This document shows positions 1-64,000 of a stretch of 64,000 bases of DNA, one piece after another. This DNA is from Camelus ferus (taxonomy: Eukaryota). The DNA lies in NCBI RefSeq assembly GCF_009834535.1, contig NC_045696.1:57104001-57168000 (forward strand), read 5' to 3'. Both the position numbers and the translations under genes were made by a program. The notes under the pieces were generated by a model that was given only the letters and a program-made list of their open reading frames with translations, was not told where the DNA came from and made no database searches. Every line of letters starts with the position of its first letter. Position 1 is the stretch's first letter.

Positions 1-1287
1 CATTTTGGAACTCTTTTAAAACATAATTACTTCTGCTTACAGATATGATTTTAAAGTTTAGAGATTAAGTTTCCATAATATGTGATATATTAAGATCAAT
101 TCTACTTTTGTGTGGAAAATTTTCAAAGTACTTTAGTAACATTTCTGATTTGATGCTCATAAAAGCCCTATGAATTAGAAAAATCTAGTATTATAACTCT
201 CATCATCAAGTAAATAAACTAAGGTCTAGCAAGATTCATTAATTTTTCTCAGTCATATAACCTGTAAATAATGAGATGGGATCTTCTGACTTTTATGACA
301 ATGTTTTTTCCAGTTTCCAGAGTCTGTCTTACTGGAAGATGTAAAATTTTACGTAAAATAGCAAAACACCTAGTATGGTCGAAACTTTATTTTAACTTTG
401 TGTGAAGAAGGCAGTGTGGTGGAGTGGAAAGAACTAGATTGAGAGTGAGCAAATGATCTGTGAGCCAGATTTAATCTAAGTTCCGTAATAAAAAACAACA
501 TGGAACTTGTATAAAATAAACAAAACAACTTTCATGAAACTAGTATATATTTAGTTTAGGAAGCAAAAAGCATAGAGTTACAATTGTTCAGCTAGAGGGC
601 ATGTTGTAAATGGAGAAAAAAGTTAGCTCAGTGTATGCCACTGGTTAAGGTGACCAAAATGCCTGCTCAGGAGAGTGGTTTTTATTTTTTAGGAGATTTA
701 ATTAAGAAATAAATGGTCTTTGTATTTTAATAAGTGGGACAAAATAAAGAACCAAAGATTGAGAAATTTTTAATTTTTATAAATGAAAGTTCTATCTATA
801 TGCATATCTATTATGGTATCAAAACCTTAGATATATGAAGTTAATTTTGATGTAAATTTTTGCGTTAATATAATTTTATTTGAAAAAGGCATCTAATTGC
901 ATCTACTTAAGCATCTGTAGCTATTAAAGTATGACATTTCTTGACCTATTTCCTGCCTTGTAGTAAAAAGATTTTATATAATTCTCCTGTAAAAACATAA
1001 AAAAAACAAGTTAAAGAGCAGATTGAGTGCTCACATGATGAGTACTTACATGATAAAATTTATGAGAAAATATGGTTGCAGGTCATTTCTGGTTTTTGCA
1101 GCAGACATGGCTAGTATACAAGGTTAACCTATCCTATGTAAAGACACGATATCCTGACTTTACACCAGTCACTCCCTTACCTCCCCAGCCTTAAAGCATT
1201 ACTTTCCAAAATCATATTTTTAACTCAAAGATTAAAAATAATAATGGCTGGTATGATACATTTAGTTGCATTTTTTTTTTCTCTCAG

Positions 1288-1439
1288 AGTTGCATTTGGG
1301 AACTGCAATGGGTTGGCTGTGGTGGATTTTATACAGAAGACAGTTCTGTTAAGCATGGGGACCATTGACCTATATAGATCAAGTGACCTATACCAACGAC
1401 AACCACGGTCTCCTCGAAAAAACAAGCAGTTCATTGCAG
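1288..1439 (+). CDS. STXBP5L: STXBP5L (tomosyn-2) coding exon preceding the hypervariable region: VAFGNCNGLAVVDFIQKTVLLSMGTIDLYRSSDLYQRQPRSPRKNKQFIA
   Basis: Polypyrimidine tract plus ctctcag acceptor (AG at 1286-1287) and donor GCAG|gtagga. 152 nt, ends in phase 1. Translation (in ORF 1244..1450) matches the recalled tomosyn-2 sequence. Confidence 0.96.
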
Positions 1440-3302
1440 GTAGGAGATAAAACAAGACGGTTTTGAGCTTGGTTAGCTCTCCTGTTTTCTTACCTTTAGA
1501 TTTCTTGTCTTTCTTCTGTGATGCCATTCAAATGTATAGCGTTGTAAAGTCAACAAATTTACAATACCATGTAAGTAAGTTTGGACAGAAACATAGTAAG
1601 AATCTTTGAAAGGGTAAAGAAGTGGTTTAAACTTCAGTTTGCTGTTAGGAAACATCTCAAGTTTAAGTTGAATTCCTAAGAAATAACAAAATAAGAAGCT
1701 ATTAAATATAAAAATGCTAAGAAAATCAGGCTCTTTGGTTAAAAGACCTTCTTGCAATGGTTATGTAAAACAGGATAATTTTCTTCTAATATAACTTTAA
1801 AAATATAACTTAAGGTCATTCACTACTTTTTTAAAATTATCTCCATTTTTTTAGCTGTCACCTTTCCTCATTAGATGGTGACTTTCTTAGAGGCATTTTT
1901 ACAAAATGCAGTAAACATTATTCATTAACATTTTAAATTGCTATAAAAGATAATTTTTCCTGACAGGACCAATTATAAAAGAAAAATATATAACATTATT
2001 AGATGATATCCCAAATCATCCAAAGTTTTACTGAAATTTCAGTGTGTATATACAAATAGTTGGCTTTGTAAACATTGCCAAAATTTTTTATATTTTTTGT
2101 CCACTGATATAGTCTAGTTGGTAAAAAAAATGAGTTGAGTTAAAAGGTTTGCATATGGAAATGCATCTATAATATTGTTATTTTTAGACAGCTCTTTAAA
2201 TTTTCTGTTTTTTAAAAAATAATCAATTGAATATTAACACCTTTACTAAATATGCCCATGCAAACACTAAAGTAAAAAGACTACATTATGGTAGGTGTTA
2301 TTTCTTAAGTAACAAGTGTGTCAAATTGAAAATGTAATAATGAAGGAAGTTTCAGAATACTGAAATTCTCCCTCTTCGTTAATCTTTCTTTTGTAAACCT
2401 CAACCCTTTCCAGATTTCTAGTTTAGACCCTTTTCCAAAGCATGACATTTCTCCTTCAGAACCTGGAGTTTCTTAGGTTTTTGTTAGGGATCTCAACTTT
2501 TAGCAATATTTTAGAATGCTAGAAATGTTAAAAATTATACAGGTTCTGCTTCTGCCACTTCTGGCTTTTGAAAGAAAGGCAGAATAAGAGAAGATTGATC
2601 TTTGAAAGTTTGTCGACTCTCAGTAGGAAGATGTCAGGGGATAGTAGGCACTGTTTGCATGCTGAAAACACCAATTCGATCAGAAAAGCTGTAGATCTAT
2701 GACAGCATCTGTTATCTGCTAGATATACACCATAGGGTGACAAAATATGTTGTGACAGAGGTAATACAACTGTTATTTAATTTAAACTTATTGAGCCTCA
2801 AAAATTATGATTAGAGTTCAGATTTTTATGACTTTAAATATAAGCAGAGTTTACTCATTGTATATACTAAAATTAGGGAAAATTGATGATTTTGTACTTT
2901 GTTATACAAATAAAATATTAAAGACAAAAATCCCTAAGCTTTCTTTTTAATATCAAAGACTAAAGACAACCATTTTTATATTTATGAGGTAGCATAAATA
3001 TTATTTGTAAGCCAAATAAGTTTACTATGTAAAAAGCATATAAGAAGATATGCTATTTTTATAAGATATTTGATGATTGAATAAAATTATTATAGCATTC
3101 TCATCATTCATCTATCACCTCTTACTTTCTAACTGATTTATTTTTTAATATTTCCTCTCTAATTTGATTACCTAAACTTGCTGCAATTTCTTCATCTTGG
3201 CTGTTCTAGATTCTGGTATGATATCACTTCCTTTCACTTTAGACTATTTTTCTCTCTTTCTTCTGCCTGCTGCTGATGCTGGTGCTCTGGCATGTTCCAA
3301 AG

Positions 3303-3374
3303 ACAACTTTTGCATGCGTGGCCTGTCTAACTTTTATCCTGATTTAACGAAACGGATCCGTACTTCTTATCAGA
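3303..3374 (+). CDS. STXBP5L: STXBP5L 72-nt cassette exon, (D)NFCMRGLSNFYPDLTKRIRTSYQ(S)
   Basis: Acceptor ccaaag| and donor CAGA|gtaagt. Phase 1/1, 24 codons. Peptide is in ORF 3197..3394 and matches the recalled long tomosyn-2 isoform. Confidence 0.93.
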
Positions 3375-4339
3375 GTAAGTTCTATAAAGGCTAGGCAAAT
3401 AGCTTTTTTAAGTCATAATGCTTGAGTTAAATCCACACATCTGTGCTCAGTAATGTGTTTTTAAAAACACATTCAGCTTGCATGCAATTTTTTATTTTGT
3501 TATGGAAATGCAACCTGATAATTTTAATAAAAATTATACAAATATTTCAAATAGTTATTGTCATATACCCATTAATCATATTCATTGTTTCAGTGTTTAT
3601 TTCAAACCATGCCCCGTTAGTCCAAGAGTCATTGTCTTTTGTTCTGAGGAGGAAGAGCCATGGTGTCCTTGTAAATAATAAACCTGGTATTCTAGTATCA
3701 ATAATAATTGAGTGCTTTCTCATTTTGGAAACCTTGTGCCATTCTATAAAATCATTCTGTAAATTATTCTAGCTCTTTCTAATTTCTGATGCTTTTTATT
3801 AAAATAGAATATACATATACATTTCTTTAGTGATTTTAGGAACACTGTAAAATTGGGAATTAAGGTCACAAATATCCAGTAATATTAACATTTATCATAG
3901 TATCAAATGGTTCAGAAAGAGTGGGAAGAGCATGATTGGAGGTGTAGTGATACTAGTGTTGTGTATATGTTAATGTTTAAAAAGGCTGCTTAACAATACA
4001 GGTAATATGACCTACTGTATAAAATATATGTACACACACATGTTTGTATTCTGAATTTCTTCAGATTTCACCTCACCAGCTTGTAGGTACTTAATGGAAT
4101 CCCATCACTTGTAAAAACCTATAACTTTGTGTTCCATTAGCTAAAAGAAGTCAATCCCTCTGAAATCCTTAAAAATTTTCTTGGAGTGCCCAGAGAGTGA
4201 CTTACTTTTGCTCTTAAGTATTCTCTAGTTTTCTATTCCAGCAGAGCACTTCCCACTGCCTCTTCTCCTGGTGCCTTATGATAGAACGCTGATATCCTTG
4301 TTGGCTTCTGCTATTACTAAAACAGAAACTTATTAGATA

Positions 4340-4560
4340 TTATGATAATGTTTCTTGACCCCTGGAAATTATATGAAATTTTAGTTTCTATAAATAAAAT
4401 TCCCATAAAAGTTTTATTGGAACACAGCCACACTCATTCATCTACATATTGTCTATGGCTGTTTCCAGACTACAATGGCAGAGTTGAGTAGTTGCAATGA
4501 AACCACATGGCCCATGAGGCCTAAATATTTACTATCTTGCTCTTCACATAAAGGGTTTCA
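4340..4560 (+). mobile_element. MER58-type (hAT-Charlie) DNA transposon, 3' portion
   Basis: Diagnostic aaagttttattggaacacagccacactcattcatctacatattgtctatggctg...ggcagagttgagtagttgc. Confidence 0.85.
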
Positions 4561-5974
4561 GTCTAAACCTTTTCTAGAAGTAGGCTCCAGTTGTTTAACA
4601 CACATACTCAGACTTCTGAATCCTAGTTGAATCTTCTGAAGGTGGAATCCCCCATTTGTGTGTGTGTGTATCCACTTGTACAGATAGGAAAAGTTTCTGG
4701 AACATAAGATTGTAGATTTTATAAATTTCTTCTAGTTTTAATATACTTGATATTTCTATAATAAATATTTAACATTTTTATAGTAAAAAGAGGAATTGGA
4801 TTCTGAGGATAAGAAGCAGAAGCAGGCACTTAGTTAATACGAATTCTACAATATCAACCATGATGTAAAGGTTAAAGAAGTTCTGAGACATGCTCATTAA
4901 CCTCTGATTACTTCAATAATCTTATATTGCCTTCAGAATAAAAAAGCCAAGATTTTAAATCTTCATTCAAGGTATTCTAAAATATAATTCTTTTCTACAT
5001 CTTCAAATGAATTTTCTACTCCTATAAACATACTCCTCTTAAACCACATGTATCTTAGTACTCTTATAATTTACTCTCCTTAGATTTCAGTCCCTATGGT
5101 AAACCTTTCTTGCTGCCATCAGAGCCCTTTGTGCCAGTTCCTTAATTTAACTGTCTACAGTGCCAACAGTGTACAGACTTGTACACAGTGGTGTCTGAAC
5201 CATTTAGTTGATACTTAGCCTAGATTCATTTGTATGTTTACATATTTTATGCATATGCACTACCTTTATAAATGCATTCTAGGAACCTAAAGACCATATC
5301 TGAAATTCTTATTGTCATCTACACTGAGCCCAAGTATAAGCTCAGCAAGTCAATGATGATGGTTGTCGGTTAATGCATGACAGCAGATTCTTTTTGCTCA
5401 CATGAACAGCCAGGAGACTTCTCAAATTTGACAAATGGGAGCAGAAATAACTTCTGTAGTTACTGGGTTCACTCATATTTTGCAAAAGAAATTAGTCTCT
5501 TCTAAACAAAGAATTGAAGCATCAAAACAGAAGTAAAATAAAGTCCTTAGAAGGCCATAGAGAGATGCTCCATGTCTCCCATTAGTGAGCTACCTGGGAG
5601 CTCAGACAAGCCCTGGGATTTGAAATCAGTTCTTTAAAGCCTTCTTTTGATAACCAATATTGTATATTTTAATAAGGGACTGACTCTTCAATGATTTGAA
5701 GGTATAGTCTGGAATTTGCTTTTAAAAATAAATTTTATGAAAATATAGCTTTAAGTTTAACTATTGGATCAATTAACTTTGTTACATTTCTGCAGATTCA
5801 TTTTGTTAAGATTGTACGGCCTTTTTATTAATTGTTTCCTAGCTTTCAGAAAAGCATATATGCATTGTCCCTATTTGGGGAAACTTAACCCACTTCCAGT
5901 GAGTGTCTGTTTCTATTCTGGGATTGTGCTCAGCAATCTGACTCAGTGTTACATTATTTAATGGTTATTATAAC

Positions 5975-6135
5975 TCTTTGAGCCAGATAGATATTTATTA
6001 GTAGATTCCCCTATAGATGAGAAAATTGAAGTTGAAAGAGATTAAATTAGTTTCTCAAAGTCACATAGATTAAGTAGGAAACAAAATTAGGCCTATCTGA
6101 TACAAAAGTGACTTCACATGCTTTCCACTATATTA
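5975..6135 (-). mobile_element. MIR SINE fragment
   Basis: atagatgagaaaattgaagttgaaagagattaaattagtttctcaaagtcaca resembles the MIR core on the reverse strand. Confidence 0.65.
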
Positions 6136-6552
6136 TCCTGTGTCTCTAAGTGTCTCAGTATCAGGTGTGTTGGAAACCAATTCTATTATTCTATAATAAT
6201 AAACCACTTTTTTTTTTTTTTTTACAATTTAAGTCATCAATGAGAATATATTCAAAAATGAAACAATTTAAAATTGATTTTACAATTGAGATTGAATAAG
6301 TTGTTCTCTGAAATCCATTTTTATATTCTTTATATCAGTTTTGCTCTCTAAGTGTTATCACAGTCTATTTTGAACCTTACACTTTTTATTTCTGAAAATG
6401 GAATTTCAATATATCATTTAATTTCTCAAAACTCAGTAAGAAAACAAACAACCCAGTAAAAATAGGGGCCAAAGAAGATACAGTGATAAAAATAAGCATA
6501 TGAAAAGACACAACAACATTCATTATTAAGAAACTCAAAACTACAATGAGAT

Positions 6553-6742
6553 TGTAGAATAGATAAACAAGATTATACTGTATAGCACAGGGAAATATAT
6601 ACAAGATCTTATGGTAGCTCATGGAGAAAAAAATGTGACAATGAATATATATATATTCATGTATAACTGAAAAATTGTGTTCTACACTGGAATTTGATAC
6701 AACATTGTAAAATGATTATAAATCAATAAATGTTAAAAAAAA
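6553..6742 (+). mobile_element. Young 5'-truncated lineage-specific L1 3' end with poly(A) and a 16-bp target-site duplication (TSD)
   Basis: agataaacaagattatactgtatagcacagggaaatatat...aataaa plus A tail. Flanked by identical aaaactacaatgagat at 6537-6552 and 6743-6758. Confidence 0.88.
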
Positions 6743-6833
6743 AAAACTACAATGAGATATCATGATATATCTATTATAGTGGCTACAATTAAAACGACTG
6801 ATGATAGCCAGTATTGGCAAGAATGTAGAAGTA

Positions 6834-6954
6834 GGGGGAAGGGTACAGTTCAAGTGGTAGAGCACATGCTCAGCACCCAAGAGGTCAGGAGTTCAATCCC
6901 CAGTACCTCCTCCAAGTGAAAATCAATGAAGAAGCCTAATTACCTCCCCCTCAT
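6834..6954 (+). mobile_element. Camelid-type tRNA-derived SINE (Vic-like)
   Basis: gggg..gggtacagttcaagtggtagagcacatgct...gttcaatccccagtacctcc...cctaattacctcccc, with A/B-box-like motifs. Flanked by the repeat aagaatgtaga. Confidence 0.85.
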
Positions 6955-7589
6955 AAAGAATGTAGAGGAAGTAGAACCGCTCCCATCCTACTAGTGGGAG
7001 TGTCTGTATAACCCCTTTAGCCGGTTCTTAAAAATTTTAAACTTACTCTTATAATATGATCTAACCATTTTACATCTAGTTATTTACCTTAGATAAATGA
7101 AAGCATATATCCATGCAAAGACATTCATAGCAACCAAAAATGCAAAACATTTGTAGTAGTCAAAAACAAACAACTGAAGTCTCTATAGAAAGGTAAATGA
7201 TTAAATGAATCTGTTATATGCATTCAATGGTTTACTGCCCAGCAATTAAAATGGAGTGCACTATTGATATGTGCTACACTATGGATAAATATCAAAATAA
7301 TTACACTGAGTAAAAGAAACCAGACAAAAAAGGGCACATACTGTATGATTTCACTTATTTCATTTATACAAAATTCTATGAAATGAAAACTGCTTCAGAG
7401 TGACAGAAAGCAGATCCTTGGTTGCCTGGGGTTGGGAAGAAGGGTTACAAAAGGACACAAAGAAATTCTGGCATGATGGATACATTTATCTTGATTATTA
7501 GAGATGGTTTCACAGGTGTATACTTATGTCAAAATTTACCTAAATACTTTATAAATATGTCAAACTTCCAAGAGCTATTTTTTAAAAGA

Positions 7590-8650
7590 AATAGCCACAT
7601 GAAGAGCAGGGAGCAGTGTATTCCAGGCAGAAGTGAACAGTTTCTAATAAGGTCCTAAGGTGATAAAGGACTTTAACAATCTTCTAGAAATAGAAAGAAT
7701 GCCAAGGAGGCTGGGGGTATAGTGATTAAGAGGGAAAGTAGGTTGATTTTGATGTTTAGATGAGCAGGGTCAAGATCATACAAGCTTCTGAAGCAATTAT
7801 AAGAAATTCAGTTTTATTTTGAGCAAGAGAATGATATGCTTTGATTTATGTCTTAAAATTGTTATCCACACTGCTGAATGAAGAAAATATTGTGTGGCCA
7901 AAGCAGAGTGAAGGCTAGTATAACAGTTAGGAGACCAGTATTGTACTCCAGCCAAGAAATGAAGGTAGCTTTGACTAGGGTGATAGCAATGTTGTTGGAG
8001 AAAAAACGATAGGTCCCCAAATCATTAACACTTAACAGAGCTACTAATTATAATTCAATTTGGGAGACCAGAAAATGCAATCAAGATGATTTCCAGATTT
8101 GGGCTTGAGCCACTATGTCATGATATTATTTACAAAGATGAAGAATCTAGGGTTGGGACAGTAGGGAATAGGGAGTTACATATTAAATTTTGGTGTGTCT
8201 GTCATTTATCCAAGTGAAGATGTCAAGTGGACATAAACAAATCTGAATATCAGGGCTGTAATTTAGTATATAATGGCATGAGAAAAAAGTTATGTAGGGG
8301 TGAAATGGGGACACAGGAAGGGAAAATGATGGGAAGAGGGGGATTGTGGATAGAGACAATAGGAATTTCAACATTTAATTTCCAGAGGAAGAGGAGTAGC
8401 TGGCAGAGAGAACTTGCCAGAGAGAAGAGAAGAAATGAGGAGACTGTTGCAGAAGCCAAAATAAAAGGGAGTGTTTCCAGAAGTGGTCAGCCACATCAAA
8501 TGCTACAGATAGGACAAGTAGGGTAAGCTCAGAAAAGTGACATGGGTATTGTGCTGTGAAGGTTTTTAATGACCCTTTAAAAAGTAGTTTTGGAAAAGTA
8601 TTGTGATAGAAGCTAACTCAGCACAAGTAAACTCTTTCAAGATGTTTAGT
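7590..8650 (-). mobile_element. L2 LINE fragment
   Basis: Degenerate L2 reverse-strand motifs (ttccaggcagaagtgaacag, atccaagtgaagatgtcaagtgg). Confidence 0.75.
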
Positions 8651-8659
8651 TATGAAGGG

Positions 8660-11600
8660 GTGTATAAAGCAACAATTGTCAAAGCTAAAGAATGAAATAG
8701 ACAAATCTATAAATCTATAATCATAGCTGCGGACTCATCACTTCTCAGTAACTGAAAGAACAAATAGACAAAAATTGGTAAGCCTACAAAAAATGTAAGC
8801 AACTCTCTTAACCAAATTGACTTGACATAAATAGACACCTACATCATACAAATGAAGAATTTTTTTTCAAGTAGACATGGAACATTCACAAATATAGACT
8901 GAATCATGAAACGAGTTATAATGAATTATAAAGGACTGAAATCAAGTAGAATATGTTCCCTGATCATAAAAGAAATTAAATTAGAAATCAATAACCAAAA
9001 TACATCTTAAAATCCCCAAATATTTGAAATTTAAGAATAGCTCATGGCTTCACAAGGAAATCACAGCGAATGTTACAAATATTTTTTAACTTGGTAAAAG
9101 TATGAACACAAAATATCAAAATTTGTGAAGTGTTGCTAAAGGAGTGCCTAAAGGAAAATTTAGAACATTAGATGCTTATATTGGGAAAAAAGAAAGCTCT
9201 AAAATCAATAATCTAAACTTCTTTGTTAAAACACTATTAAAAAAAAAAAAAAAGCATAACCCGCAATAAATAGAAAGGAAATTAAGATCAGAAATCAGTG
9301 AAAATGTGGTCAAACAATAGAGTAGCTCAATAAAATCACAAGATAATTCTTTCAAAAAATTACTAAGATCTATAAAACCCTAGTAAGACTGATCAAGAAA
9401 GAAGAAAAAACATACATAACCAATACCAGGAATAAAAAATGGAGCATCACTATGAATTCTACAGATAAAGTAAGATTATAAACAGCTATATTTCAGTATA
9501 AATTGACAATAAAGATGAAATTAAGATTTTTTGACAGAAAAAATTACAAAAACTGACAAACATTGGAAAATATAAATATACTCCTATCTGTAAAAAAATT
9601 TTCTATTCGAAATTAAATATCCACAGCAAAGAAAATGCAGGCCTCAAATGTCTTTACTGATTTATTCTATCAAACATTAAAGGAAGAAATAACACTAATC
9701 TTATGCAAACAGTTCCAGGGATAGAAAAAAGGGAGGACTCTTCCCAAATGGTTTGAGTCCAGCACAATGTTGCAAAACAAAATCTGATAAATACAGTAAC
9801 TTAAGGAAAGGTGCAAGCCAGTCTCACTCATGAGCATAGACACAAAAATTATAAATATTACCAAATGGAAGACAGATACACATAAGAAAGATAAAATATC
9901 ATAACCAAGGTGGATTTATTCCAGGAATATAAGTTTTATATTTGAAAAATCAGTGCAAAACACCTGATTAACATAATAAAGGAGAAAATATAATCATCTC
10001 AGTACATGCAAAAAATTGTCATAATTTGACATTTATATAAACATTCTTAGAAAACCAGGAATAGAACATGTCCTCTACTGAATAAAGCTCATCTATGAAA
10101 AACCTACAAATACTTAATTATGAAATAATATTGAAATATTGAATGTTTTTCCACTAAAATTGGTAACAAGGGAATTATGTCCACTCTCATCTTTGTCCAA
10201 CCCTGTATTTGATGACTGAAGTAAGGACAAAAGCAAGGTAAAAAATAAAAAACTTGAGTAAAGATTAGAAAGAAAATATTAAAACTTTATTCACCAGTGA
10301 TATTATGATATATGTAGGAAACCCAAAGGAATCTACAGAAAAGCTACAAAAACAATATATGAACTTCACAACGATGATGAATACAAGTCAGTATACAAAA
10401 ACCAATTCTATTTCTACATAATAGCACCAAACATTTGAGAAATGTATTTATTTTTTAAAATACCATGTACAGGATAGACTTTCAGGTAGCAACCTAGGAA
10501 GCACCATGGACAATCTCCAGAGAGAAAGCAGTAACTGGTAAAAACTATTTTTAAAAAAACCAATCGCTTAAACTCTCTAGAAATTGTCCTAAGAGGACAC
10601 AGAAAATGAAGAAACATTTATTCAATAAAATCCACTAAAACTTAGTAAAAAGTGAGAGTCTGTGGACCTGAGCCACAACTTGTACTATACTTTCCTGCCT
10701 TCAGGTTGCCAGCATTTCTTGTCCCCTCCAACCCCAAGATGGAAAGTCCAAATTCCAGGGGAGTGTGGCCAAGAGGTCAGAGGCTCCCTTCCCCTTCCAA
10801 TTCCCTACTAATAGGACAGAAGTTCTACTCCAGTTATTCCAAGTAAAAAACGATGAGGCCCTGAGTGTTCTCACCCCAGCTTGCTCATAGGTCAGAGGTT
10901 TCATGCCAAGAAAAAGTTAAGCTAAGGAGATCAGAGGTAACCACCCCCTGCCCACGTCCAACTAGTGACTCAGAAGATTTGCCCAGAGGAAGAGACACTG
11001 TAAGAACAGTGAACTCTGAAGCTCTTCCCAAAGGAACTAGCTTTATTTATTTGGGAAGTTCAAGCCTAAAAATGCCCTCAAAACCAATGACGTATCTGAT
11101 AGAAATCAAATAGGAGGCAGGTACCTCGTCTTAATTAAGAGTAACCAGCTAGACCATAGGTGAGCTGGTTCACTAGGGAGAACCTAGGAAAGAGACTGCT
11201 AAGAAGACTTCTCCTGGGATTTGAACAGACCTCAAGATTGGCTTCAAATGTGACCCCTGCCCAAATTTAATGTTGAATAATGTATGTCCTAGGGTATTGT
11301 CTAAAACAACAGAGCAATCACCTGGCTGTGACTGTGACATCTAATAGCTGGAAATGATATCAACAGAGGCAGACAACTTGCCAGAGAGATCAGGGAAAGA
11401 GACAGTCAAAGAGAGCCCTGCTAAAATCACGGCTATCCCAGGTGACTGTATGTACACTGAAGGCTGCACCCTCTGAGAAGCATCATCAAAGTCTTCACAA
11501 CGTAAGAAAAATAAACTAAACTAAAATAGTCTCGCCAAGTTACTAAACAATTAAACAAGCAAATAACAACAATAAAAACCAGAGAAGGGGGAGAGAAATC

Positions 11601-14310
11601 AGTAATCAGTATCCAGAATTGCTATATTACCTAAAATGTCCAGCTAACAAAATATTATGAGACATGCAAAGAAACAGGAAAGTGTGTCTCATTCACAGGA
11701 AATAGCAAGGTAACAGACATTGCCTATGAGAGGGCCCAGATGTTGGATTTAACAAAAACCTAATAGTGGCTATTAAAAATATGTTTAAAGAACTAAAAGA
11801 TGCCAAGCTTAAAGACATAAAGCAAACTATGATGATAATGTCTCATCAAGTATAGAATATCAACAAAGAGATGGAAGTTATGAAAAGGACCATATGGAAC
11901 TATCTCATACCATACACAAAAATTAACTCAAAATGGACTACAGACTTGAATATAAAACCCAAAACCACAAACTCCTACAAAAAAACATAGGTGGTAAGCT
12001 CCATGACATGGGTATTGGCAATGATTTTTTTGGCTTTGACACCAAAGTAAAAGCAGCAAAATAAAAATAAACAGGTGGAACCACATCAAACTAAAAAACT
12101 TCTGCACAGCAAAGGAAACCATCAATAAAATGAAAAAGCAATCTACTGAATGGGAGAAAATATTTATAAATATTTTATCTGATAAGGGTTAATATCCAAA
12201 ATGTATAAAGAACTCATACAACTCAATAGCCAAAAAGAAAAAAAAAAAGAATAAAAATGGGTAGAAGATCTGAATAGATGGGGGAGGAAAAAACACTGTT
12301 AGGGTTATTATGTAATTATAATAGAGTAAATGCATATTTCTTATCTTAACTGATTTAAAAAGTAATTTATGAAACAATATGTATGAAATTGTATTGTTAG
12401 GTCTATAATATATAGAAATGTAATATGTTTTCCAGTAACAAAACAAAGGAGTTGAGTAGGAGCAAAGTTGTATTTGAGTAAGCATATGACACCAGACGGA
12501 TCTACCAAAACAAATGAAGAGAGCCAGAAACAGTAAATCAGGTTAATATACAAACTTTATAAATATGTTTGTTCTCCTTTCTTCTTTCAGCTTTTATTAA
12601 AAAACATAAAATTATATAAAGCAATAATTATAACAATATAATATTGGTTTTGTAATACATATGGATATAATATGTATACCAGGAATATATAAAAAGGAAA
12701 GAAAAAATGGAGCTATAAAAAAGTAACATTTCTGTATCTCACTGGAATTAAGTTAGTACACATTTGAAGTAGATTCTGATAAAATGTACATGTTAAGTCT
12801 CAGAGTAACCACGAAGAGCTCGAAAAACATAGTGAAAAAATGTATTAAAGAAATTAGAGTTAACCAGGGAATATTTACTTAATGATAAACAAAGCAGTAT
12901 GTAAGAATTCGAGGAATAAGGAAACATGAGACATACAGAAAACCTAAAGTAAAATGACAGATGTAATCCAACTATATCAATAATAACATTAAATGTGGAT
13001 AGATTAAACATTCCAATCCAAACACAGATTGTTGGACTGGATTTTTAAATAAATCAAGATCCAATTCTGTGCTGTCTGAAGGTAACACAAAAAGATACAA
13101 ATAGGTTGAAAGTACAAGGATGGAAAAAAGATCATGCAAACAGCAACCGTAAGAAAGCTGAAATAGCTCTACTAACATCAGACAAAATAGATTTTAAAGC
13201 AAAAAATTTTGCTAGAATTAAAGAGGGATATTTAAAATGATTAAATGTCAATAAAAATGTTAAAAAAAACATGATTAAATGGTCAATATAGCAAGAAGAT
13301 ATAATAATTATAAACATGCACCTAACTAACAACAGAACTACAAAGTACATGAAGCAAAATCTGACAGAATCAAAGGGAGAAATAGACAAAACAATAATCA
13401 CTGGAAATTGCAATACTCCACTTTCAAATATCGTACAAGAATTAGGCAGAAGGCCAGAAAGGAAATAAAAGACTTGGAAAATGTCATATACAAGACCTCT
13501 ATACTCAAATCTATAGAAAGAAAATGTTTAAACATTATTTAAATGGAGGAAAATACCATGTTTATGGGTTGGAAGAGTGAATATTTTTAAGATGTTTATT
13601 CAACCAAATCTATCTATAGATTTATCACAGTCCAATAACCTACTGTATCTTTTTGTAGAAATTGACAAACGGATTCTAAAATGTACATAGAAAAACAAAG
13701 AATCTAGAATAACTGAAACACTTTTGGAAAAAAACAAAGTTGGAGGATTTCACTACCTGATTTCAAGATGTACTATAAACCTGCATTACTTAGATAGTAT
13801 GGTAGTCAGAAAAACACAAATAGACCAATTATTACAGAATAGATAATCCAGAAGTAGACCCACACATATATGGCCAATTTATTTTTTATTAAGGCTCTAA
13901 TAAAAATCAATGAAGGGAAATCTTTTTAACAATGATGGAACAACTGGACTAATACATAGAGGGTAAAAATGGACCATAATCCCTACCTGATACCATAATC
14001 AAAATTAACTTGAGGTGAATTATAGTCCTGAAAATGAAAGCTAAAAATTAAAAAAGCTTCTTGAAGAAAACCAAGAATGATATCTTTATCACTATGGGGT
14101 AGGCAATGATTACTTATACAGAAATAAAAAAAAATTCACAATAAAAGAAAAAACAGATAAATTGTTCTTAAGGTAAATTAATCTTCTGCTCATTAAAAGT
14201 CATTTTCATTAAGAAAATATAAAGATAAGATAATTCACATACTGGAAGGAAATATTCACAATAACCTACTTCTGACAAAAAACTCTTCACCAAAATATAT
14301 AAAGAATTCT
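8660..14310 (+). mobile_element. Nested cluster of old L1 fragments: ORF2 8660-10460, 5'UTR/ORF1 about 10470-11900, ORF2 piece 11900-12280, inter-ORF/endonuclease 12280-13490, ORF2 continuation to 14310
   Basis: Many recognisable L1 motifs (aattagaaatcaataac, ggatttattccaggaat, aaaattaactcaaaatgga, catcagacaaaatagattttaaa, ctacctgatttcaagatgtactataaa). No intact ORF. Confidence 0.88.
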
Positions 14311-15262
14311 ATTTAAACTTTGGCACTACTTAGTTCTGAAACCTTAAATAATTTAAACTCTTCAAACTGACAATTTCTTATTTATAAAACATAGGGTTAG
14401 GCTAGGCTGTCACAATGGATCTTTTCCAAAATTCTGATTTTTTTGAACCTACAGGTTTATTGGTACAAATTATATAGAGGACGGGGTGGTGGAAAGGAAT
14501 ATAAATAAAGACAGTTTTGGTAATTGACAATAGCTCTTAAGTACTCCTGGGTATGGGGATTTACATTAAAGCAGAAACTGAATATTTATTTACAGAGAAA
14601 AAATATGTGAAACCTTCCAACAACGGTAGGAAAACCATAAGGTTATTTTATGAATGCCATAGGAATGCAGACTGACAGGTAGTGGGAATTACAAAATGTT
14701 TATTCTATTGTGCCTATCCTTTTATTTGTCAGCGAAATGACAATAGAAAATAAGAAATATTAGAAATGAGAAAAACAGTGCTTATTATAAGAAGCAACTG
14801 ATACCATTGAACACATCACTTAGTATTTATTACACAATACTGCATTTTTATAACTAACTATAAAGTTTTTAATTTGTAACATCTCCTTAAAGGTTTTTTA
14901 AAAAACCAGTAACCGTGTCTCTTGAAAGTGGAAGATCTGATTAGATCTTTTAAAAAAAGCCCTTCTAATTTATATTATTCTTGATTTATTTACAGTGAAA
15001 TTAAATCATTTATTAAAATGGCTATTTCATATGAAAAAATAAGAGATTTTATATCTTTCTACCATCATGTTCAATTACCCTTTGCATATCAGTTATTGCT
15101 CCTTATTTTTTTCTGTATTATTGTTAAAATTTTTCAAAATAATTATGAGCATAGAAAAGTTTTCACAGGGGAAAAATCTTTTTAAACTTATAGGAATTAA
15201 GAAATAAGAATTATCTATGAAATGTTAGGAAAATTTCTAATTTTTTATCATTTCATTTTTAG

Positions 15263-15328
15263 GTTTAACTGAGCTGAATGACACTCCAGTTCCTCTGGAA
15301 CTTGAGCGCTGCAAGTCTCCCACTTCAG
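15263..15328 (+). CDS. STXBP5L: STXBP5L 66-nt exon, LTELNDTPVPLELERCKSPTS
   Basis: Acceptor tttcatttttag| and donor TCAG|gtaaac. Phase 1/1. Translated by hand (too short for the ORF track). The RCKSPTS motif is shared by tomosyns. Confidence 0.95.
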
Positions 15329-16449
15329 GTAAACTTGAGTGGTATTTTTCAGGCTCTGGTAATTCACTGCAGTAATCTACTGCCTTATTTTCATTATTCT
15401 TGTAATGTGAAATTTATAACTTTAGAAATTAGATGTAATTTTGTTTCTGAAATTTAATCATAAGTTAAAATAGATTCCAAAATAAAATAGAAATAATTAT
15501 CTTAAATATTTTTGCCTTCCCCAAAAATTAAGATCAGAGGTACGAATGCAATATTTTAAAGACACTTAAAGGAAGGTTATTTTGCAGATATGTGATATAG
15601 TAATAATGCCAAGTAAAAATTGGTAATACACAGAAACTCTGTCTTATAGCTAGAGCTAAATTATTGGGAAATATATACTATAGGTACAGAAGCGTATGAA
15701 ACCATTCTTCTGGACCATAGTTTTGAAACATGAATATTCATTAGCAAAGAAAAAAATGGTAATACATGTCGGAAATAAAAAAATCAAAATAAAGTGTGAA
15801 CCCATTAAAATGTATTAAAAATGTGAGTATCAAGATTCTTAGGAATAAGTCTTTAGGGTATGTGAAAAAAGATGTTAACAGTAGAAATTGTTGGGTGGTG
15901 ACATTGTGAATGATTTGCTTATTTTTTTAAATTTTTATTTGTCTGATTTTTCTATAATGTATATATCTAGTAATGTGTAAATTCTTAAACACCAAAAACA
16001 TTAGGTCTATCTTTGACATTGAATTGTAGGTCTTTTTTCATAGCGTATCAAAAAATAATTCATTGTTATTTAAGTTATTTTTAACTTCATACAAATTTAT
16101 AAACATTTAGTAATCTCTTTAAAAAGCAGTGAAATTTGACTTTTAGAAATTCAGTTAGAATTCTGGTATTTCTTCAGTTTACTCCCTTGAGTCGTTAGTT
16201 GTTTATTCTTATTTTTCAGGAATGTAGGCTGAGTAGAACCTAGTTGTATCCTGTGTAAATTTTTCTTTTAATTATATCTATTTAATCCTTATGTTACTGC
16301 TTTTATTTTAGACATGTTCTCATACATTTACCCTTTCTTTTGCATTTCCTCTGGCATCATTCTAATTTAGGTGTTACACTATACCTAGAATATCACGAAA
16401 ATACTCTAACGGGTGTCTGTGTTTTCCGTTTCTCCCTCTTCGATTTCAT

Positions 16450-19400
16450 TTTGCATATCATGTTCTTTTTTGTTTTCTGTTTTATACAAAAGTAGTATAT
16501 TGTATGCATTTCATTATACTTTGTTTGTTTCACTTTACAGTGTATCTTGCTTTCCATTGCATAAGGTATTTTCTCATTCTTATATATGATATTAATTTGC
16601 ATGCATGTATTATAATTTATTTCACCAATGAAAGGACATTTAGTTTAGTACCATCCTACTGCCTGTGTCAAACAAAAATGCTACAGTGACTAACCTTGGT
16701 ACATTCCTCACTTTAAATGTATGCAGGTATCTAACAGGTATATCTAAATTCCTAAAATCGGAGTTGCTGGGTCAAAGAGTATACACTTTGTCTAATCATA
16801 ATACTCCCCATTGCTCTCCTTGGGGTTTACAACAGTTTTCTCTTCTTCCTGCAATAATATGCAAATACTGGTTATTATTTTTTTTTGAAAGTCTGTTTGA
16901 TAAAAGGGATATGTCAGTGCAGTTTCAATTTATCTTTCACAAATTATAAGCACATTATAAGTGAATTGAATACCTTTTCATATATTTAAGAGCTCTTTAA
17001 ATAATTTTTTGTAAATCATCTAGTCTTATACTTTGTGCATTTTCTATAGTGTTGTTTGTTCTTTTCATAATAATTAATCCCCTTCATAAGTTGAGAAGAT
17101 TTTCCCTTTGTGACATGAGATCCAAATATTTTTCTCAATTTAACTTTTAACTTTGCTTATAGTATATCTTGTCTTAGTGAAGTTTTTTTATAATCAGACC
17201 TTGATCTTTTAAGGACTTCTTTATGCTTAACAATTTAAATACTATCGGTTATCTACTTTTTTTTACGTTTTGGTAAAAATTCCCCTGTCAAGTCATTTAT
17301 CCTTTATAGTTACTTATTTTGTATATTTGTACTTTCTTGGAAAAGACAAAAAATTCATTAGGAAAATTTCTGAAAATACAGTGTACATATGCAAAGATTG
17401 AGAGTTTATCTTTCTTTAATTAGGCTAATATTTGATCTATTTTGCTGTTTATTTAAACCCAAACAATGATTTTATTGAATTTTTTTGGTTTTTTTACTTA
17501 TTTCTGCTTTTATCTTCATTTCCTCCTCTTTCCTTCATTTTATTTTTCCCTTTCTAACTTTTTGTGGTAGATGCTTAATTCATTTATAATTTCTTACATA
17601 CTGATGTGAGTTAACAAGGCTAAATTTTCCTTTGAATATGCATTAAACATATAACTTTTGATAAATTATGATTGCATTAACATTTTCTATATAGTAGACA
17701 ATTAGTTTATATTTCTTTGGCCCAAGAGTTATTTAATGTAAATGTGTGGCATCAGTTAGCTTTAAGTGTTACCTTATTAATTATGTTATTTAAGTCATAC
17801 ATGTCCGTACTTATATTTTAATGACTTGTCAAAGATGTGGAAAAGGTGAATTAAAATATTGTATTAATAGCATATTTCTATTTTTCCTTGTGTCTGCTGT
17901 TTATTTTTTTAAATATTTATGTATAAATATTCAAAAATATATCCACAAAAAGTGCATTCTTTACCATTAATCACCATTGTTCATTTCTGTTGTGTCCTTC
18001 ACCTGAATTCACCCTAGTTGTTAATACCACAACTCTTGCTTTACTTATTTGTAATTCTTTTGTATACCTTGGCTTACCTCTTTTGGGGCAAATTGTTTTT
18101 TAACTGAGGTATAATATATAAATCTCAAAGTGCATAATTCTTAAGAGTTAAGGTAGACTAGTTTTCCCAAGTGAATATTCCATGTAAACATATCCAGATC
18201 AAAATATGAAATGTTACTAGAACCCCAGACACCTCCCTTATGCCCCTTTCATCCACTAACCCTCACAAACTTACCTATGATTCTGACTTTTATCATAATG
18301 TTAGTTTTGTGGATTTTGGACTCTATTATTACTGAACATTTAGGTGGTTTTCAGTTGGGGGCTATTATAAGTAAAGCTGTTAGACTGGTACAAAACTAGT
18401 CTTGTACAATTTTAATACAAATATAAACTCATTTCTGTGTTACATGTGTCTGGGAGTGGAGTTTTGCGGTCATAGGGTATGCATATATTCAGCTTCAGTA
18501 AATGCTATTGCGTTTCCTAAAGTGCTTGTGGGGAGGGTACAGTTCAGTGGTAGAGTGCCTGCTTAGGAGGTAGAAGGTCCTGGGTTCAATCCCCAATATC
18601 TCCAATTTAAAATAAATAAACCTAATTACCTCCTCTGCTAAAAATTTAAAAAAATTAGAAATAAAAATTGCTTGCACCAATTTCACTTCCATTAACAGTG
18701 TATAAAAGTTCTGTTTGTTACAGATACTTGCCAATGTTTTTTCCCCCCAGTCTCAGTCATTCTGGGGTGTACATAATGCTATCTCATTGTGGAATTAAAA
18801 TGAATTACATATCCCTGATGTCTAATGATTTTGATGAACTTTTATGTTTATTGGCTATTTTTAACATTCTCTTTTATAAGATATTCAAGTCTTTTACTCA
18901 TTGTTACTATGTTGCCAACTTTTTCTTTCACTATAAGGAATTCTGTGTATGTATGTAGATACATACATAGACGTCTTTTTGTTGCATGTATACAGTACAA
19001 AATATTTTTCCCATTCTGTGCCTCACCTTTTACTTTCTTAAAGGTGATCTTTGATAAACAGAAGTTTTTAATGCTAATATAATTCAATTTATCAATATTT
19101 TCTTATTATTAGTGCTTTATGTGTTATGTTCTTTAAAAAATCTTTGTCCACCCCAAGGTCATAAAACTATTTCCCTATCTTCTAGGAGCCATATTGTTTT
19201 ACCTTCACTTTTAAGTTCAAGATCCACTTGATATGTATTTCTGTGTCTATTGTGAGGAAAGTGTTAAAGTTTATTACTTTCATTTAGGTGTCCATTTATG
19301 ACAAAACTCTCATTTCCCCCAATGCACTAAAATGGTACTTCTGCCACAAATTAGCCTACTTTACCATGTATATGTGTGTTTCTAGACTTTTTTCTATTTC

Positions 19401-20115
19401 ATTTCCATGTTTATCTGTCATTTATCCAGTTCCACACTGCTCTAACTGCTGTAGCTTTATATAGGGCTGACAGTGTAGGTTCTCCAATTTTGTTTTTGTG
19501 GTTTTCTTTCAAGAATATTATAGTTATTTTAGGTCTTTTGTGTTTCCATATAACTTTTTAAAAAAATTTATCAGTTTGCACACAAAAAAACATACACTTG
19601 GATAGTGACTGCAGTTTTATTGGATCTATAGATCAATTGGTCAGAATTAATATTCAACAATAATGAATTTTCCATTTAGTGTCTATGTGTCTACTTTCAG
19701 TAATTAAAGTTTTTAGCTTTGTAGAGGTCTTGCACATCTTTCACTAGATTTATTCCTCTGTATTGGATTTTTATGTTGTAAATTTTTTATCTTTTTTTGT
19801 GGCTAAATATAAAAATACAATTAATTAATTACTTATTTTATACAGTTTTTAATACAGTGTTTAATCCCAGAAAACTTGATAAATTTAGTTAATTTCAATA
19901 ATTTGTAAATTCTTTTAGATTTTCTATATATCCAATTATGTTCCCTGTTAAAATGACAGTTCTATTTCTTCTTTCTAAAGGAAGAAATTAGCTAGGACTT
20001 CCAAAACAGTGTTGAATAGATGTGGTTTTAGCAGATATCTTTCTTTTTTCCCCAATCTCATATATACATCCTTCAAGATTTCATAGTTAAATTATAAGGA
20101 TTGCTATAGGTTTTT
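16450..20115 (-). mobile_element. Old L1 (L1ME-like) fragments, antisense
   Basis: T-rich reverse-strand L1 ORF2 and 3'UTR motifs (tgaacatttaggtggttttcagttgggggctatta, gctaggacttccaaaacagtgttgaataga). Confidence 0.75.
18529..18665 (+). mobile_element. Camelid-type tRNA-derived SINE (Vic-like)
   Basis: ggggagggtacagttcagtggtagagtgcctgctt...gtcctgggttcaatcccc...aataaacctaattacctcc plus A-rich tail. Approximate TSD aaagtgcttg/aaattgcttg. Confidence 0.88.
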
Positions 20116-20199
20116 AGCAGACATCCTGCTTTTAGCCCTCTGCCTATGTTTCTTCTATTGTTAGAGCAGATCTGGAAACAGCATCACTGTCATTTTATT

Positions 20200-20242
20200 T
20201 ATGTATGTATGTATGTATGTATGTATGTATGTATGTATGTAT
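20200..20242 (+). repeat. (TATG)n microsatellite
   Basis: About 10 perfect TATG units read directly. Confidence 0.97.
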
Positions 20243-21599
20243 TTAGCAAGGCAGACTCAGAGGACTGTGCATGCAATCAAACATATTGCTTCAAAACAAG
20301 AAGGTTTTGACTACTTTTGTAGTATGTTATTTGGAACAGAAATGATTGACAGGCAGCACCAGGCTTATATAGGAATGAAATACCAGCTGCAAGACAGAGG
20401 AATCAGGTTCATCACTTGCCAGATGAGAGTGAAAATCTCTTTTACAAACAAGTTATTCATATCGCCACAATTTTCTAGAATTCACAATTTGTCTCAAAAG
20501 TTTTATTCTTATTTGTTGTGCTGAAAACATAGATCCCTCATTGTGAATGGAGAAAAATTTGCCTGAAGCAATGGTTAAAACCATAGACACCAACTTCATG
20601 AGATATATAGAGCAGTAATTCCTAATGCTTTTGTGAAGGATTTTTAAATGTTCAAAATTTTTAATAGTGGTGTTTTCCACTCTAAACACTGATAATTTCA
20701 TTAGGCCTATAAGAAAATATGGAGTGCCCAACAGAGAATTCAGAGAAACACTAAGGGCCAAAAAGTAGAGTGGTTTTGTAAAAATTCTCCATAATTCTTC
20801 ACAATACAATTAAATATTTTCTATGATCAGAAACAATGATGATGATCATGGAAACTCCACAAAAGAATTGCCTCAAAGGGGCAGTGTTCTCAAAAATAGT
20901 GAGCAGAAAGAAAGGACCTACACGTTTTATGCAGTCATTGAATATTTGATGCTGCTCATAGGGACTAAATAAGAATCAGACACAGTTTGCGCAGCTTTCT
21001 TAAATTAGGCATTCATTAAAGAATGGTTATGACTAGATTTACAATTTTAACAAGTATTACCTACCAATGTTCTAGACCCCAAATAAAATCAGTGACCAAG
21101 GGACCTAAAAATAATAGTAACCCACAATTTTCCAGACAGTAGTTTCCTTTTTTTCTTATGTAACACAACACCACTGTGACTTTTTCTGAGGAGAAAACTG
21201 AAGCTTAGGGTATTTAAATAAGTGGAGCTAGAATCCCAACTTAGTTATATTTGGTTGTAAATCCTAAGCATCCCCCCTGATTTTCATTAATAAAATAGTA
21301 ACAAGAAATATGGGAATTACAAAAAATAATCACAATCAAAATTATATGACATCCAAGCAGTGAGAAAGTAAGAAATTGCTGAGTTATAAAGAGACAATGT
21401 TTTAACAAAGAGATTCAAAAAAGCTTATATATATTTTGCATGAAACATCAGAAATACAGTTTACCATTTAATTTCCAGGAAAAACTGGTTTTGAAAGTAA
21501 TTTTTAGTTTTGATAGTTTATAAAATCACCAAACTATCAAATTTTGAATTTATTAAGACTTATTTGCTATAATATTGTAATCAACATTAGTGGAGTATT

Positions 21600-21800
21600 T
21601 GAATGCAAACAAGGTATTTTTCATGTATATTATCATATTTAGCCCTACAGCAATCCTGTAAAGTCGGTACAATTCTCATTTTATATGAGTGGAGAATTAT
21701 GACTAGGAAAAATAATTCTATAACTTGCCCAAGGTTATTCTGCTAGGACATGGCTTAGTCAGAACCAACCCAAATTCTTAGACTTGAAGGTCCTCTGACC
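21600..21800 (-). mobile_element. MIR SINE fragment
   Basis: attctcattttatatgag...taacttgcccaaggtta resembles the MIR core. Confidence 0.65.
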
Positions 21801-24800
21801 CCAAATTACTTGACCTCCTTTTGTGTGCTTTAAAAAAAAAAGTGTGTTGAATAACCTAGTTCTCTCTCGGAGTTTATAATTCAAGACAGACAAAACAGAA
21901 AAAAAGTTTCATGATCATTTAACACTTGTTCATATGACAGTAACAAAAAGTCACTGATTCATTATCATTGTCTAGATAGGAATGTAATACATATTTTAAG
22001 GTGGCAAGAAAAGTAGAGTCATGACATTAAACTTTTGTATGCTGGGGCCAATTCCAAGAAATATGCCTCTTTGCCTGCCTGTATCTTAGCCATTTCTGAA
22101 AAAAAGGAGAGGGAAATGGCCACAAAATTAGAAGCATGTAGATCTTTCATTGCTCCACCGTGGCATGGTGACCACAAAATGTTTGTGTATGTATGTGGTT
22201 TAACTATACCTGTATGTATACACCTCTGTCCTATCTTCGTTTGTAGTATAGGGAAGATAGACAAATGAAGTTTACTACTATAGTCCAACCAGTCAGTTAA
22301 TTAATCAATAGATAGATAAACTTTACAAACATTTAATCCAAATAACTGTTTATTTTAATTTAGTGTTAGATTTATTTATTTTACAGAAAATATCTAGGCC
22401 ACAGAGGTGGTTATCTCTATATCAGGAAGACTGTGTTTCTTAGCGGAAAGGACATAACTTTGGAGTCAAGATAAATTTGATTTTACCCTACCACTTTCTA
22501 CCAATATAACGTTAGCCAAGTTTCTTAATCTTAACTGTGTGCTAGTGTTCAGAACATAGATTCTCAATAATATATATTAGCGGTTATTATAAAAGCAGTG
22601 ATGAACATCCATGGCCTAAAGAGACTGAATTTGTTCTCCCTGACTATTCTAAATTTCCAAATAATAGTTGTAGCTTAGACATAACAAACTAGAAATACTT
22701 CATGAAATCAAAAAGTCAATACAGTTGTTCCTAATCAACAAACAACTTATCAGAAGCTTTGAGTTAGAAATTTCTAACCTAGCATTTTGTTATTTCCCAT
22801 TAAAGTAGTAGCCATATTCAGACTGATTCAGGGTACACTCTGTTCCTAAAATTTTGATTCAAATGTGGAATCAAGGATCTGACTAAAACTTACTTGAAGC
22901 CAATATAACATTCCTCAGATGAGCCAGGCTGCACTATTCATTGACTTTGAATTGAATCAGGAATTAGAAAAAAGGCATATGAATATACAGATGATAGAAA
23001 ATACAGTCAAGACATACTGAAGTCTCTCAGGCAAAACCCTGTTGTAATGCCTGAAGTTCTGTTCAAATTTAGGGCTGAGCATATGACCTCATTCTGGTAT
23101 AAGCTATGGTAAACCATCAGACTACCCTGCCTTATTACTGTAACTAATCTGTTTTGGGGAGGCAGAAAATCTAGGAGTAGAGATGAATAGTCTTGAAAAG
23201 ATTTACAATCTGGTGCTATTGTAGGGCTTGGCCATCACCTGATCTTTAGGCCTGAATTTATAGATTAATATTAATATGTATTTTGCCATCAGCTAATACT
23301 GTCACTTATTTGTGTCACCTTTGGTCTCATGCCATCCTAACAATTTCTAGGTAAGTAGTAATGTGATAGATGTGATTAGGTAAGTGATTAAATCCTATCT
23401 GTGGGGGACACTTTATTTCAAATTTTATGTTTTCTTAAACTCAGATTTAGTGACATATAATTTACATTAGGATAAAATTCACCTTTTTAGTGCACAGTTA
23501 TGAATTTTCTTTCTTTTCTTTTTAATTTTGTTTTTATCTTCAAAAATGTAAGCCAAAACATATTAAAGTAGCAAGAATTTACTGACAATTTTCCCAGAAT
23601 CTAACAGGACTAGGACCATAAGAAGTCAAACTGTTGTAAGTCTAATACTTGATGCAGCAATATTCCCTGCCCCATAGCCAGATCATCTATGGAACTATTC
23701 TCTGTATTACTGTGAGCCAAGACACGTAGTTTTTCAAGGTGTTGAAGGATTAAAGATAGTATTCTGTGTGAAGATACACAGCATGACAGATTTTTTGGGA
23801 GAATAAGCCCATTATGCATCAAATATGTGATGTCACTCTTGAAAAGACAGTGGACTCTTAGGAAGTACTGCTGTACAGAGATTGATTAGACATTAGGGAT
23901 ACAATCCCTGTCTTTAGAGAACTCAGTTTCAGGATGTTAGCTGGTAGTAGAGTAAAAAAAAAAATCAAGTATAACAAAATGTGTTATAGAAGAGATGTAC
24001 ACAAGATGCTATGAAAAGTTAAGATAATGGCACCAAATGAAGCCTTAAGTTTGAAGCTGCCTTCAGAAAGATGGTGATTTTTCAGCTGTCTTGAAGGATG
24101 AGTAGTTTACTAGTGGTTGGACAAGTGAGAACATTACTCTGTGCATAAATAACAGGAGAGTTGTTATTAACATTGTTATTAAAGAACTTCACCAATTAAT
24201 CACACCATCTAATCATTCTCTTTTCCTCCCCGAATTACACAATTGAGGATAGGGTCTGTAAGGGGGCCCCCAATTTTCAGGTAGAAAGTTGTCTATAGGA
24301 AGCCAAAAAGGCAGGTGATAAATTGGAGAGCGTATCCCCAAGAGTGGAGCAGATCTGAGAGCCACAGTAAATTAGATATTAGGCTAATAGAAAGGGACTG
24401 TTTGCCCTCTTTTTGAAAGCATCTCTGTAATCCATTTTTGAAGTAATTAATACTGTATAGATATGTTGCAACACCTTATTTTAAAACAAAATAGAAAATT
24501 AAAAGGATAAATTATGGAACAAATCCTTACATTATAAAGAATTACTTCCTACTTTCAAAATTAAGTGAAAGATTTTAAATAGTAAACATTCCACTCCCTC
24601 AGTCCATCTGAATTATGTATCAATTTACAAAATATACTTTATTTGCAACCTCTTCTGAAGCACAAATACCACGTATATTTATTTAGTTTGCCATGTTTTT
24701 ATATAAATACAATCTGTGCTGCTAATTCTAAACACAAATTACTGTAATTTGATTTACTGATTTCTCCTTAATAGAATTATTTAATGACTTTTCATAGAGA

Positions 24801-24879
24801 CAACTGCCTATTGCTATTGTTTTTATTAGAATGATAATACTTAGATTTCCTTTAGTAAGTTGTTTAGCATGCCATATTG

Positions 24880-25030
24880 TAGTCAGCAAGTTACAACCCA
24901 CAGGCCAAATCCAGCTTGCCACCTGTTTTGTTATGAGTTGTGAATTAGAACAGGTTTTTAATTTTTAAATGGTTAAGAAAAAAAATCAAGATATGAGTAA
25001 TATTTCATGACTCACAAAAAGTAATATTTA
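24880..25030 (+). mobile_element. MER58B-type DNA transposon, 5' portion
   Basis: gtcagcaagttacaacccacaggccaaatccagcttgccacctgtttt...tttttaaatggttaagaaaaaaaatcaa. Confidence 0.8.
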
Positions 25031-26108
25031 GGTTTCTATTATAGTTAGGTTTTATAAAATATAAGATGTATTCCAATCATTCTAGCTGAAATATTAGAGA
25101 TAGTATCAAGAATATTATTTGACAGATAAGAAGATTAAGCTGCAAATTGATGAAGGGATTTTTCAGTTTTATAACTAGGTGTTAACAATTCAGAGATTTG
25201 TGAGCCATGTTTTCTGATTTTAAATTGAGTGTTCTTCCTGCTATATTATCTTCCATCTTTATTTTAAAATAACTTTCATAGTTGTAAAGAAGATCACTCA
25301 CTACAAGGTATAAATTAATTGGTAGTATCATTTTGAGTCTTAATATAAGTATTGACAGAAAATATTTTAACATGATTCCCCCAATGCCTTTCTTTATGTG
25401 ATAACATAGATTCCAGTTAAATATTTTACCGATGCCCAATGTAAAATTTTTATTAACAGATAATGAGGCAAGTTTTCAATAAATAATAGGAGTTTTCTTG
25501 GTTTTTTCATTTTCTAACAGCTTGATTTATAATACAATTAAATTTATTTTCAAATTTTTTTATTTTCCAGATTTTTCTTATCTACTGAATTTAACATTTA
25601 GTATTCAGTACTGAAGGCATTTCATCTGCCATAGGCATGGTAAAGTTTACTCAACTACATCACATTACACCGATAATAGAATTCTATTTCAAAAAAATAT
25701 TTACAGAGTACATCGGTTTTTACCCTTATCATTGTTATTTATGATATAAGCTTATACATTTGTTGCAGTATTTCTTTACCTGTTAGATTTATCTGAAATT
25801 GATTTTGGGTTCTTTCCAAAATAAATAAGAAATCACTTCTCATGCCACATGTGAAAAAAACTATGTAAAAGATTTACTTATTTACTGTAAGAACAATTGC
25901 TTTTCTCATATTTCTGCTTGCATGTTAAATATTTACTACTGAATGACAACAAACTATCACTGAACGGTATTTCTGCTTCCATACATGCTCCCTAAGTATA
26001 ATGTTCATCAGGATCTTAATAATTTTACTGTAAAACATACTGCTCCCTCACACTCCTCTTTAATTTTATATATTAACAACTGCCTTTTTCCTTTTTCTGT
26101 TGTTTCAG

Positions 26109-26159
26109 TTAAAGGATCAAGAAAGTTAAGTCTGCCAACAGATCTTAAGGCTGATCTTG
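26109..26159 (+). CDS. STXBP5L: Candidate STXBP5L 51-nt cassette exon, (V)KGSRKLSLPTDLKADL, paralogous to the tomosyn-1 segment AKMSRKLSLPTDLKPDL
   Basis: Long polypyrimidine tract tgcctttttcctttttctgttgtttcag| and donor CTTG|gtacgg. Phase 1/1, no stop, in frame with neighbouring exons. Peptide is visible in ORF 25985..26188. Confidence 0.8.
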
Positions 26160-28129
26160 GTACGGTAGGCAAAAGCCAACAATTTTAAGTTTTGTTGCAT
26201 TCATTTGGCTGAACATTTTAACCAACCAGTCCATGAATAACAAGTTTTGTAGATGGCAGTGTTTAATGGCTTTCCAAAAAAAGCTTTCTTAAAAATCACC
26301 ATACAGTTCTGTTGGCAGCATTCAACATTTTGTTTGTTAACAATCATTTTACAAAATTATGTTTTATAAATCATTACACGCCAAAGTATTTTTGTTTGTT
26401 TATTTAATTGTGAAAATGTTTTTAAACATTGACTAGTCACGTACATGGATCCTTTGTGACTGTACTCATGTAAATGAGCATCGTTTTTTCTGGAATTATT
26501 TTTCCTATTTTGTATATTAGTATCATTTAGAATTAATGCTGTTTAACAACAACAACAACAAAATCCAATACCAAAAAGAATAGAATTCTTGCCATTTAGG
26601 AAATTTATAGGAAATATGATTCACTTTAGTTTATTTTTTGTGGTGGTCACAGACTTATTCATGATTCTAACTCTGAAATAAGTAAGGTCTTATTAAATAG
26701 GCTTTCATAAATTTTTCTTTAAGAACTTTCTGCTTGTTTCAAAACTGTTTTCCTTTTTTGAAATTTAATTTAATTACCTTTATTTTCCTCTCCTTTATTC
26801 TGACTTAAAGTTGTAGCATTAAATCCTATTAATGTCATGGTTAAAATAAGAAAAATACAATAATTAGTCCTGCATTATGCTTTAGGGTATACAAAGCTGT
26901 TTCACATACATTATTTGATTTGATTTTCTTAGCAACCCCAAGATGGTTATCACTATCCCCAGTCTTCTATTTCAGAGCAGAAACAGAGGTTATATTGTTA
27001 ATAAATTGTATAATTAGGATTTGAACCTACATCACAGAACATAATACCCCAAGTTTATGGAGCATATTCACATACCTCATTTCACTGTATCTAAATTAAC
27101 TTTTAGTCAATAAATTATTACATTTAAAATCTGATTACATATAATCTTTGATGAATTTGATTAAATTGGATAATTATGTTACAGTATTTTTAAAATGCAA
27201 AGTACTAATATATTCACTACTTGTTATGAAGTTAATTAGTATTTTACTAGTGTAACTGATGTCAAAGGAAAAATCAACATTCTAGTTTCATTTATTGACC
27301 TACTACCTATCAGACGCTATACTGTAAGATTTGAACACATTATCTGAGATAAGATAGGTAATATTGTTCCCACTTTACAAATAATTAAATTAAGGCTAGA
27401 AAAATTCAAATGTATCTAAGGTCATACAACTAATAGCAAAACTGAATTTAAATCAACAATGTCATTGCAAAGCTTGTAATTTTACAACTGCCTTTCATCT
27501 TGTATAGCATGTACCGTGACAGATGTTGAATGAAGACTATTTAAAGAACACTTTTCTCTAGAGAAATACACATTTTGATATTCATTCAGATAATATTCAC
27601 ACATCATAATTTCCTATCATAAAGGAAAAATAAAAAAGATTCCCAACCCACTGCTATATTAGAAGTAGCAAAGAAAGCTCTTAGTTTTCATTTTAATCTG
27701 GAGGTCAGTTAGGCATGGTTGTTATTAATAAACATTAATAAACAGTTTCTACAAATGTCAGTCTTTCAAAGTCTCCAATTATCTCCTTCCCAGTTGCTTC
27801 ATTCTCACTATTTTATGCATACTTTAAGCAAAGATGAATTATGAAAACTCACATATAAAAGATAAAATAATTAAGTGCTTATCACTTTACAAAAGGATTT
27901 TTTTGAAATTGAAAGGATTCACAATAAAATTTCATTCCCTATTTCTAAGTATGTTGTCAATGTAATTTCATTTTTAAAACTTATTTCCCACAAATTACAG
28001 GAAAAAAATTACAAGGATTCTGAAAGAGGATAAATGTCTTTATGTATGTAAATTCTTCCAACATGAAACTTTGGTGTAAAATATACCCTGAATTGCTTAT
28101 AACATGGCTTTGGGAAGATTATTTTCCAG

Positions 28130-28720
28130 TAATGTATAATCTATTAGTGGAGAAAGATATGTAAAAAGCTATTGCAGTATGTCAAATGAAGGCTAGAAGT
28201 AGGATAACAACAATGAAAATGAAAAGGAGAGAAGCTACCATGAGAGACTCTACAACTGATGGGACTGAGAACAGTGGAGGAGCAGAGCTGATAAGGCATT
28301 GGAAATAGGGGGAGTCAAGGGTGACTACAGAGTGTATAGAGTAACTCTCATGGAGAATACCTGGTTTAAGAGGAAAGGAAAGTGAGTTTGAGTTGCTCAG
28401 CGATGTCCATGTTAACCATTCAGTGAGCAATTAGAAATGTAGGACTGTTTACTGTTACACAGAGAACAATATTATCTTATAATAAACTATAATGGAAAAT
28501 AATCTGAAATATGTATATATATAACTGAATCACTTTGCTGTATACCTAAAACTAACACAATATTGTAAATCAACTATACTTCAAGTTTAAAAATAAAGAA
28601 AAAAATGCTGAGCTAGAGTATAAGGGGGATCTCAGGTTCAAAGTGGCAGATATCAGTCATCTGTATAAAGGTATTAGTGACTTGTGTATGTGAGCTGTTT
28701 ACTAAAGACAAAGGAAAAAT
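28130..28720 (-). mobile_element. L2 fragment interrupted by a short + strand cetartiodactyl-type L1 tail (about 28455-28605)
   Basis: L2 motifs (aagctattgcagta, gagtttgagttg). Inner tail ataactgaatcactttgctgtatacctaaaactaacacaatattgtaaatcaactatacttca followed by an A-rich end. Confidence 0.7.
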
Positions 28721-29679
28721 GACAATGTGTTGGAGAGCTTTCGATACTAATGTAACTTCTTTGTTACAACAATCCTCAAATGGAGTGGCAATATAACGGT
28801 AATAGTAAAATAATGACAGTAACAGTAAAAACCTCATACATTGGACATTTATACTATTAGAACCTTTACGTAGTTAGTATTTTATGAAGTAATTGCCAGA
28901 ATTGTGGGAAATTGCTTTATACCTAACATTTTAACACTTGGTGAAAAACTATCTTGTTTCTTAATTGGAACAAAAAGTACAATTTCTCTTTCCTAATAAT
29001 TTTGAATTAGTAACCTAAAAAATGAATTAATTTTTAAAATTTCAAACCATGAATGCCCGTAACATTATAAATATAGTGTTATATATGCATCATAGAATAC
29101 TGTAAATGAAACACAGGCCCCCATGAATCTTTAAATATCTGCTATAGGATGGTTTCCAACCAATGAAAACATGCACGGAGAGGCCATGGTCAAAGGACAG
29201 GGAGTGATCAGTTTATTAAATTGTAGAAGTAAAGTTAAACAACAGTGGCAAATATGATTACAGAATAAAATGTAAACTTAAAATCCATAACATAGAAATA
29301 TTGTAATTTTTAATTTTAGGGAAGGTAAAGAGGAGGTTAAAGTTGCTAACAAAAGAGTAAATAATTCTGTATCTAAGTGTGGTGATTAATTGGTGAATTG
29401 AGAACAAGAATAAACATAGAAAGAGGAATTATACTAATTTCCCCTATCATAAGGGGAAGTCAACTGATGCCATGCATATATAGCAATTCAAGAAGAATTA
29501 AGAATATATCTTCAAAGTAACCACTAAAAAAAATTAATACCCCAAAACTTCAAAAATCAGGCAAAGGACAATACATATTAAAAAAAAATATACAGACCAT
29601 ATTAGTGATAGGAACTATAGAAAACAGAGAAGGAAGTGGAAGAGGAGGAAGAAATAACCTTCATAAAAGATGCAGAATG

Positions 29680-31212
29680 GAACAAACCCTGTTCATGTTG
29701 ATTGACTAGTCTTCAAATTCTCCGCTCTGAGCCTGTCAGGACTGTCCTGACCCCTGTTTCCTAACCTTTAAAGACACCAAAAATATTTTTCTGCAACAGT
29801 TTTTACGAGAGCCAATCATCTGTCATGCCTAAAACAGGGATCATACTCAGGTTGCCTTTAGCAGCAATAACTGCAAAGTTCACATCTATAAGAGGAATGG
29901 GGGCCAATGGGTGAAACCACATGAACTCCAGGAGCACAGTAGAGGCATCACAGGTATTGATAGGGCTCTCAAGCATGACCACATTGTCCTTTGCAGGAGT
30001 CAGAAGGATGGTGTCTGGAAGCTATCCCTGGTGACTTTGAAAATTAATCATGCAGCCACTTTTGTGAAGTGGTCCTCTCTGAAGAACAAATTTGCTGTGG
30101 ACACTGAAGAATAATTTGTTACTTGAGTATAAAAATGTCAAGTGGGTAAGCAAGCACACTAAAAAGCCAATTCATTCAATTGTCCTTAGTTTGGATTGGG
30201 ATCTCAACAGTGTTTTGCTGACAGCAGGATCATGTGACTTAAAAAGCAGAGTGCTTCTGCATACAATAAAAAAGTTGATGAAAAGCCAACCAGTATGCCA
30301 TAGGGCATCAAGATGCATTTTGGTTAACTGATGTCAGAGTCTGGTGGCACTGGAGGCTGAGTCCCAGGTTCAACTTCCCTGCCAGTGGGAGCTGTCTGCC
30401 CTGGGTCAGCCATTACAGCACATGTCTACTGCTTATGTCTCAAATATTGTTCAAGTTTCAATCTGAAACCAGAGTTCCTGCCACTCCTGAGTGTATTATT
30501 TGTCTCAGAGAACAGTTTTGTAGCTGCTGGCTGTGAATGTACCCAGTGCTCTTTAACTAAGATGACCTTTATAGCTTGACTTTATTCTCCAAATTAGAAA
30601 TTCCAAAACATAGCATCCAGCACAACATGTTAGCCATAGAACACTTCCACAACATGGACAACAGAGTCACAATCAAGGACTGCATTACAGCTTCAGAGAT
30701 GCTGCACCAGAGTAGTATCACTCAGGTACCTAATTATGAGGTGGACAAGCAAAATTATCAGAATTTTGCCCTATAGGAATCAATAGAGTCTTGCAATTTG
30801 GAATTCCAAGACCTTATAGTCTCATCCAGGGCCTTCAACTAATATGAAACTGAGTGAACCTCTGTGATCTAGCATGACAAACTACAACTGATTGTAGCTC
30901 TGTTACTTGCAAGATGGTGAGGAAAGCCAACCACAAGGAAACACTAAAAACACATATCATGCCAATATCATTTGTGTGTTCTGTTTGAATATAATTGGTG
31001 AAAATGTTGGATTTTTAAACAGCAGTCTTTAAAAATTTTTATCTATGTATTTATATGTTTGTTTTTTTTTGCCTATTTCACTCCATTCTAGACCAAGGCT
31101 TCTTTTTAAGCAGTTCATTACAGGAAATTGGCACATTAACTTAAGAAGGGGAGAGGGGTAGTAAGTAAATTGTCTCCCAGAAAATTAAGTAAAAATACTA
31201 AATGTGGTTTTT
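29680..31212 (+). pseudogene. ARPC1A: ARPC1A (Arp2/3 complex subunit 1A) processed pseudogene, near full length and heavily decayed
   Basis: Intronless match to recalled ARPC1A across ORF fragments: [83 protein letters not shown]. The start codon equivalent is ATT at 29785, there is a TAA at 29830, and there are several frameshifts and deletions. CDS ends near 30847, followed by 3'UTR-like sequence. Confidence 0.93.
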
Positions 31213-31289
31213 TAAAATTACAGAACTATGATGAAATGTCTCACATGTCAATAGACATAAAAAGTGAATTACTTTACTTACAAGAAAAA

Positions 31290-33410
31290 GGCTTCCAGCA
31301 TATATCACAAAAACCTCCTGACAAATCAACGTCCAGGATAAGATGGCTTCACTGGTGAACTCTACCAAATATTTAACTCTTCCAAAAAATAGAATAAGAA
31401 GGAACATTTCCTAACTCATTCTGTAACACCAGCATTACCCTGATTTCAAAGCTAGACAAAGACCACAAGAAAATAAAATGAGAGACAAACATTCCTTATG
31501 AATATACATGCAAATAGTCTCAACAAAGTATTAGCAAACAGAATCCAATAGCATATTGAAAGGATTATATACCATGATCAAGTGGGATTTATCTCAGAAA
31601 TACAAGGGTGGTCCAACAGAAGAAAGTTAAAAATGTAAAAACCACACTAACAGATTGAAGGGAAAAAAATCCCACACATGATCATCTCAATTGGTGCAGA
31701 AAAAAACACTTGAAGAAATTGAATACTCTTTTATGATAAAATTTTTTTTTTAAAAAAACTAGAAATAGCAGAGAACTTCCTCAAACTGATAAAGCACATT
31801 TATTTAAAAACAAAAAACAAAAAATCCCCATAGCCATCCTACTCAAGGAAGAAAGACTGAAAACTTGCCTCGTTAAGATCTAGAACAAGACAAGGATGCC
31901 TGTTTTTACTACTTCTATTTTGTCCTGGAAGTTCTAGCCAGAAATACTAGGCAAGAAAATAGAAATAAAAAGCATCTAAATTGGAAAAGAAGTAAAACTA
32001 TCCCTATTAACAGATGGCACAGTCCTCTAGACAGAAAATCCCAAAGAATCCACAGAAGAACAACTAGAACTAATAAATGAATTTAGTAAAGTTGCAGGGT
32101 AGAAAATAGACACACAGAAATCAGTTGTGTTTATATATTTGATAAGCATCTACTATCCAGAATATACAGAGAACTCCTGGAGTTCCAAACCAACTCAATT
32201 TAAAAATGGGAAGTTATATTGCCATTTCTCAAAAGAAGATACACAAATAGCCAATAAGCACATGAAAAGATCTTCAAAATCACTAATCATTAGGAAAATG
32301 CAGATCAAAACCATAGTGTGATATGACATCACACCCAATAGGTGATGACTTCCATCAAAAAAAAAAAAAGAAAGAAAATGTGTTGGCAAGGATGAGGAGA
32401 AATTAGAACTCTTGTGCATTGTTGGTGGGAATGTGAAATGGCACAGCTGCTATGGTAGCTCCTCAGAAAAATAAAAATGGAAATTATCATATGACCAGCA
32501 AATCCACTTCTTGATATATACACAAAAGAATTAAAAATAGAGTCCTAAAGAGATCATTTGTAAACACACCTTTATAGCAACATTATTGACAATAGCTAAA
32601 ATGTAGAAGCAACCCAATCTACAGGCCATCAGTAAATCAGTGGATAAGTAAAACGTGTGTGCAATATACAATGCAATGTGTTCAGCCTTAAAAAGGAAAG
32701 AAATTTTGACATATGCTACAACATGGATGAACCTTGAGGATATTATGCTAAGTAAAATAAGCCAGTCACAAAAAGACACAAGTGGTATGATTCCAATTAT
32801 ATGAGGTACCCAGAGTAGTCGAATTTTTAGGGAAGGAAAGTAGAATGGTGGTTGCCAGGCACTGGGGGAGGGGGATATGAGGAATTATTGTTTAATGGGT
32901 AATGTGTATCATTTTTACAAGGTGAAAAGGGTTCTGGAGATAGCTGGTGGTGATGGTTGCACAATACAAATGGCCTTGATACCACTGAGCTGTATGCTTA
33001 AATTACCATTTTAACCAATTTTGTATATATTTTACTACAATTCTGAAATGTTTTATTTTAAAAACAGAGTACTGACACATGCTATAAAATTGATGAACCT
33101 CAAAAACATTACATGAAGTGAAAGAAGCCAGGCATAAAAGGCCACATATTGTATGATATTCCACTTATATGAAATATCCAGAATAAGTAAATCCCTAGAA
33201 ACAGAAGATTAATGGTCACCAGTGGCTAGGGAAGAGTAGAATGGGCAGTGACTACTAAATGGGTCAGTGTTATTTTTTTGTGGTGATGAAGATGCTTTGG
33301 AGCTATATAGTGGTAATTGTTGCACAACATTGTGAATGTACTAAATGCCACTAGATGGTACATTTTTGAGTGGTTATATATACATTTCACCACAATAAAA
33401 ACTGTAAGAA
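31290..33410 (+). mobile_element. L1 ORF2 reverse-transcriptase fragment joined to L1MB-like 3' ends
   Basis: gatggcttcactggtgaa, catgatcaagtgggatttatc, atcatctcaattggtgcagaaaaa, then 3'UTR atggatgaaccttgaggatattatgctaagt. Confidence 0.85.
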
Positions 33411-33708
33411 AAATATTTTTTTACACTGGTGAAATATGAAGTAAGTATAGAATTCAGTTAATAATAATGCACTAGGAAAGGAGAATATAAAAAATTTATG
33501 TATTATCTTTGCTACTTTCCTCTCAATCTCTAATTATTCCAAATGAAACATTTATGTTAAAAGATGGGCAAACTACTTGAAAAGAGTCTTTACCAAAGAG
33601 AATATACAAATGGTAAATAAGCACATGAAAACATACTGTTCATTAGCCACTAGAGGAATGTAAATTTGAACACTAAATACCCATTAGACTACTAAAATTA
33701 AAAATACT

Positions 33709-34811
33709 GGGTTTTGTGCAGCAAAGAAAATCATAAACAATATGAAAAGACAACCTACAGAATGGGAGAAAATACTTGCAAACGATGTGACAGATAAGGG
33801 CTTAATTTCCAGAATATACAAACAGCTCATACAACTCAACAACAAAATAAACAAGCCAATCACAAAATGGGCAGAAGACCTAAACAAACATTTCTCCAGT
33901 GAAGACATACAGATGGCCAATAAGCACATGAAAAAAATGCTCAATATCAGTAATTATCAGAGAAATGCAAATCCAAACTACAGTGAGGTTATCACCTCAC
34001 ACCAGTCAAATGGCCATCATTAATAATTCCAGAAATGATAAATGCCAGAGAGGGTGTAGAGAAAAGGAAACCCTTCTACACTATTGGTGGGAATGTAGTT
34101 TGGTGCAGCCATTATGGAAGACAGTATGGAGATTACTTAACAGTCTAAAAATAGAGTTACCAATAGATCCAGCAATCCCACTCCTGGGCATATATCCAGA
34201 GGATACTCCAATTCAAAACTATACATGCACCCCAATGTTGATAGCAATATGATTTACAATAGCCAAGACATGGAAGCCACCTAAATACCCACCAACAGAT
34301 GACTGGATAAAGAAGTTGTGGTGTATATATGTAAATATACACAATGGAATATTACTCAGCCATAAAAAATAAAATGATACCATTCGCAGCAACATGGATA
34401 CACCTGGAGATTGTCATACTAAGTGAAGTACTCCAGAAAGAAAAAGAAAAATACCGTATGTTCTCACTTATATGTGAAATCTTGAGAAAAAAATGAGACA
34501 TGAACTTATTTGCAAAACAGAAACAGGGTCACAGACATAGATAACAAACTTGTGGTTACCAGGGTGGGAGTAGGGGTGGAGGGTTAAATTGGGAGTTCAG
34601 GATTTACAGACACTAACTACTGTATTCAAAATAGATAAACAGCAAGATTCTACTGTATAGCGCAGGGAACCATATTCAATACCTTGTGATAGCCTATAAT
34701 GAAAAGAATATAAAAAGATATAATATATATATGTTTAACTGAATCCCTGTGCTGTATACCAGAAATTAACACATTGTAAACTGACTAAATTTAAATTTAA
34801 AAATAAATAAA
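33709..34811 (+). mobile_element. Younger lineage-specific L1 3' end (about 1.1 kb), inserted in an older L1 3' end that extends to about 35610
   Basis: ORF2 C-terminal peptides ([48 protein letters not shown]), 3'UTR and (AAAT)n tail. TSD taaaaatact at 33699-33708 and 34812-34821. Confidence 0.9.
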
Positions 34812-35624
34812 TAAAAATACTAGCAAAACTAGGTGATGATAAAGATAACACAGATCAACTGGAACTCTCATACTCTACTGGTAGAAAAGCAAAATGGTAA
34901 AACCATTGTAGAAAACAGATCAGCATTTTCTTGGAAAGTTAAAATACAATTACCATATTATCTAACAACCCCACTCCTAGGTACCTAGAGAATGAAAACT
35001 GAACTTTACTCAAAAATCTGTATACAGAGCTCCTAGCAGCATTAATTATAAAAACCAAAAAAAAAAAAAAAAAATCCAGATGTCCTTCAGCAGGTGAATA
35101 GTTAAACAAAATGTGGCATATTATACCGTGAAATACTATTCAGCAGTAAAAAAGAACAAACTATTAAGATTCACAAATTGTATGGATCTCAAGAGAACTG
35201 TGCTAAGTGAAAAGAGCTGATCTTAAAAGGTTAAATACTATATGAATCAATTTATATAGCAAACTTGAAATAATAAAATAGAGCTGGAGAACTGATTAGC
35301 GTTCGCCAAAATTTAGCAATGGGTGAGGAAAGGAGTAATGTGACTATAATGGAGTAACACAGGAGACCCTATTGGTGATGGAACAGTTTTGAAGTTTGAT
35401 TATAGTGGTAGTTACCCAAATCTACACATGTGACAGAATTACATAGACCTATACATACATACACATAAATACACAAATGAATTCATCTAAAAGTGATAAA
35501 ATCTGAGTAAGTTCTGTGAATTGTACCAATGTCATCTTGTTCTGATTTTAACTATATAAAAAGATATTAGTGATGGGGAAATGGGTAAAGAGTACATGGG
35601 ACCTCCCTCTATACTTTAATGTAT

Positions 35625-35994
35625 ATTTTTTTTATTTTTATGCAGGTTTTAAAGGTTATACTCCATTTACAGTTATTATAAAATATTGGTTATATTCCTG
35701 TGTACAGTATATCCTTGTAGCCTACCCTACACCCAGCAGTTTGTACCTCCCAGTCCCCTACCCCCGTATTGCCCACCCTCCACTGGTAACCACTAATTTG
35801 TTCTTTGTGAGTCCACTTCCTTGTTATTATATTCACTAATTTGTTGTAATTTTTTAGATTCCACATATAAGTGGTATCATACAATATTTGTCTTTCTCTG
35901 TTTGACTTACTTCACTTAGCATAACGCCCTCCAAGACCATCCATATTGTTGCAGATGGCAAAATTTCGTTCTTTTTATGGCTGAGTAGTATTCC

Positions 35995-36032
<38 letters not shown>

Positions 36033-36340
36033 GATAGACATAGACATAGGTAGACATAGACAGACAGACATTTTTTATACACATCTTCCTTATCCATTCA
36101 TCTGTTGATGGACACTTAGGTTGCATCCACATCTTGGTAATTGTAAATAATGTTGCTATGAACTTTGGGGTACATGTATCTCTTTGAATTAGTGTTTTTG
36201 GTTTTTTGGATATATACCCAGGAGTGGAACTTCTGGGTCATATGGTGGTTCTATTCTTAGTTTGAGAAACCTTTATACTGTTTTCCACAGTGGCTACACC
36301 AATTTACATTCCTGCCAACAGTGTATGAGGGTTACCTTTT
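35625..36340 (-). mobile_element. L1 3' end, antisense, containing a (TG)n tract at about 35997-36027
   Basis: Reverse ORF MWMQPKCPSTDEWIRKM...ILPSATIWMVLEGVMLSEVSQ, typical of the L1 ORF2 C-terminus. Confidence 0.9.
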
Positions 36341-36344
36341 TATA

Positions 36345-38135
36345 TTTTAATATACTTTATGTTTTAAAGTAATTTTAAATATTGCATATTCCCCTTGCCT
36401 ACCCCCCACACACTCAGCCTCTCCCACTTATTAACATCCTCCATCAGAGTGGTGCATTTGTTATAACTAATGAACATGTATTAATACATCACCATTATCC
36501 CAAATGCATAGTTTACATTGGGACTCATACTTGATGTTTTAACGTGTATATAATGATGAATACATTCCATTATACAATACATTTTAATGTAATATAGAAT
36601 AGTTTCATTGTTCTAAAAATCTGTGTCAGCCTATTCATCACCTCTTTCCCCTTAATTCCTAGCAACCACAAATCTTTCTACTGTCTCCATAGTCTTGCCT
36701 TTTCAAGAATGTCATACATTTGGAATCACACAGTATGTAGTCTTTTCAGATTGAGTTCATTTAGTAATATGCATTTAGGTTTCCTCTATGTTTTTTTCAT
36801 AGCTTCATAGCTTATTCCTTTTTAGCACTGAGTAACATTCCATTGTCTGGACGTACCACAGTTTATCCATTCAGGTTTTTGTGTGGACATAAATTTGCAA
36901 CTTCTTTTGGTAAATTCCAAGGAGCATGATTCCTGAATCATATGGTAATTTAAGTATGTTTAGTTTTTTAAGAAACAAACTATATTCCTACAATCAATGA
37001 ATGAAAGTTTTTGTTGTTCCACGTCCAATTGCTAGCATTTAGTGTTGACAGTGTTTTGGATTTTCACCATTCTAATAGGTGTGTAGTGGCTTCTCATTCT
37101 TGTTTTAATTTGAGATTTTAAATATTTTCATATGCTTACTTGCCATCTGTCTTCTTTAGTTTGGTATCTGTTCAGATCGTTTGCCCATTTTTTACTCAGG
37201 TTTTGTGTATTTTGGTTAATAGTTCTTTATCAGATGTATCTTTTGCAACTATTTTCTTCTAGTCTGTGGCTTGTCTTCTCATTCTCTTGATAGTGTCTTT
37301 TACAAAGCAGTTTTTCATTTTAATGAATTCAAATTTACCAATTTTTTTCTTTTATGGATTGTGCCTTTGGTGTTGTATCTAAAAAGTCACCAAACCTACA
37401 GTTATTTACATTTTCTTCTGTATTTTCTTCTAGGAGCTTTATATAGTTTTGTGTTTAACATTTAGGACTATGATCCATTTTGAATTAATTTTTGTGAAGT
37501 GTGTTAAGTCTGTGTCTAGATTTGTTTTTTGTATATGTACATGTCCAGTTGTTGTAGTACCATTTTTTGAGAAGACTATCTTTTCTCCATTGTATTGGTT
37601 TTGCTTCTTTATCAAAGATCAGTTGACTGTATTTGTGTGGATCTATTTCTAGGCTCTCTATTCTGTTGCAATGATGTATTTATTTTTTTCCACCAATAAT
37701 ATTCTGTCTTCACCACTTTAGGTTTAAAGTCAGTCTTGAAGTCAGATGGCATCAGTCCTATGACTTTGTTCCCCTCCTTCAGTATCGTATTGGTTATTCT
37801 GGGCCTTTTGCCTCTCCATCTAAACTTCAGAATGTTTGTCAACATCCATGAAATAACTTGCTGAAATTTTTATTGGGATTGTGTTGAATCTGTAGATCAA
37901 GTTGGGAAGAAATGATGTCTTGACAATATTGAGTTCTCCTATCCATGAACATGGAATCTCTCTCCACTTGTTTTTCAGTTTCCTCTATCTGTAAGGATTT
38001 TGGGGGGGGGGGGTAGTTTTGTAGTTTTCCTCATGTAGATCTTGCACATACTTTTTTGGATCTATAAGTATGTTATTTTTGAGGGTACTAATGTAAATGT
38101 TATTGCTTTGAATTTCAAATTCTGTTGCTAGTATA
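36345..38135 (-). mobile_element. L1MC/MD-like element 3' end and ORF2 fragment, antisense
   Basis: ccatcagagtggtgcatttgttataactaatgaac 3'UTR motif, and tttttattgggattgtgttgaatctgtagatcaagttggg in ORF2. Confidence 0.85.
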
Positions 38136-38139
38136 TACA

Positions 38140-38741
38140 AAAGTTTTTGTCCTATATGAATGCTCACAAAAGGGAGACCTCAGCAGAGGAGAATTTTAAC
38201 ACTCAAATAGATAGTATGACCCATTCTATGGATAGCAGTCAGATTATTTCCCAGCTACCCCTGTCATTGCTAAACGGGCTCATGAACAAGTAGCCGTGGT
38301 GGCAGGGGTGCGGGTTATGCATGGGCTCAGCAACATGGACTTCCGTTCACCAAAGCCAACTTGGCTACAGCCACTGTTAAGTGCCCAGTATGACAAGAGC
38401 AAAAATCAATGCTGTTTCCAATATAGCACCATTTCTCAGGTGATCAGTTACTTGGTGGCAGGTTGATTGCACTGAACCACTTTCATCATGGAAGGAACAC
38501 TATGTTGTCCTTACTGGAATAGACACTCAGGATATGGATCTACATTTCCTGCATGGAATGCTTCTGCCAAATATATTATCTATCGACTTACAGAATGCTT
38601 TATCCATTATTATGATATCCCACACAGCACTGCTTTTCATCACAGAACTCATTTCACAGCAAATGAAGTATGGCAGTGGGCCAATGCTTATGGGGTTCAC
38701 TGGACTAACAACGTTCCTCACCATCCTAAAGCAACTGGCTG
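38140..38741 (+). mobile_element. ERVL internal pol fragment (RNase H end, integrase zinc finger and core), no LTRs
   Basis: Translates across frameshifts to NAHKRETSAEENFNTQID, YAWAQQHGLPFTKANLATATVKCPV and FPAWNASAK..LTECFIHYYDIPHSTA..THFTANEVWQWANAYGVHW...PHHPKATG, matching recalled ERVL Pol. Confidence 0.9.
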
Positions 38742-38759
38742 TAAATATATATATATATA

Positions 38760-39350
38760 TATATTTTATTAATGTTAGCACGGTATATCTTTCTCCATCT
38801 CTTTACTTTTCATCTATATATTCATTTGTATTTAAATTTCTTGTCACCTACATATTGGTCTTGTTTTTTGAATCACTTTGACAGTCTGTCTTTTAACTAA
38901 TGTATTTAGACAATTGACATTTAAAGTGATTATATAGTTGGATTAATGTCTACCATAGTTATTTTCTATTCATTGCCCTTGTTCTTTGTTCCTGTATTTT
39001 TCTTCCACTTATTTCTTCCTTTTGTGGTTTGAACTGGGCATCTTATATGATTCCTTTCCCCTTCCTTTCTTAATTATACTTCTCTTTTTTACTTTTTTTT
39101 TTTAGCAGATACCCTAGAGTTTGCAATATACATTTACTACTGATACAAGTCCACTTTTAAGTAACACTATACTGTTTCATGGATAGTGCAAGTATCTTAT
39201 ATTAACAAAGCATTCCTAATATCTCCTCCTCATTCCTTATATTACTACTTCCATTCATTACACTTATCCACAAGCTATACTACTATCCTGTATAATTTTT
39301 GGCAACTTGGTGTGGTTATATATTTATTTCAGAATAAAAAGCAAAAGACT
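38760..39350 (-). mobile_element. L1 inter-ORF/ORF2-start fragment, antisense
   Basis: tatttagacaattgacatttaaagtgatta and neighbouring motifs. Confidence 0.7.
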
Positions 39351-39592
39351 TTACTGTTTCTAAAAAAAAATGTTATTGTGCCATGGAATACAAAACTCAG
39401 TATCTAAATAATAGAAAACAAATAGCAGCTAATAACAAAAAATTTACAATGTCTGGCATCCAGGCAATGATACTATGTCAATAGGAAAATACAATTCCTG
39501 ATAAAGAGAAAATACCAATATAAACTGACCTAGAAATGACACATAGAATAAAATCAGTGGACAAGAACATTAAGTCAGCTATTGTAAATATA

Positions 39593-40081
39593 CGGATAGT
39601 CCTTGACTTAGTGATTCAACTTACAATTTTTCAACTCTATGATGGTGCAAAAGCAATGCACATTCAGTAGAAACCATACTTCAAATTTTGAATCTTGATC
39701 TTTTCCCAAGCTAGCAATGTGTAGTACAATCATCTCTCAAGATGCTAGGTAGCAGCATTGGGCCACAGCTCCCAGTCAACCACATGATCATGAGGGTTAA
39801 CAACTGATACACTTCAAATCATTCTGTACCCATACAAACATTCTATTTTCCACCATAAGTACAGTATTCAATAAATAAATTTATAAATTGTTATAAAAGG
39901 CTTTGTGTAAAATAATTTTGCTCAACTGTAGGCTAGTAAGTGTTCTGAACATCTTAAATGTAGGCTAGGCTAAGCTATGATGTTTGACAGGCTAGGTGTA
40001 TTAAATTCATTTTTGACTTAGGATATTTTCAATTTACAATGGGTTTATCAGGATGTAATCTCATAACTCGAAGAAGATTTG
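39593..40081 (-). mobile_element. MER47/Tigger5-type Tc1-mariner non-autonomous element, TA-flanked, inserted in L1 ORF1
   Basis: taggctaggctaagctatgatgtt...aggtgtattaaattcatttttgactta and cattcagtagaaacc motifs. TA dinucleotides at 39591-39592 and 40082-40083. Confidence 0.85.
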
Positions 40082-42891
40082 TATTTCATATATTCAAGGA
40101 GATAGAAGAAAGCACCAGTATGTTAAGAGACATGGGAAATATAAAAAAGATCTGAGTTAAACTTCTAGAAGTAAAATATACACCAGATGGGATGAACAAC
40201 AGAATTGACACTGAAAAAGAAAAATTACTGAACTCAAAGATGTACCACTCAAAATGAAACAGAGGAAAAAACCAGAATCAGTGAACAGAGAATGAGTCAG
40301 CTATTGTCCAACTTCAAGCTGCTTAATAAACATACAATAGGAGTCCCAGGAAAGGATAGAGATGATGGGACAGAAAAATGTTTGAAAAAGTAATGCCAAC
40401 AATCTTTCTAATTTGATGAACATGTAAATCCACAGATCAAAGAAGGTTAATGAACTATGAACTTCAAGTATAAGAAACATGAAGAAAATTACACCAAAGC
40501 ACGTCATAATCAAAATTTGTAAAAAAAAAAAAAAAAAAAAGCCAACAACAGCAACAAAATGTGTGTGTGTATATATATATATGTATATATATATGTATGT
40601 ATAAACACATAGAGGAACAAATATAGAAGAATAACAGCAGACTTCTCAAATTATATGAACTAACAGACAGTGGAAGAACATTTTCAAAGTACTGAAAGAA
40701 ATTGTCAATCTACAATTCTATACTTGACAAAGTATCATTAAAAAATGAAGGTAAAATAGATATTTCACAGACACAAAAGCTTAAAGAATCCAGTATTAGA
40801 AAATCAGCACTACAAGAAACATTATAGGAAGCCCTTCAGGAAAAAGGAAAATACCAAAAGGAAATCTAGATCTACACAGAAATGGAGAACAATGGAAATG
40901 GTAAATACATGGGTAAGTAAAAAATACTTGGTTTGTAAATCTCTAAAAGATAACTGATGACTGGAAACATCCAAATATTCATCAATGGGTAAACAGTTAA
41001 ACAAATTGTGGCATATCCATACAGTGGAATACTTCTCAGCAATGAAAAGAAATGAGCTCTTGATACACACAACAGCATGTTGGAATTGCAACCTATTCAC
41101 AGTGAGTGAAAGAAGCCAGACAAAAATCAAGTAAAAACTGTATGATTGCTCTAATACACAATTCTGTGAAATGCAAATTAATGTATAGTAACAGAAAGTA
41201 CATGAGTGGTTGTTGAGGGTAGAGGCCAATGGGGAGAGGCAACATAGAGGGATTACAAGTATAAATGAGGAAACTGAGGGGAGGTGATGGATGTATTATT
41301 TTTAGTGTGAAATTAACAACAGATCAGTGGTTGTCAGTTTTAAATGTGTACAGTTTATTGTATGTCAATTAACCTCAACCTCTGCTGAGGAATGTACTTG
41401 ACAAATAAGTATCAATTATCCAAGAATGAGGGGGAACAATGACTTTTTCAGACATCCAAAAACTAGCAGTTTACCATCTGTGGACTGTTAGTTTACATTT
41501 TAAGTGCTAGCCAATGCAGTTAAGTAAAGGGAAAATATATTATGTATATGTATTCAAAATAATGTGACTAAAGTTTTTATATTTATAGGGGATAAAATTT
41601 TATACCTGAAATCTCAAGAGAATCAACTTAAAAACTAATAAAAAAATAGAGTGACTTTTTAATATATGGCTGGTTACAAAATTCATACCCCAGAAGAAAA
41701 GGCTTTGCTACAAATAAACAAAAGTCAACTTTAAAATGGGGAAACTTATTTATAATGCTATCAAAAAGATAAAATATGTAGTAATAAACTTGAATCCAAA
41801 GGATCTGTGTAAAAATGATTTTAACCTCTATTAAGGAACATTAAAAGGACTTGAATTAATAAGACATACATTGCTTTGTTGCTTTTGGACAAGAAGACTT
41901 GAAATTGGTATACAGTTTATATTTTAGAAATAAATAATTCCACTGAAAATAACTGATTTTTCAGAAGAGTAAAACTGATGATTTAAAAATTCATCTGAAA
42001 AAGTAACCATGTAATATAGGCAGGAAATTCTGAAAAACAAGAGTCATAAATGAGGTCTAGCCGCACAAATAAGTTAAATACAGTATAAAATTACAGTTTA
42101 CAGTTTAAAACAAATTATATAACTGTTACTCATACCAGTTTTGGTACAGATGTATAAAAAAAGTTGAATCAGTAGAACAAAACAGGAAATACAGAAAGAG
42201 ACCCAAAAGCATACAGAAATTTTGTCATTGTAAATAAGTAGGCTTGAAAGTCAGGTAGGTCATTCAATAAATAAAGATAGGTCATTCAATTGTTGTTGGG
42301 ATGACTAACCTAGGCATCTGAAAAATAATCTCCTTAAACCAAAGTAAGTTCCCATAAAAAAAAATATAAATGTATAGAGAAAAACCATAAAAATGCTAGA
42401 AAAAGACATGAGAAATATATATTACAATATTCTTGGAGTAAAGAAGGCTTTGCTAAAGATAACATAAAATTCAGTACCAATATAAAACCAAAACAAACAA
42501 ATGGTTGATAAACTTCATTATGTAAAAATAGAGTAAAAAAGGACAGCCTGCAATCAATCTGACAGATAAGACTAGTTTCTATAATGTGCAAAGTGCTCAT
42601 ACATTAAAAACAAGGAAGAAAACACTAGAAAAATTTACAAAGGTTAAGTACTGGGAGTTCACTGAGAAAGAAATATGCGTCTTTAAAATAAATTAAAATG
42701 TGTCCAATACTCATTATTAAAGAAATGAATATTAAACAGTATTTTTCCCATCAACAAATATCAAAGTATTGTACAAAGCAAAATTTTGGTGAAGATATGA
42801 GGAGACTAGAGTTCTTATATACTGTTGGTGGGAATGTAAATTGCTTAAACCGTTTTGGAAACCATTTGCAATCAAAGTCTAAAATGCATAT

Positions 42892-43050
42892 TTTTTTTTC
42901 CTTTTTTTGGTGGGGGTAGATAATTGTTTTTATTCATTTTCTTTTATTTATTTACTTTTAAAAAAAATTTAACGGAGGTATGGGGGATTGAACCCAGCAC
43001 CCTCATGCATGCTAAGCATGCACTTTACCACTGAGCTATAACTGCCACCT
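42892..43050 (-). mobile_element. Camelid-type tRNA-derived SINE, antisense
   Basis: ggggattgaacccag...gcatgctaagcatgcactttaccactgagctata. TSD taaaatgcatat at 42880-42891 and 43051-43062. Confidence 0.88.
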
Positions 43051-45163
43051 TAAAATGCATATTCTTTTGCCAAGCAATTTCAATTCTGAGAATTCATTCT
43101 ACAGATATAATCACACATGTTTACAAAGAAGTATTACTATGATCATTAAAGTTTGTTTTGAGATAGTGAAAGACTGAAAGCCTAATGCCCATTAATAAAG
43201 AAGTAGTCAAATTAATTGTTGAATAGCCCTAAAAACAAAAAACTCATAAGCTTTTTCAAAGTTTAGGTAAATTTGTTCATACTGGGAGGGAAGGATGATT
43301 TTACCCACATGCATATATCTTTTAGACACCAGTATCAAATGTCAGGAATAAAAAGATTTTGTTAAGAAATGAGTAATATAGAAACTCAAGATTTAATCTC
43401 TTTGGAGACTATATTTAGACAAACTTCTTTCTTATTTGGTTACCTCAGCATACATCGTGGGGTTTTTTTTGTTTGTTTGTTTGTTTGTTTTTTACCTCTT
43501 TCTTCCCACTCATTGTGGGACTGGATGTGAACAATTACTCATATGGTTCAGTATGTCAGTTTGCTTCTTCAGCATCAATCAAGATATACTGGCATTTTAT
43601 TGTTATAATTTGTTATTTCAAGTTATGGCCCAAGATGACAACATAGGAGACTTCTAAACTGATACACCAAATCTACAGCTACACATGGAGCAATTTCCTC
43701 TGAAAGAAGTCCAAAACTAGCTGATTGACTTCTCAAGATTGGATGAAGGAGAAAATACCCACATGTAAATGGGTCTTGGCATACCCTCAAATACTGGGAG
43801 CCACTAAGAACAAAAATGAGCTTGGACAATCTCAAAGGATTGAGAGACCACCAAGAGCTCCTGCCAGGCTGAATGATAATGTTCACCTCCTATAGAAGGC
43901 CACTCCATCAAGCCTAGAAGAGGTGGCTGTTTTGAATATTGTAAAACCAACACTGAGAGTCAAAGAAAAGGAAGAAGCAGGAATATAATCCAAACAAGAG
44001 AAAAAGATAAAACTCCAGAAACAGGCCTTAATGAAACAAAGATAAATGACTTACCTATGGTAATGGTAATAAGGATGCTTACCAAGTTCAGAAGTGCAAT
44101 GCATTGAATGAAGTGAGAATTTAAACAAAGAGATAGAAAATACATCCAAGTACCTACCAAACAGAAATCACAGACCTGAAGAATACAATTACTGCACAGT
44201 AAAATTTAACAGAAGGCTTCAACAATAGACTAGATGAAGCAGAAAAAGGATCAATGAACTCTAAGACAGGACAGTGGATTTCATACAGAGAAGAAAAGAA
44301 TGAAAAAAGAAGATTACTTAAGGGACTTATAGGACAACATTAAGTGGGCCAGGATTCATATTATAGGGATCCCAGATGGAGAAAAGAGAAAGAAAAGGAA
44401 GAAACTTATTTGAAGAAATAATGGCTGAAAACGTCCCTAATCTGGGGAAGGAAACACATTTGGATCCAGGAAGCCCAGAAAGTTCAAAATAAGATAAATC
44501 TGAAGAGATCTATACCAAGATACATAATTGTCAAAAATTAAAGACAAGGAAAGAATGTTAAAAGCAACAAGAGCAAGATAACATGTTACATACAACGGAA
44601 TTTCCCATAAGACCATAATGTGTAGACCATAATGGAGTCGCATGATAAATTCAAAGTGCTGACAGAAAAAAAAAAATGCCAACCAAGAAACCTCTACCTG
44701 GCAAATTTGTCCTTCAGAACTGAAGTAGAGGTAAAGAATCTTCCAGACAAGTGAAAGCAGAAAGAGTTCTTCACCACTAGACCAGCCTACAAATATTATT
44801 AAAGGTATTTCTTTAATTTGAAGCAAAAGAGTGTTAATTAGTAACAGGAAAACATATAAAAGTATAAACCCCACTGGTAAAGGTAAATATATAGTAACAT
44901 TAAGAATAATTTAATGCTGTAATGGAGGTAGGTTGATCACTAAAAAATCTAGTATGAAGGCTAAAAGACAAAAATAGTAAAAATAACTATAGCTAAAATA
45001 ATTTATTAGTGGATACACAAGATAAAAAGATGTAAATTGTGGCATCAAAACACAAATTTGGGAGGGAGGGTAAAAATGTACAGTTTTAGAATGCATTTGA
45101 ACTTAAGTTGTTATGGACTTAAAATAGACTGTTATAAATATGTTTCTATACCTAGAACTAATA

Positions 45164-45326
45164 TAGTCATCCCTTGGTATCCAAGGGGGATTAGTTCTAG
45201 GACTCCCTGCAGTTACCAAAATCTGCAGATGCCCAAGTCCTTTATATAAAATGGCATAGTACAGTCAGCCCTCTGTATCTGAGGGTTCTATGGTTGGTTG
45301 AATCCATGGATACAGAGGTACAATGT
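45164..45326 (+). mobile_element. MER2-like (Tigger) short element inside the L1
   Basis: agtcatcccttggtatccaagggggattagttctaggac...caagtcctttatataaaatggcatagta and ggttggttgaatccatggatacagagg. Confidence 0.8.
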
Positions 45327-47877
45327 TCTATGTCAAAGAAATACATCAAGTTTGAAGCAACTGAAATAAATAACTAATGTTTTATATAAGCCTCATGGTA
45401 GCCACAAAACAAAAACCTATACTAGATAACATTAAAGAGAAAGGAATCTAAGCACACCACTACAGAAAAGCATCCAATCACAATGGAAGAGAACAAAAGA
45501 AGAAAGGAACAAAGCAATTGTAAAACAGCCAGAAAACAATTAACAAAGTGGCAATAAGTACATACCTATCAATAGTAAGTCTAAATATAAATGGACTAAA
45601 CTATTCAATCAAAAGACAAAAAGTGGCTGAATGGAGTTAAAAAAAAACAAGATACAGGTATATGCTGCCTACAAGAGACTCACTTTCGTTTTAAATACAC
45701 ATAAGATAGAGACTAAAGGGGTGGAAAAAGATATTTCATTTCATGCAAATGGTAAACAAAAGAAAGCTAGGTGGCTATACTTGTGACAAATAAAAAAGAC
45801 TTTAAATCAAGGATTATCACAAGAGACAGAGAAGGTCATTAAATAATGGTAAAGGGGTCAATTCAACAAGAGGATATATTTCTAAATATCTAGGCACCCA
45901 ACTTAGGAGCACTTAAATATATAAAGCAAATATTAGCAGACATAAAGAGAGAAATAAACAATACAAATAGTAGGAAAATATCCCACTTTCATCAATGGAC
46001 AGTTCATCAGACAAAAAAAAAAATCAATAAAGCAACATGGGATTTAAATGACACATTAGACCAGATGAACATAACTGACATTTACAAAACATTCCATCCA
46101 AAAGAAAAAGAATACATAGTCTTTTCAAGCACATTGGGAACATTTGCCAGAATAAATTGTATCTTAGGCCACAAAAGGAGTCTTAATAAATGTTAAGAAG
46201 ATTGAAATCATATCAAGTCCTTTTTCTGACCACAGTGTTATGAAATTAGAAATCAATTGCAAGAAGAAAACTGGAAAATTCATAAGTATACAGAGATTAA
46301 ACAACATGCTTCTGAACAACCAGTGTGTCAAAGAAGAAATCAAATGAAAAAATTAAATCTTGACACAAGTGAAAATGGAAATACAACACACCAAAACTTA
46401 TGGTATGCAGCAAAATCATTTCTAAGAGGGAAGTTCATAGTGATAAATACCTACATTAAGAAACAAGAAAATTTCAAACGATCCAACTTTATACCTCAAG
46501 AACTAGAAAAAGGGCAAATGAAGCCCAAAATTAGTAGAAGGAAATAAAGATCAGAGCAGAAATAAATAAAATAGAGACTAAAACAACAGTAGGAAAGATC
46601 AATGAAAGAGCTGGTTTTTTGAAAAGACAAAATATACAAACCTTAGCCAGTTTCACCAAAGAAGATATAAGCCTAAAATAAATAAAATCAGAAAGAGGAG
46701 ACATTACAAGTGATACCACAAAAATAAAAGAGATTGTAAGATCCTACTATGAACAACTGCATGCCAATAAATTGGAGAACCTAGAAGAAATGGATACATT
46801 CTTTAAAAATACAACCTGTCAGGACCAAATCATGAATAGAAAATCTGAATAGACCAATTACTAATAAAGATATTAAATTAGTAATCAAAAACCTAACAAA
46901 AGTCCAGAACCAGATGGCTTCACTGGTGAATTCTACCAAACATTTAAAGAAGAATTATTAACAACACTTCTCAACTTCTTCCAAAAAAATAGAGGATGGA
47001 ACACTTCAAACTCATTTTACAAGGCCAAGATTACCTGGATACCAAAGCCAGAAAAGGACACTATAAGTGATGAAAATAGCAGGCCAATATCTCTGATGAA
47101 CATACATACAAAGTCTTCAAATATTATCAAAAGTCAACAATACTTCAAGAAGATCTTATGATCAAGTAGGATTTATTCCACAGATGAAAGGATGGTTCAG
47201 CATCTGTAATTAATGCAATATATAGTAACAAAAAGGAAGAATAAAATGATATAATCTTCTCAATAGATGCAGGAAAAGCATTTGATAAAATTCAGTATCT
47301 ATTTTTAATAAAAATTCACAACAAAGTGGGCATAGAGGGAATGTGCCTCAACATAATAAAGACCATATATGACAAGGCCACAACATACTCAGCCATGAAG
47401 AACTGAAAGCTTTTCCTCTAAGTTCAGGAACAAGACAACTATGCCCATTCTCACCACTTTCATTCAACAGTGTACTGGAAGTTCTAGCTAGAACAATAAG
47501 GCAAAAATAAATTAAGGGCATCTGAGTCAGAATGGAAGAAATAAAATTTTACTTTCAGATGACATAATATTTATAGAAAATCCTAAATACTCCACCAAAA
47601 ACTGGTAGAACTAATCAACAAATATAGCAAAACTCCAAGATAGAAAATCAATATACTAATCAACTGCATTTCTATGCATCAACAACAAACTATCAGAGAA
47701 ATTAAGAAAACAATCCCATTTACAATCACATTAAAGAATAAAATACCTAAGAATAGATTTCAACCAGAGTTGAAATAGCTGTACATTGAAAATTATGACG
47801 TTAATGAAAGAAATTAAATAAGACACAAATAAATGGAAAGATATTCCATGCTCATGAATTGGAAGAATTAGTATTTC

Positions 47878-47965
47878 TTTAATGTTGGTACTGGGTATTG
47901 AACCCAAGACCTCATGCATGCAAATCACGTGCTCGACAACTGAGCTACACCCACTCCCCACCCCC
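47878..47965 (-). mobile_element. Short camelid-type SINE, antisense, inside L1 ORF2
   Basis: ggtactgggtattgaacccaagacctcatgcatgc..actgagctacaccc. Confidence 0.82.
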
Positions 47966-48383
47966 AATACTGTAAAAATGTTCATACAACCCAAAGCACT
48001 ATACAGATTTAATGCAATACTCTATCAAAATCCCAGTGGTATTTTTTTTATAGAAATAGAACAAACAATCTTAAAATTTGAATGGAACCACAGAAGACCC
48101 CAAATAGCCAAAGTAATCTTGAGAAAGAAGAACAAAACTACAGCCATCACACTCCCTGACTTCAGACTATACTGCAATGGTACAGTAATCAAAACAGTAT
48201 GATATTGGCACAAAAAGACACACACAGATCAATGGAACAGAAGAGAGCCCAGAAATAAACTCATGCATGTATGGTCAATTAACTTACAACAAAGAAGCTA
48301 AGAATATACAATAGGGAAAGCATCTTCTCTGATAAATAGTTCTGGGAAAACTTGACAGCAACATGCAAAGGAATGAAACTTGT

Positions 48384-48472
48384 AGGGAGTGAAACATTCA
48401 GTGCTAGAGTGTATGCTTAGCATGCACAAGGTCCTGGGTTCAATCTCCAATACCATCATTAAAAAAAAAAGA
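48384..48472 (+). mobile_element. Short camelid-type SINE inside L1 ORF2
   Basis: tcagtgctagagtgtatgcttagcatgcacaaggtcctgggttcaatctcca plus A tail. Confidence 0.82.
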
Positions 48473-51400
48473 GAATATGATGTAAAATAGTGGTTAAGTT
48501 TTAAAGAGAAATGACTCAAATGGATTAAAGACTTGAATGTATGACCTGAAACCATAAAGCAGAAGAAAACATAGGCAATATGCTCTTTGACATCAGTCTT
48601 AGCAATATTTTTTTGGATTTCACAACAAAAGCAAAAATAGACTTCATCAAGCTAAAAAGCTTCTGCACAACAAATGAAACCATCAGCAAATGAAAAGGCA
48701 ACCTACAGAATGGGAGAAAATATTTGCAAATCATCTGATAAGGGATTAATATCCAAACTATATAAAGAGGTCATAAAACTCAATAGCAAAACTCAAAAAA
48801 TCTGATTTTAAAATGGGCAGAGGAACTGAACACTTTTCCGAAGTCAAGATGGAAATGGCCAAGAAGTTCATGAAAAAGTGCTCAACATCACTTACCTTTA
48901 GGGAAATGCAAATCAAAACCACAATGAGATATCATCTCACACATGTTGGAATAGTTATTATCAAGAAGATGAGATAACCAGTATTTATGAGGATGTGGAG
49001 GGAAAAACTCTTGTGCATTACTGGTGCACAAATTAGTCCAGTGACTTTGAAAAACAATACAGAGTTTCCTCAAAAAATGAAAAATAGAACTACCACATGA
49101 CCCAGCAATTCCACTTCTGGGTATATATGATATTAAGATATATCTGCACTCCCATGTTTATTTCATCATTATTCACAATAGCCAAGATATGGAAACAACC
49201 TAAGTGTCCATCAACAGATGTATGGATAAAGATGTCACACATACACACACACACAGAATGTTATTCAGTCATGAAAAGGGTAGAAACTGTACCATTGGTA
49301 ACAACATGGATGACCTTGAGGGCATTATGTGAAGTGAAACAAGCCAGATAGAAAAAAACAAATGCTGCATGGTATCACTTATATGTTGACTCTTAAAAAA
49401 AAGAAAAAGTCAAACTCATAGAGAGTAAAATAGTGGTTGCCAGGGGCTGATGAGAGGGAAAAATAGGGCAAGATGTGTAAAAGGGTACAAACTTTCAACT
49501 ATAAGATGAGTAAGTTCTGAGGATCTAATGTAAAACATTGTGATTATCATGGCAAGGCTGTAATGTATAATGGAAATTTGCTAATAGAGTAGAACTAAGT
49601 GTCTGCACCAAAAAAAAAAAAAAATATGTGAGGAGGTATGTGAGGAGATGGGTGTGTTAACTAGATTGTGTTAAGTCCTTCCTAGTGTATATGTATATCA
49701 AATCAATGTATACTTTAAATATCTGATAATTTTATATGTCAGTTATACCTAAAGCTAAAATTTTAAAAATAAGTCAATTGCTCTCCCAAGTTAAAACATT
49801 TTGCTCATCAGTGACAAAGCCTAAGGCAGCATTTCAGTAAAAGATCATTTTCTGAAAGACTGTAAATTTCAGCCCCAAAAGTTTTTAAACATTCAGTTAA
49901 ATAAATGCAATAGAAATTAAACTTGAAAAAAAAAAGGGAAATTATTAGTAAACAGGAAGAAGCCCTTTGAAACCTTGGATTTCAGAGAATAAACATTCAG
50001 CTGAGTATAAACATGAAATTGTTCAAAGCATTTTAGCTTTGACAATGAAATCATAGCCATGAAAAATTTACTGCAGAAGAATCCAATTAAAACTGGGAAT
50101 AAAAATTAAGCTGACTTCAAGGAGAGGACTGTGATTTAGTCCCTTTGGGCCTTCAGCTTAAAATTCTTCAGAAAAAAGTCCTAAAAATGTAAGAGCTTAA
50201 ACACCTCAGAAGTGTCAGCAAAAAATTAGAGAAAAATGATATAACTTATTACTTTTTTGACAGTTAAAAAAAAAAAAAAACACTGACATAAAGACAAAAC
50301 TCATGTAAACCTCAGTTTTAGTGAGTATGATGGCAGAGATACCCTGCTATACCAGGTCACCAGTCACACAGCTCCTAGCATGTTGTCCCCAGCGTCATCA
50401 ATGCTGAGCCACTGACAGCCATGTCCTAACTGAAACAGAACTTCACTCCAGTGTGGTTGTGCACTGTTTTTGGCTGCAAAGCTTTTGAGTATACCTCACA
50501 GGTTCTCCCTGAGATTGTAAGCTGCCTAATATCCTTTAGTAAATTATTTTCCTACTTAAATTGATCAAGCAAACAATAACATTAAGTCAATTAACAAAAT
50601 CAAGTTCTCAAACCAGAGTTATATAACTAATGATTAAGAAGGGAGGGAGGGAAAGAAGAGTTACCTCAACTATAAAAGCAAGCAAAGGTTAAGTACTGTA
50701 GGTTTTCAAACATTTTAACCAACTGTTCGATTTGGCTCTATTTTATATAGTTAAATGCAAATTTATTTATTTTCATGAAGTTTAAATTCAATGCTTATTT
50801 TGATTTAGTATTATGTTCAACATTTATTTCACCATAGAATCACCCTCTGTGGCATAGGCATAATACTAATATTCATTGTCTAGGAATTGTATGGCATATT
50901 AGCTTAACAAGACTAGTTTACCAAGTATTAAATTAAATCTTCATTTACATACTTCTGTAATGCTTGGGCAAGGACTATGTTAAAATAATTTCAATGGGAG
51001 GCAATAAGCCATTTTTCAGTAAATCACTCTTGTACCTTACTCTATACAATACACTAAAATAAATCTTGACTTAAAGATACAAGAGAAATCAGCTAATTTA
51101 AAGAAATTTGTAATTTGGGGGGGATCGTCTGTAAAATAAAGAATAACAATTTCCCATTTGCTTTAATCTGCTTATTGTTACAAGGGTGAACTTTTTTAGA
51201 ATGTTAAATTTTCTCTAAATGGCATAGAGCACTACAGCTGGGCTAAAACATCACTGTAATCAGGGAGCAGTTGTAGGAAACAGAAACCATTCTAGTTCTA
51301 TTATGTGGAAAGTGATTCAATACAAGAAACTAGATGCACATCAAGTCATTGAAAGGTTGGAGACGTAAACTCTAAATTTAGACTACAGGTATGACTCTCA

Positions 51401-51679
51401 GAATATGGTCATCAAACAGATTCACTGTGGAAGGAGACACCTTTGCTACTGTTAGAAACAAAATCAGAAGACTACTGTCAATCAATTATTGAGCTGAAGA
51501 GCATATTGTTATAATACAATATAATATATACACACACACATACACACACACTACAGCTGCCTCTTGACATACAAAAAACTTGAGACTGGACACTGGAATG
51601 AAAGTAAAATCTCCATTGCAATAACACCAAAGCAGCAGAAATACTGCTCCCATTCATTTTCAAAATCACTTGCCAGACT

Positions 51680-52003
51680 TTTTGAAGCCCTAAGCCACTA
51701 TGTAAAAAGGCCACCATGCTGTGAGGAAGGCCAAGACTCCAAAAGAAGTCATTGACTTTCCAAAATGAGCTCAAACTTTGCGTCATTCTAGCCCAGACAC
51801 GTGAGTAAAGAAGCCTGCAAAGGATTCCAAGCCCTAGGTATTCAAGCATTCCCAGCTGATACCCCAGACCTTATGGATGTAATATCCCCACCTTGCCTTA
51901 GTCTAAGTCCTTGCCCACAGAATCTGTAAGTATAATAAAATGGTAGTTATTTTACATTATTAACATTTGGAGCAGTTTTGTACAACAAGAGTGAACCAAA
52001 ACA
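51680..52003 (+). mobile_element. MLT1 (MaLR) LTR fragment
   Basis: ccaccatgctgtgaggaagg..ccagacacgtgagtaaagaagcc..cccacagaatctgtaagtataataaaatgg. Confidence 0.75.
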
Positions 52004-53194
52004 CATAATATAGATATTTTATAAGTTTTAACAAGCATTTCAGAAACATTTTTAAAGATTTTAATACTGTATTATGTGATATTTACCACTCTTTACCTAA
52101 AACTTTATGCTTAATTGTAAAGGGTGGGTTGTTTCCAATTTTTATCTATAATAACTAAAACACAGTGAATACTTTTATTAATAGACATTTTTATGTTTCT
52201 TTTGTATTTAGAAATTATTATTTCTTTATCATAAATATCCAGAATGACTGTGGCTGGTCTATAACCAAATTTCTTTATATTTTGTATCAGTTCATATCTA
52301 TCTTGAATATTTACTGCGGTGAAAAAAATTTTCAAGCAAATTCACTTCCAGATACTTTAAAAAAAAATGTTTAACAGAAAGAAATCCTTTAAATAAATCA
52401 GTCCTCTTGAAAACAGGAGGATATGGCAAAAAATCTGGGCTGCCCATGTGTGGTAATGTCATTCAGACCTCATGAGTCAAACATGAGAAGCTGGGGAAAA
52501 TTTGTCCATACAGCAGGGCAGGGAGGGAAAGAACAGCATGTTGAGTATTCTAGTAATTGATACTGCCCATATTATGAGCTCAAATGAAACAATATTCACA
52601 TGAAAAGCCACCAAAAGGTGGTAATAGATAGGCAGGGACATTGGCTTAGCAAATCCAAAGAGTCCTAACTGAACAAATTGACTTTTCTCAGAGCACTGCC
52701 ATATACTCTTGTACCTCGTTAAGAGGATGTGACGAGGGCTGCAATCTGCCCCACATTGCTTTGGAAGAGCCCTAGAACAAGGCATCACACCTGCTGAAGG
52801 GGTAACTTTTCCTAACTATTGTACCCAGAATGGGGCTTATTTTTGCAGTTTATACCCCCAAAGTCATTTTCATTTTTTACTTCACTGTCCTTGTTAGTGC
52901 CAGCTGTTGCCCTCAATGTTCTTCCTATTTGTAAGACTAGATTTGATAGGGAAGCAGAGGTAGAGCTCTTAACTTCTGCTTCCCCATGGCTATCTCATCA
53001 TGTGATTGTTTCTGCCTTTCTATCTGGGAAATCTAAGATTTCTGAGATCTGTGTTAATATAGAAGATGACTGGTCCCAAAAGGCTTGGATCTCAATGTGC
53101 TTCACACGAGCTACTCCTAAACCCTATTAAATGTCTTCAAAATTGCTACTCCTTATCAAATATTTTAGCTGACCTTGTGGCAGTTTTTAAGCAT

Positions 53195-53405
53195 ACAGAC
53201 ACTGAGAAAATTTGGATTAGAATCCTGCCTCCATGAGTACTACTTATGTTATGTTAGATAATTTTCTGAACTTTTTTTCTGACCAATTTCCTCATCTGCA
53301 AAATCAGGATAATAAAGCACTACCTTGCATAGTTGTTGTGAAGATTAAATGAGTAATGTGTATAAAATGCCTGGCATTTAAGTATTCAATAATTGTTAAC
53401 TGTCA
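53195..53405 (+). mobile_element. MIR SINE
   Basis: tttcctcatctgcaaaatcaggataataaagcactaccttgcatagttgttgtgaagattaaatgag core. Confidence 0.85.
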
Positions 53406-53859
53406 TTTTTAAAAAATAGTAAAACACACTAGTGCATTTAAATGGTGAAACTTAATTCTCATCCTTGCACTTGGTACAAGGGAATCCAGGGAATGTGTAA
53501 TTTTTTTCAAACTCTTCATTACAGAAAGGCTGTACCAGAGTGGATACTGAGTGCCAGTTCTCTATGTCCAACATGGACATTAAACATGATTCTTCTTCAT
53601 TTAACTCTGCTATCCTTTGGATGACTAAAGAAGCACATTTAAAAATGCATTCTAAATATTGTAGAACTATGAGATGATATTTCAAATATGTAGCATTAAG
53701 AACATTTTAGTGCAGTTATTTCCAAGTTTTTAAATTGTATCAAAACAGAACTAAACTCACAAGTTCTAAATAAATAATACTATTGCCTTATCACATGAGC
53801 AGTTTTAATACTCTGGAACAAGAATGGCAATTACTAATTTTTGTTCAGAGTTTACCATT

Positions 53860-54050
53860 TATCAGTAAGTATTCTGGCATGTGACATATGTTATCACAAA
53901 AACTCCATGAGGTAGATAATAGTCCCAGTTTACAGAAGAGGAAACTAAAATGTGAACGTCTTTAATAATTTGTACAACTAGTAAGTAGTAGAACTAGGAT
54001 TTGAGCCCAGGCAGTCTGGCTGTAGAGTCAATATTCTTAAGTGCCATTCT
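53860..54050 (-). mobile_element. MIR SINE
   Basis: cccagtttacagaagaggaaact...aggatttgagcccaggcagtctggct. Confidence 0.85.
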
Positions 54051-54426
54051 CAACTTCACGGTAAAATGCTTCCTTTCTGTGTTTTAAACTCTAAGCACTT
54101 GAAAATAGGTGTATATTTAAATTATGCCAAATAAAGTCCACTACTATAACTTATTTTGTATTGCCATTAAATGGTAGAATACATAATGGGGACATAGAAC
54201 AAATTTTGAACTATGTTAACTAGTCAAATTAAATGATGAACTTATATTTAATAACTATGAAAAATTTGGCTAGCTACTGAAATTTTGACTAAATACTGAA
54301 ATAGTGAGCCATCTTTTTATAGTTTGATAAAAAGGAATTCTCACTTTTCCTTTATAATCTACTCACTTGGATTCATTTATATTAAGATTTAATTATGATA
54401 TTTATGCTGCCTTTTTCTCCGTACAG

Positions 54427-54597
54427 ATCATGTAAATGGACATTGCACAAGTCCAACTTCTCAGAGTTGCAGTTCTGGAAAACGTCTTTCTAGTGCTGAC
54501 GTTTCAAAAGTAAATCGCTGGGGTCCGGGAAGACCGCCATTTCGAAAAGCACAGTCAGCTGCTTGCATGGAGATTTCCTTACCAGTCACAACAGAAG
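54427..54597 (+). CDS. STXBP5L: STXBP5L 171-nt exon, (D)HVNGHCTSPTSQSCSSGKRLSSADVSKVNRWGPGRPPFRKAQSAACMEISLPVTTE
   Basis: Acceptor ctttttctccgtacag| and donor GAAG|gtatgt. Phase 1/1, 57 codons, open frame. Matches the recalled tomosyn-2 hypervariable region. Confidence 0.95.
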
Positions 54598-55603
54598 GTA
54601 TGTTAAACATACACATTTAAAATTTGACATTCCATAGTAATGGTAGCTGGACAATAAGGGAATAGTGGTCACATGTAAGAGACTGAAAACTATACTCAAC
54701 TCTAGACAACAAGTAACTGAGCACCTGGTTGGGCTGTGGCCATGACTCCAGATCCATTTTTCCCAACACCTCTTTCAACTCTAAAACCAGAATGGCTCCA
54801 TTTATGGGTAGACTCCATGCAAAGTAAGACCTATGCCTTAATTTGTTCTCTACATTCCCAGTTTCTTTCCATCTCAATGTTTAGCATCTTGGTGTCTCTA
54901 TCTGTAGAGTTATTTAATGTCTTGTAACCTTAATTTCCTCAACCGCCAAGTGAATGTGACCAAGAAAAAGGGGAGATATTAAATTCTATAGTTTGCAGTC
55001 TTCATCTTCACATGTTTTAAAGGGAGGATTACTTGCTTATTTATGAAATTAGTGTAGGGTCAGGAGGTAAAGTACAAGAGCCAGAAGGCCAGAAATTAAG
55101 AGAGAAAAAAGGACTCCTGTAACTGCTGCTGCTGTCTTGCTGATGAAGAGCTTCAGGAAGAGAGATAGGAAGAAATCATCTTAGGAATGTTAGCTATCTT
55201 AATTCTATGCTATAAAATAATTCCCCATTTACCACCTCTCAAAATTTGATAGTAATGATCGTTATTATTCTTCAAATTTTAAAAATAAATTTCTTAGTTT
55301 GTTTCCTTACAGTAAATCTGGTCCATGGACAGGCAGATAGTATCTTTCTCACAGCTGTCTATGAGTAGCAACCTTGAATATTGATCAACCATAACCGTGA
55401 ATGAAAAATTTTTGGAAACTTTAGTTAGGAATGTTGTAATAGAAGCAAAATGTAAAGGTTATTAAAAAAAAAAAGTAGCACTCTTCATCAGTGTATTTAG
55501 AGTTGGGAATTTTGAGTTTTAGACATTTCTGCCTTTAACTTGTTGATTCTGGGAAAATCAGTTAACTCTACATCTCTGTCTCCCAATCTGTAAAATACAT
55601 AGA

Positions 55604-55648
55604 TTATATCCAAGCTCTCTCTTATATCTAAGCTCTCTCTTATACCTA
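55604..55648 (+). repeat. 18-bp tandem repeat, about 2.5 copies (ttatatcYaagctctctc)
   Basis: Read directly: units start at 55604 and 55622, with a partial unit at 55640. Confidence 0.9.
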
Positions 55649-56650
55649 GATTCTATTACAAACAATTATTTTTACAAACTTGCAGAGGAATGGAAGGGGG
55701 GAAATTAGGAACACTGTCTTTTACTTTGTAGAAAAAGAATAGTCTGAGGAACTTGTATTTAGTTTTATTGTGTATTGTATATTACCTTTTATAAAAATGA
55801 GTCACACTTGAACCTATCAAGAAAGTTGAGTGAAGGCAGTAGAAAGAATATGAGAAACTTGTACTCTGGATATAATCTTCCTAATATCATTTACCTGAGA
55901 TGTTGAGTTTCTGCTTGTTGGAGTGTGCACATGTGTAAGTGCTGATGAGCAGGAGAATCTGAAACTCCTATTTCCTTTAAGCACACCGAAGCCCTCTCAG
56001 ATTACCACAGTCGGTGGGGTGTCATTGTTTACAGCTCCTTATTTGGCCCTATGCAAACTTAGCACAGAATCTGGATTCAGGGTAGACAGCTTGTAACTAG
56101 TTCAGGGAAATGACATTTGCTCTTTAGTCTTGGTGCTAATATAAATAGTTCCATTTTTACAATTGTAATTGCTCCAAATACAGCAAAATTAGGGGAATGT
56201 ATTCACCACAGAACATTTGTGACCCTTCAGGTAAGTAGCCACCATGTTGTCGGTAAGTTAGAAATTGTCAAGAAATCATTAGGAATACTTCCAACAATTA
56301 AGAGAGGAAGGAAGCTTAATTAAAATAGCACACAGAAATTCTTGTAACCTTGACTATTTAGACTAAACATCTCTTTTCTAAACTAGAGAATTTCAACTAA
56401 CTTACGAGGTAAGGTACAGAGAAAAACAGTGAACTGGAACTCCTCACGTTCTAGTCCCAGCTCTGCTCTAGTCTCAGTCTCTTCATCTTCAAAATAAGCT
56501 GGTGAATTGGATAAGCTGCCTTCCAGATCAGTTAACAAAGAATCAAATTCTACTCCCCTCTCATAATTTTGGTTTTCATGTACTGAGTCTGACTTGACTT
56601 GTTCTGGAAATACGCTAAAAACTTAATTTTTGTTCTTTAAATTTCCATAG

Positions 56651-56890
56651 AAAGTCGAGAAAATTCCTATAATCGTTCTAGAAGCTCTAGCATCTCCAGC
56701 ATTGACAAAGATTCCAAAGAGGCAATTACAGCACTATACTTCATGGAGTCCTTTGCTCGGAAAAATGACTCTACTATCTCCCCTTGTTTGTTTGTTGGAA
56801 CTAGTCTGGGAATGGTGTTAATCATATCCCTAAACTTACCTTCAGCAGAGGAACAAAGATTTACAGAGCCAGTCATGGTATTGCCAACTG
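56651..56890 (+). CDS. STXBP5L: STXBP5L 240-nt exon, (E)SRENSYNRSRSSSISSIDKDSKEAITALYFMESFARKNDSTISPCLFVGTSLGMVLIISLNLPSAEEQRFTEPVMVLPT
   Basis: Acceptor atttccatag| and donor ACTG|gtaaga. Phase 1/1, overlaps ORF 56743..56967. Matches tomosyn-2 where the WD40 fold resumes. Confidence 0.96.
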
Positions 56891-57767
56891 GTAAGAATTT
56901 TTATTTATTCCTTCACTGCTTTTTCAAATTTAGATATGTGGTATTGAAAAACATTTATTTATATTGACCTGGAGCAAAGATTTAAGTATTCTGCATAATA
57001 ACAACTACTGAGAATTTTATAAATCATATACTGTCCTAACTATTGCAGCTTATCCCTCCTGCAGGGTAAAATAGTCACTCATTTCTGTGGTTGACTCAGC
57101 CTAAACAATGCCTTGGAGAATAAGTTCTTGAAAAGCATTGAGAAAAGCCTTAATGCAAAAGTTAAAAATTTTTTTAATGAATTAAAGCTTTTCTCCAAGG
57201 TTTCATGCCAGATCAGAACCTGTGAGTGTTTTTACATCATCCTTGAACTCAGGATGGTTAGGCTAGAAGCAGTCTGACTTGAGGTAACTCTAAATTCTTT
57301 GGTAATCTTCCCATCTTGTTTCAAAGCCATGCCACACAATTTCTTCCTTTTATTTTTGTGCCTAGAGAATTTGGCCCACGTTATAAGCATTGTTGCTGAA
57401 GTACATGCTGTATTCTCTTCCTATTTGAATTATCTTTTTCCTTTTGAAGATGAGATGTGTGATTCCTTCTGTTACTCCTTTGAGTATTTTACAGTTTGTC
57501 AATAACTTTTACTGTCTCTCTCTCCTACATATTAAAAAAAACTATCTGAAAAACATTTCTTAAAAAGAATTTTTATAAATATACAGGATAAGGAGTTTTG
57601 TTTAAAAATACATGTATGGTAGGTTAGATAGTTGTGTTTAGGTTAGACAGAGTTGTGTTTTTGTTAACTGGTGTGCTAAATTCATATAGGTGGACTGTTA
57701 TTTATCGTAGGTAGAATAGTCAGCACTCTACTAGTGTGCCAAGTTCAGATAAACCTACTTTGTTTGT

Positions 57768-58129
57768 GTGTGGCTTAAACAACAGATGTTTATTTTCTCA
57801 CATTTCTGGAGGCCCAAGATTAAGGTGTCGGCAGGTCTGGTTTCTTCTGGGGCCTCTCCCTGGCTCGTAGTTGGCCATCCTCTCACCTATTCTTACATGA
57901 CTGTCCCTCTGTATGCATGTACCCCTGGTATCTCCCTGAGTATCGTGATCTCTTCTTCTTAGAAAGATATTTGATAGTTTGATGAGGGCCCTCCCTATTA
58001 GCCTCATTTTATCTTAATCACCACTTTAAAGGCTCTGTCTCAGATGTGGTCACATTCTGAGGTACTGGGGTTTAGGCCTTCAAGATTCAAATTTGGAGGG
58101 GGGCAGTGTACAAAATCCAGCCCATAAAA
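57768..58129 (-). mobile_element. MLT1A/B/C-type MaLR solo LTR
   Basis: tggcttaaacaacagatgtttattttctcaca..ctggaggc...gtcacattctgaggtactgggg...cagcccataa. Confidence 0.88.
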
Positions 58130-58179
58130 TGCATTGTATTTTAAACGTTAATCCGTTAGGTTCACTATATACTAGTTGT

Positions 58180-58234
58180 AAAGCTTGCAATAACCTAGAC
58201 ATGGTAGTGACTGAAATAAATCTCACTAAACCCA
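58180..58234 (+). repeat. 55-bp dispersed direct repeat, copy 1
   Basis: aaagcttgcaataacctagacatggtagtgactgaaataaatctcactaaaccca, 53/55 identical to 59724-59778. Confidence 0.95.
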
Positions 58235-58737
58235 TATTTCACAAAAGAAAGTATCTTTTACTATATTCCTAATTTTAAGGAAATATGTACAATTCTCTTA
58301 TACTGGTTGAGAGACAGCCAGATCAGTAAGGTCATTATGAACTTTTAAGTATTAATTTAATCCATTATTTAACTCAATAAATTGTTATACAGATTGAATA
58401 CCTAATATGTGCCAGGCATTCCTCACAAATTTAAGGTAAAAGTCAAACTTCTACATACACAACTTCACAACTTTCAGTGAAAGACAATTTTCTAAGAGAT
58501 ATTCCAACAAATACGGTTTTATTTTTGAACAAAAATCATGATGTGATATGCCTTTTTTTCCCTCTCAAGTGCTGATGCTTCAATTTTGTAATTGTTAAAA
58601 AATCAAAATACAGAGGAAAGTAAATAAAATTCTGCCACAAGAAAATTCCCTTCTTCTCAGTCCCATCTCCCCCTCCACAATTTTGCCTCTAGGAATTTTA
58701 CTCTCTGAAATTTTCTGAGATTCTAATTTTAAAGTAC

Positions 58738-58886
58738 CTTCATTGAAGTATGACTGGCATACAGAAAGCTGTACATATTTAATGTATACAACTTGATGAG
58801 TTTGGAGATAAGTATACATACATGAAACTATGACCACAATCTATGCCATAAACATATGCATCACCTCGAAGAGTTTCCTACCCTCT
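58738..58886 (-). mobile_element. L1MB-like extreme 3' end, antisense
   Basis: attgaagtatgactggcatacagaaagctgtacatatttaatgtatacaacttgatgagtttgg. Confidence 0.8.
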
Positions 58887-59723
58887 AATTTTTTGAGACT
58901 CATTTTAAATTGCATCTCATTTCTACTTAATGCTTTGTGCTGCCAACTTCAAATTATTCTGAATTGTAATTATCAATTCTGCCACATGAAGTGCCTATCA
59001 GTTTTGTTAAAAAAAAAAAAAACTATTTTCATGCCTCATGATCAAACTCAAGATTTAAACTCATAATTAAACTAAAGAATCTCCATAATTAATTCTCTTC
59101 AGCCCTGAACTGGTTTTTCCTACTCTCCCATTTCTGTTAATAGTGCCATACTACTACCTAAATAACTTCCATCACATCAGTTTCTTTTCTGATCCCTTTT
59201 ACTTACTGCCTCCCAACTGGTCTTATTCCAGTATTGTTTTCATTACCTAATTTCTATGCACCATATTCTCTGGTATTTTTCACTTACCCATAGAAGCAAT
59301 TTCTTGGAAATCAGCAGTCTCTCTAAGCTCAGCCTTACTCTACCTCTCTAATTTCCTGCTACTTCCAAGCACCAGCTCCTCGGTCCAGCCAATCTTATTT
59401 CCTCTCTTCCCTTTTCTCTTTTCCACCTGTCAATCTATCATCAGTAAATGTCATATGAACTTTTATGTTTGTTGTCAAAATTTCAGAAAACATGTATCAA
59501 GTTTCTTAGGAGCTATATGATTTGGAAAAATTTTCTATAGAATGGCTTTTGCCTCCCACATTTCAAATTTCAAATCTTGTTTGCTCTACATTATCTATAT
59601 ATTTCTAATGTTGACATAATATATAATTTGTAATATGATCGTCAGCTCTGCATTTTCATGTCCGATTTTTGCTGACTTGCATCAGAGCAATAGGAGTTTT
59701 CTGGGAGCCATTCCTATACCTTG

Positions 59724-59778
59724 AAAGCTTGCAGTAACCTAGACATGGTAGTGACTGAAATAAATCTCACTAAGCCCA
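59724..59778 (+). repeat. 55-bp dispersed direct repeat, copy 2
   Basis: aaagcttgcagtaacctagacatggtagtgactgaaataaatctcactaagccca. Confidence 0.95.
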
Positions 59779-59944
59779 AGCTAAATGTACCCCCATCTTA
59801 ATTTCCCCTTGTCCAAATTCCTGAAATGCCTATTCACTACAATGTCACCTAGCTGGAAGAAAATTAGAGTGGAAAGAGAAAGACATTTAACTTGATTGTG
59901 GTTAAAGTATTTTAGTCTCACAAATTTAATAAAAAAACATGTGC

Positions 59945-60292
59945 CTCACTTAAAGAATCTAAAAATAGAAAAAAGAAGACTCTAATGAACTTATCTACAA
60001 AACAGAAACAGACTCATAGACATAGAAAACAAACTTATGGTTACCGAGGGGGAAAGGGATGGGAAGGGATAAATTGGGAGTTCGAGATTTGCAAATATTA
60101 ACTACTATATGTAAAATAGATAAACAAGTTTCCTCTGTATAGCACAAGGAACTATATTCAATATCTTGTAGTAACCCATAATGAGAAAGAATATGAAAAC
60201 AAATACATGTATGTATATGTATGGCTGAAACATTATGCTGTACACCAGAAACTGACACATTGTAAACTGACTATACTTCAATAAAAAATAAA
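59945..60292 (+). mobile_element. Lineage-specific L1 3' end
   Basis: aaacagaaacagactcatagacatagaaaacaaacttatggttacc...gtaaactgactatacttcaataaaaa. Same family as 34500-34811. Confidence 0.88.
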
Positions 60293-61825
60293 GGGCTGAT
60301 AAAGAAAAATTTAAAATGTAAAAGCAATAAAGATTCATGTAAATGGACTTACCTCATATTTTCTCTAAATTTTCCTCCTCTTGTTTCTAAGGATGTGATT
60401 TTAACTAATTCAGTTTCTGATTACCTATTACATAAGCTTAGATACTTGTTTTCATGTGTATGTTCTCAACATTAATCCTATGCAAAAGTATACCCAAGAT
60501 AATCTTCTTGCTTTTTTAATTATTCTGCTTCTTTCAGTATTCTTGTGTTGCCCTTTGCCTGCTGGCAAAAATACCTTCTAGACTTACCCTGTAGTCTAGA
60601 CTTTTCCCAGGCCACTTCCTATGTCAGAGTTACTTGCCTGCATTTTAATTCCTTTGTAGTCCAGTTCTCTAATGAGGAACAATTAAAGTAATTCATGCAA
60701 ATATGAAAATGAGTTAATGTGCTATCTCACAGATACAATATGAAACCAGTTAACATGTTTTGTCTGGAAATCACGTTTAGTTAAAATGAGGATACAGTTG
60801 TTAATCTTAAGTCTAATACAATGAAACTTCCCATCAAGGTTTAAAGTATTTAGTTAGGGCCTTTCCATGTAAGATGTGTGTAATTCAAACTTTTGTGAAA
60901 TTTATGCATTATATGTCTTATAAACTGCAGTAAAAACCAGTAAGAATATAACTCAATCAAACATGATTATATTTGACTAGACAAGTATAATCACAGCCTA
61001 ATATAGAAAACTAAACACACTCTCCACTTACAGGTAGCAGCTCTGTTAGTTGTTTACAGCTGTTATTACTAGTTGAGTGTTTGTAGAAATTATGTTTTCC
61101 CCAAAGTAGATATACTGTTACCTGAAACTCCTGAAGATAAAGTATAGAATTTGTCTAAGCCCTTAATAGACACATAGGAATCTATTAGGATTTTTAGGTA
61201 TTTTTAAATCACTGAATGAAAAAAGCAAAGTACAATTCTGTCTGGGTACTAGACAAAAACAAACGAAATTTCACATACACTTCTGTCATGTGCTATTGAC
61301 ATGAATTCAAGCTTTTGCCAGGATCCCTTTTATGGAGAGATTAAAAATCTATTTCTTTGTGAAAAGCCTATGATCTAGATATACAGTTCTTAATGTAGTA
61401 GGATAACCTAGAAGAAATGGATACATCCCTATTAACATACAACTACCGAGGCTGAATTATGAAGAAATAAAAGTCTGAACATACCTGTAACTAATAAGAC
61501 TCAATCATTAATCAAAAACCTCTCAAAGCCCTACTTCTCTTTTTTTAAAGGAATCTTTTCACATTACTTCATCTTTGTTTTAACAACAAATTCTAATGAA
61601 TGATACGGTAATTTGTACTAAATTACTAAATCACTAATTTTAGAGTGAAAAAGCACCTAGAGATTATCCATTCAACAGCTATAGTCTGTATCAAAATCAC
61701 TTGGAGGGTTTGTTTTGTTACAACACACATTAGTGAGCCCAATTTCCAGAGTTTCTCATTCAGTAGGCCTGGGTGGGGTCTGAGAATTTGCTTTTATTTT
61801 AACAAGCCACAGGTGATGATAATTG

Positions 61826-62763
61826 TACAAATGCAATTTTGCATGCTGGGCTGGAATAACCTACAGTTCCACCCTCCTGTGCAGGGAAAATCCCAAACCT
61901 TCCCCCTTCTATGTTTCTCCTGTGTGTCTCCTTCATTTTTGCATGACTACCACACTCACAAACACTTCTGACACCAGATATGTGGAGGCGTTGTCCACAA
62001 ACAAGCAATTCTCTGAGACACCAGCTGGGTGTTCCACAGTTTAACTCAATTCAGACACTGTCTACATGGAGATCATGACAGATCCCACAGGGAAAGGTCT
62101 CAGAGAACAAAGACTCCCCCTGCTTCCAGATACCAATCACAAGTCAAGTCAACGTTGTCACCTTTTCTTTTGACCAACCAGTTATAGGCCTGAGGTTCCC
62201 ACAACTCGCTCCTTGGGTTCAATTAATTTGCTAGAGCAGTTCACAGAACTCAGAAAAATTGTTTACTTACTGTTTACCAGTGTATAACAAAAGAAGATAG
62301 ATGAACATCCAGATAGAAGAGATGTGTAGGGCAAGATACATAGGAAGAGACGCGGAGCTTCCAGGCCCTCTCCAGGAGTGTAACTCTCCCCACACGCTAC
62401 CTGCTCAGCAACCCGGAAGTTCTCCAAACTCCTTCCTTTTGGGTTTTTATGGAGGTTTCATTACACAGGTGTAGCTGATTAGTTTATTGGCCGTTGGTGA
62501 TTGAACTCAATCTCCAACTTCCCGCCTCTCACCAGAGGTGGGGGTGGAGTGGGGCTGAAAGTGCTAACCTTCTAATCACCTGGTTGGTTCCCCTGGCAAG
62601 CAGCCCCCATCCTTAGGTGAAGTCCAAAAATCACGTCATTAACATAATGAAAGGTACCTGTGTTGCTCTCATCACTTAGGAAATTCCAAGGGTTTTTCGG
62701 AGCTCTGTGCCAGAAATAAGGATAAAGATCAAATATGCATTTATCATAAATTGTAATATCACA
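61826..62763 (-). mobile_element. MER21-type ERV solo LTR, adjacent to a MER5A fragment (about 61670-61820)
   Basis: cacttctgacaccaga..acaccagctgggtgt..ttaatttgctagagcagttcacagaactcag...ataaattgtaatatcaca. GC-richer than its flanks. Confidence 0.8.
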
Positions 62764-62769
62764 GATACA

Positions 62770-64000
62770 TATTCAGCTTAAGCACAATCCTGTTAAACTG
62801 AATTCTACCTACTTTATTTGTATACCTGTGTAGCTAAATATGACTGGAGAAAAATATAAAACCAGACTAAACAGTCTCATTTTAAAATAAATCATCAGTA
62901 ACCTCAAGTGGGTTCCTGTGCTGCTGGATAGTCATACTGTAATTTCCTAGTCCTCTCTCCCATCCCCTTAAACAACAATTAGGTATTTTCTCCACTCTCC
63001 TCAGAGCTCCAATACCTCCTCCACTGTTTTCAGTCTTAGCTAATGACCATGTGTCCTTTCACTGAGAAAAGTGAAACAATCAGATAAGAACTTCAACAGC
63101 TGCCCCACTACATCTACCAACTTGTGTCTCCATGGTCTCTGTATTCTCTCCTGTTATTATGACTAAACTGTGCAAGCTCCTAACTTAATGAGCATCTCCA
63201 TTTGTATACTAGATTCTGCCCTTTCACTGACACAAGAAAGTCAATCCAGCAATTTTTCCTGTTTCCTTTGTATAATTGTAGTATTTCTCTTTCTACTAGA
63301 TAAGCATACAAACATGCTGTTATTTCTCCTACTAAAAGAAAACCCTCCTTGAATCTGTTCTCCTATGATGCCCCATTTCACTTCTTTTTTCTAGTGTAAA
63401 ATTCCTTGAAATGATTGTGTTATAGTCACTATTTCCAATTTTATTCTCACATTCTCTCGAGTGCATTCTAATCAAAACTTCCCCCACACCAATTAACAAA
63501 AACCTCAATATAGGTGATGATTCTCAGGCCACTCCTTACCAGATATAACAGTAGCATAGTGCAGTTTAACCATTATCCTTACCTTAAAACATTTCACTTT
63601 TCACTTAGATTCCAGAATACTTTATTTACCTAGTTTTCTTCCTACCTTTATATGCCATTCCTTTTCAGTCCTCTTTGCTAGTCCCTCCACATTTCACTGG
63701 ACTTAAAACATCGAGATGCCCAAAGACTGACTCCTTGAACCTTTTCTGTTTTCTATTTATAGTCAAGCTCAACAGGAAACCAGCCAGCCTTATGACTTTA
63801 AATGCCATTTATAATCTAATGGGTCATGAATTTACATTTATAGTCTGGACCAATCCCCAAATTTCTGACATAGATATCCAGTTATTTGACATCCACTTGG
63901 ATGTTTAAGAAGTATCTCAAACTTATGTCCAAAACTGAATTCCTAATATTCTTTTCCTTTCTTCCACAATCTTTCCCACATCTATTAATGGAAATTTCAT
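62770..64000 (+). mobile_element. L2 LINE fragment running off the window end
   Basis: cctttcactgagaaaagtgaaacaatcaga, and gacatccacttggatgtt..ctcaaacttatgtccaaaactgaattcct. Confidence 0.82.

Follow-up and report, generated by a model that had tools for sequence, protein, structure and literature searches.

A 51-nt segment on the + strand (26109..26159) of a 64,000-nt stretch of Camelus ferus DNA, referred to here as the window, is on sequence grounds a conserved and ancient optional exon of STXBP5L, the gene of tomosyn-2; it is already present in the automated annotation of many vertebrates and has apparently gone unstudied in print. The reading as a whole, held with moderate confidence, is that this 17-aa cassette was inherited together with a twin in tomosyn-1 (STXBP5), and that it gives tomosyn-2 a PKA site and a SUMO-type lysine. 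Tomosyn-2 is described, in the literature passages available, as a restraint on insulin secretion and transmitter release and as a mouse diabetes-locus gene. Use of the exon would place a fraction of tomosyn-2 under direct cAMP/PKA input, which would be invisible to the published experiments because these, in the accessible portions of the reports, were done with the xb, b, m and s isoforms. The interest is confined to specialists, as the exon is already auto-annotated and its mechanism is carried over from tomosyn-1; the automated models are known, and what is new is that a characterised exon of tomosyn-1 has a counterpart in tomosyn-2, seemingly undiscussed in print.

The host gene is STXBP5L, as two constitutive exons of the window match deer STXBP5L at 97.5-98% versus 59-66% for human STXBP5; these identities also point to a placental mammal as host. 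Through tblastn with deposited STXBP5L proteins the exons were mapped, all on the + strand: the exon preceding the variable region (1288..1439), a 72-nt alternative exon of 24 aa found in some deposited isoforms and missing from others (3303..3374), a 66-nt upstream exon that ends in KSPTS in phase 1 (15263..15328), a 171-nt cassette exon of 57 aa with a phase-1 start (54427..54597), and a 240-nt exon, also with a phase-1 start, that closes the variable region (56651..56890). The intron that holds the 51-nt exon is 39.1 kb long, with the exon 10.8 kb from its start; the exon end at 15328 and the exon starts at 54427 and 56651 are all phase 1, so that the frame is kept with either downstream partner and the segment can be added or omitted without a frame shift. 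A single SLM2/Sam68-repressed exon, numbered 22, 23 or 24, is described in the available parts of PMC3636136, PMC5199341, PMC7409371 and PMC11077083; it measures 171 nt in PMC5397175 and 57 aa in the supplement of PMC5199341, again as far as these sources are accessible. By length, the exon at 54427-54597 is this regulated exon of the mouse literature, and the 51-nt exon is ruled out as a candidate for it.

Other cassettes are seen in this region. A partial tblastn match at 20350-20421 marks a remnant (20353..20422, +) of a cassette that is 93 nt (31 aa) long elsewhere among mammals; its last 23 codons are conserved with an 87.5% match, one flanking residue counted in, no match to the first 8 was found in 15329-26100, and AT stands in place of GT at the donor. 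A possible new acceptor is located just before 20353. This is apparently a decayed copy of the 93-nt cassette kept by other therian mammals, either through lineage-specific loss or through an assembly error; this second cassette and the SUMO consensus around the K730 equivalent, discussed below, both go beyond the preliminary description of this DNA. Fish STXBP5L models (P0451, P0204, P0285 and related ones) carry an unrelated cassette of ~35 aa between KSPTS and the 51-nt exon, which occupies the slot of the therian 93-nt exon. Shark, lungfish, amphibian, turtle and bird STXBP5L models (P0080, P0101, P0110, P0118, P0179, P0193) hold a further cassette of ~34 aa after the 171-nt exon; no match to it was found in window positions 54598-56650, and it was likely lost in mammals. 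Long blocks with strong AT skew of either sign span 8001-14000, 16001-20000, 36001-38000 and 40001-50000 of the window; judged from the skew, old LINE-1 insertions would give such blocks.

The 51-nt segment contains no stop, is bounded by AG and GT, has phase-1/1 boundaries and a length divisible by three, and encodes VKGSRKLSLPTDLKADL. Its acceptor consists of a polypyrimidine tract with a CAG at 26106-26108 (26080..26108, +; pyrimidine fraction 0.88 at -20..-5), and it ends at a weak in-frame donor, TTG/GTACGG, with the GT at 26160 and a second GT at 26165 (26160..26170, +). This donor is the weakest of the six exons scored, with 5/9 consensus matches against 7-8/9 for the others, and a crude filter applied to 15400-54400 passes 11 stop-free, frame-keeping AG..GT segments (from 8 acceptors); for both reasons the splice signals alone are not diagnostic. 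The peptide is more informative. Against human STXBP5 isoform a (NP_640337.3, P0481) VKGSRKLSLPTDLKADL is identical at 14 of 17 positions, while the next best of the 127,900 six-frame 17-mers in the window reaches only 7/17 against the tomosyn-1 peptide; the exon therefore stands above chance. The preliminary description, made from the letters alone, had proposed a stop-free phase-1/1 segment about 10.8 kb into the intron and had given a 14/17 identity to tomosyn-1; signals, frame and coordinates are borne out by the sequence, and the identity is now a measured value.

Several smaller features surround the exon. The pyrimidine tracts of the 51-nt (26080-26089) and 171-nt (54409-54418) acceptors both start with CTGCCTTTTT on the + strand; a shared regulatory element is possible. 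A single TGCATG, an RBFOX-type motif, is found at 25919-25924 (+), 190 nt upstream of the exon, with 0.10 expected per 300 nt; a scan for motifs of the neural microexon programme (RBFOX, SRRM4 type) returned this one TGCATG upstream, a TGC at -28 and none downstream, all as single occurrences. No array is present at the exon, and a tandem-repeat origin is ruled out. In the PDB, 10 matches were returned (Lgl1/2, Sro7, the tomosyn SNARE helix, WD40 proteins), and no best stretch covers the exon region. A 541-nt stretch around the exon is contained wholly or partly in 20 of the 24 sequencing runs listed, four of which are on record as RNA; the RNA runs hold 52-100% of its words and are silent on splicing, and because the stretch is ~90% intron, its presence there is not evidence of expression.

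The second GT, five bases past the donor, raises the question of a dosage-control ('poison') exon, in which use of 26165 would yield a 56-nt frameshifting exon and message decay. Two ab initio models, from sheep (P0006) and Scotinomys (P0022), read DL-G-T beyond the donor; this readthrough is compatible with a conserved tandem donor. However, the amino acids are conserved from shark to mammal, and 136 of 138 tallied rows join directly after DL, these two models being the only exceptions; a role in dosage control is thus considered very improbable.

In deposited STXBP5L models the exon is widespread. A query with the 240-nt exon, which is blind to the cassette, recovered the peptide in at least 19 models (19 of the best 120 of 299 matches), and 12 of 65 further cluster members hold it as well; over the region-spanning STXBP5L rows that were not chosen for the exon, it is found in 30 of 166. 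A pig-model query that includes the exon junctions returned 107 new rows among the best 120 of 187 matches, and all 107 carry the exon. The range extends over shark, bichirs, sturgeon, bowfin, teleosts, frogs, turtles, birds, marsupials and placentals; carriers outside mammals include Carcharodon XP_041066818.1, Polypterus XP_039601878.1, Danio XP_005167782.1, Xenopus laevis X4, Pelodiscus XP_075761280.1 and Apus XP_051467693.1, and mammalian carriers include koala XP_020841554.1, Loxodonta XP_010591229.1, Odocoileus XP_070322131.1, Phyllostomus XP_035874040.1 and Peromyscus XP_052596603.1. Within single clusters of predicted models the exon is optional, being present in 5 of 10 Apus (swift) isoforms and in 7 of 12 bichir isoforms (Polypterus/Erpetoichthys). 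The core RKLSLPT[D/E]LK-[T/A/S]-DL is found in 150/150 motif-bearing STXBP5L-type rows among 586 proteins fetched, a count of isoforms rather than species that is inflated, as 107 rows come from the exon-seeded search and rows were picked by motif. In 16 motif cores of placental rows the peptide is identical to that of the window.

These comparisons change one part of the preliminary description, which had called the exon hidden: it already stands in many RefSeq XP_ and UniProt models, as the same description had itself suspected for predicted isoforms. The three junctions it proposed (15328 to 26109, 26159 to 54427 and 26159 to 56651) all occur in deposited models, and the comparison with orthologous models finds frame and peptide kept from shark to mammals. 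All carriers are computational models, and four (P0006, P0022, P0093, P0103) are plainly ab initio; RefSeq alternative models are usually backed by RNA-seq introns. That the carriers are predictions, and that 11 intron segments pass the crude filter, could be taken to mean that the segment arose by chance as a pseudo-exon, or that one gene model passed an annotation artefact on to the next. Against the gap between 14/17 and a background maximum of 7/17, and against lineage-specific variants across jawed vertebrates (an additional residue in teleosts, making 18 aa; position 15 occupied by T, A or S), which fit long-term coding constraint, such an origin is scarcely credible.

The sampled distribution has a gap in primates and Mus. 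The exon is absent from 11/11 primate and 6/6 Mus rows sampled, among them the curated mouse isoform m (NP_001108085.1), mouse X1 (XP_006521947.1) and two human-labelled rows; the expectation that canonical tomosyn-2 lacks the peptide thus holds for curated isoform m of mouse and for the human rows sampled. In the available text of PMC3188574 four mouse tomosyn-2 isoforms (xb, b, m, s) are named, without the 51-nt exon, and the accessible passages of PMC5397175 on mouse-brain RT-PCR over this interval mention 171-nt and +93-nt products and no +51 product. A description of the exon, or of LSLPTDLK, did not appear in the literature found, in which subscription journals are thinly covered and supplementary files may list the exon; a 51-nt exon goes unmentioned in the accessible parts of PMC3188574, PMC3636136, PMC5199341, PMC7409371, PMC11077083 and PMC5397175, no description of it was found with those of PMC10984984 (primer rows of the supplement), PMC10965968, PMC10436566 and PMC5529015, and there were no hits in 5 supplement files of PMC4317164, as far as these are searchable; this human micro-exon catalogue may still list it. 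In its accessible part, PMC13232099 reports novel isoforms of STXBP5L and other genes from long reads of human cortex, with no detail.

It can be argued from this gap, together with the weakest donor of the six exons, that the exon has a function in fish, amphibians, reptiles, birds and part of the mammals, yet persists in mouse and primates as a near-silent leftover, and would be of little importance where tomosyn-2 has been studied. However, models of murid and cricetid rodents (Apodemus P0064, Scotinomys P0022, Peromyscus P0128) and of treeshrew (P0044) keep the whole peptide, and the sampling behind the human and mouse absence is weak, covering just 15 of 545 members of one main mammalian cluster and 15 of 687 of the other; a leftover of this kind is considered unlikely. 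The weak donor and the absence from the curated isoform are also in line with low or cell-type-specific inclusion, and within the preferred reading of a conserved optional exon minor splicing of the exon, dependent on tissue, is likely in this animal.

The homology to tomosyn-1 extends beyond one pairwise comparison. A query with a tomosyn-1 fragment found AKMSRKLSLPT[D/E]LKPDL in all of the best 120 of 745 matches, and the tomosyn-1 core RKLSLPT[D/E]LK-x-DL is present in 123/123 motif-bearing STXBP5-type rows of the 586 proteins. In fish tomosyn-1 (P0304, P0329) the module boundaries match those of tomosyn-2, and a row without the module exists. RKLSLP was found in 4 of 149 new distant representatives, all four vertebrate; no row was identified as lamprey, hagfish or amphioxus. 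The exon thus likely predates the split between STXBP5 and STXBP5L; the two exons were probably inherited from one gene, duplicated ahead of the diversification of jawed vertebrates. The earlier proposal of a cassette kept in both paralogs is thereby upheld in sequence, boundaries and position.

The residues that matter in tomosyn-1 have aligned counterparts in the tomosyn-2 exon. Along the 1116-aa rodent rows of STXBP5, the serine of RKLS falls at position 724 and the lysine of LKPD at position 730 (3/3 checked); codons 26129-26131 and 26147-26149 of the window encode the serine and the lysine aligned to S724 and K730, respectively. The PKA consensus is R-R/K-x-S-hydrophobic, which RKLSL of the 51-nt exon fits, and LKAD fits the SUMO consensus; both are sequence matches. 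The serine, which the preliminary description had put forward as a PKA-type site, is by alignment with the rodent rows the counterpart of S724. A scan for [RK][RK]x[ST] finds no site over the stretch in the curated m isoform, while the 171-nt exon contributes KRLSS and the 51-nt exon RKLSL. According to the accessible passages of PMC2171531, PKA acts on tomosyn-1 mainly at S724; phosphorylation there weakens the binding of syntaxin-1 and promotes SNARE assembly and release, S724D reduces syntaxin-1 binding in vitro to ~35%, and S724A reduces cAMP potentiation of release. The available text of PMC3948876 gives the SUMO consensus as psi-K-x-D/E and locates the SUMO site of tomosyn-1 at K730 in SLPTDLKPDL, where K730R abolishes SUMOylation; it names m, which contains the 17-aa exon, as the most abundant hippocampal tomosyn-1 isoform, reports that tomosyn-s1 lacks K730 through exon skipping, and describes tomosyn-2 as lacking the K730 site. 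Vesicle targeting of tomosyn-1 is reported, in the passages available, to remain intact after loop 2 deletion or K730R. At the gene level the statement on tomosyn-2 is contradicted by the exon in the window, which keeps the serine and, six residues on, a psi-K-x-D lysine; psi-K-x-D is kept in 150/150 motif-bearing STXBP5L-type rows, with LKAD in the window. Modification data for tomosyn-2 at these residues were not found in the literature covered.

By analogy with tomosyn-1, inclusion of the exon would likely provide tomosyn-2 with a site for PKA and, next to it, a SUMO-type lysine, and it is likely that PKA phosphorylates this serine if the exon is included. The phospho-serine would then reduce sequestration of syntaxin, so that cAMP lifts the tomosyn-2 brake in exon-including cells; that phosphorylation loosens the brake on vesicle fusion, with splicing deciding the cAMP response by this route, is marginally favoured. 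On the other side are the primate and Mus rows without the exon and the lack of a +51 product in the mouse RT-PCR passages; tomosyn-2 is also already reported, in the available part of the review PMC10436566, to be phosphorylated and degraded in beta cells, with no mention of the exon, and a separate KRLSS motif is supplied by the 171-nt exon.

The module may instead act mainly in docking or turnover, where a phospho-serine with an invariant +2 proline binds 14-3-3 and the lysine is SUMOylated or ubiquitinated, setting the level or location of tomosyn-2. R-x-x-pS-x-P is a 14-3-3 binding pattern, and R-K-L-S-L-P is kept in 273/273 motif-bearing rows (150 STXBP5L-type and 123 STXBP5-type), as is psi-K-x-D in the 150 STXBP5L-type rows; however, the rows were picked by motif and this invariance is partly by construction. 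The phosphorylation-linked degradation of tomosyn-2 (PMC10436566, available part) would suit this role, whereas S724D alone was enough to cut syntaxin-1 binding of tomosyn-1 in vitro (PMC2171531, accessible passages), and no paper linking tomosyn or STXBP5 with 14-3-3 was found, as judged by titles and the start of abstracts. A main role in docking or turnover is thought rather unlikely, and it is compatible with the preferred reading of a conserved optional exon with a PKA site, the two not being exclusive. The boldest extension is tentative, a possibility rather than an expectation: that jawed vertebrates, humans among them, make a never-cloned tomosyn-2 isoform with the full PKA/SUMO module (possibly with 14-3-3), that splicing switches cAMP control in particular neurons or endocrine cells, and that the tomosyn-1-specific view is an artefact of exon-skipped clones.

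Compared with what is deposited, the predicted RefSeq and UniProt STXBP5L isoforms (XP_070322131.1, XP_035874040.1, XP_005167782.1, A0A8D1KZ94) hold the peptide and the proposed junctions; however, they bear automatic names with no mention of the PKA/SUMO homology, and none was seen from primates or Mus. The known tomosyn-2 cassettes (the xb/b/m/s isoforms and the 171-nt and 93-nt exons) share with the 51-nt exon the gene, the variable region and the phase-1, frame-keeping type, but in the accessible literature the regulated exon is 171 nt and the only other named extra is +93 nt. The tomosyn-1 cassette of the m and b isoforms differs from the tomosyn-2 exon at the N-terminus (AKMS versus VKGS) and in the residue before the final DL (P versus A, T or S); the variable region of tomosyn-2, unlike that of tomosyn-1, has an extra 57-aa cassette after the 51-nt exon, and the tomosyn-1 exon stands in the curated human NP_640337.3 while its tomosyn-2 counterpart is seen only in predicted models. 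Both exons encode 17 aa, 14 of them identical, and have in common their boundaries, the slot after KSPTS and optional inclusion, with the RKLS serine and the psi-K-x-D lysine in alignment.
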